Below are positions 1 through 64,000 of a stretch of DNA of 64,000 nucleotides, piece by piece (the first letter of the stretch is position 1; each line of letters starts with the position of its first letter). The notes under the pieces are model-generated. The model was not told the DNA's origin, did no database searches, and was given only the letters and a program-made list of their open reading frames with translations. Position numbers and translations under genes: made by a program. This DNA comes from Tubiluchus corallicola (taxonomy: Eukaryota; Animalia; Priapulida). The stretch spans positions 281,921-345,920 of the forward strand of contig JAQGDQ010002373.1 in NCBI GenBank assembly GCA_030141605.1, in the 5' to 3' direction.

Positions 1-227
1 TCTAACCTTAGAGTAGTGCATACAAGAACAGCATACGAGCTATAAACTAACTTGAGTTGTTTATTACCATCTTGAAATGTTGAATATTTAGTGTTTAAGT
101 TGCATAGACACTCTATTTACAGCGCACGTCACTTAGCTGAAATCTATGCATGTATGTAGCACAAACTGCAAAGTGTTCTTAACCAAAACTGTGCTAAAAA
201 CAGCTCAACTCTCTCTGTCTGCACAGT

Positions 228-371
228 TCAACGCTTAGCCCGCATATCTCTCATCTTAGCGGCTCGGACTCTCAAATGCATCTCCCTTGCAAACAGGGAT
301 CTGATTCTCTCCTCACTTGCATATGCTGGAATTTGTTGAAGTCCACTAAGCAGTGGCTTATTTAATGGCAT
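228..371 (-). CDS. Candidate 47-aa microprotein or uORF (MPLNKPLLSGLQQIPAYASEERIRSLFAREMHLRVRAAKMRDMRAKR)
   Basis: ATG at 371, TGA at 228-230, in-frame stop upstream. A 62-nt GT-AG intron candidate lies upstream on the minus strand (GTAAGT donor at 504, TTTCAG acceptor at 443). The region is more GC-balanced than its flanks. No family recognised. Confidence 0.4.
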   Translation of the reverse strand: MPLNKPLLSGLQQIPAYASEERIRSLFAREMHLRVRAAKMRDMRAKR

Positions 372-3300
372 GATTTCCACATTGCCGTCCTACTCGAACT
401 GCCGTAAACCGTTAATCGCAAATAATAAACTTTATATTTCCACTGAAACACTTGCGATATTTTCTCAACAATATCTCTAAATATTATTGGCCTGGTCGAC
501 TTACGTGCGCAAATGTGAGTGCGCAGAGCGAATATGAAAAAAAGCTATCTTGAATGCGTTTGTGTTGTGTAGCAATTTTGTTCCTATTGCAAATGCTAAG
601 AAAAGCCTTAAATAGAAGAATAATTATTAGAAAAATTGCAATGACGTTTTTCAGTTTAAAAAAAATACTCTTAGGAAATTCTGTCGTGTTTGAAAACGAG
701 ACAAGGTAACGATATGTTGGCTGTCACAAATTTGAAAGGTTGGAATGTGTTGTTGACGTTTGTCACTTTTATATTTTTGATAAATATTTTCGTTTCTGAA
801 ACTCCAATTAACTTTAAAAAATGCGAATGAGTGTGATTGACAAACTGCAGTGTTTTATTATTAGTGCTAAGCAATTTATGCGATAGAGCTTAAAACCGCA
901 TAGAAAACACTCCAGCTTTTTTCTCGTCTGTTGTCTATTAAGTTTTATACTACTATACTGGCCTTATTTAACTAATTTTTAAGTTTATTTAACGTTTATA
1001 CGTAGAGTGATTTTCCGCACGGTGTCCCGCAAAGGAAATTCGCATGGTTTTCCAGGGCCAGAATTTCGTTATATTTTGCCAGTATCTAAGCGATTCTCGA
1101 AATGACTTTTGTGAGAATACAGAGAATCAGGATCTAAGTTACATAATTCAAGTACGATCAGTTATAATTATTGAAACAACTTACTTAAACTAGTCGATTG
1201 AATTTCAATTAAAGTGATTTATTATTATAAGAATTAATCACTACCAGTACTAACATCTTTTTTTCAGAATGAGACCTAACATAAAATTTACTGATTCAGT
1301 CTCCAAACCATTTAGAATTTTGTTGATTCTCCTCTTTGTCAGTGAATACAATCATCATTTCCCTTATCAAGAAGTGTATAACAAGCATTTGAAAGAAAAA
1401 TTTATCTAAATTTATGCGAAACTCGGAAAATTTTACTCGTATGGTTTTACTGATATGGTCATATCACGCGCACACTTTTGATATGATAGGTCATGCATCA
1501 ATCTACTCTAGCAAAATCTAAGAAAGAATTAAAGAAGAAGATCGTAGACAAATACAAATAAACTTTTAAATGGTCCAGCATTTTCCCCCCATACTATAAT
1601 TTGTAGTGTAGTTAGTGTTTTAACTATATTATTTTTGTTGCAGTTTATTTATTACAATATTGCTGATTAATTAATTATTTGTTTTAGTTTGTGACTGCAT
1701 ATATGTGACAAAATGCAAATAAAGATAATACATATTGCTGGAATTTAACATAATTATGTTGTTGCCAGTCATATTTTCTCCTTTCCTTGTGTCCTAATTT
1801 TTCTTCTTTTTTCACTATCCTGTAACCATAATACCCTATGAAATACTTGATCCACGATACGTTTATCTCTGTTCCATCTTTCAAGATTCCTGTGAAACCT
1901 GGCTTGAATCTCCTATTATTGTATTATTGAATCCTTTTATTGATTTATTATTGTATTAATGTAATTTACTTTGAACATTTACATTAGTTTATACTGTAAC
2001 AGCGATTTTGTTATATGTTGTGTTATGTGTAATAAAAAAGTCTTGGAAACTTGCACATATCTTATATGTTGACTATTACAAAGAACTTGAAAGAAGATCC
2101 ACCTGCAGTAAATGCACCAGCCGCCTCGTACAAGAACCCTACGTAGGTAACAAATCCCATTTGGTACCTTCCTAAGTCTGCACCGATTTTCTAAAAAAAC
2201 GTCGCTCAAAGAACAATCTAAAGGAAAATTTCTTCTTAAAATAGAAAAATGATGCTTTTTAAAAGAGTTTTTTAATAGAAATTTTTTCTCTTTTAATTTC
2301 AGTTATTCGGGCTTCCACTCCAATAAAATTGGTTTTTGTTGTCATGCTGGAGACATTGCTTGGCCTTGTATTTAATAAAATATTGAAAATCACGTTTAAT
2401 GGGTACCACAACAATATTAATTTATGATTGGTGGAGCACGGTTTAACTAAAACTGGACGACAGCCAAAAATGGCAATACTGTTGTACCATGTCACGGCAA
2501 CGTATTTTTGATGGATGACAGGAAAAGGAGCCTTCAGTATTTTGTTTCTTGTTTGGTTGTTGCCAATTATTATTAATGTAACTAAACATATCATTTGAAG
2601 ACAAGTTCATGTCAATTTGTAATGTCAGGTTTAAATTAATTCATATTGCATAATTTAAATTCACTTATCTGTTGTTTTAACAAGAAGAACAGTTAAGTTC
2701 TTCGACTATGCAGCCTGATTTTCGCCATCTTAATTGTCATCTGGCCTGATGATGTCACTGACATTAAATATCCGTAGTGAGCTTAGCAAACGCGTTGCAA
2801 AATAAACGGCGGCTGTTGTATTTACAAACATACTATAATAGGTGTTCCTGCTTAATAAATAATGAGATGTCCAATATACAGAGATTCAAATACATCACTG
2901 ACTACTGTCAGTCCTATACAGTTTGCAAGTACTGTAAGTTCCTCAGTGGGTTTTGTGTTCTACAGTTTTTAGATGCCTGATTTAATACTAAACCTAGCAG
3001 AAGAAATGCTTTTCAGACAATGCTTCTTATATTTTTAGACACTTGGGAAAACACTCACATTTTTTTCTAATGTGCGTTCCCGTTTTCTATCTCACTACGA
3101 TCCCATTTTGTCTGTATGTCATGATCCTGGAGATCCCTGGAATGCATGTCATGTGGTTCAAGATGTACAAAGTGCTACATTCAGTTTCTGGTCCAATGTT
3201 ATTATTATTATTATTGCAATAATTATTATTATTACATCACTTTTATACCAGTTTGGAAGTTTTTTGCTATACAAAATTGCGACTAATTGGTGCTTATGTT

Positions 3301-4390
3301 GTCCAACCTTACCCTAATTGCAAGCAATAATAGGTCTGAAATTGATTGATGTCTTTAACCAGTATATACCCTTCAGCAATAGTATGTGGTCACTAATGGC
3401 CACTTTGCCAGATTGTTCTGTTCGTATCAAAAGGTACTGTGATTTACTGGGTTGATTTTCGGCCTCAAATCGTAATTGTGAGGTGTGGCCTTTTACAGCA
3501 GTTAAAAACAGATTCGAATAGCTATTATATGCTATGCACCATGATACCTTTGGAAATTTATTACAGTTGCCTACTTTGTTTGTTCAAACGAATAAGTTTA
3601 AATTGTGCAAAAATTAGATTTCATTCTACTCAATAGATGTTTTGTTTCTTAGAATAAATGTTCAATTGCATGAGTAGCACATACTACCAAACATTGTTAT
3701 TGAGGTATGATGGTGTCAAAACTCTAGTGCCATATCTATTGCTCACGACATTTTAACACTTGCCGTAGAACATGTACAGTGCAGGTATAAAGATAAAATT
3801 TTCGCTTGTTCATAACTGCCATAATCTTTGTAAATCGAATCCACATTCTATGCCGCTTTCACAATCGGTGGCGCGCAGTCCAAAGTTAAGGCGGCAAAAT
3901 GCACTCTGTTTTACGGTAAGAAATTTGGAAGTTGGGATAGCTGAGCACTTACAACATAATGAAGCTATAAATTTTAATGAAAATGTACCTTACACTCTGA
4001 ACACTTTCACTTTAAGAACGTTAATTTAAACCTCATTTTATAAAGTGGTCCTAGTACCCTTTAAGGCCGACCATTTGGTTGACCAGGTGACCAAAACCAC
4101 TTGTATCGTCCATTTGACTTAGCTCAGGTGGACCATAAAGGGTAAGAGAAGGTTGATTGATTGTTTTCGGTTAGATTGCAGCAAAACCGATAGATTATGA
4201 CTTCGCTATTAGGAATATTAGGTTTAAGCTCTTACTATTCTTATTCAGGTTATTCAGTTTAGCTTCTCTGGCAGTGCATTGTGGCGCTCTACTGAATGGC
4301 AACAGATTACATCATTGTTTTGATAACAGTGGCATTTACCAAGTTGTATTTGTTATGAAATTTATTGTGTTGCGTTTTTGCAGGTTGACG

Positions 4391-4402
4391 ATGGCTGCTT
4401 GA
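4391..4402 (+). promoter_or_regulatory. Short uORF (Met-Ala-Ala-stop) immediately before the FBXW7-HhH start codon
   Basis: GACG-ATG-GCT-GCT-TGA-T-ATG; A at -3 and G at +4. Confidence 0.5.
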
Positions 4403-4403
4403 T

Positions 4404-4529
4404 ATGGAAAGAGGAAGACGTGGAAACAGGAAGTGGAAACTTGATATAAATACAGCTGATCTTACACAGTTACAAAGTCTGACTGGGGTCGGACCCAGAA
4501 AGGCAAAGCAAATAATCAAATCTAGAAAG
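4404..4529 (+). CDS. FBXW7: HhH exon A ([42 protein letters not shown])
   Basis: Acceptor TTTTTGCAG at 4383, ATG at 4404, donor AAG|GTAATT at 4530, phase 0. DINTA...L..L.GVG...A..II..R is the ComEA/HHH_3 signature. Confidence 0.85.
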
Positions 4530-7500
4530 GTAATTAGTAGTAGATGACTGTTATTTAAATACTTACACTTCTATTTCTCTTCAGAAACAAATGAAAAGCA
4601 ACTAAAAGGATCTAAGACTGACAACAAAAATACATCTTTTTCTATCTAATCGCCCAGGTAATATTTTGTTTATTGCACACCTGACCAGAATTTTATTACA
4701 AAAATTTTGTACATTCATATACTTACCGGATGTAGTCATATAAAAGCGTATTTTTTAATTTAAAACAAAATGCAATGATTATTAAGACATCACTCTTTCG
4801 GAGTGTACGCAGCCATGTTTTCGACGACAAACTCTGGTCAACGTTGCTGTTTTGTATGATGCTTATTATCATATTGGAGGCTAAAAATACCGTATTTTCT
4901 GTCAAATTAGTGTATTAATGACCGAGTAGTGTTGCCGCTTATTCCATAATTATCAATATACGTTCATGCTTACAAAAAACAGACTATACGATAATTTAGT
5001 AATGTGAAACAAAAAACTAAAAAACAAAGTGTGAAATAATGTGCATTGAAAATAATTTAAAACTTTACTTCTAACTGGTGGGAAATAAACAAACTTTGAT
5101 TTCAACGGATTTTAAATGTTTCATGATCCAGCTTTAAATATTCACAAAGCTTAAGAATATTTTTAAGTCTCCTACTGATGTCTTTTGACCTCATAAAGCT
5201 AAGACAGGAATAAACTTTTGTGTGGCCTACCTAAGATTTGTCTACTGCAACTATAACTGTCTACGTTTCGACAAAATTAATACCCAGAAGTTCTGGAACT
5301 ATTCGTGTATTCTTGCACTTTTTTTTGTAGCTGAATAGAAAAAAGATTAAATTACCATTAAGTTACATTCATATTTAAAACTCGTACACCATTTGGCTGA
5401 TACATTAAAAACTATTGTATATACGATATCAAGTAAGGTTTGAGCTCCTTGACAAACATCAAAAACTGTTTCATCACGCTTTTGCTAATTTTGTAAACGC
5501 AATGAAAATGAAGTCTGCATTTGATTTTTATAATGCTTAATAACATTTATTGTACAATTTTTTTATTTTGATTAAGGAATGTTTTAATTTGACCTAAATC
5601 ATAAGTATATTTTTTTATATCAGATTATTATTATTTACTAATTCCTTCATTTTCATTTTTATTTATATTTACTAATGTAAATATAGTATGATATGTATGA
5701 AACGTTAGAAACAAGACTGTTTTTAGTGAGGAACTAGGAAGTTAGTATTTTCACTCGCCAGGACACTGAGCTAGTCATTAATTTTGTGCCTGATCATTTC
5801 AAGTTATTTTAATTGTTACACGGTCAATTTGAGTGTTGTTCTTGTTTGACTAATTTACTCTTTGTTAAGTTTTTATCTTTTATTTTTGTAATTTTTAGTC
5901 AGTAAATCTAATCTAATCTAATTTATGGATGGTTTTTATGATGGTGGTACTTAAACATAACAATGAATGTGATTTATCTATCTGCATTAGTATTTAAAAT
6001 TTAGTGATGTTGCAGCAAGATGGTTGTTCAATTCATGTTGTCTTACTTATAAATACATGTCTTTGAACTTTGGCTTGATCCAAACATAGTCCCTTCATAT
6101 ATCTAAGCTTTGCTAAATATTTTTATAACAGTGTCTATTCCTAATTGATTTCATCATAAGTATCCCATAGTTTGATTTTTATGGGTTAGGTACAGCTAGT
6201 AGGTTTCTAATGTCTAAGGTTCGATGTCATATGCGTTTGGCTTGTTCAGTTTTTTGCTTCAAGATGTTTGAAGACTTCATGACAGGGCCAAAAATTTCCT
6301 GAAATGAAGTGCTCCAAATGCTGCCCCTCGAGATGTCCTGTAGCTCACATAATTAATGCATAAGGCTGATCTGTGTGATAATGTTCATTGTCTGCTGAAC
6401 TTGAGGGATAGTCTGCACTTATTTATTTATGATTTAGACATCATGGGACATCTACAATGTTTTCTTATATTTTGTACATGTGCATGTTTTACATATTTTA
6501 AAATTTGAGTGTGTGTTTCAAAATTATTTGTCTTGCACAACAGCTGTTCTAAAATCGATTGATTTTTAATTTTAAACGTATATTTTAAATAGTTTGTTAT
6601 TCCGCTCAAAATCAGTGTTTTCATTCATACAGCAGAAAACTTTCCCAGGCAGATACATTGGTGAAGAGGGTGTGCAGCGGTACTAACTGTTCATTCATGC
6701 CAAATAACCACTCATTAATTAGGCATTTTTATAGTAATTTAACATTGGTATTTTTTAGCATTTTTGACCTCATATTGCTACTGAGATATTAACCTGAGAT
6801 ATTAGTCATGGTTCTTAAATTTTGTTTGTTTATCATGTGTTTGGTGTCAGTGCTAAGAAAACCAAATTTTCCAGAATTTTTATGAGGCCAGTGAACGTAT
6901 GAAACCAGGAGCCTTAGTGGTCTTGCTTTCGCACATGGTTACAGATTTCTAATACTGTGAGAAAAAGTTGTTTTTTCTGATATAATGGGTATAATTTCTA
7001 ATTTGCAGCCTTCTTTTGTATTCTGCTCACCTTATTTTTATATTATCTGTAAATGATGTCTTTGCATTGGCTAACTGCTCTAATCATTTGTAAATATGAT
7101 CTTATTACTCTGCAATTGATACTGAACATATAATGACATATAAGCTTTGGCTCACAAGAGGAGACAAATTTAACATGTGGCTTTTTAGCAACTTATTAAC
7201 AGTTTACATCGTATCCTTGTAGCTATTTATTAAATGACGAAACAGTGTTAAATAATCTATAGAAAATGGTTGCTTTTGCCTTTTTTACACGCCCTTTGAA
7301 CGAAGTGTAATGGACCAGTGACTTCTAATATACCTATCAGCTACAGTTGTATGATTTTGCAGTTATTTTAAAAACTTTGGTGCAGATAAAAGCTGAATGG
7401 TGCCAGTAAGCATTTTTACAGTTTCGATGTGTGCACGAACAGTTGCTGTAGGTCAAAGGTTAAGTGTACTACAACCGTCAAATGGCGTGTATAAAGCAAA

Positions 7501-10500
7501 ACCGTCTGCTGTATCAGTTCAGTAGCTTCAGTTGTTTTATGTGGACTCACATTGTAACCTATACCATTCAATTCGCCTCATCAAGACCTTGATATGCTAC
7601 ATGGTACTATTCGTAAACACTCAATGCATTTCTGTTCCCGACCCCAATTTTTCCGTTTTTGCCCCCTAGCGGGGTCGCGGATTAGCTATTCTCGTTGCAA
7701 CATATGCCATTCGATCTGCCTCATTGAGACCTTTCATTTCATATGCTACAAGGTACCTTTGCTCAACACTCAGTGCACGTCAGTTCCCGACCCCCATTTT
7801 TTGGTTTTTGCCTCCTAGCGGAAAATTGTCCCCCTCCAAATCACCCATATTTTGCCATATCCAACAACTTGGCCCCACCTAACCACCAAATATTGTCGCC
7901 CTAGCCCACAAACTGTGGGAGCAGATGGATCTTAAAGAAAAATAAATGAAGACCCGACTGCTCCATGACCTTTGACTCGGCAACTTGAGTCACGTGTATA
8001 CATATATAACTTTGGCCAGAGAGTCCCTAGCACCCTGTGAGTTTTATGTCCCTAGCACTCAGCGTGTAAAAGGTCACAAATTAGGCGGTCCCCAAATTTT
8101 GCATTTTGGCCCCTCACTCGGGCGTTTAAAGCTTGTCGGCTTTTTAAAACCCCAGGTGCACACCTGCCCCACAGTACCCAAATACTTGTGAAAAAAATTT
8201 GGAAAATGACGAAAGTCGTAGGAGGAGTTGAATCATAAAGGAAAAACCGACCAACGGCCACTGTCCTTCCCCCCTTGACCACTGGTCAGCGATTGCTATA
8301 CATTTGTACGTCCCCTGCCCAGGGCTACCAACTCTGCGTGTTTGGCGACCCTAGCTTGCAAGGCTTACGAGTTATTAAGCGTTAAAATGGCGGAGAATAA
8401 ATAATATCAAATTTGCACTCAATGAAAAACAGTAAGATTTTGCTATGGCGAAATCTTAATAAATTACAAAACGTAATTCCTAAGTGAACTCAATAGTCAA
8501 CCTTTTCAATTAAATTAATTGTAGTTGCATAGGCATCAAAATTTATAAAATTAACATCATTATATAATATGTACATCTGCATTTGCATATCCAGTACCTC
8601 CCAACTATGATTTCGTCATTTTATGTATATTAATAGCTTTGGCACACTGCGAGTTGATATCAAGCATTGATTGGCAAGGCCTCTTCATTGCAATGTTTGT
8701 GGCATGAATGTACACGGGCTCTTTATTAGGGATATCTGATATAAGATAAATGGCTAAATTAGTAGAGTTAAACAGCCAGAATCAATTTAAATAAAAATAG
8801 CTCAGGGTGAGTATTGAACCCAGGCAATCAAGAGCCATTCACGTGAAGCATGTACGTGAAAACCCTCAGCGTGAACTCCACTATATTTTTAAAATTCCAC
8901 ATTTGATTTGTAAAGTGGCACTTTTTACACAAATATGAATGAAGCTTCAAATGATGGTCATCTAATGAACGGTATGTTGTCGCAAAAATACAGGAAATTT
9001 ATTAGATTTTAATCAGACATATTTGCTTACATGACATCATAAATCTGACTTGCAAGTGAAATTGCTTATATACCTAGGAAAATAAAAACGGAGTTCATGA
9101 TTAATTAATGATACAGTTCACGGTTGATGGTGTGCTTTAATTCTATTGACACTTTGTTATTGACGAGCCGCTTTGTGTGATCACACCCGTTCGTGCTACC
9201 ACTATTGACCCACATCTGACTGTCTTGTGTGCTGGTGTGTGTCCGGGAAACGTTGTGTGCCTTCACTGCCTTGCACTACAACCCCAGGTACGGGGTGCTA
9301 CCAGTTACGCACCACAGAACACCTAGTATTACTATCAGAAGACATTCTTATAGTACTTTCTATGATGTGTGGCTGTACTGTGCTTGATATTCTGAAGTTT
9401 TATTAGTTTTTTATAAGTTTGTTGTTGCCTAGTGTACCCTGAGTACTTTCTATTAGTTCATTTTTATCCCTAGTAGCTCTGACCTATAAGAAAACTGTTT
9501 AAAATCCAGCCCTGAAAGTACAGTAACAATGTCTATGGTGTTAGCTCTAGTGTTGCGCAAAGCTAGATTTCTTATAAATATACATATGTTAGATTCCCTG
9601 AAATGTGATACTCACTCATCAAAATGGCTGTGATTATTTGGAGTTTTTGATTTCTAGAGGCAGAAATGTGTGACGCTAGTCATGCTGCAGGTTCGTACTG
9701 GAGTGATTAAATGCTCATTTTAGTGTATTTTTTGATTAAGGGAACACCTGTCCATTCGTTCGGCAGTGACCATTTATTATGGCAGAGGAGATAAAGCCAG
9801 GAGATTTAATACATGGTTTAGTCTAAAGAACTTGATTCAGTGCATAAGCTGTTACAGTTGTTCAGTACATAAGCTGCGTAACATAGAATAGATTAGTTTA
9901 ATGTCTCTTTTGAGATCATTTATTTGTGTGAACGTACCTTTATTCTTGAAATGGCAAATTGTTTGTTGAATACATTTTACTTATTCTTTGCAGATTTCTT
10001 CTTTTACTTTTCCCTTTTGCCATTTACTTTTTATTTAACTTATTAATCTACTTTTGATCATTATTTCATTCATTTGTGTGTTCTTCCTGTATACATTCTT
10101 CATACAGGCATTTATTCACTGATTCATTCGTTTTTATTGATTTCCTTACTCATCTAATCATTCCTTCGTGTTCATTTAGTTGTTTATTTATTATGTGCTG
10201 TTACGGTTAATTTTGTAAGGAAACTGTTCTAAGTAACTTCCTCTTTTGTAAGTTCACATGCTGTCATTACTCAGCACTGAAGAGGTCATATAGTTCCTTC
10301 TTCCTTGTGGGAAAGGAGATTTGAAACGGATTACAATCTATTATTTTTAAATAATTTATGCTGTGAGATACATTTCACTGCAGTATATCTCGCTTTGCTT
10401 AGTTCTGTTAAAAAGTGAACTGAATAGTTGAGTGGTCATGGTATGTGGTTAGTAACCAAAGTTGAACAGTGCTAGGTTTGGTTAGCAAATGAATGGGTAA

Positions 10501-13500
10501 CTGTCAAGAAAATAAATTCTGGGAATTTTCATGTGCCATACTGCTTCTGATTATTTATTTCATTGTTGCTTGCCTATATATATATATATATAAAGGTTCT
10601 CCTCCCACCACAGTTATTAACATAAAAACTGGCCCCTGCATTGAGCGCTGGATGGTGGCTTCTAGGTACACACACAACAACAGTGCGATACAAACTACAT
10701 GTATAATTATGTAATATGTGTTACAGAGTGGCCAGTTTTCATGGCTTTCAACTAATGTTTAATAATTGCATTATTTTGTATAGATACGAGGTGGTTTCGT
10801 CAGCGTGAAGGATCTTTCAGATATTCCAGGCATCGGAGAGAACATTGTCAATCTCAACCGGCACCGTCTCATCTGCTCAAAGCTTGCACAGATTGCAGCA
10901 GCACGCCGGGCAAAGGCATGCCGGCGGTGAGTAGTTCTTAACCCAACCATTCTTAAGAAAAAGCCTTTTCTGTTTAATGGGATAGAATCTGTCTCAGCTC
11001 GACTGCAGGTTGAGAGAGCTTTTTGAGGAATCTACTAACTAAGAGGAGATCTCAGATAGCCTACACTTCTTAAGTGTTTCATTGAGAGTACCCTTGAAAT
11101 TGGCTAAAATGGCATCATATAATGCTATGTTGGTGCTCTCAAGAGCATGTTGGACACTCGCTGTCTCAACCATTGTGCTACAAAAGGTTAATAACTGTGA
11201 CTGACAAACTGATCAAAAACTGAGCTAGGTATTATCTCGAAAATTTCTTCTCACTTTTTCCTGGTCCTGTCAGTTTCTGGCCCTTTTTATGTTTTTTGAA
11301 GTGCGGACAATTGTTTTATCATGTGTGTGCGCATGCATGTATGAGCATGTGTGTGTGTGTGTGTGTGTGTATGCATGCGTGCGTGTGTGCGTGCATGTGC
11401 TTTGTGAAACAAACAGATTTTTTGTCAGCGGTTTAATTGGCAACATTCTAAAAAACTTTCTAAGGTTGGTTTGTTACTGTTATAAAATTGGTTTGTTTGG
11501 TGATAATGATTTGATGTAGAATGTCTAGTAGCTAAGCTTTCATCTTTCCAGTGAGACTCGTAGTTCTGCTAGAACTAAACAGTGGTTGGCCCTAGAACGC
11601 ACAGGTAAAGAGATGGACCATGGTAGTCCTGGAAAAGAGAAACCGTCTACTAGTCATCCAAATCAACACTTAAAAGAGGTGGCTGACGAAGAAGATGATG
11701 TTCCGCCTGAATGCACTGACACACCGTCACCATCTGCATGTGTGAGTAAAATGATCATCATCAATGGTGACTGTTAAGGATTAGCTGATGATAACGATGA
11801 TGATAGTGATGATAATATAATGAGATGGTGACAAAATTTATTTAGTTTTAAAATCATTTTCTTATTAAAGAAATGAAGGAGTGAAGCGTCACTCGGGCAG
11901 CTAACAGCTAGCTAACATCTTCACTGATGGAGCACCATGGAGACTGAAGTTAAACCGCAAAACTCGTAAAGCATGCTAAATGCTGATTTCTACTTGCCTT
12001 AATGCAGAATTGGTTTTATAGGCACACATTAGGCTTAGAACCTTATTTATCTTTTCGTTACCATATTGTTGCTTGAACGGCTTACAAGATATTTATCGTG
12101 ATCATAACTTTACGCACTTACTGAGATTTAGCAGTTGCATGTGATGTGAAGAAAAAGTATTATCCACCATGGTTATTATTACTAACCACCGAAAGCTTCT
12201 CCATCTTTCATTATGAGTGCTGTCACAAACATGAAGCAGTTATGTCAAGTTATACTTCATTTGAAGCACTCTCAATCAGTCATTGCTTTAGAATAGCCAT
12301 GCAGAATATGCCAAGAGAATGCTCCGGTTTGCTTATGATATAATTAATGCTGCATTGATTTATTAATTTGTTAATCAGTTCACTTTTAAAGATGTTCTTG
12401 GTTTAATGAACTTAATACTGATCCTGTATGTAATAGCTCAGTGTTCCAAGATTTGCATTTCATGCCTATTCGTGCACACATAGGCACATGCCATAATTGG
12501 GTTCCTTGAATTTTTAAGTATTAGTTTGTGGGAGCTAATTTCAAACTTTAGTTAAACAATCTTTTAAAATAGTAACATCTACAATAGTCTTCTGGAGATC
12601 TAATCCGATGCTTTTAATACTATCAGTCCAGTACCACAGCCGTCTGACGGTGCTGCTGGTTAGTTTTTGCTGCCCAGCAAAAAATTGTAATGTATCCTGC
12701 TTATCAACTTTTGTTGTGGGCATTCAGCTAAAATTGTTAGCATGCCATGATTGTCCAATTTTTTTATCATTTCTTTGAGGACGTGGTTTGCACTCTTGTG
12801 ATAAAGATTTTGTGCCATCGTTCACACGAGTGCTTCAGCAGAAACCCATGTGTTAGAAAAATGTTGTTAGGAATTTTATTATGTTTTTCAGACAAGTCTT
12901 ATTGGCCATTAGGTCAGTAAGAATTGTAACTGTACCGTCCGCATCTTGAGCTCTGCTTAGAAAAATATCAATTAAGCCTCTAAATGTATTAAACCATAAA
13001 CATATGATAGTTATATTTTGCTTGTGACATTGTCTCCACAGGCATTTTTACATTATATAGCTGGTCCTTTGTGTGATTGTAATATACAATTGTCGTTTTT
13101 TACAGACAACGCCACTTTTGGAAACCACCAGTGCAGTGACTTTATTACACCTTAAGAACACAATGGCTACTACTTGCGCCTCAGACAACGGAGACAGTGA
13201 TACTGATGATGATGATGGCGATGATAATGATAATAGTATTGGCGAGAGAGAGCAGAGTGACATAAGCGACATAGAAGCTGATGAAATAGCGGCAGCTAAA
13301 CAGAACACTATAGTCGATGAACATACAGAAAAAATCAGGCAGCGCAAATTGGTAAGTGATTTTGTTGTTTGCTTTCTGCACCAAGATAATCAGGCAGCGC
13401 AAATTGGTAAGAGATTTTGTTGTTTGCTTTCTGCACTGAAATAAGCGTATAAAAATATGGAAAATTGATCTAATACATGTAGATGATTACATCTTGTTGT

Positions 13501-16500
13501 GCATTCAAACTAATGCACTGTATTTTGGGGCAAGCTGCATAGCCAAGTGGTCACTTGTGAATATTTCTTGACTGTCTGGGTTCAATACTTGTGTAAGTTT
13601 TATGCATCTTATTGGTTGTGGCTGGATATACCTCATAGAAGATGTACGTCATCACTCGGATGTCCCTACTGTTGATGATGGCTTGTCTTAGAGAGTTACC
13701 TGTGATAATGAGCTAGGTTTTCGTCCTACCACAACCATTGTTTCTTGAGTACACGTGTTGGTAAGTGAGCGCTTGCGATTATGACTTGCAGTGTGGTGAA
13801 GTGTGTAAAAAATGAAAGGATCGTATGTGGTATTGTTTACTGAACTCACAGACATAACCACATCCCACCGATGAATGAGATAACCTAGAAATAATGTTGT
13901 TGAAAAGCCAAGTGAAGTATGGCAGAATACATGGAAAATATGGGCTGTGAGGTTAGGATTGGTAACGAGGTGTGACACAGGCTACTGACAGATGATTATA
14001 TCTGAGCACTATAGAAAAGCACTGTATAAGTAAGAATGAGAATGTACATGTAGAATCAGTTAACATACTGTTGGCAATTGAAGGCCATATTCCCAGTCTA
14101 TGAAGTTTACCATAACAGGTATTTTTTGATAAATTGTGCTGAAGTCTAGGACATGCACATGCACGGATTTAGTTAGCTTTCAAGTTTTAACTTTTGTGTT
14201 TTTGATGCTTATAAAGGCAGTAAATAACTGTTCAAAAACGATAAGCTAGCCAACTGAACTTTATTTGAATGACATAACATTCAACAGTAGTTGGATGTTT
14301 TTCAAGCTGATAATGATGTGATGTGTTGTCACCTTCTCTCATCTTTAAAGATACACAAGTTATCAGTATTTAATTAAGATATAGTAGCAACTCATTATAC
14401 ATTTGTAAAACAAAGATTTTAGAACTTAGGGAAGTTATTCACCTAACTAAATTGATATGTTTATTTGCCGCACATGTAGCAGTTAATGTGATCAATTTCC
14501 ATCCACGTTGCTTTCCTAGTCGTTGTCGAGACAATGCTCAGGTAAATGAATACATGAGATCAGAGGTATGCATAAGTGATTGAGGTCAACTGTTCCAACA
14601 TTATACATGAATGTTCACCATGACCAAACATTTGTTTAATGCCTTATGTTGGTACGTTGTTAAGATGCTTGGCCATGCTGTTCATCATTTACTGTAGAAG
14701 TGTTAAGATTGCAAATTGTCATTAAGTGGCATAAAGTTGTTAACTGTAGCTGCAAGTTTGTGAGTATTTATGAAAATTGTAAAGGTCTGTACCCTAACTA
14801 ATTTCGTTTTTTCATATGCAAGTATTTGCTCATTGTATGACTCGCTGAAACTGGATAGTTAAACTGTGAATGAAAAATCAGGAACTAGTTCTACCCACTT
14901 CTCAGGAATCACCATATTCAGTGAAGGTGTCAAAAATTTGGATTTTGGAGAAGTAAAACAAGCTTATCAGAACTTAGTTGTTGCAGAACTTAGTTGTTTT
15001 GTTTCCGGGCTTTACACTACTCTATCGTTTAACAGCCCTAGATCACACCAAGTCTTGTACCCAGCAGCCGTGTAAATTACATCAGTCATCTAAAAAGAGC
15101 TTTATAATGATTTCCAAACATTTTGACTACATACTAGTGTTCAAGAGCGTAGCCAGGTCATAGAATTAGAAGTAGCAAGCACATAAAAAAGGCACCGTCA
15201 CATTTACCAAACATTTTTTAACGCATTAATTATACATTTTTGGTTTGTATTTAAAATCAAAACATGAGGAAAATGTAGTTCTAAAGTACATAACTATTGT
15301 GTTATATTTAAAATTAAAACACAATGAAAAGTTTTATAGTAAGCTCATAAATCTCAAAATATACTAAAATGTGTGTTATTTAATTACTTTGATTTTACAT
15401 GTAAAAAAAAAGATTCAACTTTTATCGCACAAGAGAACTAAATAGTTAAAAAATTTCAAAAGGCTCCAATTTTGAAATATGTGCTTGGGGAAGCAGTGGT
15501 TCCCCTTACTCCCCTATTAGCTATACTACTGTTAGTGTCTTATATGTCCACATGTATTTAGTTGTGCCACATACAAGGACATTGAATTTCACGTTCACCA
15601 ATTTCATCTCCCCCATTTTTGAAGGTGCATAATTTTAGTCGGAATATTTATCACGTGTTTATAATCACTATTTCACTCTTTTGTTAAAATGTGCTATATA
15701 AATTTGCTTTTGTTTAAAAAAATGCTTATGTTAACAGTGCAGTGAATGCACAGTATATTAATTTTGGTATTTAACATGGGCTGTTTCGGCCTGTTTGGTG
15801 CTCAAGGCAGAATAAACTGGTGGCCTTTGGTCACTTTGCTATCCTCAGTCTAAATGTCTTTATGAGAACTGTGCGTTTGTATGTTTTTGTGATTACCGCG
15901 AGACATACATAGTTTCGTATTGCTTTTCACATTTGTTGTGCTGCAAACATGCTGTGCTATGTTATTTTCTTACGATAATATTGTAATCAAAAATTCGCAC
16001 TTTTTTGCACCACCTGACACAACAATATTTTTTCTACTTGCAAAAATAGCAGAAATTTCATTTTTAAGAAGAATTTAAATTATTCTGATTATTTTATTCG
16101 TGAACATTACAAAATTGATAAGTATGAGACTTTTGCTCAGCTTTAGGAGAAAGTGACACAAGTTGTACACAAAGCACGTGTGCCTTTGTCAGGTAATTGG
16201 GTTTTGCCCTCGAGCTAAAATCTAGAAATATTTAACCCCGCTTAATGCAGAGGTTAAAATGTTTTGTGCTAGATTATGATATGTCAGAGTTCATTTTTTA
16301 ACATTTCCAAAACCATGTTGGATATATATTTAACTATGCCATTCTTGAGTTCATAAGCCCTGCAATGGATGTGATATATTAAAATGTGTATATGTACTAA
16401 CATATATTAGTTTTTGGTACTTTTTTAATTCAAAATTTGCTAAAGTTTTTTCATAATAAAATACCATTTTCAAACTTTGAAGCATTCGGTTGCTTGTTTA

Positions 16501-19500
16501 TCTTGCATGATCACAATTTTTTTAATGTCTAGTGATCTTGTATGTGAATCTTATGTTTTGTTGAACTGATGTTAGCACATTGATTGTGTATACATGTTTT
16601 TATTTACCATTTATTCGTATATGTTTAGCACAAACAATACAGTCACGTTAGTGAACTAGTGCAGAAAAGTATGCAACGTTAGCCTTATTATAACACACTC
16701 GCACAATATACAAAAAAAAAATTGAATAAATTTTTAAATGCTAATGAATTAGTAATATACTATGTCAAAATACATAAACAATGTAAATAGGTAGAGTTTC
16801 ACAATACTGTTTTTAACTCACAGTACTGTTTTTAACTCACAGTACTGTTTTTAACTCTGTGTGTCTCTCTATCTATCTTCATCTGCTTTCTTGCCTATGC
16901 TTTCAATGTTTTTTCATACTTTTTCTTCCTTTCTTCACATATCCACAATGCTTTACACAAGTATGTTTACTTCTCAAGTACCTCACTTACATACTTGCTT
17001 TTTAAAGCTCTGATTTAATTATACAGTATCATTGTTGTTCAAATGTATGTAATTATGTGGATCTAATAATCTTATAAATCTGTGAAAGCGAATACAGTTT
17101 TTTAAATATACAAATTTATGGTAGCCAGGAATGACAGCTGTTAGTGATTAGAATTGATTATTCACTAATTGATTAAATGAGTGCTTGATTTGTTGCATTA
17201 AATAACAATACACGTAACTTGCAAACTGTTACGAACATTCTGCCCTAACTAATGCGTTGTACTTTTTATTCATCCACGAAATTTAGCAGATTACAGTTTG
17301 CTGTGATCAGATCCTATTGATATAGGAATTGATTTTGTGAATGACAACTGCCTGCGTTTTGATTGTTCGCGGTTATCGACAAATACCCATAAAGGCGTGT
17401 TGAGTTGCATGACCCCCTTACCTAATTTCACTTTTTCTGCAAGCAGACCTGCTGCCTCTTGTCAAAATTACGTATGTAACTAAAATGTCCGACGCGTTGC
17501 GTAGTTGTGATGTTTTTTGTATGTTCAGTGTTGGTTACAATCCAAGCTGTCATTGACATTGTAAGTGAATAATTTATAAAGACGTTGTTATTGTTGTTCT
17601 TTTTTTTGAAAACTTGACATTGAATGAGTGAGCATTATCGTCGGTAGTTTAATTTTATTTTGCGAATCTTTAAGTGAAGTTGTCCAGGCTGTTGTTTTCA
17701 GTTGCTACTTTTCATACAGATATTTGGTTTCCAATATGAAGTAATCACATTTTCATTATTCAAATAAACTAAATTTGCTAATTAATTTTTAATCGGTATT
17801 TTACTTTTATGTTGTTACTCAAGGCTATTAATTAAAAATAATTGTTGTTTTATCAGACAATTGGAACTAGCAGTGAAAAAAAACTTAGTCGCAGCTCTTA
17901 CATGTTCGGGATACTGTATGCATGTAATTAATAATTTCAATTATACGAATTTGTTAAATATAATGTCATTTTAAACAATTGTTAATCATAATCGTTTGTC
18001 TAATCATAATAAGCTATAAATGTCTAATAGCTAGCCTATTAAAAAACTAAAAAATTAACAGTTGGCTCTAAGATACGATCTCTCTTAATGTCCATGCACT
18101 GGCTAATGTTTGTTGTTGTCGTTGTCTTTGTTTGCTTTCAATCACGTTTGCACTAGTCACACATAACTTTTATATTATTGGTACTAGTTTATGGTGACAA
18201 CAGTAATTATAACTTAGTAATGCATATATTTATTACGTAATATATATAGTTCAATTAATGCCACGCAGGCAAGATGTGTTAGTCAACTTATCGCGCACAG
18301 TTAATTAATTAATTAATAAATCGATTAATGTTAGCTTTAATGAAGATTGGTTACTAGTGTGAACGGTTTTTCAATTTGCAATTTGACCGTGCACGCATGC
18401 TGAGAATGATTTTCATTTACTGCGTGCTCAATGCTCACAAGCGCACAGTCCGCTGAGAGTTTTCTCACGCATATGCGTGCGTGAGTGATTGACATCTGAT
18501 CAGGCGGCCGTTCTCTGCATTAAACTGTTTACTTTGCATAAAAACGGCGCTCAAAACAAGCGAGTATTGTATGCGAAAACGCTGCTTTGTGTTATTATGA
18601 CAGTTTTTATTGTATTACAGCATATTATACAGGCAATTAAGTGCCCTGGCTGTGGTCGAGAAACACAGCTTGCCTTGTCGGCGCAGAGCGGCCTTGAGCG
18701 CATCTTACTGGCGTGGAACATCTTGATAGGAGAAAAACTTTGCTGAGTTGTTCTCAATATGTCTTTAGTGCCAGATTTACTAGATGAAGATAGACGCTGC
18801 ACAGTTTAGCACTGATTACACAAGTTCTGCTTATTATCCTTGAGGCGGGGTGGGGCAGGCTATCTCCTTGAAGCAGCCCAGTCGTTATTCTTAATAAGTA
18901 TTCGGGTGATTGGAAAATGGAAATTGTCTTTAATTTTTATTAACAGATTTCTTTCTTTTTGGTATTTGATAGACGTTAGTTTGCCTGCCGCCTTTTAGTA
19001 CAGACCTTGGACTAGCTGCTCTCTGGTCGATCCTATTGTGACTTTTCATTGGTTAGATAGATAGATTTTTTATTTTTAATATCCCTGAAGCTTGCATACT
19101 GATGTACGTTCACCTGCTCAGTTTATTCAAGAAAATTTGCTGAAGCGACTTTCAGACTTAAAGCTTCTAGCATGTTGGAACTTAGAAATGTTTCACATTA
19201 AAAGCATTCAAAGCAAGAATCCCAGTAATTAGGTGCTGCAGTTGAATAATTTCTAGCAATTGCGTGTTATTTGTATTTGTATGCCTGCACTTAGTGTATG
19301 TGAATGCTCACAGTGTCCCTACTTTGCCGTCAGGTACTAGCCCGTTGCACATGCTAGCATTATGTGGGCGTCATTACGGGCCGTGCTATTACCCTTTACA
19401 TGCAAGTGGGTGCGCTGCGCCCCTCCACCCCCCGGGCGCAATGCAAACGCCCGCAGCGGAATAACAGTCCTGTCTCAGTCACACCAGTATAAAGGCGTTT

Positions 19501-22500
19501 TGTCTTGCCATGAATGGCACACATTCAGACTGAAAACTAATTTCTAGCACTATAATTTCATCAAGAGCGTCAAAATTATACTGGTTTGTGAAAAGTCACG
19601 GCCAGAAGCTGTGGAGCGGTGGTCGGGAGAGAATGTGGGTACTGGATGATGCTCCATCTTGCAAACCTCGTGTCACGCTGATTTTTACTCCCAAGGTAAG
19701 GTTGATTAATCACATTGCACTGTTGTTTTTGGCCTTTGATTAAGTATTGATTGGCGGCTGGTCTGATTCCGAACACACTCGGAGCAAACGACGATCTGTC
19801 TCTTTCTCTCTCTCGCGATCCTATTTCTGTGTCTTTTTCATTCTCTGGCTCTTTTCCGTTTCTCTTTCTCTTTTTCTTGGTCTGTCCTCCTCAGTTATCA
19901 AGAAAGACGGAATAGCGGTAAATCTTCCTAAATAGCGGCAAGGTTTTTTTTTACAAAAAATTGATTTATCAGTTACAAATTGCTGTGCAGTTCAATAAAG
20001 ATGTACGGGCATCATGGCATGTGTTGTTTATTTATCATTTAATGAATATTGATTTAACAGTGAAACTAATCAGTGCTTCTCCGTCCTTCGACTTGTGTAA
20101 TTATTATAAAGAGAGTAAAGATGTTCACATTTTCAAATGAAGAAGCAAGAGATATTGTTGGTAATGATCCCATGTATCTTCACTTTTGTAATATGAAATA
20201 TCTGTTTAACTTTACGGAACAACCTCTTATTAAGTAGATTTTCTTTATACATTATAAGCTAATACTCATATTCGTATGTAATGTAAATTGACATAAAGTA
20301 AACTCACTTACTTCTCTTACTTTGCTGCTTTTAAATTGTTTGTTGCTTTAAATCAGTTGTTCACAAAAGCAAATCTAACCATACTTGTACTGGGGTTGTA
20401 CATTAGTAGTTTTGTATAGTAGTGATGGTATTCAATGTATTGTATAATATCATAAAAATACAAGTTGAGGCAATGCGATGATGATGATGGTGACCATGAC
20501 GATGACGATAGCGATGATGACAATATGTTCTATCCTTCCCCCTTGTGTCCCATATTATCTTTTTTTCGCTGTTTTTCTCTGTCAGTTGTTCTTACATTAC
20601 TAGCCCATTTTTTAGCCTTTTTGGTTACTAGTCTTCTGCAACTCCTTTGTGCACTTCATGAGGAAAAACGTGTCAATTAAATAGCCAGTGATTATGACGA
20701 TTGTAATTCATAGCTCTTGTTTACTTTATGAAGTTTTTTTCGACACACATGTATTTCTATTTATACTGTGCCTTTTCTTTATTCGCTAATATTTTTTTTG
20801 GCTTCACTTTTGATCCATCTAAGGAATTGCTTCCTTTTTTTGTTTTCATCAAAATCTGCCTATGTAGGGAGTTAATAATAGAGATTCATTCATTACTGTT
20901 CAGTGTCTCTACCATTATCGACGACGACGTAATGTCTGTTAATTTTGTGTTACCCATATCCGTCTAGCGTTTGGAAAACTTCAAGTAATGTGCTGCTGTT
21001 ATATTATAGGCATGTAGGCATGCGTTGATGTAACGTGTTGACAAAATGAATACTATGTCAAAAAATTTTTGCGTCCTATTCTTACACATACTATTGAAAT
21101 TTAGACGGTTTTTAGCGTCTACTGTACTACTACAGTTTTTTTTTATAATTTACATCCATATACTACGAATGGTAAGTATCCATACGTTTAAAATATGGGA
21201 CTTGTCATCTTTAACATAAAAAACATAATGCCCATTATAGTCTCAATGACCATATATATAATTTCAGTGGTATATAGGGGAGGAACGGGGGCGAAAAGCC
21301 TCCAAAAATGGCCATTTTGCCATTTTTTTTTTGCAAAACTTATACCTCTCATTTCTAGCATTATATTATTTCAGAAGCTTTCACTCTAGCGGTATTATCA
21401 GCAGGAAATTACATAAGAAGTGTTAAAACAGTATATACCGGTGTGAAACAAGAACATTAAAAACAAAAATAGTTGCTAAGCAACAATAAGGCATTATGTT
21501 TTTTGTGTTAAACATGCGTACGTGTTCGTGCAATTTTTACTACTTTATCGCTGGCCTCTTTCATTTATTGGGCCCATTCATTTATTTACTGTGCCGGCGC
21601 TCCTGTCTTAGCATACTGATAAGCTCTTTCACTGCTCATCTCAGGTGCCTCCTTTCCTCATAGACGCGCCAGGATATTGTAATGCCAATCAGTAAGCCGG
21701 CTAGCCTAAAAGGGAAACTATATATAAGAACAGCCAGCAAGTGTCTCGAACTCGCGACCATTTGACTGTGCGTTGATTGTTGATATAACACCTTGAATTC
21801 AGTAGCGTGCGCTTTGTAAGAAAATTTGGGCGAGACGCTGTTACCAAAGGTGTCATTGATGTCAAGTAGTGTAACAATTTGTAAAATTGATGACGCACGT
21901 AATTGTTTTTGCACTGTAGGTCAGGCTTTTATCGCCAGCTTTTGTCACACTGTTCTAGACTGTTTGAGTTACACCGAATTTAATTTAACCAATTGCTTCT
22001 TAAGGTGATACATTGGCATTTTGTAAAAGCTAAACCGCTTTGTTTCTAGATTTATTATTATTTGTCACAAAAAGCAATGTACATTCAATGATACGTAACA
22101 CTAATAACAAAATGGCATACCAAAATGTATAATGATGCATACAGGAATTATTATGCTTAATAAATAGCTCATTGTAAGTGGTAATAACACTCGTTAGTAG
22201 TCACAATTTTTCGAGTGAGCGCTGTGTGCAGCAATATTGTTATTAAAATTGACAAACAAACGTCCTGCAAAAACGTTTTACACATAATCGTGGAATTGTT
22301 ATCGTTTTACACATAATTAAAGTGTGTGCCAACAAGTATTGTACTCATTAACAAAGGCATGAACAAGTATATGAGTAAAGTATGTAAATTATGTAAAGTA
22401 CCTAATAAACGTCCATGCAGTACTGAACAATCAATGACGGCTCTCCGCTGTCTTTTGCTACCCCGTCTCAAATACTTCACTAAGTCTGCTATAGAAATAA

Positions 22501-25500
22501 TAAGTTTGCTTTAAATAATTATTATATTGGACATTAAAATATTTTTTAGTAGAATATTCAAGAGAAAAGTCAACGACAAGGAATTATACAATTGCTTAAC
22601 CCACACTGTATGATGTTTTTGAAAGAGGACATCTTGTAGCTCTGTTCCTTTCTCTTTCTAAAGCACTAGTTGTTTGTATATGATATTCAGTAAAATTTTA
22701 AGTAAATTGTGTGGGAGGTTTGTCATGCAAAAGCCATTTATAGAAGCTCAGTATCTGAAACTATTTATTTGTAAAGCATTTTTTGGAACTCTTTTTCAAA
22801 TTTCTGAAAACTTGACAAAATGTCAAATTAACAATCACCATGACTGATTTTTAACCACACGCCAATGTTTCAGTAATTTGCCTCATCAATCACAAATTAC
22901 GTTAACACAGCTTTGCTGTTTTTCTATCAATTTGATCATAGAAATAAGAAAATTTGAATGTTTTAGCAGAGCTCATGAATTTAATTAATTGCAGCATTTG
23001 CAACCAAAACTCTCAAGAACTAATGAATGTCACATTAATAACTAATTAATTAAACTATCATTAATTTTTAGCATGGATTTCTGTACGTATCTTATTTTAC
23101 TTGCACAAGATTTAACCAATTGAAATAAAAGTAAACTTGCTAATTGCCTGGTTGACTCACAATTTTTTCACACTTTTGTTGTTCAGTTAATCAACTATTA
23201 TTGTTGTTGTTGTCGTCGTCGTTGTCATCATCATCATCATCATCATTAGTATTTATTTATTCATTGGGTTATCACATTTCAATGTGTAAAAATCTATTAT
23301 TGAGTTGAGAGCCAACTAATTTGATGACATTTAAAATTTATCTATGAGTTTGGAGTTTGATTACAAACATTATGATTCTTTTTAACTCGCTAATTACTGC
23401 TTTCAGGCTGAGATTTCCCTGAAAAAGAAAAAGTTTTTTTTAATTATAATTTTTGGGGTCATCACTCATGATGCTCTACCTGCCCCTTCACTAGGATCCA
23501 CCTTCACTAGTGGTGACTCCTTAATCCAACGTGCTACTCACTCAGTAACTGGTTTTACTCCTGTCTTACAATTTTAACGCAACATTGAACTTTCTTAAAT
23601 TTAGCTTGAAGAAGACAAAGTGCCCTTTAAGTCTCAAAAAAAATTATTTTCCCTGGTGCATTTGTGCTTGGTAGAGATACAACAATTTAAAAAATCATAA
23701 AAATTATAGATAAAACTACATGTAAAGTGTAAGTATACAATGGCATTAAAATAAGGGATACAAAATTCATTAAGAAGCTGTATTAAAAACTAAAATAGAA
23801 AAAAAAATCATTGGGAAGCTGTATTAAAAACTTATTTAGAAAAAACATTACAATTTCTAATTAATAAAAAAAATCAAGATCAAAATGAAACTGCTGACAA
23901 ACATACCTGAAGCTACTTGTATGGCCTAGAATAGATCATGAAATAAAGCCTTCTTAATGAACTTTGTATCCTCTATTTTAATGTCATTGTATACTTACAC
24001 TTTACATGTAGTCCGTGACGGAATGAAAGCTTCTGGAAAAATAAAAGTTTTTGAGATTCAAAGGGCACTGTGACTTCTTTATGATTATTTCTTGAATTTA
24101 GTATGCTTCATGCATTTAAGAAATTCTGACATTCGTAGTGCTGTTATCTCAGACATAATGACTCTCTAGTTATTTCTTACTTTCTTTGTTTGTGTTTTTA
24201 CGATATTTGATTGATTTCTTGTAAGAATACACACTTTCCTGGAAATTTATCTTTTCTTTGTTTTCTGTGCTACATTTACAGGTTTAATTAAAAAGTAGAC
24301 AAATGAAAAATGTTGGTTTTTTTTGTTTATTTTGGTTTTATGTCATTGGATTACTTTTAAGATTATACGTATTCCATGAAAGTGATTGCTAATATTTGAC
24401 TGCATTGTCAGGACTTAGAAAAAACAGAATGACACCTGGCAAGGTAACGTTCCATTAGTCATTGCTTGAGTTTCATTTCAGGTGTTTAAAATTATACTTT
24501 GCCATTTCCGCTGCATTTTATGTACATTTGTACATAAATATTCATTTATTTTGGTTGTTTAAATTAATTTTAAATATTTTCTTTTAGTCAAAAAGAAAGT
24601 CAGAACGTGATGAGCCTACCACAGAGAACTGTGCTGCCAAGATCAAGCGCAAGTCGGGCGATTCCCCAACTGGAACACCGAATTCTTCTTCCACCAGAAA
24701 AATGTGCCAATTTAGCGATAGCCTACCACCGTTCTATTCCCAGTAAGTGTGGTACAGTCGTATCTTATACGTATTTTTATAGCAAAATTGCTACCTTTCA
24801 TTTTAAAGAAAAGTAGGAGTCCGCTAAGTGCCAGTTTAAATTCAGCAATATTACTGCGTTTTTAAACGAAAATTTCAGGTCAGCTAGTTATCATTACCCA
24901 CCACAAGAGGGAGTGATGGCAGACCGTCATCAGGCTTTTGGTTTACCAACAGGCGCTACATCTGCCTCATTAACGCCACGACGACGCATCCCGTCCAAAT
25001 CTAATCCACCAGTGGAGATGAACGAGTGGCTAAAAGTATTTCAGGTCAGTTTACTTTGAGATTCATACTGATCGCAAATTTAGAAATGGAAAAAAATTGC
25101 TCATAGTTAATCGTTGTGTGTAGATAAAGTTGTATGTTTGAGAAAGCTTGTGGTCATCTGAATCTGAAAAAATGTAGTCTCTTGATTCTTTTACGAAGGT
25201 GATGATTTCTTTATTGTAAGAGCTAAATATTTTTTGTATTTACTTTTAGTCATGGAGTAATGCTGAGCGCTTGCTAGCGTTAGATCAACTAATAGAATTA
25301 TGTGAGCCAACACAGGTACGACATATCATGACTGTTATTGAGCCACAATTTCAGAGGGATTTTATCAGCTTATTGCCAAAAGAGGTAATTAACTGTTTTT
25401 CATTTCTCATGTTAACATATTTCTTAGGTTAACAAGTAATTCTAATATTCACATAATTTGAGTTTTGATACAAATTTTTGCTGCGTCAGAAATGGTAATT

Positions 25501-28500
25501 TGTAAGAGCACTAGCTTATAATGCTTCCTCTTACTTGTCAGTTCTGTTGCCATTTTATGCACATTTTATGGTCAACACCAAAGTTTAGAGCACTGATTCT
25601 GCCATCTAGTTGAATTGCTGTTGAACTAACAGGAGTTGGTATGCCTCTAAGCCAGTGGTTCTTAACCTTGTTGGAGGTACCGAACCCCACCAGTTTCATA
25701 TGCGCATTCACCGAACCCTTCTTTAGTGAAAAATAAAATATGATTTTTTTCAAATTCAAGACATAGATATGTTTTTTACTGGTACACAAAATGAGCCGTG
25801 CATGAACATCACCTTATTCAAAGAACAAAACCAACACAATGCATAAACTCACAACAAATTACATACCTGCAAATCAGTGTGACTTCTGCTGTTGCCTTTG
25901 AGAGACCAGTTCAGATATGCATGGCTTCACCTTGGCCACTCTGCTGAACCCCTGAGATCGACTCACCGAACCCCTAGGGTTCGATCGAATCCAGGTTAAG
26001 AACCACTGCTCTAAGCTAATAGTTTTTCATGCACTATTTGTAGTTGCTAATGTTAATTATTGTGTACTCCTAATATTTAAAAAAAACTTGGAAATGACCA
26101 GCATTTGTGCATTGCAATTTCACCTAATGCATCATAATTAGTCATTTGAACGAGAGAGGAAAACCGTGTAAATATTCTTTTGTTTTAGCTTTTTTGTAAA
26201 CTTTCTGGTTCGTTTTAGAAAAATAGTCTGCAATTTGCTGTCGCAATTTATTGACCATGGCTCATTTAAGTTTTACACTCACGACAGAGACATTCATTCA
26301 TTCATTTTCATATAAAATTTAATGCCTGCGGGCCATTTTTCCAAAATTGCTTAAATTTTTTTGAACTTTGGAAAATTATAAGACTATTATGCTTAGATAA
26401 GTTGTGTTTGCTGTTGAAAAACTAACTGCTTACAGTCAGTAATAATTAATAGATCAGTAATAGTTAATAGATAATGATACAGAGTGAAATTAATGCATAA
26501 CATAATGTTGACCTTTTTAGCTTGCCCTGTACGTGTTGTCGTTTTTGGAGCCTCGGTCACTTTTACATGCGGCTCAGACATGTCGTTATTGGCGTGTGTT
26601 AGCCGAGGATAATCTACTTTGGCGAGAGAAGTGCCGAGAAGCTGGAATAGACGAGGCAGTCGTGTTTAACAAGTATGTATGCAGTTTTATACAGAGCACG
26701 ACATTGGCTTTTTGTTCTTATACGAATGAAGCATAGAAACATGATTAAGAATGTTTGCTATTAAAAATAAGCTAGTGACAGCATGGTTTCAGTCAAACTC
26801 GATTGACTTCCAATCATTCACTTTTACATTGCGCTTGTGGCAAAATTTTTGCCTTGCGCCTAGTTTCTTGAATTTCATATACATTAGAATCTTGTTTTGT
26901 CACGGTGTTTGTGATGGCATAGCCTGTTATACTTGCATATTACATATTACAGTAAAACTTACATATTACATGCACGTGCATCCACTGAACATTACACTTG
27001 TGTTAGTAATCTCTTGTCACCCCTTTCCGTAAATGAAACTGCTAATAATGGGGTTGTCATTTTCTACTGTATTAGCTCAAACACCTGAAACCATTTAAAC
27101 TATTCTAAGTAGAGCATACCTGCTTCATGGGACTCTTTAGTAGAGCAAACAAAAGTGTATACCCAACGACAGAGATATTTTTAGAATGCGATTTTGTCCT
27201 GAAACTCTTAGAACTATGAGATGTTCTTATCAATTGTGTGCATAAAATTTCAAAAGTATTTTGCTGTTTTATTTTCATCTTTCATTTATTGTTCCAGTTT
27301 TTATGTTGATAGATAATACTTCCTTTAAGCTTTTAAATTGGTGCGGAGAATTAAGTTGTCTAAGTCTTGATTTTTATATCCATCTTGATGAAGAAATTCT
27401 GTCGCAAATATTTCATTTGTCTCAGGTCGTTTTTTTTTACAGATTTCCTTGCTTTGTTTTTATCTAGGAAACGAAGATTAGTCTCTGGCACTCATCGAAG
27501 TCCTTGGAAAAGTGCTTACATGCGACAGCATCAGATTGAAATGAATTGGCGAGTCGGTCAAATTCGCACGCCCAAGGTATAAGTTAAGAACGTGCGCTGT
27601 TATTTATAATCTTTAAATTTTTATAACATTGTCACTTAATAATGGTATGAGCTATTAGTTGAGATTTTTTTAACCAGACTTGTTCAAATAAAAAAATGTG
27701 AAAAGCTGAGAACGAACCTAGCTGATATTGGACTTGTAGTCTAAAGTTAGTTCTGGCTATTTCAATTTCTTATCTTGGCATTGGATTTAGAATCCAAAAG
27801 TCCAGGTTTAAATTAGGGCTCAGTTTCGGTTATGTTTGCCTTACAAAAAAACCTTGAGTTGTCAGTTTATTCTATTACGATATTCTACATTTCAGTTTCT
27901 ATCCTGCCCATATGTTTTGGTAAGCAAAACTAAAGATTTTTTTATTTAATATTGGAAAAATATTTGTGCTTTTCTAGGTGTTGAAGGGACACGATGATCA
28001 TGTTATCACCTGTCTGCAGTTCTCAGGTAACCGGGTTGTCAGCGGATCGGATGACAACACGCTCAAGGTGTGGTCAGCAACCACCGGAAAGGTAAGCGAA
28101 GTTTCTTTGGACACATATCTTATTTATTGTTTCATAAATGTTCCATCAATACAAATGTAAACATACAACAATGTATAGAATAACAAACAAAATGCTAAGT
28201 CACACTTTTGCCTACAGTTTCATTGTGTCCGTTGTACATACAGACCTATGAAGCAAAGTTCAAAAACTTTTGTGTAACAAATTAGGAAAGCCTGTTTTAA
28301 TTTAATAGTTGTAACAACATAATACAACATCCAACTTTTTCTAGTGTTTACGCACACTTGTTGGTCACACTGGCGGTGTTTGGTCATCACAGATGTCGGG
28401 TAACATTATAATCAGTGGTTCAACTGACCGCACACTAAAGGTTTGGAATGCCGACACTGGACAGTGTACGCACACTCTGTACGGGCACACGTCAACTGTA

Positions 28501-31500
28501 CGATGCATGCATCTACATGGGAATAAGTAAGCTTTTTTCAGTTTTTAATGTACTTTTAATCTACCCAGTGACTTTTACAGTCAAACCTCGTTTGGCATTA
28601 CAAAAGGAGTAACGCTCCTTTTGTAATGCCAACCTCCCTCAGGACCCAAATTTTAGTAAAACAAAATATCCGTATTTGCATAAATACGTATGCATGAATG
28701 CACCTTGTTATAATGCCAGACTCGCTATAACGTTTTTGCATTCTCAAAGTAGGCGGTGTAAAGAGGTTTGACTATTATGTTAATTTAATGTTCAGTAACC
28801 CAGATTCTAGATCTAGAGAAAGCAGGTGTTCAGATTTTTATTGCTTTTCAGTGTGTATGGCATTATATTATCATTTTCCAAATGCATTCAATATGTTATA
28901 TCTTTCTGCATTTCAGAGTAGTGAGTGGATCACGGGATGCAACACTTAGAGTCTGGGACGTTGACAGTGGTGAGTGTTTGCACGTGCTGATGGGTCACGT
29001 TGCTGCTGTCCGATGCGTCCAGTATGATGGCAAGAGGGTTGTTAGTGGGGCGTATGATTACACTGTTAAAGTTTGGAATCCGGATTCGGAAGAGTGCCTA
29101 CACACGTTGACCGGACATACGAATCGTGTCTATTCCTTACAGGTATGGCATTTTTAAAAAATCGATCGTAATAGTAGCAAGAATCGAGTAAGCAAATGTC
29201 TTTTACAGCTAATATAACAAAATAAATTACAAATTAAGAGCCATTGACTTTAACTTCATAATTTGAAAAAAAATGAATTTCATGTAAAAAATTAATTTTA
29301 TGTAACTATGTACTTTTAACTGTTAACAATTTATATGTTGTCAAGTCGCATCTTGCCAGAAACAGGAGTCTGCAATGGTGTATTTCATCTGTTGTAAATG
29401 GTCAAAACACAAAAACAAAATCTCCCACTCAGTACCACTTTCTCTCATCACATAACATTGAAATCCTGGGAAATTTAGGTAGTTGCAGTTATTATCTTTA
29501 TTATATCAGTGTAATTTTAAAAGTACTTTGTTAACTAATTCTTCGCTTTGTTTTCACTGCACACGAATGCATCCATTACAAGAATAGGAGTACAGTACAT
29601 GGCATCTGTTAGTACTACTGGTATCGTATTTTAATGTTTATGTAAATTATTCTTGTCTCTCACATCATTGATTGATGTTTACATTTTAGTTTGATGGCAT
29701 TCACGTAGTCAGCGGTTCACTGGATACATCGATACGTGTTTGGGACATTGAAACGGGTAACTGTTTACACACGCTGATGGGACATCAGTCGTTAACTAGT
29801 GGCATGGAGCTCAAGGACAACATACTTGTGTCGGGGAATGCTGATTCGACAGTCAAAGTGTGGGACATCGTGACAGGGCAATGCTTGCAAACATTAACAG
29901 GTAAACTAGGTCTCTTACCTTAATGTGTTCTACTACTGGTTTCTACTGGTGCTGCTGCTATTACTACTTGCTACTGTAGTACTTTACCACTATTTACTAC
30001 TATGTTCAGCTACTGTAGTTTGCCAGTTAAAGGTGGGGCAAGCTGAAATTCATTGAATTTTTAATACCAAACTTGAGTAATATATCTAAAGAAATTGGCA
30101 GTGATTCTGGAGTCTAGACTCGAATCGCAGATGATATTTGAATTATGAATTTAATAATTCTGTGTTCTTTCTATCAAAAAGTTCATGTTATGTTTTTCTT
30201 TTTATATTCTGTATTAAACAATCTCAGTATTTTTTGTTTGACTTAGGCACATAGTTAGCCTAGATAGCAATCTGCTTAATCTTCCTCTATCTGGGGCAAG
30301 TTATATTCTACATTCTTTTGTGACTGTCACACTTGCTTGATTGATAATATAACATTCAAGATGTGTAAACACTTTTCAGGCCCCAACAAACATCAGAGTG
30401 CGGTCACTTGTTTGCAGTTTAATAGCAAGTTTGTTATCACGTCTTCTGATGATGGTACCGTAAAACTGTGGGATTTGAAGACTGGTGAATTCCTGCGAAA
30501 TCTGGTGTCTTTAGATAGTGGTGGCAGTGGTGGTGTTGTGTGGAGGATAAGGTAAGCTAACTGAAAATTACAAAAACAACATACTAAGATTGACTCCCAA
30601 AATATGTGTGATGCGATATATGCAGAACAAGTTGATAATAGCAATTATACTTTTAATATATGGTCTTGTATGAGATTTTTTATTCCTGGAAATGACAATA
30701 ATTCATTGCAAAAAATATAGTTTTAAACATGAATTGAAATAGTACAGAGTAGTATAAAAAATGACAAACATTGTTTGAACCCTAAATAGGAGTGTAGTGG
30801 CTATAGAATTAATAAGTAAGCACTTTGAACACGACTTTAATGTAGTTCAATTATGTAAACATAATAAAATACTAGGTGATAGTAAACTTTTACTGTGTTA
30901 TCAGTTCTTGTTTGTTAGCCAAGACAACACAGCCTGTCTAGACAAGACAATATGTTTCCGACTCCTTATTGCTAATATTAGGCACATTCAAAAAGCTAAT
31001 GTTTTAGTTAAAGTTGAATCTTGAAGTGCACTCGTAACATGGCAATCGTATGCTAATAAAAGTTGACGTGAAGTAATTGAAGCTGTAGCTGTAGAACGTA
31101 TCAATGAGTACATTGAAAAGTTGTTGGCTTGACACAAGCATTGCTAGCAGCCAAAGCAGTAGTAGGCTAATTACATTGTTGCGTATAAGCTTGTGAAATG
31201 GCAAACGTGAGCCAGAAAATGCACAAACACCTTTTAAACTCAAAGTATTGACATGTTTTACGTTTTCTTGGCTTTCTATGCAAACAATAGCTTACTCATT
31301 ACACAAGTAATGAATAAAAATCAAGCAGTTAATTGAATTATTTTAACCTTCATTGTCAACAACTTCATCTAATCTTTTATAAAGGCTGCAAATGTTAACT
31401 CAGATGTATCATAAGTATTGTATCGTTATAGCTGTACTAGAAACAGGACTATTATTTTGTTTGACGTTAGTTGATAGCAACTTATTTTTGTTTCAGAGCA

Positions 31501-31593
31501 AGTCAAACGAAATTAGTCTGTGCTGTTGGGTCAAGAAATGGTACAGAAGAAACAAAGTTATTAGTGCAAGATTTTGATGCTGATGTTAAATAA
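4404..31593 (+). CDS. FBXW7: F-box/WD40 protein 7 (FBXW7/archipelago/SEL-10), longest predicted isoform about 807 aa, with N-terminal HhH domain
   Basis: Phase-consistent exons: 4404-4529, 10784-10926, 11552-11741, 13106-13351, 24588-24742, 24879-25044, 25250-25384, 26521-26672, 27468-27576, 27978-28091, 28345-28526, 28917-29142, 29690-29900, 30380-30551, 31497-31593 (2424 nt). Joining the first four exons to the core is inferred from splice sites and phase. Confidence 0.75.
7550..8460. mobile_element. Non-autonomous repeat with internal tandem units and terminal hairpin (Helentron/HINE-like)
   Basis: GC-richer island with two diverged ~143-bp units (about 7552-7672 and 7696-7820), a GACCTTTGAC motif, and a 3' palindrome TAAGATTTTGC-TATG-GCGAAATCTTA at 8433-8458. 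Confidence 0.5.
10784..10926 (+). CDS. FBXW7: HhH exon B ([47 protein letters not shown])
   Basis: Acceptor TTTTGTATAG, donor CG|GTGAGT. It continues exon A in frame and supplies the second HhH motif (GGF.SV.DL..IPGIG). Confidence 0.85.
11322..11400. repeat. (TG)n / (TGCG)n microsatellite
   Basis: Directly visible. Confidence 0.9.
13333..13436 (+). repeat. 55-bp-period tandem duplication spanning an FBXW7 splice donor
   Basis: AATCAGGCAGCGCAAATTGGTAAG(T/A)GATTTTGTTGTTTGCTTTCTGCAC at 13333 and 13388. Confidence 0.9.
13533..13995 (+). mobile_element. Degenerate tRNA-derived SINE-like relic
   Basis: A-box-like TAGCCAAGTGG and B-box-like GGTTCAATAC at the 5' end; the 3' boundary is approximate. 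Confidence 0.35.
16800..16857. repeat. 19-bp minisatellite x3 (CACAGTACTGTTTTTAACT)
   Basis: Directly visible. Confidence 0.9.
17510..17560 (+). CDS. FBXW7: Candidate alternative FBXW7 first coding exon, hydrophobic ([17 protein letters not shown])
   Basis: ATG follows an in-frame TAA, ends at a consensus GTAAGT donor in phase 0, and is in frame with the common exon at 24588. Confidence 0.4.
19633..19695 (+). CDS. FBXW7: Candidate alternative FBXW7 first coding exon ([21 protein letters not shown])
   Basis: ATG to AAG|GTAAGG in phase 0, in frame with exon 24588, downstream of a GC/CpG-rich patch at about 19370-19470. Confidence 0.5.
23609..24079. mobile_element. Foldback/MITE-like element with long imperfect inverted arms
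   Basis: 23715-23777 is the near reverse complement of 23950-24012. The outer arms AAGAAGACAAAGTGCCCTTT and AAAGGGCACTGTGACTTCTT also pair. Confidence 0.7.
24588..31593 (+). CDS. FBXW7: FBXW7 common core: dimerisation domain, F-box and WD40 propeller (11 exons)
   Basis: Recognisable FBXW7 peptides: [67 protein letters not shown], the phosphodegron-binding arginines in TVRCM, GSRDA and AVRCV, and the C-terminus [21 protein letters not shown]. Confidence 0.97.
25653..26008 (-). mobile_element. hAT (Buster/Charlie group) non-autonomous element, 356 bp
   Basis: Perfect 16-bp TIRs CAGTGGTTCTTAACCT / AGGTTAAGAACCACTG, an identical 8-bp TSD CTCTAAGC (nnnTAnnn) at 25645-25652 and 26009-26016, and a minus-strand transposase C-terminal remnant [21 protein letters not shown]. 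Confidence 0.93.
28578..28774. mobile_element. pogo/Tigger-like MITE relic containing a perfect 18-bp hairpin
   Basis: Ends TA-CAGTCAAACCTC ... GAGGTTTGACTA, with internal TTGGCATTACAAAAGGAG-TAACG-CTCCTTTTGTAATGCCAA at 28592-28632. Confidence 0.65.
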
Positions 31594-32903
31594 GTGTACT
31601 CGAGTCATCATAGAAAATTGTCACACGTACGGGACCAAGATTTCCACTTGTGTAATTTGCGAGAAGAGTGCAATGATTGGCGTAGAGAGTCCGAACAGTA
31701 TTAATGAACTCCGACTAAGCCTAAGCATAATTGCATTAACGTTTTCAAATAATCGAACTTTAGGAATTTTCTTGCATTACTGTGGCACAAGTACTAAGTT
31801 TGTAGTGATCCTTTACCTCAGGCTTTTGCAAAAAATGTGCTTCTTATCATCTTTATCAAAGTCTTACAGCTGATGTATCAACCCAACTTTGCTCTTAAAG
31901 TATGTAGTGACATGCTCTCTTAAAATTTTATTAGCATTTTCTTTAACTGTGTAATTGTGAGTCTGTCATTATTATTTTAGCTGTTCTTGTGCCACAATCT
32001 TGCAATTTGTGCTTTTCTCTAAAAATATCTGGGAATCAAAGTGATGTGGAGTATAACGTAACCAATGGAGTTGTACTGTGTGCACGTCTCCTAGTCTTTC
32101 TTAATGGATAGTCTACTGTGTTCGATCGTCTTTCACTCGTATAGTGCGACATCGAGAAGCAAATGGCTATAATGTTCGCGTTAGGAAACTGAAAAGCCCC
32201 ATATTGATTATCATTTTACAGTATTGCTAATGAAATATAGATGGTGGCATGGTAGATGACATCAGAAAATATAAGTGAGCTAACAGTTTTCTTTGGTCGA
32301 GGGACAAATGTCCCTGACTCTTAACTTTTTAGGAGAGATAGTCACTTGATTCAGTAATTGATGATAATCTCCATTAATGTCTAATAGCTAGAGGCATGAT
32401 GGTTACAGTCATGTCAGATCATGCGCATAAATATCCAGTGGTAAGTTTTTGCACCAATCCTGTTGTACAAATGTTCATGTATATAGTGGCTTCTAGATTT
32501 TGTGTAGGCCTTGGCAACTTATTTCGTCACGTTTTTTAGTTTAATTTTTACTTATTCGTTTATGCTCTTAAACAAACGAGTAATTCCCGAAAGATCACTT
32601 TGGCATATTTACTTAGTATTTTCAGTTTTATTTGGCAACTTTAAAATAAACATCTTCAATGTAGCATTAGAGCAGTGCATAACCCCCTCCCCCGATGACA
32701 AATTTGAAAATATGGCACTGAGGATAAAGCTGTTTTGCTTGTGTGATATTTTTTTTGTTTTAGTTTAGTTGTTGAAGTTGGCAAGTGGCCAAAATTATTA
32801 CGTAAGTGATAATTCTTTAGTTTATGCTAAAACTTTCTGTATAATTTTGTTGATGTGTGTGTTTGTTTTATTTTCACTTTGATACTTTGCTTATTTTTAT
32901 GTA

Positions 32904-32909
32904 AATAAA
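32904..32909 (+). terminator. Probable FBXW7 polyadenylation signal
   Basis: AATAAA following a U/GU-rich tract about 1.3 kb after the stop codon. Confidence 0.5.
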
Positions 32910-33783
32910 GTCTTGTTATTGAAAAAAGTGTGCATTGATTCTTTTAAATCACTTTTCACTCTTACTACCCATTCCACTAATTCCTTGCATTATACCTGCA
33001 GACGTAAAAATTATACTTTGTACGTTTATACTTTTTCGCAGCTCTAAGGATTCGTGAAGAGGTAACAATTTTAACAGTTAACCTTAGTTTGTTTTTTCTT
33101 TGTTTGTTTCCAAGCAAGATCCTGCTAGTAAATTAATAGTAGTTGCTGTTAGTAGATCAGACTAACAAAAAATTAAGTAGTCCACACAAAGTAAATTAAG
33201 TAGTTTTAGTAGGTACAGCAGCTGCGCATGTACACGATAAAATTGCGAAAAGGTTAACTGATTGTGGGCTCATAAAGTTTGATAGGTCACTAGCCTTTCT
33301 CCGTGTGATGTCACATCCTGCATAAATGCCACTAAGGGATATAAGAAATTAGAAACAGATTTGATTTTTCCTGTTAATCATGGCACTTGCACTGTAAAGA
33401 TTAATAATTTGCGCATTCATGTTTTTATCTTACATTTTTCGAAATATGCAGATTGGGATATAAATGCTTTTTCTATGCAATAAGCTGTAAACAATGTGTC
33501 TTATGGGTTAAACCTTGCATTAGTTGCAAGTCTCTAAAAAACTAATGATGTTCAAAAAAGTACGCCTAGAATCAGAAATGAAAAGCGAAAAATGTTTGCA
33601 ATTAGCTTTATACACAAAAGATTCTTATTTGATAACAATGCAATTTTTGACCTTAAGGCATAAATTTGAGAAAAAAAACAGCAAGCAATATAAATTAGAG
33701 ACAAAATTTAAAAAATGGGCTAAGTTAATGGAGAAACAGCTTTCACATTGGGTTACTACCCTAGAACTTGCAAAACATACATA

Positions 33784-36700
33784 TCAATCCTCGTCATATT
33801 CAAAAGGTTCGGGTGGTTCTGGTTCAGCTTCTTCCTGCTCCACTTTAGGTCCATGTGCAACAACTTCCTCTATAATTTCCTCTGGTACTTCGGTTTTTAG
33901 ATTGCGCAACATAATCACTCCTCCGGTAGAGACCGGTTTCAGTGGTCTGTACCTTGTACCTTCAGGCATGCTAATTACTTTCAACTGTGCCCGCATGACA
34001 CGAGCCGGATTTGACAACATTTCAAAATTGGGTTCCGGTTCTTTTTTCTCTTCTAGTTTTTCTACTTCTTCCTCCTTACTTGTGCTTTCCTTGCTTGTCA
34101 TGGCTTCTTTGTTGGCAGCTTCTTTGCTGGACGACTTGGTCTTGCTCTCTGCTTTAGCACCCTTCTTTTCTTTTGCATCCTTTTGTTTTGAATCTTTCTC
34201 TTTTGAATCCTTCTCTACTTCATCTTTTTTTGGTTCATCTACTTCCATTTTATCTTGGCTGCGATGACGCTCTCTTTCTAATTCTTTCTTTTTGGCTTTT
34301 GCAGTAATACTAAGTATTGCTGTTGAAACTTTCTCCTTCTCTTTTTCTTTCTTTTCTTCTAGAGGTGGTGGATAAGCATACGTCGACGGCTTTGCACCAG
34401 ATTTGAACTCAATCTTTGGCATGGCCATGTTTGCATTCAAACCAATGAGACAAGTGGGCGTAAATGCTAGAGCCAGAAAATGTGCAAGAGGAAACCAAAA
34501 CCAGAACTGCAAGAACACTAACATGCCCACAACAGATGTCATGTGTGTGTGGCCAGTTCTTGACTGTAAAGAAATGGTAGTATTTCGCCCACCAGCATCA
34601 AGTATGCCCTGTGCTAATATAGCACCAAATTTAGCCATGACGTCATCATGTTTATCATTAATGACTTTGGTGTAAAGTTGTCTGAAGTATGTCACTTTTG
34701 GACAGGTAACCTCATTCTGCTGGATCAAAATCAAGGCCGAAGCAATAAGCACCCCTTGTCGAACGTAGTTTACTGTATCGTTTGCCATGGGTTCTAGCAA
34801 AGCAATAGCATCTTTCTGGCCTGTTCCTGCACAAGATATTCCTAATGCTATGGCAGCCCCATATCTTACATGTGGATTGTATGATTCTGACAACAAAGAG
34901 ACTACATTGGGTACTTGTTCTGGAGTCCTAAATAGTAAAAATCCTAAAGATTCCACAGCTGCTCGTCGAACATCATCATTTACATCACTAACCGCGACAT
35001 GCAGTAATCTTCGTATAGCACTGTTATTCCCAGTTCCACAGTATGCCATGGCTACTGTATACATGGCTGATCGCCTTAAAATAGGGTCTTTATCTAACGA
35101 TAGACTTTCAATAAGAGCATCTGCTTCTTCTAAACGCCCGTACATCACTAAAGCTATTCCAATTGCTAATCCACGAATAATTTTCTCATGCTGCGTTTCT
35201 TGTGCATAAGAAACCATGTCCTCGATGGCTGTTGGTGACCTTGAGCCAAGCATAACGATACCCATAGCTAGCCCAGCGGCCTCACCAGTCACAGCATCGT
35301 CTTGCAATAAATTCATCTTCAGCTGATCATAGACATCTTGGCGTGCCGTGCCCATTGCAGCAAGGCCCAAACCCAGACATGCACCATGGCGAACCATGTC
35401 AGTTGTAGCTTCTTTTAGTTGAGTTAATAAATAGTCTATCATTTTACCTCCATGATTAGCATGAATCAATCCTAGTGCATATAATCCACCCCCTTCAGAA
35501 TAAGCACTACCAGGGCCAGTTTCTTTAGGCAGGTAAGTTGCCATTAAACTCAATGCTTCCTTCTCATGACCCTTGTGAATGACACCTAAACTTGCAGTTG
35601 CAGTGAATTTTGCCCAATTCGTGGCTCGTGCTAGCCACTCTAAACTGTCCCTCAGAAATGTATCACTAGTTGTACCACAATGCATAAAAGAATTGCATAT
35701 TACTGTCGCTGTATGACAAACTGAATTACGCACAGCATCTTTTGTGTTTTTCAAAATTAACAAATCTGATTTATTATTTCGTATCAAAAACTGCAAATGA
35801 AGACCTATCGAAATTTCTCCGGTGAGAATGGAAGTAAGCTTGTCTAAACGGCTTTTTGTTTCTTTATCTTCTTCTGTCTCTGCAGTTTCAACAGCATCTA
35901 CTGTTTCTTTGCGTTCCTCGGATTTCTCATCTGTCTCCATTTCCTCGTCTTCAGTTGCAACTTCGGATCCAGGCAGCGCTACAGTGCCACGCAAAGCTTG
36001 GTGAACTCGATTGAGAAATTCTTGTGTAGCACTTTCGTACAAGTCAAAAGCAATTTGATAAGCAAGCAGCGTCCCGTTGTCAGTTTCCTTCACAAGTTTT
36101 GTCAATATTTCTGCAACAGAAACCGGATCATCAAGAAATATCAAACATTGGCATACACTTATATAGTCTGGAGTTTTCAAACCACTGTACAGTTCTACCA
36201 GAACTCTTAAGACAGTGTTGCGAAAATGGCGATTAGGTATCAATGTCATGCATACTCCAAGGGCATACGATAACATGCCAGATACATCGTTAGATTTATT
36301 TATGGCATCCTGAAACACGTCAAGACGACGAGTTTCCAGGGCAATTCCTACCGCTTGTTTGTATTTACCATCATCAAAGCATCTCTGAAACATTTTGTTG
36401 ACAACAGCCTCTAGCCGTGAATCGATTTCTACCTGTTCACTTGTTTCTGCATTTTGAACTCGTAGTTTTGTATAGTGATCAATACATTTGGCTATAATTG
36501 TTTCCACATACTCTGACGATGAATTAACATCAAACAATGCTGCTGCTCCAAGTGCGTACGTTAACGAGTCTTCAAAAGACCCGAGATGATAATAAACTTT
36601 GGATGCAACCAGTGCAGCCAAATTTCGATGTTTAAAAGCATCATCTTCATACAACACTTCTATTTTTGTAATCACTTCGGATATTTCTGCCCAGAAATCA

Positions 36701-36795
36701 CTAACGAGTATATTCAACTTCTGGAGGGCATAGAGCTTCAGGTCTGCCTCTTTTTCATCCAGCAATGAAATGATCCCAGCAGCAGAAGTGATCAT
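33784..36795 (-). CDS. PSMD1: 26S proteasome non-ATPase regulatory subunit 1 (Rpn2), 1003 aa, single coding exon
   Basis: Uninterrupted ORF. The canonical start [14 protein letters not shown] is at ATG 36795 (the track begins at an upstream GTG). PC repeats ([28 protein letters not shown]) and the C-terminal [10 protein letters not shown] motif are present. Confidence 0.98.
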
Positions 36796-36835
36796 GATGA
36801 CAAAGTCCACTTAGCTGAAAATTCTATTTGCAAAC

Positions 36836-37744
36836 CTACAAAAAACAAGAAAATTACATATAATAAATGCCTGTGTGTCTGTATATTTCATATTATGTAC
36901 ACTTTGAAAAAGGAAGTAAGAGACTGATATAAACACATAGTTACTAAGATAAAAATCTTTCTATATTAGTGGGAAACTATTTAGCCTTGTGTTCGAAAGG
37001 ATGGCACTTGTTCTTTTGAATTCAAGAACAAACTCTCTTTCAAGTATAGAAGCGGCATTGTGAACAACAATTATCTTTAAATACTCTAGGTATAGGAAAA
37101 ATGTGTTTCAATTTCTTCAAGGTTTCATTCTACCTTCCAAACACATACTTCCCACTTTACTTAACTAATGAGAAAAACTGCTTACACAATGAAAAATCAA
37201 CACTAAATAGAAAAGAACTACAAAAAAAACAACAAGTTTTACAGTTTTTCATCAAGCGCCTTTGTTAGCTACATGCAGCAACAAAACGCATTGCTTCACA
37301 GCTTAATAATACGTTATACTGTTTTATTTAATTTGGTCTTTGAAACTGTGTGATTGTCAGTTATATTTATTTTTGTTGATCATGTGAGCAACATAATAAA
37401 CAACCAAAACATCGTATGCATGTATTATACATGTGTTTCGTTAAATATGTTTAAGATACACTAACACTTAAGGGTGACAGAAGGGAAGTCAGTGAACACA
37501 TTTTACGATTACATATGATGCGAGAAGCTATCAGCTGTAATACATACATCTACCATCAAATGCCAAAATAATGAAGTAAGGATCTGAAATAAATTTAGAT
37601 CTAACGATGACCAGGAACACAAGGGTTAAGTACGACAGGAGAAAACGGACAGTATTTTAATTTCAAACTTATATTATACAGCAGTAATTTACAGTTTTTA
37701 CTATTAGCAATTCTATATTAAAACATCTACGCAATTAATTTTAC
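36836..37744 (-). other. PSMD1: Probable PSMD1 5'UTR intron (non-coding first exon at about 37745-37870)
   Basis: Minus-strand donor AAG|GTAAAA at 37744 and acceptor TTCTTGTTTTTTGTAG at 36836. Confidence 0.6.
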
Positions 37745-37868
37745 CTTTCCTCGCACTCAGCGTTCGTCAAAGCACTCTAACAAGAATTTAGCCACGATAA
37801 GCTTTCACAAATATGGAAAAACAAAAGAAAAATCCACATGTATCTCAAATTTTCGCCGCAGCTTTTAC

Positions 37869-37897
37869 GCTGTGTCACGCGTACTACTTTCGGAAGT
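37869..37897 (-). promoter_or_regulatory. PSMD1 promoter: ARE-like (GTGACACAGC) and ETS-like (CGGAAGT) motifs
   Basis: RTGACnnnGC match on the minus strand at 37869-37878 and CGGAAGT at 37891-37897, in a CpG-containing patch beside the inferred first exon. Confidence 0.5.
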
Positions 37898-39616
37898 ACA
37901 GATCGTTACGCTGAACATTAACTTGATAATACAAAATTGTAACCTTTGATACAATTTGATACCTTATGATACCTTAAAAGTGTATGAGGGAATAAATTGG
38001 TGTCAGTTAGTCACTTTTTAAGCAACATTTAAAAAATTTGTTATGTACACCAGTAGGCAAGTGCAAAAGTCCGCAGCTAGCGCATTATTAATTACTTTTG
38101 GTACTTAGCCGGAATTTTGCAAAAACGTTTTGAAAAAGAGGGAACCGCAATTATTGTGCGACTATTCACGACCAGTTATGATAAATCTCGTTATATTAAA
38201 ATATTAAACTGGTGTGACACAGATTTATAATAATTATTATTAATCTTCTACTAGAAGATGTTGGATGAATCAAGATTAGTGTGGAAGCAGAAGTGGCTCA
38301 GAGCAGCATGCTCATTTTGTATGTCCTAGTTGCAGTTGGATTAATTCTACAGCTGGAAAACGTAAAGCATTAAAGTACACTATAATGTAATCTTAATTAA
38401 AAAAAATTAAGCTTACACAATTTTCGTTACTACTTCTTATTCACTGCCTCTAAATTCTTAACTTCACCTGTTCTTGGCTTTTGTTATGGCACTGTTGTTT
38501 TTGGCTATTGTTATAGCACAGTTGATATGAATCGATTTCACAAATACTTGACGATCTTTAATTTTCTTTTCTCGCTGTCTAGACATCGCCATATCTGTTT
38601 GCTAGTACATTGAGTAGTAATGCAAAATGATGTTTGATCGTTAATGATTTTACGTAGCCATGTAGTTCTGCTTCTAGTTGAATAACATGGCTAGTCATCT
38701 ACACTCAACTTGTTCCACTGTGGGGTTGTGCGGGGGGAGGGCGTAGTGAAAGGTTATGTGGTGAAGATGTGCTTAAAAACAGATACGGATTTGCTGGAAT
38801 TACGTATGAGGATTGGAGTGACTAGATCCTCAGTTAACTCTCAACATCATCATCAACACCATACAGATCGACGCTGTCCTTTCTTTGATATTCAAATATT
38901 CACCTTTGGTATGCATTCATTACTATATTATTGCTATGTGTCTAGATTGCCTACTGTAATAATACTGTTGTTGAAAACGAACTTGAGTCCTTGTCTCTTC
39001 ATCTTGTCTGTAGGTATGTTGTTGCCCTGTGGGAAATAAATAACCCAAATGTCTCCAAGTACTGTACACCACATAATTAGAGTGATGTATTTTTTTTTGA
39101 TTAAGAGAGTACTCGAGGCTGCATCGTTGCTGTTACTACCTTCTTTGCTCTGATACCACTATGCTTCACTATGTTATGTCGAGATACATTGCCTGATTGG
39201 CTGTGATTTGCAGGCCTAATTGTGTTGTACGCAGCTCGTATGTGTGTGAAAGTGGTGGCCTTGTTCTGCAACTTAGCATTCCTTTAGCAACGGAGATTGC
39301 ACAACCCAACAAGAGAAAGACAACAAGCCAAAGCGAGGGAAAATATCAATATTGGCCTGAGTGTGTTGCACTGTACACTATTACACTTTTGAATTTTCGC
39401 AGCATTATTGTAACAACAGTCAATTTAGGCACATGCCACATCTGGGTGTTACGGCAAAGCATAGGCAAAAGCTATTATAATAAAGGATTCAGAGCAAAAT
39501 CTTGACATTTTTATTTTACATCCCATGCACCTGATTAATAGCATCCTTATAATATCCTGTAATTATACTAAAATATGGGATATAATACACATATCCCATA
39601 TCTCATATTATAATGT

Positions 39617-39795
39617 TTAATTATTCATATGTTAATAACCTGTGAATACAGAAGAAAAGCCAATTTTTAACTAATCAGGAAATAGCAAGAATGGCCAGTT
39701 AGGAAGCATTCAACCAGGCACGCATGCATTGAAATAGATAGATTGAAACTGACATACACACACGCGCGCGCACACGCACACGCACACGCACACGC

Positions 39796-39841
<46 letters not shown>

Positions 39842-39989
39842 CTTTATATGTATTATGCCAATTAAAATGCTTAATCATTCATATGTTAATAATATGTGAA
39901 TACAGAAGAGAAGTGAAACCACTTTCCAACTAATCAGGAAATAACAAGAGTGGCCAATTAGGAAGCATTTAACCAGGCAAGCATGCATT
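39617..39989. repeat. Direct duplication (~115 bp x2) flanking a (CA)n microsatellite
   Basis: 39617-39730 resembles 39871-39989, with (CA)n/(CACACG)n at about 39756-39840 between them. Confidence 0.85.
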
Positions 39990-40329
39990 CACATGGAAAT
40001 GGTTTACCTCAGAGGGAGCTGGAGGGTGATGAGCAGACACTGGATGATACTATAATATTAGAAAATTGAAAGGAAGCCTTTAATTTAAATTTTAATTTCA
40101 GTACCAGTTTAATTGTTCTTGTTTATATGACGTGCTACATTTATTAATAAGTCATACTTGCTTTGTTCCATGTCTATGGTTTTAAAATTTTCCATTGTTA
40201 TGGTTTCTCTACCGTATGTTTTTTATTCTACTTGTGAATAAAAAACAGAAAACAGTGTTTTCAGAATCTACAGAATCTACTGTTTTCTGCTTTTCAATAA
40301 AAAAAATCTATAAACTAAAAACAAGTAGA

Positions 40330-40780
40330 AAAAGGCAAAGTGCTTTAAACTACCACTGTAGTTTCTCTTTTAGCGAACAAAAAAAGGACAAGAAAAAAGA
40401 AGAAAATCACAAGGAATTACCAGAACTGGTAGTGAACAAATTTTTGTAGGGCGTTTTTAGTTTACAGTATAATTATTGTAAAATTACTGTTCTAGTATAA
40501 TATTAACTTTAGTTTACATTATTAACACATAAAAAGGATATCACATTGAAAAGGATACAGACACATATTAATTAACGTTTTATACTTTCATTGTTTTTGC
40601 CTTGTGTTCGTCTCTGCTTTGCTGCTGTGCTTTTTTTCTAGGTGCCTGTATCATTAACTAAAAAACAGTTAAGTAGCTGTAGCATTCTTTGTGATTTTTC
40701 AAGCTCACTTCTTATTGTCCTTTCTTTTGTTTACCTGAAGAAAAACTAATTGGTAGGTCGGAACGTTGCGCCCTTTCTTT
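40330..40780. repeat. Degenerate inverted repeat pair
   Basis: About 40330-40420 versus about 40680-40780, for example AAAATCACAAGGAAT and ATTCTTTGTGATTTT. Confidence 0.45.
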
Positions 40781-42086
40781 CTTTTTTCCCTGTGTTCAGA
40801 GATCCTTGGCATTTCGTCATACCAATGTATTATTTAACCACAATGTATTCTTGTAGTTAAATTCATAAACAACAAAGCTGCACTCGTGCTCCTGGATAGC
40901 AATACTTTTGTCTTTGATGCGTAAGTGTGAAAATAAAATTACTGGAGCTGTCAAATCCTGGACGATAGATGTTAACCTCAAATATTTTTACTGATTTTAA
41001 TTAATCGTCTATTGTCCAGAAAGGACATTCTGCTAAGAAGAAAAAGATCATGTATTATTACATTAGAAGTATTGTTTACAGCTCTCAAGAGAGAGTTCTC
41101 TATAGGTCACTGATTTTATGTAGCCAGGCCTTGGCTATGATTAGTCTTGCATTGTTTCCTAAATATTGCTGGTTAGCTGATAAATTGCGCAACAACACAT
41201 TCTGTGGTATTTTGTAGGTGAGATTGGCATATCACTACTCTGCCCATAGTCTAGTAAGTCACAGGTTCCAGATTCTGGTTCAGTGGGACTGTAATATAGC
41301 TTGATACCAAGGCTCTCAGATGAGATGCTGAAGCAGTAAAGGTGTCTTAATCATGTCTTTAATTCAACGAGATAAATTCGGTAAATGCCACCCAGAGAAA
41401 GCACTAAACCTTACAGTCTCACACCATTCTCTGATCAGCTTTGCCAGTTGTTAACTTTGGTCGTTATTCAACGCAATACCGTAACCACTCGGCTGTTCTT
41501 TTTCCAAAAAAAAACCGTGTCCATTACTATTAATACTAAATAGCAATGAATTAATGATTAGTTTACTACGGCTCGCAATATAATCACACCTTAGACCTAT
41601 AGTATGTAAACATTATGTTTGCCATTTTTACCGTGTTTCCGGCGTTGGTGCTTAATATCAGTGTGAGAGACTTAATATTTACTTCTAACGTGACATCCTG
41701 CCTTGATAACATCTTGCGATCGCTATTAATAGTTTCATGTGCCATATTCACGAGGCTAAAGATTTTGAAGCTGCTTGTGGCCCATCTATGCTATGCTGTA
41801 AGCCTGACAATTGTAAACATGTAATGATAAACGTTATTGTTTGCAATTTAACGTAATATTTCCGGCGATGGCGCAGTCAGAATAACGTTGCGAATAAAAT
41901 ATCGCCACGTTATATTTGTGTTGTATACGTGATACACCATGTAAACACCATCGTCAGCCATAAATTTTCTTCATTCGGTCGATAACATTTATCAGTAAAT
42001 TTAGCTTCCTGTGGGACTGCGTTGAAGCTTCTAAAGTAGGCGGAATATAATTGCAGGTGTGTCAGTATTTTTCACCGGTACTAGCA

Positions 42087-42440
42087 AATAAAAAAGGAAA
42101 TATGGCAACCTAGTAGTCCGGGGCGAGCAACAGCCGAGTGTAAAGGCGTGTGCTAGCAATGAGAGTTAAACAACACAGGAGTGGTTAGTAAATAAGTGCT
42201 TAACTGTACGCAGGAAAATTTCTTTTGGGCAGTTTTGTTTTGTTGTATGCAGCAAAATAAATAGAAACGAAAAGGGAAATATGGCACAACCTAGTAGTCT
42301 GGGGCGTGTAACAGCTGAGTGGTAATGGCGTGTGCCTAGCAACCGAACTTAAGCAACATGGACCGGTCAGTAAATGGTTGCTTGACTGTCGTATGTCGGT
42401 AGGAAAATTCATTTTGGGCAGTTTTATTTTGTTGTATGCG
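42087..42440. repeat. Diverged tandem duplication, ~175-bp unit x2
   Basis: GGAAATATGGCA..ACCTAGTAGTC.GGGGCG ... TTTTGGGCAGTTTT.TTTTGTTGTATGC occurs twice. Confidence 0.8.
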
Positions 42441-42473
42441 CGTTACTGTACATAGGTATGTATACAGTACATA

Positions 42474-42871
42474 TGTTATGACAGATAAATAACATTACTA
42501 ATTGCTGTGTTTCTTTCTGTAGAGAAAACAAGAAAACACGTTGTCAAATTAAACTGGTTTATTGTGTGAGATTTCCACAACGCAAAATATGAAGGAATGC
42601 AAAATATGTACAGTCAAATGATAGGAAAATAGCATTCGATAATCTGGGAATCTGAGATAAATCTGAGAATCTGAGAATAAACTCGAGCGGCCAGCTCCGC
42701 CTTATATACTAATGCAAATGGACAACACCAGAACAATCTAGAAACTACTACACGCATCGCGTATAGAAAGTTCTAGAATCTACGATTGCTTCTACAAGGT
42801 AAAAAGATTGTTCTACTATACTATAAAACATTCTACAATTTTCTATTCAATTCTAATGGATCTCCATAACA
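42474..42871 (-). mobile_element. Solo LTR-like element (398 bp)
   Basis: TGTTATG...CATAACA termini. On the minus strand, a TATATAA box (about 42701-42708) precedes an AATAAA (42558-42563), matching U3-R-U5 order. The U3 side carries nGAAn repeats. No clean TSD seen. Confidence 0.65.
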
Positions 42872-44257
42872 CTAATGCATTTATAAATAATAATTTATAA
42901 AAAGAATTATCATTTATTTTTTGCAAGCAATTAAACAGTCGTACAATGACAAATGAGATAACTTAGTTACTGTAAATCTTTGAAACTCCTTACCAACGAT
43001 TAGAGCTGCTAAATGCGATTTTCACACATTTCAGTGTAAAGGATCAAAAGCGTCGAATGATTTAAAAATTGATGCAAGAATTTCCTCCACGCTTAATATC
43101 TTTGTAAATAAAATAAGAAATTAGTGATTTATTTTTATCTTTCATGTGCTGGTTTGAAATATTTGTAGTAATTCTGTAGTTTTACTTATAGTAATTCCGT
43201 AATTTTACTTGTAAGTCTGCTTCCGGAGATTCACCTTTTAACGTCTGTGAGATAATTTGATTTTGTACTGCAATGTACTGCATTAGTTATTTTTATTGAA
43301 CTAGCGACTTTATTTTCAGCTGATTGTCTTGATATCGCAATGAGTCCTCGCCCTTGTTTGATTGGTTGCTTTCCGGGTCGGTTTGTTCCCTCGTATTTCG
43401 GATGTCAAGTCTTCTGGATTCAATGCTAGGATGATGAAAAACTTTCTACAGATGCTGTCCGTTTGTGTCCGTTTACCTGCTGAATCAATGAGGCCATTCG
43501 ATGTCAGTGATTTTATACCTGGTATACAATGCTGATGTGCATAATTAAGAGGAATTTTAAACTGCTAATGAGAAAATAAATTGAATTGAATTGAATTGAA
43601 ATTGATGTGCAATGGCTTCATAATGGATCGAACTATTATTTCATTTCTCGCTGGGATGAATTTGTCCTGTCAGCCATAAGAAATGGTAACACTGGTTGCC
43701 CGTGTCAGAATGCTTATCTATGACATGCCAGTACTGTATATATCGTGTAAGAAATAAATATTAATATCTGCATCACTAACAAATACTAAATTTTATTCAC
43801 CAAATTATATTATCTCGATGTTGCGCTCATCGACTGGTATTTTATTGCGCGTATTTTTTTCAGGAAAGCTAAGACTAGGTCAGAGGTAAAGAGAGAGACC
43901 TGAGATTCCTATTTCTGAATTTATCAACATGACAGCTTGCAAACTGATGCAAAGTTTTTTATGCTAGGTCGTATTATATGTACTGATATTTTTTCAAATT
44001 TTATAATAATATTAAGCTTTAAAATATGTTTTTTTCTATGTTACAGTGCGCATATGTAATGCAATTTTGCGCTGATACATTTGGCTTGAACAATAAATTT
44101 TATCTCAGTGTGTGGTTGTGTATCTCAGTCTACCTCATACACCAAAGCATCAAGACTACTGAGCACTTTCTTATATTATTTGTTTTAAAAATGACATGTT
44201 TGCATATTATCATGATTAAAATTATAAAATCTTAATCAAGGCATGTAGATTGGGCGA

Positions 44258-44531
44258 TAGAGCCGGATTTTCCAAGGGCATAATAAGTCACTGGCCCTAG
44301 GGCCCACGGGTACCTGGTGTCCCACTGAAACTAATTTGTCATCCACCGTGCCTGTAAATAACTCTTGTTTCAAATCTACACCGGTTATTTCATTGTATGA
44401 TATATTCGAAACCATAAGGGCCCCTGTACAATAAGTACAGTGCTCGGAGAATGGGGCCTCTGCACGATAAGTACAATTTAGGGCCCATTGATTTGTTGGC
44501 CTAAGGCCCACAAATAGGTACATCCCGCTCC
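44258..44531. mobile_element. Degenerate MITE-like relic rich in GGGCCC motifs
   Basis: Loose inverted ends (AGAGCCGGAT / ATCCCGCTCC) and repeated GGGCCC near both ends; family uncertain. Confidence 0.35.
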
Positions 44532-44617
44532 GATGGGAGAAACTGAAGGATTGGACCCAGGCACAAGACGGTCAGTAACGCAGTATAAAACGTTTTAGTT
44601 GGTTTAGGTTCGTTTGC

Positions 44618-44790
44618 CAGAAGTTTTTTTCACAGAAAAACCATTTCCGAGAAACAGTAACTTCCCAGAAAAGATATTTGCCAGAAAAAACTTTTTGCCA
44701 GAAAACTTTTTTCCCGGAAAATATTTTCCCCAGAAACCTCGTTTCACAGAAAAAGCATTTACCAGAAAGATTTCTTAACAGGAAAATCAC
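44618..44790. repeat. Degenerate ~16-bp tandem array (CCAGAAAAnnnTTTT-like)
   Basis: About ten CAGAAA-anchored units are visible. Confidence 0.65.
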
Positions 44791-44859
44791 GGTTACTTTT
44801 TAACTGCTAAAAGTTTGCTGTCTTAGTGGAATAAAGCTTTCGATTTCTCTTTCTCTGTC

Positions 44860-44969
44860 TGGTTCTCCCTTGTAGTTCTTTCCCATTTCCCATCTTATCC
44901 CTCTCATCTTCTCCCTCTTTTCATCTCCCTCTTTTCTTCACTTTCTCCCCCGTTCTATCGCCCTTATTC

Positions 44970-45015
<46 letters not shown>

Positions 45016-45085
45016 GTCTTTCCCTTTGTCTTTGTCTCTTTCCCTCCCTTTCTTCTCTCTTTCCATCTCACTTCTCAGCCCGCCC
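44860..45085. repeat. Polypyrimidine / (CT)n tract
   Basis: Directly visible. Confidence 0.85.
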
Positions 45086-45089
45086 TCTC

Positions 45090-45519
45090 AATTGAATTTG
45101 AAGTGATTATGTGTAGCAAATGATACAATGCAAATTATGCTGAGAAAGCAGTTTCTTATTCGTATTCGTATTCTCTCACCCGTTTTGTTCTTTCCCTACC
45201 CGGCATCCCTCCCTTTCCCTTTCTCTCTGTCATCCCCTCACTTTTTCACTCTTTGTATCTCCTCCCTCTCTCTCTTTCGGGTTTTCTCTTTCTGTTCTTC
45301 TTTAGTTATCTACAGGGCTTTGATTAATGACTAACAAAAATCAGATTCATTTCAAATAACGTATTGTTTAGGGTCAATCTTGTTTTTTTGTATTTCGTTT
45401 TGGGTTTGTTTTGAAAATTCATTGCTACAATTTAAGATTACTACTTTTTAGGATGAAACTTTTCTCTCGGCGTAATTTGCATTGTATCACATGCTGCACA
45501 TAATCACTTTAATTCACTT
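45090..45519. repeat. Inverted repeat pair (~58-bp arms)
   Basis: AAGTGATTATGTGTAGCAAATGATACAATGCAAATTA (about 45101) versus TAATTTGCATTGTATCACATGCTGCACATAATCACTT (about 45473). Confidence 0.75.
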
Positions 45520-45975
45520 GGTTTTCATAAGATTTAAGATAATACTTGATAAATAATAATTATTAAAAATCAAAATACAAAGCTTTGCGAACGATACAGA
45601 TTTGTTAATATCTTGAGGTCGACATATGCCCAATGAATTATGCTACTTCGCTAGCAAGTTCAATAGCAAGATAAGCCTCTGAGATAAAATACTGAACAGG
45701 CAGAGATATCACAGTCACATTCAGATGCATGAACATCTCTAAACATCAAGAAATGATTCGGAATCACTGTAAAAGTACTATCCAAGAGTGATATTAATTT
45801 GCAGTTTCCCTACAAATCAGTTGCCCTGCTTTGTGCTGCTTAAAGTTGATAATCAATTACTCGCCGTGAGTACTCACTATTGCGTTTATGCAAACTTCAA
45901 CATGATTCACTACCTTATCGTTCTAACGTTGTAAATCTATGATTCATTACATTTTCCGTGCATTTTATTTACCAG

Positions 45976-46463
45976 TTCTGGGAAATGGCAGTTTTTTTCT
46001 CGGAAGTAAATACTTCTGGCAAAGTGTACACCGTTTAGTGCTTTGATAAAAGCAGCTGACACTGGTAGTGAATATAAACAATTATTACAACACTGTTTGC
46101 AAAAGATCAAGTATTTGAATAAATTTAATCTAAAAAACTTTTTATACAATTTAAAATCGTCAACTTAAAGGCGTCTTGTAGGAGCATAACTGAATAATTC
46201 ATTAAAATATAAACCTGTACTTCCATTCTGCACTTGCATTAATATATCTGTACATAATTATAATAATTACTAAACTAAAGTGCTAAATTAACAATGCTTG
46301 TTCAGTAGCCGATGGAGATTTTGGAAACGATAGCGTAGGCACTTCTGTTAGTGGAAGGAATGCTTTCCCCATTTAAGTGACTTAAATTAGCCACAGGTTA
46401 TCCCCGTACAATAAGACGGGGATGAGTAAAGCCCGGGCAAGGTTGTTGATGTTGGGTTTTCCC
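45976..46463 (+). promoter_or_regulatory. Paired STAT-type sites and a kappaB-type site upstream of the cytokine-like gene
   Basis: TTCTGGGAA at 45976-45984, TTCTCGGAA at 45997-46005, GGGTTTTCCC at 46454-46463. Confidence 0.45.
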
Positions 46464-47289
46464 TTTACACCAACCTAAGTATTCATAAGGCACAGGCATA
46501 GCGAAGCACAGGTATTATTGACACACATCAAGCGCCAGAAAGCACATATCTTCAGTAACAAGAATACTGCACGTGCAGCTGCAAGGTAAGAATATTATAC
46601 ACTTATTAGTAGTAACGCGATAAGCTTATAAACTTAAATTCCTACACGAACGTTAAAATTCAATTGATAGTTCGTACACGTTTACAGTATAAGTATTACA
46701 TACGTATGTAATTTAAAATAGTTTATTGTGCTTTAAAATCTACATCTAATAAACTTTTTCGCTTTCCGTGGCAAATGGCATTTACAATAATCTGAAAACT
46801 TTGAATTTAAAGTAAAATATTACTATACGTACGCACACTTACGAAGAGAGCACTAAAAGCAGCACAAATTTTCAAGTGGCGAATCGTATCAGTTTTGTGA
46901 ACTCCAAAAAGTTCCTTTCCACTAGAAAACAGTTCAGTCACTTTCTCTAGTGGATCAGTACCAAAAAATGCACCGGCAAAGTAAAAAATACTTTATGGTT
47001 TGATGTAAATGTTGTAAAAACTTAGCATAAACAACTACGTTGATGTAAATAAATGGTGACTATTTAGCTTCAACGCCAAAAACACAATGTGCCGAAGCAT
47101 CTTCGTTATTATAGTCAGGTTTAATGTGACTTACATTGAACTTCATAATACAGAAAAGTTTGCTTCGCAAACCAGGCAGCGGGGATTAAACTCTCACTGT
47201 AAACCTTTTATTTGTTTTGTGTACATCTCCAGATTATGAGACCTTTTCATGTGACTGATTGAAATTTACATTTATTCTTCCCAGATTAC

Positions 47290-47292
<3 letters not shown>

Positions 47293-47367
<75 letters not shown>
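47293..47367. repeat. (AT)n microsatellite
   Basis: Directly visible. Confidence 0.95.
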
Positions 47368-47369
<2 letters not shown>

Positions 47370-47773
47370 TCGTTATGGTATATAAAATGATGAAATTTCT
47401 GAAGACCACATTTTCTGCTTTTTACTGTAAATCATTGGGTGTTTAATAGGTTTGAATTTTTGAAATAGTCTGCGTTACTATATGCAGGTCTATAATTTCT
47501 GATATTAAATTTTTTTATAAAGTTGACTATTATAGATGACAACAATCCAGCTTTTATTTCTATCGTGAATATAGCTAGTTCAAACAATTTAATGATTTAG
47601 CGCTACCCGCGAGAGAACGTCATATCGCCTATTCCTAGATCTAGATAGTCAACTCAAAACTGATAAATCCCTTCTGTGTAAATGTGCATGTGCAATGCTG
47701 GAAGATTGTCATCAGTTGACATAACACCTGATAATACTCATTATGCCCCCACCTACATAAATGATAAAGCCGA

Positions 47774-47817
47774 CCAATGCCTATATAAGCCAGTCTTTGC
47801 GCTGAGGTTGCATCATT
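47774..47817 (+). promoter_or_regulatory. Core promoter: CCAAT, TATA box and Inr-like TCATT
   Basis: CCAAT at 47774, TATATAA at 47782-47788, TCATT at 47813 about 30 nt downstream, and several TGATAA (GATA) motifs at 47661-47767. Confidence 0.6.
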
Positions 47818-47958
47818 ATTTCGTCATTCTGATTTCTTTGTGACTATAATGTTGTCGATAATATCAGTGCAAGTATCAACGTCTATAGTTATTTTTTGAC
47901 CAGGTTTAATAATTTTTAATTTGACAAAGGTTCCGTTTGAATATGAGAAACAAGAAAC

Positions 47959-49910
47959 ATGTCGGGGGATAAAACTGCAGAAGAACAAGTTGCTCGTGGC
48001 AGTGTTGTAACAGTTGAAATGGAAGAGCCAACTACAACGAAAGACACGAAAATGATGCGCTTTATTGTGAGGCTGAAGAAAATATCGAGAAATGGATTTA
48101 AAACCTTTAAAAATTTGTTTAAATTCGACTTTAACATCTCTACCGTCTTGGTGGTATTGTTGACAGTTTTCATGCTAAAAAATGACGAGAAGGTGCCGGA
48201 CTGTAATCATTGGCATAACCACGTGACTCATCATTTCAAAATGCCTGCGACAGTCAAGAAACTAACCCAGTGTGAAACTGTGATCATGCGGGCTCAAGCT
48301 GTTCGGTTCAAAGCTGAAGAAGTCTCGAACGAAATTCTGCCAAAGGTACACATATTTTGTATATATTTTACTTTATACTTTATCGACCATATATAGTCAC
48401 ATATTAGATCATACATAAATCATTCTATAGTCTTAGACAGTAAGGCAGATTGTTAGACAGATATATGAAGTACAATTATTACTGAAATCTAGAATACCAT
48501 TATGTCAGCAATGAAGGTGTGACCTTTTTCCACGTTAAATAGCGACGCAGGACAATAAATGGCAACTCACACAAGTTAAAAATACAAACATCAAAAACAG
48601 TCGCAGAAGTAAGCGAGCATACATAATGTTGCATACACATAAGCTCAACGTCTATAACTCAAAAAACTATAACGCACGAAAACAAAAGTAACAAATTGTA
48701 TCAATATTATATATACAGAATACGCCTACCATCCATAGTCCATATTTATTTTAACTGCTAAACTTTCACTGTGATGTCTAAAGGTTAGAAATTGAGTAGG
48801 CCTATCTACAAGTTAAATTTGGGCATTAGAACTTGTGGTTTTCTTACGTTTGAAACACTTGTGCACGTTCATCGTTTTGTGACTAGAAAGTCTGAAAAGC
48901 GGCGTGATCAATGACAATATCTGTCACAGCAATCACGCGAGAACAATAACAGGTCAAAATTAAGTTTCAGATTGCAACTACACTGATGTGTAGAGAGCTA
49001 TCTCTCGCAAGAGGAGCGACAAAATTAACTCTGGGTTGTCTGTGTATAATTAAAAATCATTTTTTCAGTTGGGATTTGAATCTCATCCAGGATATGATTT
49101 GTACCCAGGACTGATCGCCGACGAAGGATTTCCATCTCCGCCAGACATTGATTCAAACTGGAGCGTATGTTGATTGATTAATGTACAAAATTAATATTTT
49201 CGATAGACTGCATTGGCTAGAAATGTAGGCTTGTTTGTTCTTATTGGCGCGAAAAATATTCGTATCGACGGCGGTTATCTCAATACTGTATTTAAAAATG
49301 CCTACATATGTGCTTACCTTTAGCCAACTACGGCTTTTTGTTAGTTGTTTTGTAGTATACATATACTCATATTCATCAAACAAAATAGGGCAAGTTCAAA
49401 AAAGCTTAAACTAAGAAAACATAGAAAATATAAAAATAGAAGTTATTTCTTTTAATTTTTTTAAGTTTTAAAATTATTTCAAAATTAATTATTTTAGCAA
49501 TGTAATCACAGGCCATAATCTGCGCGTATCACTAAGTTTTACAAGAATACCTAAACTAAATGAATTTTTATTTATAGGCTTTCGAAGTGGTGGATCTCGT
49601 TTATAAAAACACCACAAACATCTTGGAATTTGTGACTGAAGCGGCTGAGTCTTATGAGGGGTTTGATTATTCTCTAGTCTACGTCGTAGATGAGATTAGG
49701 AATTTGATCGCCTTGGTATTTTTCACCTCGGAAGCCATTACGGGGCAAGTAGTGCAGAAGTTTGACGCTGATGTTACTCCCAAGAGTCCGGTCAACCCAT
49801 CAGAATTTGATTTTCGAACGTATCAAATGATGAGAAATCTCATGAGCTATATGACTTTTGTTCAAAATGTTTATGATAAAATAAACAAAAATGAAATAGT
49901 TTCGGCCTGA
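47959..49910 (+). CDS. Uncharacterised 271-aa protein with signal anchor; candidate long-chain four-helix cytokine
   Basis: Exons 47959-48345, 49069-49164 and 49578-49910, both introns GT-AG phase 0, giving one open frame. Hydrophobic segment FNISTVLVVLLTVFML, four amphipathic segments, AU-rich 3'UTR. The gene model is well supported; the product call is inference. Confidence 0.8.
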
Positions 49911-50944
49911 TTGTTGTTTTTTGATAGCACGTGTAAGTACCTTAATCAAAGTATTGGCTACCTAATTATCCCAGTGATTTTGTTAATAAATGTTATTCTC
50001 GTTTTTTGGTTTGTTTTGTTTCTTTTTTGCTTATATCCATATGTAGCATATATATTATAAGGACTATAATAATATATTTATATGACTGAGCACGTCTAAT
50101 GCATTGTCTTATCGTATTTTGATATGTCCCTATAGTTTTTAACAATGTACACGTAATTATATTAAATTATATTAATACTTCCTTATTTATTTGTAATTCA
50201 TTTGTATGATTCAGAAATACAGCGTTTAATGAATTACTCATATTTATTTAAATTCGCAGATGCACGTCTTTTAAGCCTATTTCGTGACTAGGGCCTATAT
50301 ATAACACGAAAACTCATGGTGTCTAACCTCAAAGACAAAGTATAAAATGAAATTAAAAACTTAAAAGTTAATGGATTATTTAAGCTTAGTATGTACGAGT
50401 GTCTCAGGACAAGTAGTTTTGCTGCTAAATTTTGCTGACAGCTATCATGTTCAGTAATGATTTTGTAATTTATGTATATAAAACTCATAGATATGTAATG
50501 TTGGGCAATAAACTGTTTACCTATGTCACGCTATAGTTTTCAGTCTCTGTTGTTTTGCACGTGTTTTTATCATGCAAGCCAAGTCCCACACTCAGAAGCA
50601 ATGCTATCACATCGGCATCACAGATAAAGTAGCAGACAATTTTTAGATGGCTACCAGTTAAATTTGTTTACTAAATAGACCCAGCACTGCTTAAGTTTAC
50701 AACCAAGCACGCACTGTGGCAACTCATGCAGTTGTTTTCCTCGTTTTACTACGATGCTACTTTATCAGTTCATTTAAAAAATTCATATGGATATCGCTTG
50801 CTGGAATAGTTAGCTTTACAAATGACAGATAAACTGAATATATGACATAGTTAACAGCTTCGAATAAAGTATATCCCCGAAAATCTGATGGGTAAAGAAT
50901 TTATAGAGCAATAGGTAAAGAAGGTTAGGTCATAGAGACAGCTA

Positions 50945-51197
<253 letters not shown>

Positions 51198-51633
51198 AGT
51201 TGTAACTTGGTGTATTATGTTTTTAGTACTTTACGGGGAAAACGCAGAAGCTACCAATTATTTCAAAAATGAGAAAATTACAGTTGTTATGCGTTTATAA
51301 GAGATTGTCGCGAATTTATCTTTTTTTTTCTACAAAAATCAGTAATAATGAAGACCCTTTGAAAACATTCCAATTTCTCTTAGAATGGTACGATGGAAAC
51401 AATTGATTTGCTGAAGAGAAGAGATTGTCATCCTTCGGAGATTATCAGCCTCTTTTACCGTTACTGAATCAAAGATTCTTACTAAATTTTCACGGCTGAG
51501 TAAACTCTGGCTTCTTCTAACGTGCGTGAAATTTCTTTGCAAAAGTGGTTGGTAGATGGCAGCACATTCCTTCTCTACAGCGTTAACTTTCGCGGAAAAC
51601 GCGAATTTCATAACAAGCAATACTCATAGAAAG

Positions 51634-59117
<7,484 letters not shown>

Positions 59118-59436
59118 GAGCGTTTTTACAATGACGTCAGTATTTTCGACCAAATCCTCAAGATATTTACGACCCATGTTTGTTTTTAATGCGGAGCGGG
59201 GATGCGATTGTTATGCTTTTTTGTGATATGTGCTGTGGTAGTAGGTAACATGTGATTGAGTTTTTTCTTATAACGTGGAATTGTTTGCTGTTTAAGTTTA
59301 TCGTGGAATAAAACAGTTTTACTTCTTTCTGTGAACTGTTGCTGATCACCAATGACAGCAGTTTGCTATGGATAGCAGCAACTGGTTGTAAATTTCCTGT
59401 TAATAGCATCTGTTAATAGAAACTAGCTTAATGATA

Positions 59437-60003
59437 CAGTAAAGTACGTATAACTCGAATTCTTCCGTATCTCAAACAGATCTCCTGGAACGGATTTTCT
59501 CTTTTGTTTTTCCCTTAAACAAGCATTGCGTAATTTGAACCAAATTCCCGGTACAATTCTTAAGAATTTGATTGAAATTACCTCGCCTGTCTTGAACAGC
59601 CTCCCAAGCGAGAAATTCTACGTGAAAATGTAGACTTACTGCCACATTATGATTTTAACTGTTAGTTTCAGCAAAAATACTGCAAAGATTTCTTGTATTA
59701 CCTTACTTAACGAACGTGATTTAATGTAGGTCACAACATTATTATTGCCGAATTTTATCAACCATGTTAATCAGGCTACAGTAGAGTGGACCAGTCATTG
59801 TATTTTTGGTTATTCATAAAATTATTGTTTGTTACTTGATCAAAGGCTCAGTTTATCATTTTCACTGGTTGTTGTGTTACTAGTGTATTGTCCGATATTC
59901 TTTATTGACTTAATCTTGTTTCCTGATGAACATCGTCTAAACGTTCACATAACTTGAACAAATTTTCCGGTGCGGAGGTGTTCAAGTTATACATAGGTTA
60001 TTG
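59437..60003. mobile_element. pogo/Tigger-like MITE relic downstream of the PRPS stop codon
   Basis: TA-flanked imperfect 23-bp TIRs CAGTAAAGTACGTATAACTCGAA / TTCAAGTTATACATAGGTTATTG, with internal repeats of the T(C/T)GAAC motif. Confidence 0.6.
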
Positions 60004-63000
60004 TATGTCCATACATTCATTTGTCTTTGGCAGTTATTGCATTAATATAATAATTAAAGATCCGTTACTATTCGTTTTTAGTTTGTGAATTGTTTAATAC
60101 TAACACATATCTTATCAAAAAGTCATAGTAGGTTTACTGATCAAATGACCTTGGCAGGTTAAAAGAGGGTGTTTTTGAAATTTTTAAAATACAGTATTAT
60201 TGGCTAGCAGTGCTCTAATTTGTTTGAAAGATGTGTTAGTAGGAAGGAAGATTTGCAATTTAAATAATTAGAGTTCATGCCTAACAAGCTACCGCAACAT
60301 CAGAAGCTTACGATACCAGTTTGCATCAGTAGCACAGAAATTAATGTAATTTGTTTGTATTAAATCAGTAACTTGCTATTTTTTACAATGGTAAGTTTAT
60401 TAAAAATGCTCGTTTTAATTTTTAACAGATCTTTGGCATCATGTTTTATCATAATACAAAGTAACAGAAACTCATTATTTACAAATTGAATAGTTTTCGG
60501 ATAGAATGTTTGTAGGCACACGACACTGATTTTCCCACATTTTCTTACATTGATGATATTTGCGTCGTCAAAATTCTAGTGCAACTGCAAGTGTCCAATT
60601 ATTTCACTATCATAAATGTTTGGCAAAACACGAAAATTTAGCATTGCATTGCATTGTTGTTTGTAAATTTGGTTGATATCAGCGTGTACAAATGTTGAAA
60701 AAATCCAGTCTGAATTGAATTGTTTTGATGTGCATAGTGTGAAACAGTAATTCAAAGATATAATCTGCAAATAAAGTTTTTAAACAAAAAAATTACTTTG
60801 ACAGCTTTTTTGGTTATTCACCAAAAATTACAATATATGGCAATGCTGACTATTTTTTCTTACCCAGTATACCCATTGATGTATTACAGTAATCTACATA
60901 GCAATGCTGATATTATACTTGAGGTGAAACATTTTACAAATTTGGACATGCCTAATATACTATTTTCACGCTTCATAAAATTATATCAACCTTCCGCCTT
61001 GTTTCCTCTTAACACTTTCACTACGTAGTTGCTTTTAACTGGGCCGCATTGGCTTTTGTACTTCTTGTGGTGTGTTACTAAAACAGAATCTTGTAAATAA
61101 ATAAATAGCCATTTGTTATTAAACATTAATTCTGAATACTAGTTTTATTTATACGCATGGGTACACATATATGCCCTCATGCATGCACTCACGCGCACAC
61201 CCACACAAATAAGCACATATTTAAATTTAGAAGCCAATTTACACAAAAGTTCATATTAGTAATCCATAATACGCAATTATTTTATCAGTATGCAGAACAA
61301 GTGACTGTCATGAAATTTTGCATGAAAACGTTCTACACAGTATTTGGAATGCACCTGGCTTCAGATGCTGATTGGCTAGTTAGCCTTACTTGTTGCGACG
61401 CAACCACAATCTCTCGGCTGTTAAACTTTTCTACAATGTTTTTGCATAGCCGTAGCTGCGAAATCATGGGTAACTGCGCTTAGTGCTGACCTAGGGCGGC
61501 ACTCTGCCGCCTTCCGTCCTTTACAAGGAAAACATAGGCGGCACTGTGCCGTCTTCAGTAGTGAAAGAGACCCTATTTTTGAATATTTTCTGCAGTTTTG
61601 TGTGTAGAAGGGAATGAATCCGTACTAACTATATACTCATATCATTTGACAGTATGCTCAACAGAAACTTAATAACAAAAATAAATGACAATGAAAGTGG
61701 CGATGACAATGATAATGATGAATGCAATTACTGTATTGTATTCTTAATTGATGTACACTCCATCTTTTTACTGTTGTCTGTCAAAGCATTATTGATAATA
61801 ACAACGATTAAAAAGATGACGGTGACTACGATCAAGATGATAACTGCAGTGTTTATGCTGATCACAGCTGTTCAACGTGCAATTTTCATTTCCCATGCTT
61901 TGCAGAGCCTAATTATTATTTCTCAACATTGTAGATCCAGAAAAGTGAATCAACAAAGGCTAATTAAACACAAAAACACAGCAGGTAAAATCTATAAAAG
62001 TGCACACATTTTATTTTATAGACAACAGGCATTTTAATGCATAATAAACAAGTTGGCGATAAACAATTTGTGTCTGTGTGCTCTGACAGTTATTTTAATA
62101 CAAGACAGTGGTAATCACTAATCAACAGATTTTAAAGATACAGTAACAAGTGTTTAACACTAAATGAAGATATCATTTACAATTTTAGTATTTAGAAATC
62201 ATAATATTCTATGTTTTGATGAAGCCGCCTATCAAACAGTTGACAATGATATGGTTTTTATAAAGCACTAATATCACTAAATAACTGGAACGAATTTCTG
62301 AGTAAAATTTGCTTAATCTGAAAATGAAAATCAGCACAATCCATTTCCAATGCTAAATTTCTCCTCTTCAATGCTACAATTCCATAACGCCCTTAACAAA
62401 GTTTTTGTCAGTTATTGTTAAATTACAGACGTTTCTTCAAAATTTTAATCAAATTTTTTTAGCCACGATTTGGTTTTACAGAATAAAATGCAATATTTTG
62501 GTGACAAGTTCTGATAAAGAAGACAGATTACTCCCCAATCTTACTTTTGGACTTGAGCATTTGATAAACATATCATTATTAAAGTTAATGACACAGTAAC
62601 GAACTGCATTAATAACATCTTAGTTTGTCCGTGGGGGTCTTAGCATCACTGAAAAGAACAAGACATTGAACTAAATCACGGCTAAAATATAATGCTAATG
62701 AACAATAAACTAAATAAAAATCACAACACAAAACTATGCAATTACCCGATTTGTATACAGTTTTGGCATAATTTTTTACAGGAATACTTTACCGGTGCGG
62801 CCTTCCTTTATTTACCAATAAATTACGTACAAACAGATTCACCAAAATAACAATATAGTAAACATGTAACCGTCTCAATCACTTTTAGCTAGATAACGTA
62901 ATGTCACGATTGTCTACGATCTAGCGGTACTGTAAATCAAGTTAGCTAAATAAGGTATTTACATAAAATTTGCCCTAACTTAGATGGTGCTAAGTCCACT

Positions 63001-63443
63001 ATGATATAAATGCTATCTTGATAAACTAGCTATCTATAAAATTACAGTTTAATGAAATGGAAAATATATTAGATTGGTAACAACAAACCTACCTACTCTG
63101 TAATCATGTTCTTTGTACATTTTAGTTATAATTTACAGCATATTCACGTTTCATTTTAGACGTTTATACAAAATTTTAGACCCTCTTTAATTTAAATACT
63201 TCAGACACAAAAGGGTCAGGCAATGTTTCGAATCTTACAAAATAAAATATTCAGACCATAATAAAATGCCAATTTCAAAAAAAAATGCCCAAGAAAAACA
63301 AATGCACAATATTATAATCAACATAATTATTAGTTCTCGTTATATTATCTCACAATAATAATAATAACAACAACAACAAATAACAACATTATTATTATTA
63401 ATTACTATTCACAATTTCTGTACAAAACGTACTAAAGCCAAAG

Positions 63444-64000
63444 CTACAAGTGGTCCACTACAAACTGTGATAACTGATCCTGCATCGCAAGCGACGAATT
63501 GTCATATGCAGGTGGTACTCCTAGTTGCTCACTAGGGTTTTGTTGTGATTGAGGAAGAGGCACCGTTTCACCACCTATTTGTTGCTCCGCACCCATCAAA
63601 CCCGGATGAGGAGAATGTGTCGGTAAATGAGGTGACTGAGAGAGTTGTTGCCGTGGAGATGGTGTCATCATTGGTCGCTGGCGAGGTGATGCCACAGGGG
63701 GCGTGTGATTAGGAGGTGGCGAGCAAACTTGGTGCATCAGCTGCTGTGATGAAGGGCTTGGATGTGGCGGCTGTCCATGCGCTAATAAATGGGGATTTAC
63801 CGCTCGCTGATGCATCTGTCGCCCTCCTTGTGGATACGGAGGTGCTGGAGGCTGGTGAAATTGATGGGAAGCTGGCACTCTTTGACGGGGCATATTCATC
63901 ATCATATGCTGCTGTTGCTGCTGTTTTAACCACTGCTGATGTGCAAGTTGTTGCTGATTTTGTGCATCCAAAGTAGAACTACCTCGGAGATTTAACATTT
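63444..64000 (-). CDS. CREBBP: 3' end of CREB-binding protein / p300 (nejire) last exon, partial
   Basis: Q/P-rich tail containing SPHLPTHSPHPGL and ending QDQLSQFVVDHL*, which matches the CBP/p300 C-terminal pattern (SPHPGL ... D.L.KFVE.L). It runs off the window edge. Confidence 0.8.
   Translation of the reverse strand, partial: MLNLRGSSTLDAQNQQQLAHQQWLKQQQQQHMMMNMPRQRVPASHQFHQPPAPPYPQGGRQMHQRAVNPHLLAHGQPPHPSPSSQQLMHQVCSPPPNHTPPVASPRQRPMMTPSPRQQLSQSPHLPTHSPHPGLMGAEQQIGGETVPLPQSQQNPSEQLGVPPAYDNSSLAMQDQLSQFVVDHL

What the first reader, a model, noticed from the sequence alone, without database searches (positions are those of the whole stretch)
4404..13351. FBXW7 apparently fused to a ComEA/EEPD1-type tandem helix-hairpin-helix DNA-binding domain
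Seen: two small exons absent from the ORF track (4404-4529 and 10784-10926, separated by a 6.25-kb phase-0 intron) splice to [62 protein letters not shown], with both GhG hairpins intact. Two acidic, disordered exons (11552-11741, 13106-13351) continue in phase (2,0,0), without a stop, into the FBXW7 core at 24588. Established: this pattern is the (HhH)2 domain of bacterial ComEA and animal EEPD1 (Pfam HHH_3), a sequence-nonspecific DNA binder. The FBXW7, Ago and SEL-10 proteins I know lack it, and vertebrate FBXW7alpha acts on chromatin-bound substrates and at double-strand breaks. Inference: an SCF substrate receptor that tethers itself directly to DNA, linking DNA binding or sensing to phosphodegron ubiquitination. 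The intron inside the domain argues for long residence rather than bacterial contamination.
Basis: partly seen in the sequence, partly recalled or inferred. Interest (0 to 1): 0.88.

Follow-up and report, generated by a model that had tools for sequence, protein, structure and literature searches.

The report
FBXW7's lost ancestral DNA-binding domain
This animal's copy of the tumour-suppressor gene FBXW7 begins with a small domain of a kind that grips DNA; the same domain heads FBXW7 in a hydrozoan, molluscs, crustaceans and starfish and a little-noticed second copy in sharks, amphibians, reptiles and birds, while the mammalian-type gene keeps only a likely decayed trace, so FBXW7 likely began as a protein-destroying adaptor that anchors itself on DNA.

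Summary
The four exons are real and in phase, and lead into a 15-exon, 807-aa FBXW7. A profile built without the window hits only the two HhH exons in all six frames. Contigs of a probable RNA run join 11741>13106 and 13351>24588; the two HhH-side junctions were not covered. The fusion is no local oddity. HHH_3 + F-box + WD40 occurs in Clytia, spiralians, crustaceans, echinoderms, a hemichordate, amphioxus, a tunicate and a second vertebrate paralogue beside RRP8 (sharks to birds). It looks ancestral. Bird and turtle models enter the domain at the window's intron position. Canonical vertebrate FBXW7 lacks the domain, but the 23 residues before its alpha start match the second HhH half, from the same boundary. 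The lysine ComEA needs for DNA binding is Lys/Arg in 66 of 69 copies. Likely mechanism: non-specific DNA tethering of dimeric SCF-FBXW7; binding is untested. Seven literature searches found no description, though databases carry the Pfam hit. The scan's notes held nothing on it.

The parts
4384..4403 (+). probable 5' untranslated part of the first coding exon (acceptor before 4384; 3-codon uORF 4391-4402)
   Evidence: acceptor score 6.3 on a matrix from the gene's own introns; inferred, no RNA joint seen
4404..4529 (+). coding exon 1: start Met and first helix-hairpin-helix (G28-V-G30, K33, R41)
   Evidence: HHH_3 35 bits; ComEA 8DFK match E 2e-4; X2 contig 4408-4469
4530..10783 (+). phase-0 intron splitting the HhH domain; position shared with the vertebrate paralogue
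   Evidence: GT-AG; bird and turtle read-through models enter the domain at the same residue
10784..10926 (+). coding exon 2: second helix-hairpin-helix, conserved Cys73, basic tail
   Evidence: HHH_3 profile 38-63; 39 bits with leave-one-out HMM; no RNA cover
11552..11741 (+). coding exon 3: linker, predicted disordered by analogy
   Evidence: open in phase; X2 joint 11741>13106; homologue's linker pLDDT under 50
13106..13351 (+). coding exon 4: acidic linker
   Evidence: X2 joints on both sides
24588..25046 (+). exons 5-6 (24588-24742, 24879-25044): basic KRKS motifs and start of the conserved core
   Evidence: X2 joints 13351>24588 and 24742>24879
25250..26672 (+). exons 7-8 (25250-25384, 26521-26672): helical pre-F-box (dimerisation) region and F-box
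   Evidence: F-box-like 50 bits; tblastn of homologues
27468..31593 (+). exons 9-15: WD40 propeller with the three arginine motifs, stop at 31591-31593
   Evidence: X2 joint 29142>29690; core 92% identical to Priapulus FBXW7

Best explanation
The window holds an FBXW7 gene whose protein begins with a ComEA-type helix-hairpin-helix domain, the likely ancestral form of animal FBXW7, and that domain likely tethers the SCF ligase non-specifically to double-stranded DNA. Shown: the gene model, the domain identity and the spread across phyla; shown through annotated read-through models: the shared intron position. Inferred: (1) the first hairpin and its lysine bind the DNA backbone weakly, as in ComEA; (2) FBXW7 dimerises (established for the human protein, recalled), so each dimer carries two domains and gains avidity, as EEPD1 does; (3) the long flexible linker lets the WD40 propeller reach phosphorylated transcription factors bound nearby, which favours turnover of the DNA-bound pool; (4) after a duplication before the shark-bony fish split, the RRP8-linked copy kept the domain and canonical FBXW7 lost it, leaving the second HhH exon as the front of the alpha exon and leaving chromatin recruitment to substrates.
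For: Gene and domain. Spread: of 151 FBXW7-family sequences (window included), 69 have a full domain (45 invertebrate, 24 vertebrate FBXW7-like), 1 is cut short, 14 have the second half only (RRP8 read-through-type models) and 67 have none (the sample is biased towards the domain by the query). 6 of 48 FBXW7-like representatives add Hyalella, Eriocheir, Cyprideis, Styela, Clytia and a bivalve; Clytia passes the HHH_3 cut-off (39.9 bits). Tree: canonical (98) and FBXW7-like (99) are sister vertebrate clades (96), each with sharks. Residues: Vibrio ComEA G60, K63 and R71 map to window G30, K33 and R41 and are kept in 68, 66 (Lys/Arg) and 69 of 69 domains. The K62/63A double mutant of Vibrio ComEA and the Geobacillus K166A mutant lose DNA binding in EMSA (PMC3879209, PMC9747964, passages). 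The domain is more conserved than the linker in 8 of 8 pairs. AlphaFold of the amphioxus protein gives a four-helix domain at pLDDT 92-97 and a linker under 50. Isolated EEPD1 (HhH)2 domains do not bind; the dimer does (PMC12988330). Human Fbw7 that cannot bind substrate leaves chromatin (bioRxiv 2021.10.19.464955), as expected without a DNA anchor. Relic.
Against: No DNA binding was measured. The invertebrate domains are only weakly basic (mean net charge +1.1, range -7 to +8; window +6; vertebrate copies +6.9), and most have no basic residue after the second hairpin (Ser, Asn or Gly at window position 62). The second hairpin Gly is Thr in all 24 vertebrate copies. Three arthropod-clade sequences lost the key lysine (two to Glu, Strigamia to Thr), and canonical vertebrate FBXW7 and the sampled insect and nematode models have no domain, so it is dispensable. 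Two junctions lack RNA support. Only one cnidarian was found and its domain is divergent (33.9 bits on my HMM), so a separate fusion there is not excluded. The relic is weak in two sharks (-2.9 and -3.6 bits) and hhalign gives only P 0.002-0.005, probability 7-14%.
Confidence: 0.65

Rival explanations
1. The domain works as a protein-interaction or non-DNA polyanion module (a partner protein, RNA or poly-ADP-ribose), as (HhH)2 domains do in XPF-ERCC1 and Mus81-Eme1.
For: (HhH)2 heterodimerisation is stated in PMC12988330. Many invertebrate domains are near neutral, the second hairpin is altered, and a C-terminal Cys is kept in 65 of 69.
Against: The residues ComEA uses for DNA are the best kept (G30 68, K33 66, R41 69 of 69), and the vertebrate copies carry a near-invariant arginine run in the first motif.
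Confidence: 0.15
2. The domain is a damage or fork sensor: the dimer prefers ends, bubbles or forks and recruits SCF to lesions instead of scanning bulk chromatin.
For: EEPD1 uses dimer-presented (HhH)2 domains to bind fork-like DNA (PMC12988330). A role of human FBXW7 at breaks is recalled, not checked here.
Against: EEPD1's binding needs its EEP domain, which FBXW7 lacks. ComEA-type domains are non-specific. Nothing in the sequence points to structure selectivity.
Confidence: 0.12
3. The HhH isoform is a minor or decaying form, and the working protein in this animal starts further downstream.
For: The Priapulus model starts at the core exon. Seven chance-level candidates for an alternative first exon lie in the 11-kb intron. 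The domain is decaying in some arthropods.
Against: All key residues are intact in the window, and the domain is 39-47% identical to distant phyla against 24-28% for the linker. Exon 1 is in X2 contigs. A 'no domain' Daphnia pulex model (P0086) sits beside 773-775-aa D. pulex models in the cluster of the HhH-bearing D. magna protein, so short models can be truncations.
Confidence: 0.05
4. The two HhH exons belong to a separate small gene or are not spliced to exon 3.
For: Junctions 4529>10784 and 10926>11552 were not covered by RNA.
Against: 68 homologues carry the same domain at the N-terminus of FBXW7; splice sites and phases fit; exons 3-4 are joined to the core in X2.
Confidence: 0.03

Closest known systems
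FBXW7 / Fbw7 (human), Archipelago, SEL-10, Cdc4
   Same: F-box, WD40 propeller with the three arginine motifs, pre-F-box helical region, KRKS-type basic motif; core about 83% identical to vertebrate FBXW7 and 92% to Priapulus; the amphioxus model's best folds are Skp1-Fbw7 complexes.
   Different: N-terminal HHH_3 domain. Canonical vertebrate proteins keep only a relic of its second half, and human Fbw7 reaches chromatin through its substrates.
Vertebrate 'FBXW7-like' beside RRP8 (often filed as 'RRP8 isoform')
   Same: Same architecture, same intron position in the domain, acidic linker.
   Different: A paralogue, with a one-residue insertion in helix 1, an arginine-rich first motif and Thr at the second hairpin. 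No mammalian or teleost member appeared among the listed hits. No functional study found; PMC4556705 names five Xenopus Fbxw7-like genes but the word 'helix' does not occur in its main text.
ComEA DNA-binding domain (V. cholerae, B. subtilis; PDB 8DFK, 8DSS, 2DUY)
   Same: HHH_3; four helices with a loop between the two motifs; G60/K63/R71 equivalents.
   Different: No signal peptide or membrane anchor; fused to a eukaryotic E3 adaptor and split by a spliceosomal intron.
EEPD1
   Same: HHH_3-type domain on a flexible tether in a dimeric animal protein.
   Different: EEPD1 has two (HhH)2 domains and an EEP domain; FBXW7 has one, with F-box and WD40.

Membership tests
FBXW7 orthologues | F-box followed by a WD40 propeller | tested here: met
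   fold of the amphioxus homologue matches 2OVQ/2OVR
FBXW7 orthologues | groups with FBXW7 in a tree of the core | tested here: met
   sister to Priapulus FBXW7 (99) inside the animal FBXW7 set (quick and FastTree methods only)
FBXW7 orthologues | three phosphodegron-binding arginines | tested here: met
   the three motifs are present in the window and in 68-69 of 69 HhH-bearing proteins; their match to human R465/R479/R505 is recalled
FBXW7 orthologues | dimerisation through the D domain | tested here: inconclusive
   region conserved and helical at pLDDT about 60-68 in the homologue; dimer not tested
FBXW7 orthologues | assembles with Skp1-Cul1 and ubiquitylates phosphodegron substrates | not testable with these tools
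   biochemistry needed
ComEA-type HhH domain (Pfam HHH_3) | HHH_3 score above the curated cut-off | tested here: met
   exon 1 alone 35 bits against 27; Daphnia 54, Clytia 39.9
ComEA-type HhH domain (Pfam HHH_3) | two GhG hairpins and the K63/K164 lysine | tested here: met
   window G28-V-G30, K33, G58-I-G60; Lys/Arg in 66 of 69; the second hairpin is altered in the vertebrate paralogue
ComEA-type HhH domain (Pfam HHH_3) | four-helix fold without a connector helix | tested here: met
   amphioxus model: helices 14-18, 25-38, 44-49, 55-60, pLDDT 92-97; the window's own spliced domain was not folded and no fold search was run on the domain alone
ComEA-type HhH domain (Pfam HHH_3) | binds dsDNA without sequence preference | not testable with these tools
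   needs EMSA or MST
ComEA competence proteins | exported or membrane-anchored bacterial DNA-uptake protein | tested here: not met
   intron-split domain at the N-terminus of an F-box protein; residues 1-11 are charged, not a signal peptide
EEPD1 | two (HhH)2 domains plus an EEP domain | tested here: not met
   one HhH domain, then linker, F-box and WD40

The most novel reading that the evidence does not exclude
Animal FBXW7 arose as a DNA-anchored ubiquitin ligase. Most non-mammalian jawed vertebrate groups sampled still run two FBXW7 ligases: one that holds DNA directly (the unstudied RRP8-linked gene) and one that does not. The first exon of the human tumour suppressor's alpha isoform is the wreck of the second HhH exon, and its conserved in-frame 23 codons may still be translated in an N-terminally extended isoform.
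Probability: 0.45. Interest if true: 0.88.

Novelty: new variant of a known kind. Interest (0 to 1): 0.75.

Why it matters
FBXW7 is a much-studied tumour suppressor whose substrates are mostly DNA-bound transcription factors, and human Fbw7 appears to reach chromatin only through them. An ancestral form with its own DNA anchor gives a natural experiment on how DNA-coupled degradation is achieved: remove the domain in a sea urchin, oyster, Daphnia or chicken cell, or graft it onto human FBXW7 alpha. It also points to an unstudied second FBXW7 gene in sharks, lungfish, amphibians, reptiles and birds that databases often misname as RRP8, and it offers an origin for the alpha-specific exon.

Tried and rejected
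No whole genome is held for this window, so a second FBXW7 copy or other HhH genes in this animal were not looked for. The run search listed no holder on record as RNA; X2 is a guess and gave no cover on exon 2, which is no evidence either way. An HhH-region search with one sea-urchin protein was insensitive (3 hits among 25 candidates). The ESM Atlas gave only bacterial and viral HHH_3 clusters below 0.9, a lead only. A two-copy complex prediction of the amphioxus domain returned no answer (score 0.00); it is not used for or against anything. The careful tree did not finish (one search is the quick tree: 84 of 144 cores after removing near-duplicates, 7 mis-predicted cores dropped beforehand, one nematode added as a long outgroup). 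A second tree timed out and was rerun with FastTree, which puts the tunicate among ecdysozoans, probably a long-branch error. Rejected: that canonical vertebrate FBXW7 also keeps the first HhH half; hhalign aligned only the second half. Not supported: the acidic linker as a conserved DNA mimic, since linker charge runs from -47 to +35 in invertebrates. Alternative first exons in the 11-kb intron: 7 candidates at chance level. Origin of the domain (bacterial ComEA or an EEPD1-like gene) was not tested. Absence of the paralogue in mammals and teleosts is not shown: only 120 of 2,042 hits were listed, and three known HhH-bearing paralogues (P0062, P0096, P0116) were not in that list. Three look-ups of the scan's own notes gave nothing relevant.
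Full report
Observation. With the core exons fixed against homologues, the gene has 15 coding exons, 14 GT-AG introns and 807 residues. Pfam HHH_3 covers exon 1 at 35 bits (cut-off 27) and exon 2 at 16.9 bits, on successive parts of the profile. An HMM built from 68 homologous domains without the window scores the model at 81 bits, and among 2,886 six-frame segments of the window finds only these two exons (40 and 39 bits; next 6). The best PDB sequence matches of exon 1 are Bacillus, Thermus and Geobacillus-type ComEA entries, with EEPD1 weaker.

Transcription. No run on record as RNA holds the stretch. Run X2, guessed to be RNA, has contigs that skip introns at GT..AG ends: 11741>13106 (58 nt on the short side), 13351>24588 (116 nt), 24742>24879 and 29142>29690. 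It covers 4408-4469 with one synonymous change. Exon 2 had no cover, so the two HhH-side junctions are not shown by RNA. X2's exon pieces differ from the window at 2-12% of letters, so it is a related population or species, and it is a single study.

What it is. The core is 92% identical to Priapulus caudatus FBXW7 and groups with it at support 99, so the window is probably from a priapulid or a close relative. Two protein searches show HHH_3 + F-box + WD40 in a brachiopod, an annelid, a nemertean, bivalves, gastropods, a chiton, Daphnia, echinoderms of five classes (the holothurian named), a hemichordate and amphioxus. The representative search added an amphipod, a crab, an ostracod, a tunicate and the hydrozoan Clytia (6 of 48 FBXW7-like representatives among 147 new sequences). 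In my set of 151 family sequences, 69 have the full domain, 1 is cut short, 14 have its second half and 67 have none. These counts describe a biased sample, not frequencies. Absences need care: the Priapulus model begins at the core exon, and one Daphnia pulex model without the domain sits beside full-length D. pulex models. The insect and nematode models sampled have long N-termini with no match. The simplest reading is one fusion before the cnidarian-bilaterian split and several losses; this rests on one divergent cnidarian.

Vertebrates. Two sister clades, each including sharks, carry the core (96, with 98 and 99). One is canonical FBXW7, with no domain. The other has the domain in sharks and rays, lungfish, a caecilian, a newt, turtles, birds and squamates, 77% identical between lungfish and a gull. 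It lies next to RRP8, as shown by read-through models that databases name 'RRP8 isoform'. Two different RRP8 exon ends, at which RRP8 itself continues with other residues, join the domain at one residue, three before the conserved GF. That is the register of the window's 4529/10784 intron, so the intron is probably as old as the bilaterians. That the pair arose by whole-genome duplication is my recollection of neighbouring paralogue pairs and was not tested. No mammalian or teleost member was listed, but the list was cut at 120 of 2,042.

The relic. 44 canonical vertebrate proteins share a motif at the Met that I recall as the alpha start. The 23 residues before it line up without gaps with the second HhH half, starting where exon 2 starts: the residue before varies among 7 letters, the first residue is Asn in 33 of 34 distinct contexts. 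A matrix from invertebrate halves only scores 42 of 43 testable sequences at 12.4-16.1 bits. In four amniotes tested it ranks first of 224-277 windows, with 0 of 20,000 shuffles and 0 of 200 shuffled N-termini reaching it. None of 230,251 windows in 151 unrelated proteins reaches 13.7 (best 10.2). Against: two sharks score -2.9 and -3.6, hhalign gives P 0.002-0.005 at probability 7-14%, the hairpin glycine is gone, and I first saw the match by eye after an HMM hint. The closest sequence to human in my set is a gibbon. I take homology as likely (about 0.85). Whether the 23 codons are translated is open.

Mechanism. In Vibrio ComEA, K63 is the main DNA contact, K62/63A abolishes binding, and G60 and R71 matter; the Bacillus equivalent K164 is the best-conserved such residue (passages of PMC3879209 and PMC9747964). 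The window has G30, R32, K33 and R41 at the same spacing. Across 69 domains G30 is kept in 68, K33 as Lys or Arg in 66 and R41 in 69. The three exceptions at K33 are arthropod-clade sequences, two with Glu, which suggests decay before loss. AlphaFold of the amphioxus protein gives a confident four-helix domain on a 150-residue disordered linker, and the core matches Skp1-Fbw7 structures. EEPD1's isolated (HhH)2 domains do not bind DNA, while its dimer does (passages of PMC12988330). FBXW7 dimerises (recalled), so a dimer would show two domains. Human Fbw7 that cannot bind substrate is found only in the soluble fraction (passages of bioRxiv 2021.10.19.464955). I therefore infer a weak, avidity-boosted, non-specific DNA tether that raises the ligase's concentration near DNA-bound phosphorylated substrates (0.65). 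Against it: many invertebrate domains are near neutral, the second motif lacks a basic residue after its hairpin, and nothing was measured. Rivals are a protein or polyanion interface (0.15), a fork or damage sensor (0.12), a minor or decaying isoform (0.05) and a separate gene (0.03).

Novelty. Searches: FBXW7 + helix-hairpin-helix, 1 paper; FBXW7 + HhH, 8; FBXW7 with ohnolog, paralog, amphioxus, 178 holding three terms, 20 listed; Fbw7 + binds DNA + N-terminal, 27, 20 listed; FBXW7 + non-AUG + N-terminal extension, 5; F-box + ComEA + WD40, 9; FBXW7-like, 3. I saw these as listings, and read passages of PMC12045569, PMC2446394 and PMC4556705. None describes the fusion, the HhH-bearing paralogue or the relic. 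The library lacks most subscription papers and I read no supplements; domain tables in F-box surveys could hold the annotation. Since the Pfam hit is already attached to public proteins, this is an overlooked variant of a known kind, not a new kind. Interest 0.75.

Noticed in passing
proteins P0155-P0205 (canonical vertebrate FBXW7 models): 19 models, from a sawfish to mammals, share a Cys-rich upstream reading frame in frame with the relic and the alpha start; a possible conserved extended isoform or a conserved uORF.
   Followed up: partly
proteins P0073, P0089, P0094, P0101, P0117, P0119, P0184, P0194, P0198-P0200, P0203, P0233, P0234: RRP8/FBXW7-like read-through models in birds and turtles; even full HhH-FBXW7-like proteins (P0072, P0078, P0087) are named 'RRP8 isoform', which hides the gene.
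   Followed up: yes
proteins P0108, P0143, P0187 (Strigamia): HhH domains that lost the key lysine, in the arthropod clade; possible decay on the way to the insect state.
   Followed up: partly
window 36810-33787, minus strand: RPN2/PSMD1 (26S proteasome subunit) as one uninterrupted reading frame of about 1,000 codons, tail to tail with FBXW7 in a window of intron-rich genes; a possible retrogene.
   Followed up: partly
window about 53865-58581, plus strand: Exons of a phosphoribosyltransferase-domain gene, PRPP-synthetase-like by recall.
   Followed up: no
window 63998-63447, minus strand; 47947-48393 and 49578-49907, plus strand: A Gln/Pro-rich reading frame at the window's edge and two further likely exons; no Pfam hit at E 1e-8.
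   Followed up: no
window about 7000-8500 and 2800-3270: Summed contig depth of 1,100-1,750 in run X1 marks multi-copy repeats, the first inside the intron that splits the HhH domain.
   Followed up: no

What the first reader, a model, noticed from the sequence alone, without database searches (positions are those of the whole stretch)
47959..49910. Orphan membrane-anchored protein resembling a long-chain four-helix cytokine (IL-6/Upd-like JAK-STAT ligand candidate)
Seen: a clean 3-exon gene with phase-0 introns. A basic N-terminal stretch is followed by a ~16-aa hydrophobic anchor, a Cys pair, helix A (VIMRAQAVRFKAEEVSNEILPKL), a long Pro/Gly loop on its own exon, helices B and C joined by a short linker (AFEVVDLVYKNTTNILEFVTEAA; FDYSLVYVVDEIRNLIALVFFTSEAI), another Pro-rich loop, and helix D (EFDFRTYQMMRNLMSYMTFVQNVYDKI). 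It has a TATA promoter and ATTTA motifs in the 3'UTR (about 50075-50250). Established: long AB and CD loops with a short BC link, phase-0 introns and AU-rich elements typify class I helical cytokines, which diverge too fast for BLAST and are poorly known in most invertebrates. Inference: an unannotated, possibly type II anchored or shed ligand for a Domeless/gp130-like receptor.
Basis: partly seen in the sequence, partly recalled or inferred. Interest (0 to 1): 0.8.

Follow-up and report, generated by a model that had tools for sequence, protein, structure and literature searches.

The report
Invertebrate IL-6-like cytokine candidate gene
A three-exon gene in an invertebrate animal, conserved in one relative, encodes a protein whose last three helices are predicted at low confidence to pack like interleukin-6-type signals, so it is likely, but not shown, to be a possibly membrane-tethered ligand of the JAK/STAT pathway, whose ligands are reported missing in most invertebrates.

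The parts
47782..47817 (+). TATA-like box (47782) with Inr-like motif about 30 nt downstream; putative core promoter
   Evidence: 8 of 154 TATAWAWR sites in the window have such an Inr; start site not shown
47959..48345 (+). Exon 1 coding part (129 aa): N-terminal tail, hydrophobic segment, stalk, predicted helix A
   Evidence: in-frame stop at 47944-47946; its join to exon 2 is inferred from splice signals only
48055..48129 (+). Basic amphipathic segment, residues 33-57, net +7
   Evidence: hydrophobic moment p 0.004 and 0.012 against shuffles
48130..48177 (+). Hydrophobic segment, residues 58-73; likely signal-anchor or signal-peptide core
   Evidence: best 15-aa Kyte-Doolittle mean 2.37; 7 K/R in the 20 residues before, 2 K/R and 3 D/E in the 15 after; only 15-16 residues long
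48178..48273 (+). Stalk with Cys82, five His (84-92) and Cys105
   Evidence: disulfide and metal binding untested
48256..48342 (+). Predicted helix A, residues about 100-128, ending at the exon 1 donor
   Evidence: helix propensity like B-D, heptad stripe 7 of 8 apolar; moment not above shuffles
49069..49164 (+). Exon 2 (32 aa): acidic Pro/Gly-rich loop, the predicted AB loop
   Evidence: 14 of 22 residues identical to the start of P0121
49578..49910 (+). Exon 3 (110 aa + stop): predicted helices B (162-185), C (192-216), CD loop, D (235-264)
   Evidence: 85 of 110 identical to P0121
49985..50512 (+). 3' region: AATAAA at 49985 and 50507, ATTAAA at 50161 and 50352, six ATTTA at 50076-50472
   Evidence: the 3' end used is unknown
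44625..46005 (.). Upstream TTC-N3-GAA (STAT-site-like) palindromes: five inside a degenerate 16-bp tandem array (44625-44773) and a pair at 45976 and 45997; link to this gene not shown

Best explanation
This is a conserved three-exon protein-coding gene whose product is likely a long-chain class I helical cytokine of the IL-6/IL-12/CNTF type, predicted to enter the secretory pathway through a short N-terminal signal-anchor and likely to signal through a Domeless/gp130-like receptor to JAK/STAT. Shown: exon structure, conservation of exons 2-3 in one relative, helix-loop pattern of exon 3. Predicted at low confidence: B-C hairpin, long crossover, helix D packed as in cytokines. Inferred: helix A from the end of exon 1 completes the up-up-down-down bundle (172 residues from helix A to the stop); the basic tail stays in the cytosol and the bundle faces out (positive-inside rule, my knowledge); the ligand acts tethered or after cleavage in the stalk; the receptor; possible feedback through the upstream STAT-like sites.
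Confidence: 0.55

Rival explanations
1. Same cytokine fold, but conventionally secreted: translation starts at Met21 or Met32/33 and residues 58-73 are the core of a cleaved signal peptide with a long basic n-region. (Overlaps with the best explanation in fold and pathway; differs in topology.)
For: The hydrophobic core is only 15-16 aa; Met21 has A at -3 and G at +4; vertebrate and lamprey IL-6 have signal peptides.
Against: The residues after the core are charged (Lys, Asn, Asp, Glu, Lys) with no small-residue -3/-1 site that I could see (sequence; rule from my knowledge; no SignalP run); even from Met33 the n-region is 25 residues.
Confidence: 0.25
2. A lineage-restricted helical-bundle membrane protein unrelated to cytokines, for example organelle-targeted: the basic amphipathic 33-57 segment followed by a short hydrophobic stop resembles mitochondrial or Golgi targeting, and the bundle is generic or ferritin-like.
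For: Amphipathic basic helix (p 0.004); ferritin-like rows tie with or outrank cytokines; helices B-C are 88-92% conserved while D is 63%, less typical if D carries receptor sites (my knowledge).
Against: Ferritin-like matches need a fourth helix after the last one, which the stop codon excludes; no His in exon 3; a Pro/Gly loop on its own phase-0 exon between a helix and a hairpin fits the cytokine AB loop; two N-glycosylation sequons (159, 172) lie C-terminal of the anchor.
Confidence: 0.25
3. The 5' part of the model is wrong: exons 2-3 are real but joined to another upstream exon (a strong donor-like site lies near 46587) or translated from a shorter frame, so the anchor and helix A do not belong to this protein.
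For: P0121 is called from a Met inside the exon-2 peptide; the exon 1 donor GTACAC is a weak consensus match.
Against: Exon 1 is open for 129 codons, has coding-like GC (0.41 against 0.34 and 0.27 in the introns), lies directly behind TATA plus Inr, ends in phase with exon 2, and the window has Leu where P0121 has its first Met.
Confidence: 0.1

Closest known systems
Vertebrate long-chain class I helical cytokines: CNTF (PDB 1cnt_1), IL-12 (1f45_B, 8xrp_A), IL-23 (5mzv_B, 4grw_C), IL-27 (7u7n_D), CLCF1 (8d7h_D), prolactin / placental lactogen (3n06_A, 1f6f_A)
   Same: The predicted loop + hairpin + crossover + helix part aligns over 93-126 residues to their region after helix A; bundle length about 172 aa; long AB and CD loops, short BC link.
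Drosophila Unpaired 1-3, ligands of Domeless
   Same: Invertebrate cytokine acting on a gp130-like receptor (PMC13203501, passages); the role proposed here.
   Different: No sequence link shown; the host gene neighbour places the animal outside the sampled insects and arachnids. I recall that Upd2 was described with a signal-anchor; one search found no paper holding those terms, so this stays recall.
Membrane-tethered four-helix cytokines SCF, M-CSF, Flt3 ligand (recalled; SCF membrane-bound and soluble forms seen in the abstract listing of PMC3376141)
   Same: Tethered helical cytokine released by shedding, as inferred here.
   Different: They are short-chain, anchored at the C-terminus (type I) and bind receptor tyrosine kinases (my knowledge); here the anchor would be N-terminal.
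Ferritin-like four-helix bundles (Dps, ferritin, bacterioferritin)
   Same: Hairpin, long crossover, helix; 20 of 50 rows.
   Different: No room for their fourth helix, no His in exon 3, higher rmsd (3.9-5.4).

Membership tests
Long-chain class I helical cytokines (IL-6/IL-12/GH type) | Four-helix bundle with up-up-down-down topology | tested here: inconclusive
Long-chain class I helical cytokines (IL-6/IL-12/GH type) | Helices of 20-30 residues, long AB and CD loops, short BC link, bundle of about 170-190 aa | tested here: met
   Helices 24-30 aa, BC 6 aa, CD 18 aa in the models, AB about 30 aa, 172 aa in all; helix A rests on propensity and heptad pattern only. Size ranges recalled.
Long-chain class I helical cytokines (IL-6/IL-12/GH type) | N-terminal signal for secretion | tested here: inconclusive
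   Hydrophobic segment at 58-73 with basic N-side; cleaved or anchored not determined; no SignalP/DeepTMHMM available.
IL-6 orthologue group | [quoted passage not shown] | tested here: not met
   Three coding exons, two introns in the domain, both phase 0 flanking the AB loop. It is not filed as an IL-6 orthologue; other family members have fewer exons (recalled).
Long-chain class I helical cytokines (IL-6/IL-12/GH type) | Sequence or profile match to a cytokine family | tested here: inconclusive
   Pfam and PDB sequence searches gave no lead either way; lamprey IL-6 also escaped sequence search.
JAK/STAT ligands (Upd, gp130 cytokines) | Binds a class I cytokine receptor and triggers STAT phosphorylation | not testable with these tools
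   No genome held for this window, so the species' receptor could not be fetched.
Ferritin-like superfamily | Two hairpins joined by a crossover, with Glu/His di-iron ligands | tested here: not met
   Protein ends 7 residues after the third modelled helix; exon 3 has no His.

The most novel reading that the evidence does not exclude
A type II membrane-anchored long-chain helical cytokine: a gp130/Domeless-class ligand displayed on the cell surface by an N-terminal signal-anchor, released through a His-rich stalk and fed back on by an upstream array of STAT sites, in an invertebrate lineage with no described JAK/STAT ligand.
Probability: 0.3. Interest if true: 0.8.

Novelty: new member of a known kind. 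Interest (0 to 1): 0.5.

Why it matters
Receptors, JAK and STAT are widespread in invertebrates, but IL-6-like ligands are reported as not found in most of them (PMC13203501, passages; the Domeless ligand is reported missing in ticks, PMC7962413, passages). A concrete gene makes this testable in one more lineage. If the N-terminal segment is an uncleaved anchor, it would add contact-dependent signalling to a ligand class that I know mainly as secreted.

Tried and rejected
Sequence searches: exon 3 against longer proteins, none of 93 candidates at E<=1; exon 1 against 70-226 aa proteins, none of 15 candidates at E<=10; 1 hit (P0121) among 1.84 billion representatives, a cluster of one; metagenome contigs 0 of 219 pattern matches. 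Pfam: no cytokine or Upd family for exon 1, exon 3 or P0121 at E<=10, only sub-threshold unrelated rows. PDB sequences: none for A1 or P0121; one chance row for exon 1 (tachylectin-2, E 2.8). No paralogue in the window (tblastn). Exon 3 folded alone (pLDDT 49, pTM 0.29) listed no cytokine in its top 50 rows, which excludes nothing. Foldseek on PDB and BFVD: nothing at E<=0.001. Two-chain job with the helix A piece and P0121: no answer, score 0.00, no evidence either way. The full spliced protein was not folded, so topology stays open. ESM Atlas gave no result. No Rfam match in 37000-52000. The STAT-site cluster beat 100 of 100 Markov simulations (5 in 200 nt against at most 3), but that control ignores tandem repeats and the cluster is a degenerate 16-bp array, so I do not count it as evidence. 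No kappa-B-like site in the window. Literature: 9 searches listed no paper on this gene or on a type II anchored invertebrate helical cytokine; the library lacks most subscription papers and I read no supplements.

Full report
Observation. Both introns are GT..AG and phase 0, and the 271-codon frame has no internal stop. An in-frame TGA at 47944 closes the frame upstream. Open frames of this length arise by chance in an AT-rich window, so the model needed outside support.

Outside support. A search of 1.84 billion representatives with exon 3 returned 1 hit, P0121 (E 3.6e-50, 79%, 133 aa), from one unnamed Logan contig of 1047 nt. Its first 22 residues match the end of exon 2 (14 identical) and run straight into the exon 3 match, with one extra residue at the joint. 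That is what a spliced transcript of a relative would give; intron loss in the relative is the alternative. Of 25 substitutions in exon 3, 15 are BLOSUM-positive; identity is 92% in helix B, 88% in C, 72% in the CD loop and 63% in D. The protein is therefore real and constrained. Exon 1 has no such support: P0121 is called from a Met inside the exon-2 peptide, where the window has Leu. Run X1 holds the region as contigs that cross the exon 1 donor unspliced, so it says nothing on splicing; one contig has a difference at 48218 that changes Asn87 to Ser.

Setting. The gene lies between an Rpn2/PSMD1 gene (33784-36810, minus) and a phosphoribosyl-pyrophosphate synthetase gene starting at 51636; a WD40 gene that I recognise as FBXW7-like lies further upstream. 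In a tree of 54 Rpn2 proteins (the window's, plus 53 of the 120 listed) the window's protein falls outside the sampled insects, arachnids, molluscs, nemerteans, hemichordates and vertebrates, with weak support for its place (0.76). I call the host an invertebrate animal of unresolved lineage.

Anatomy. Residues 33-57 form a basic amphipathic stretch (net +7; moment p 0.004). Residues 58-73 are hydrophobic, favourable over 15 residues but not over 19-21, and are followed by charged residues without an evident peptidase site. A stalk holds Cys82, five His and Cys105. Residues 100-128 have helix propensity like B-D and a 7-of-8 apolar heptad stripe, but their hydrophobic moment is no better than shuffles. 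Exon 2 is an acidic Pro/Gly loop. Exon 3 folds into three long helices both alone and in P0121 (18-47, 54-78, 97-126; pLDDT 51.6, pTM 0.45).

Regulation. The TATA box at 47782 has an Inr-like motif at the usual distance, as do 8 of 154 such boxes in the window. ATTTA is not enriched (6 against 3.8); WATTTAW is mildly so (6 against 2.3, p 0.02; none of 430 sliding 590-nt windows reached 6). An AATAAA at 49985 with a T-rich tract behind it precedes all of them, so they may be outside the main mRNA. Two upstream ATGs lie before Met1. Seven TTC-N3-GAA palindromes lie 2.0-3.3 kb upstream, five in a degenerate 16-bp array; they could be STAT sites or a repeat remnant.

Mechanism. Most likely the protein is threaded into the ER by residues 58-73, keeps its basic tail inside, folds a four-helix bundle outside, and signals tethered or shed through a Domeless/gp130-like receptor to JAK/STAT (0.55 for cytokine ligand; about 0.3 anchored, 0.25 conventionally secreted). 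Rivals: an unrelated organelle or membrane helical protein (0.25), or a wrong 5' model (0.1). Receptor binding, topology and induction are all inferred.

Comparison and novelty. It works like a long-chain class I cytokine if the fold holds; it is not an IL-6 orthologue by exon layout (five exons in IL-6, PMC13081863, passages). A 2026 survey reports IL-6-like ligands as not found in most invertebrates (PMC13203501, passages), and a tick review reports the Domeless ligand missing (PMC7962413, passages). I also saw passages of PMC4929537, PMC12162339 and PMC3271213: they confirm ATTTA motifs in fish cytokine mRNAs and phase-0 introns in fish interferon genes, not more. This scan has noted similar secreted four- or five-exon candidates in annelid, octopus, springtail and feather-star genomes (unchecked notes); none matched by sequence and none came up for the anchored form. 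So: a new member of a known kind, with the N-terminal anchor as the possible new variant.

Noticed in passing
window 33784-36810 (-): Rpn2/PSMD1 is encoded in one uninterrupted 1008-codon frame although both flanking genes are intron-rich; possible retrocopy or wholesale intron loss.
   Followed up: partly
window 44625-44773 and 45976-46024: Degenerate 16-bp tandem array whose units form TTC-N3-GAA palindromes (5 exact), plus a pair 21 bp apart; STAT-site cluster or remnant of a repeat element.
   Followed up: partly
window 48208-48234: Five His within nine residues (84-92) beside Cys82; possible metal-binding or pH-sensitive stalk. An Asn87Ser difference in run X1 falls inside it.
   Followed up: no
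window 47849-47899 and 47943-47972: Two upstream ATGs in the putative 5' leader; the second frame overlaps Met1 and may favour starts at Met21 or Met32/33.
   Followed up: partly
window 46580-46593: Strong splice-donor-like site about 1.4 kb upstream; may mark an unrecognised upstream exon.
   Followed up: no
window about 24500-30600 (+) and 51636-59117 (+): Multi-exon F-box/WD40 gene (FBXW7-like by recall) and phosphoribosyl-pyrophosphate synthetase gene; ordinary, usable as synteny markers to find orthologues.
   Followed up: partly
window 42085-42240 and 42270-42430: Two diverged direct copies of an about 150-nt element seen by eye.
   Followed up: no
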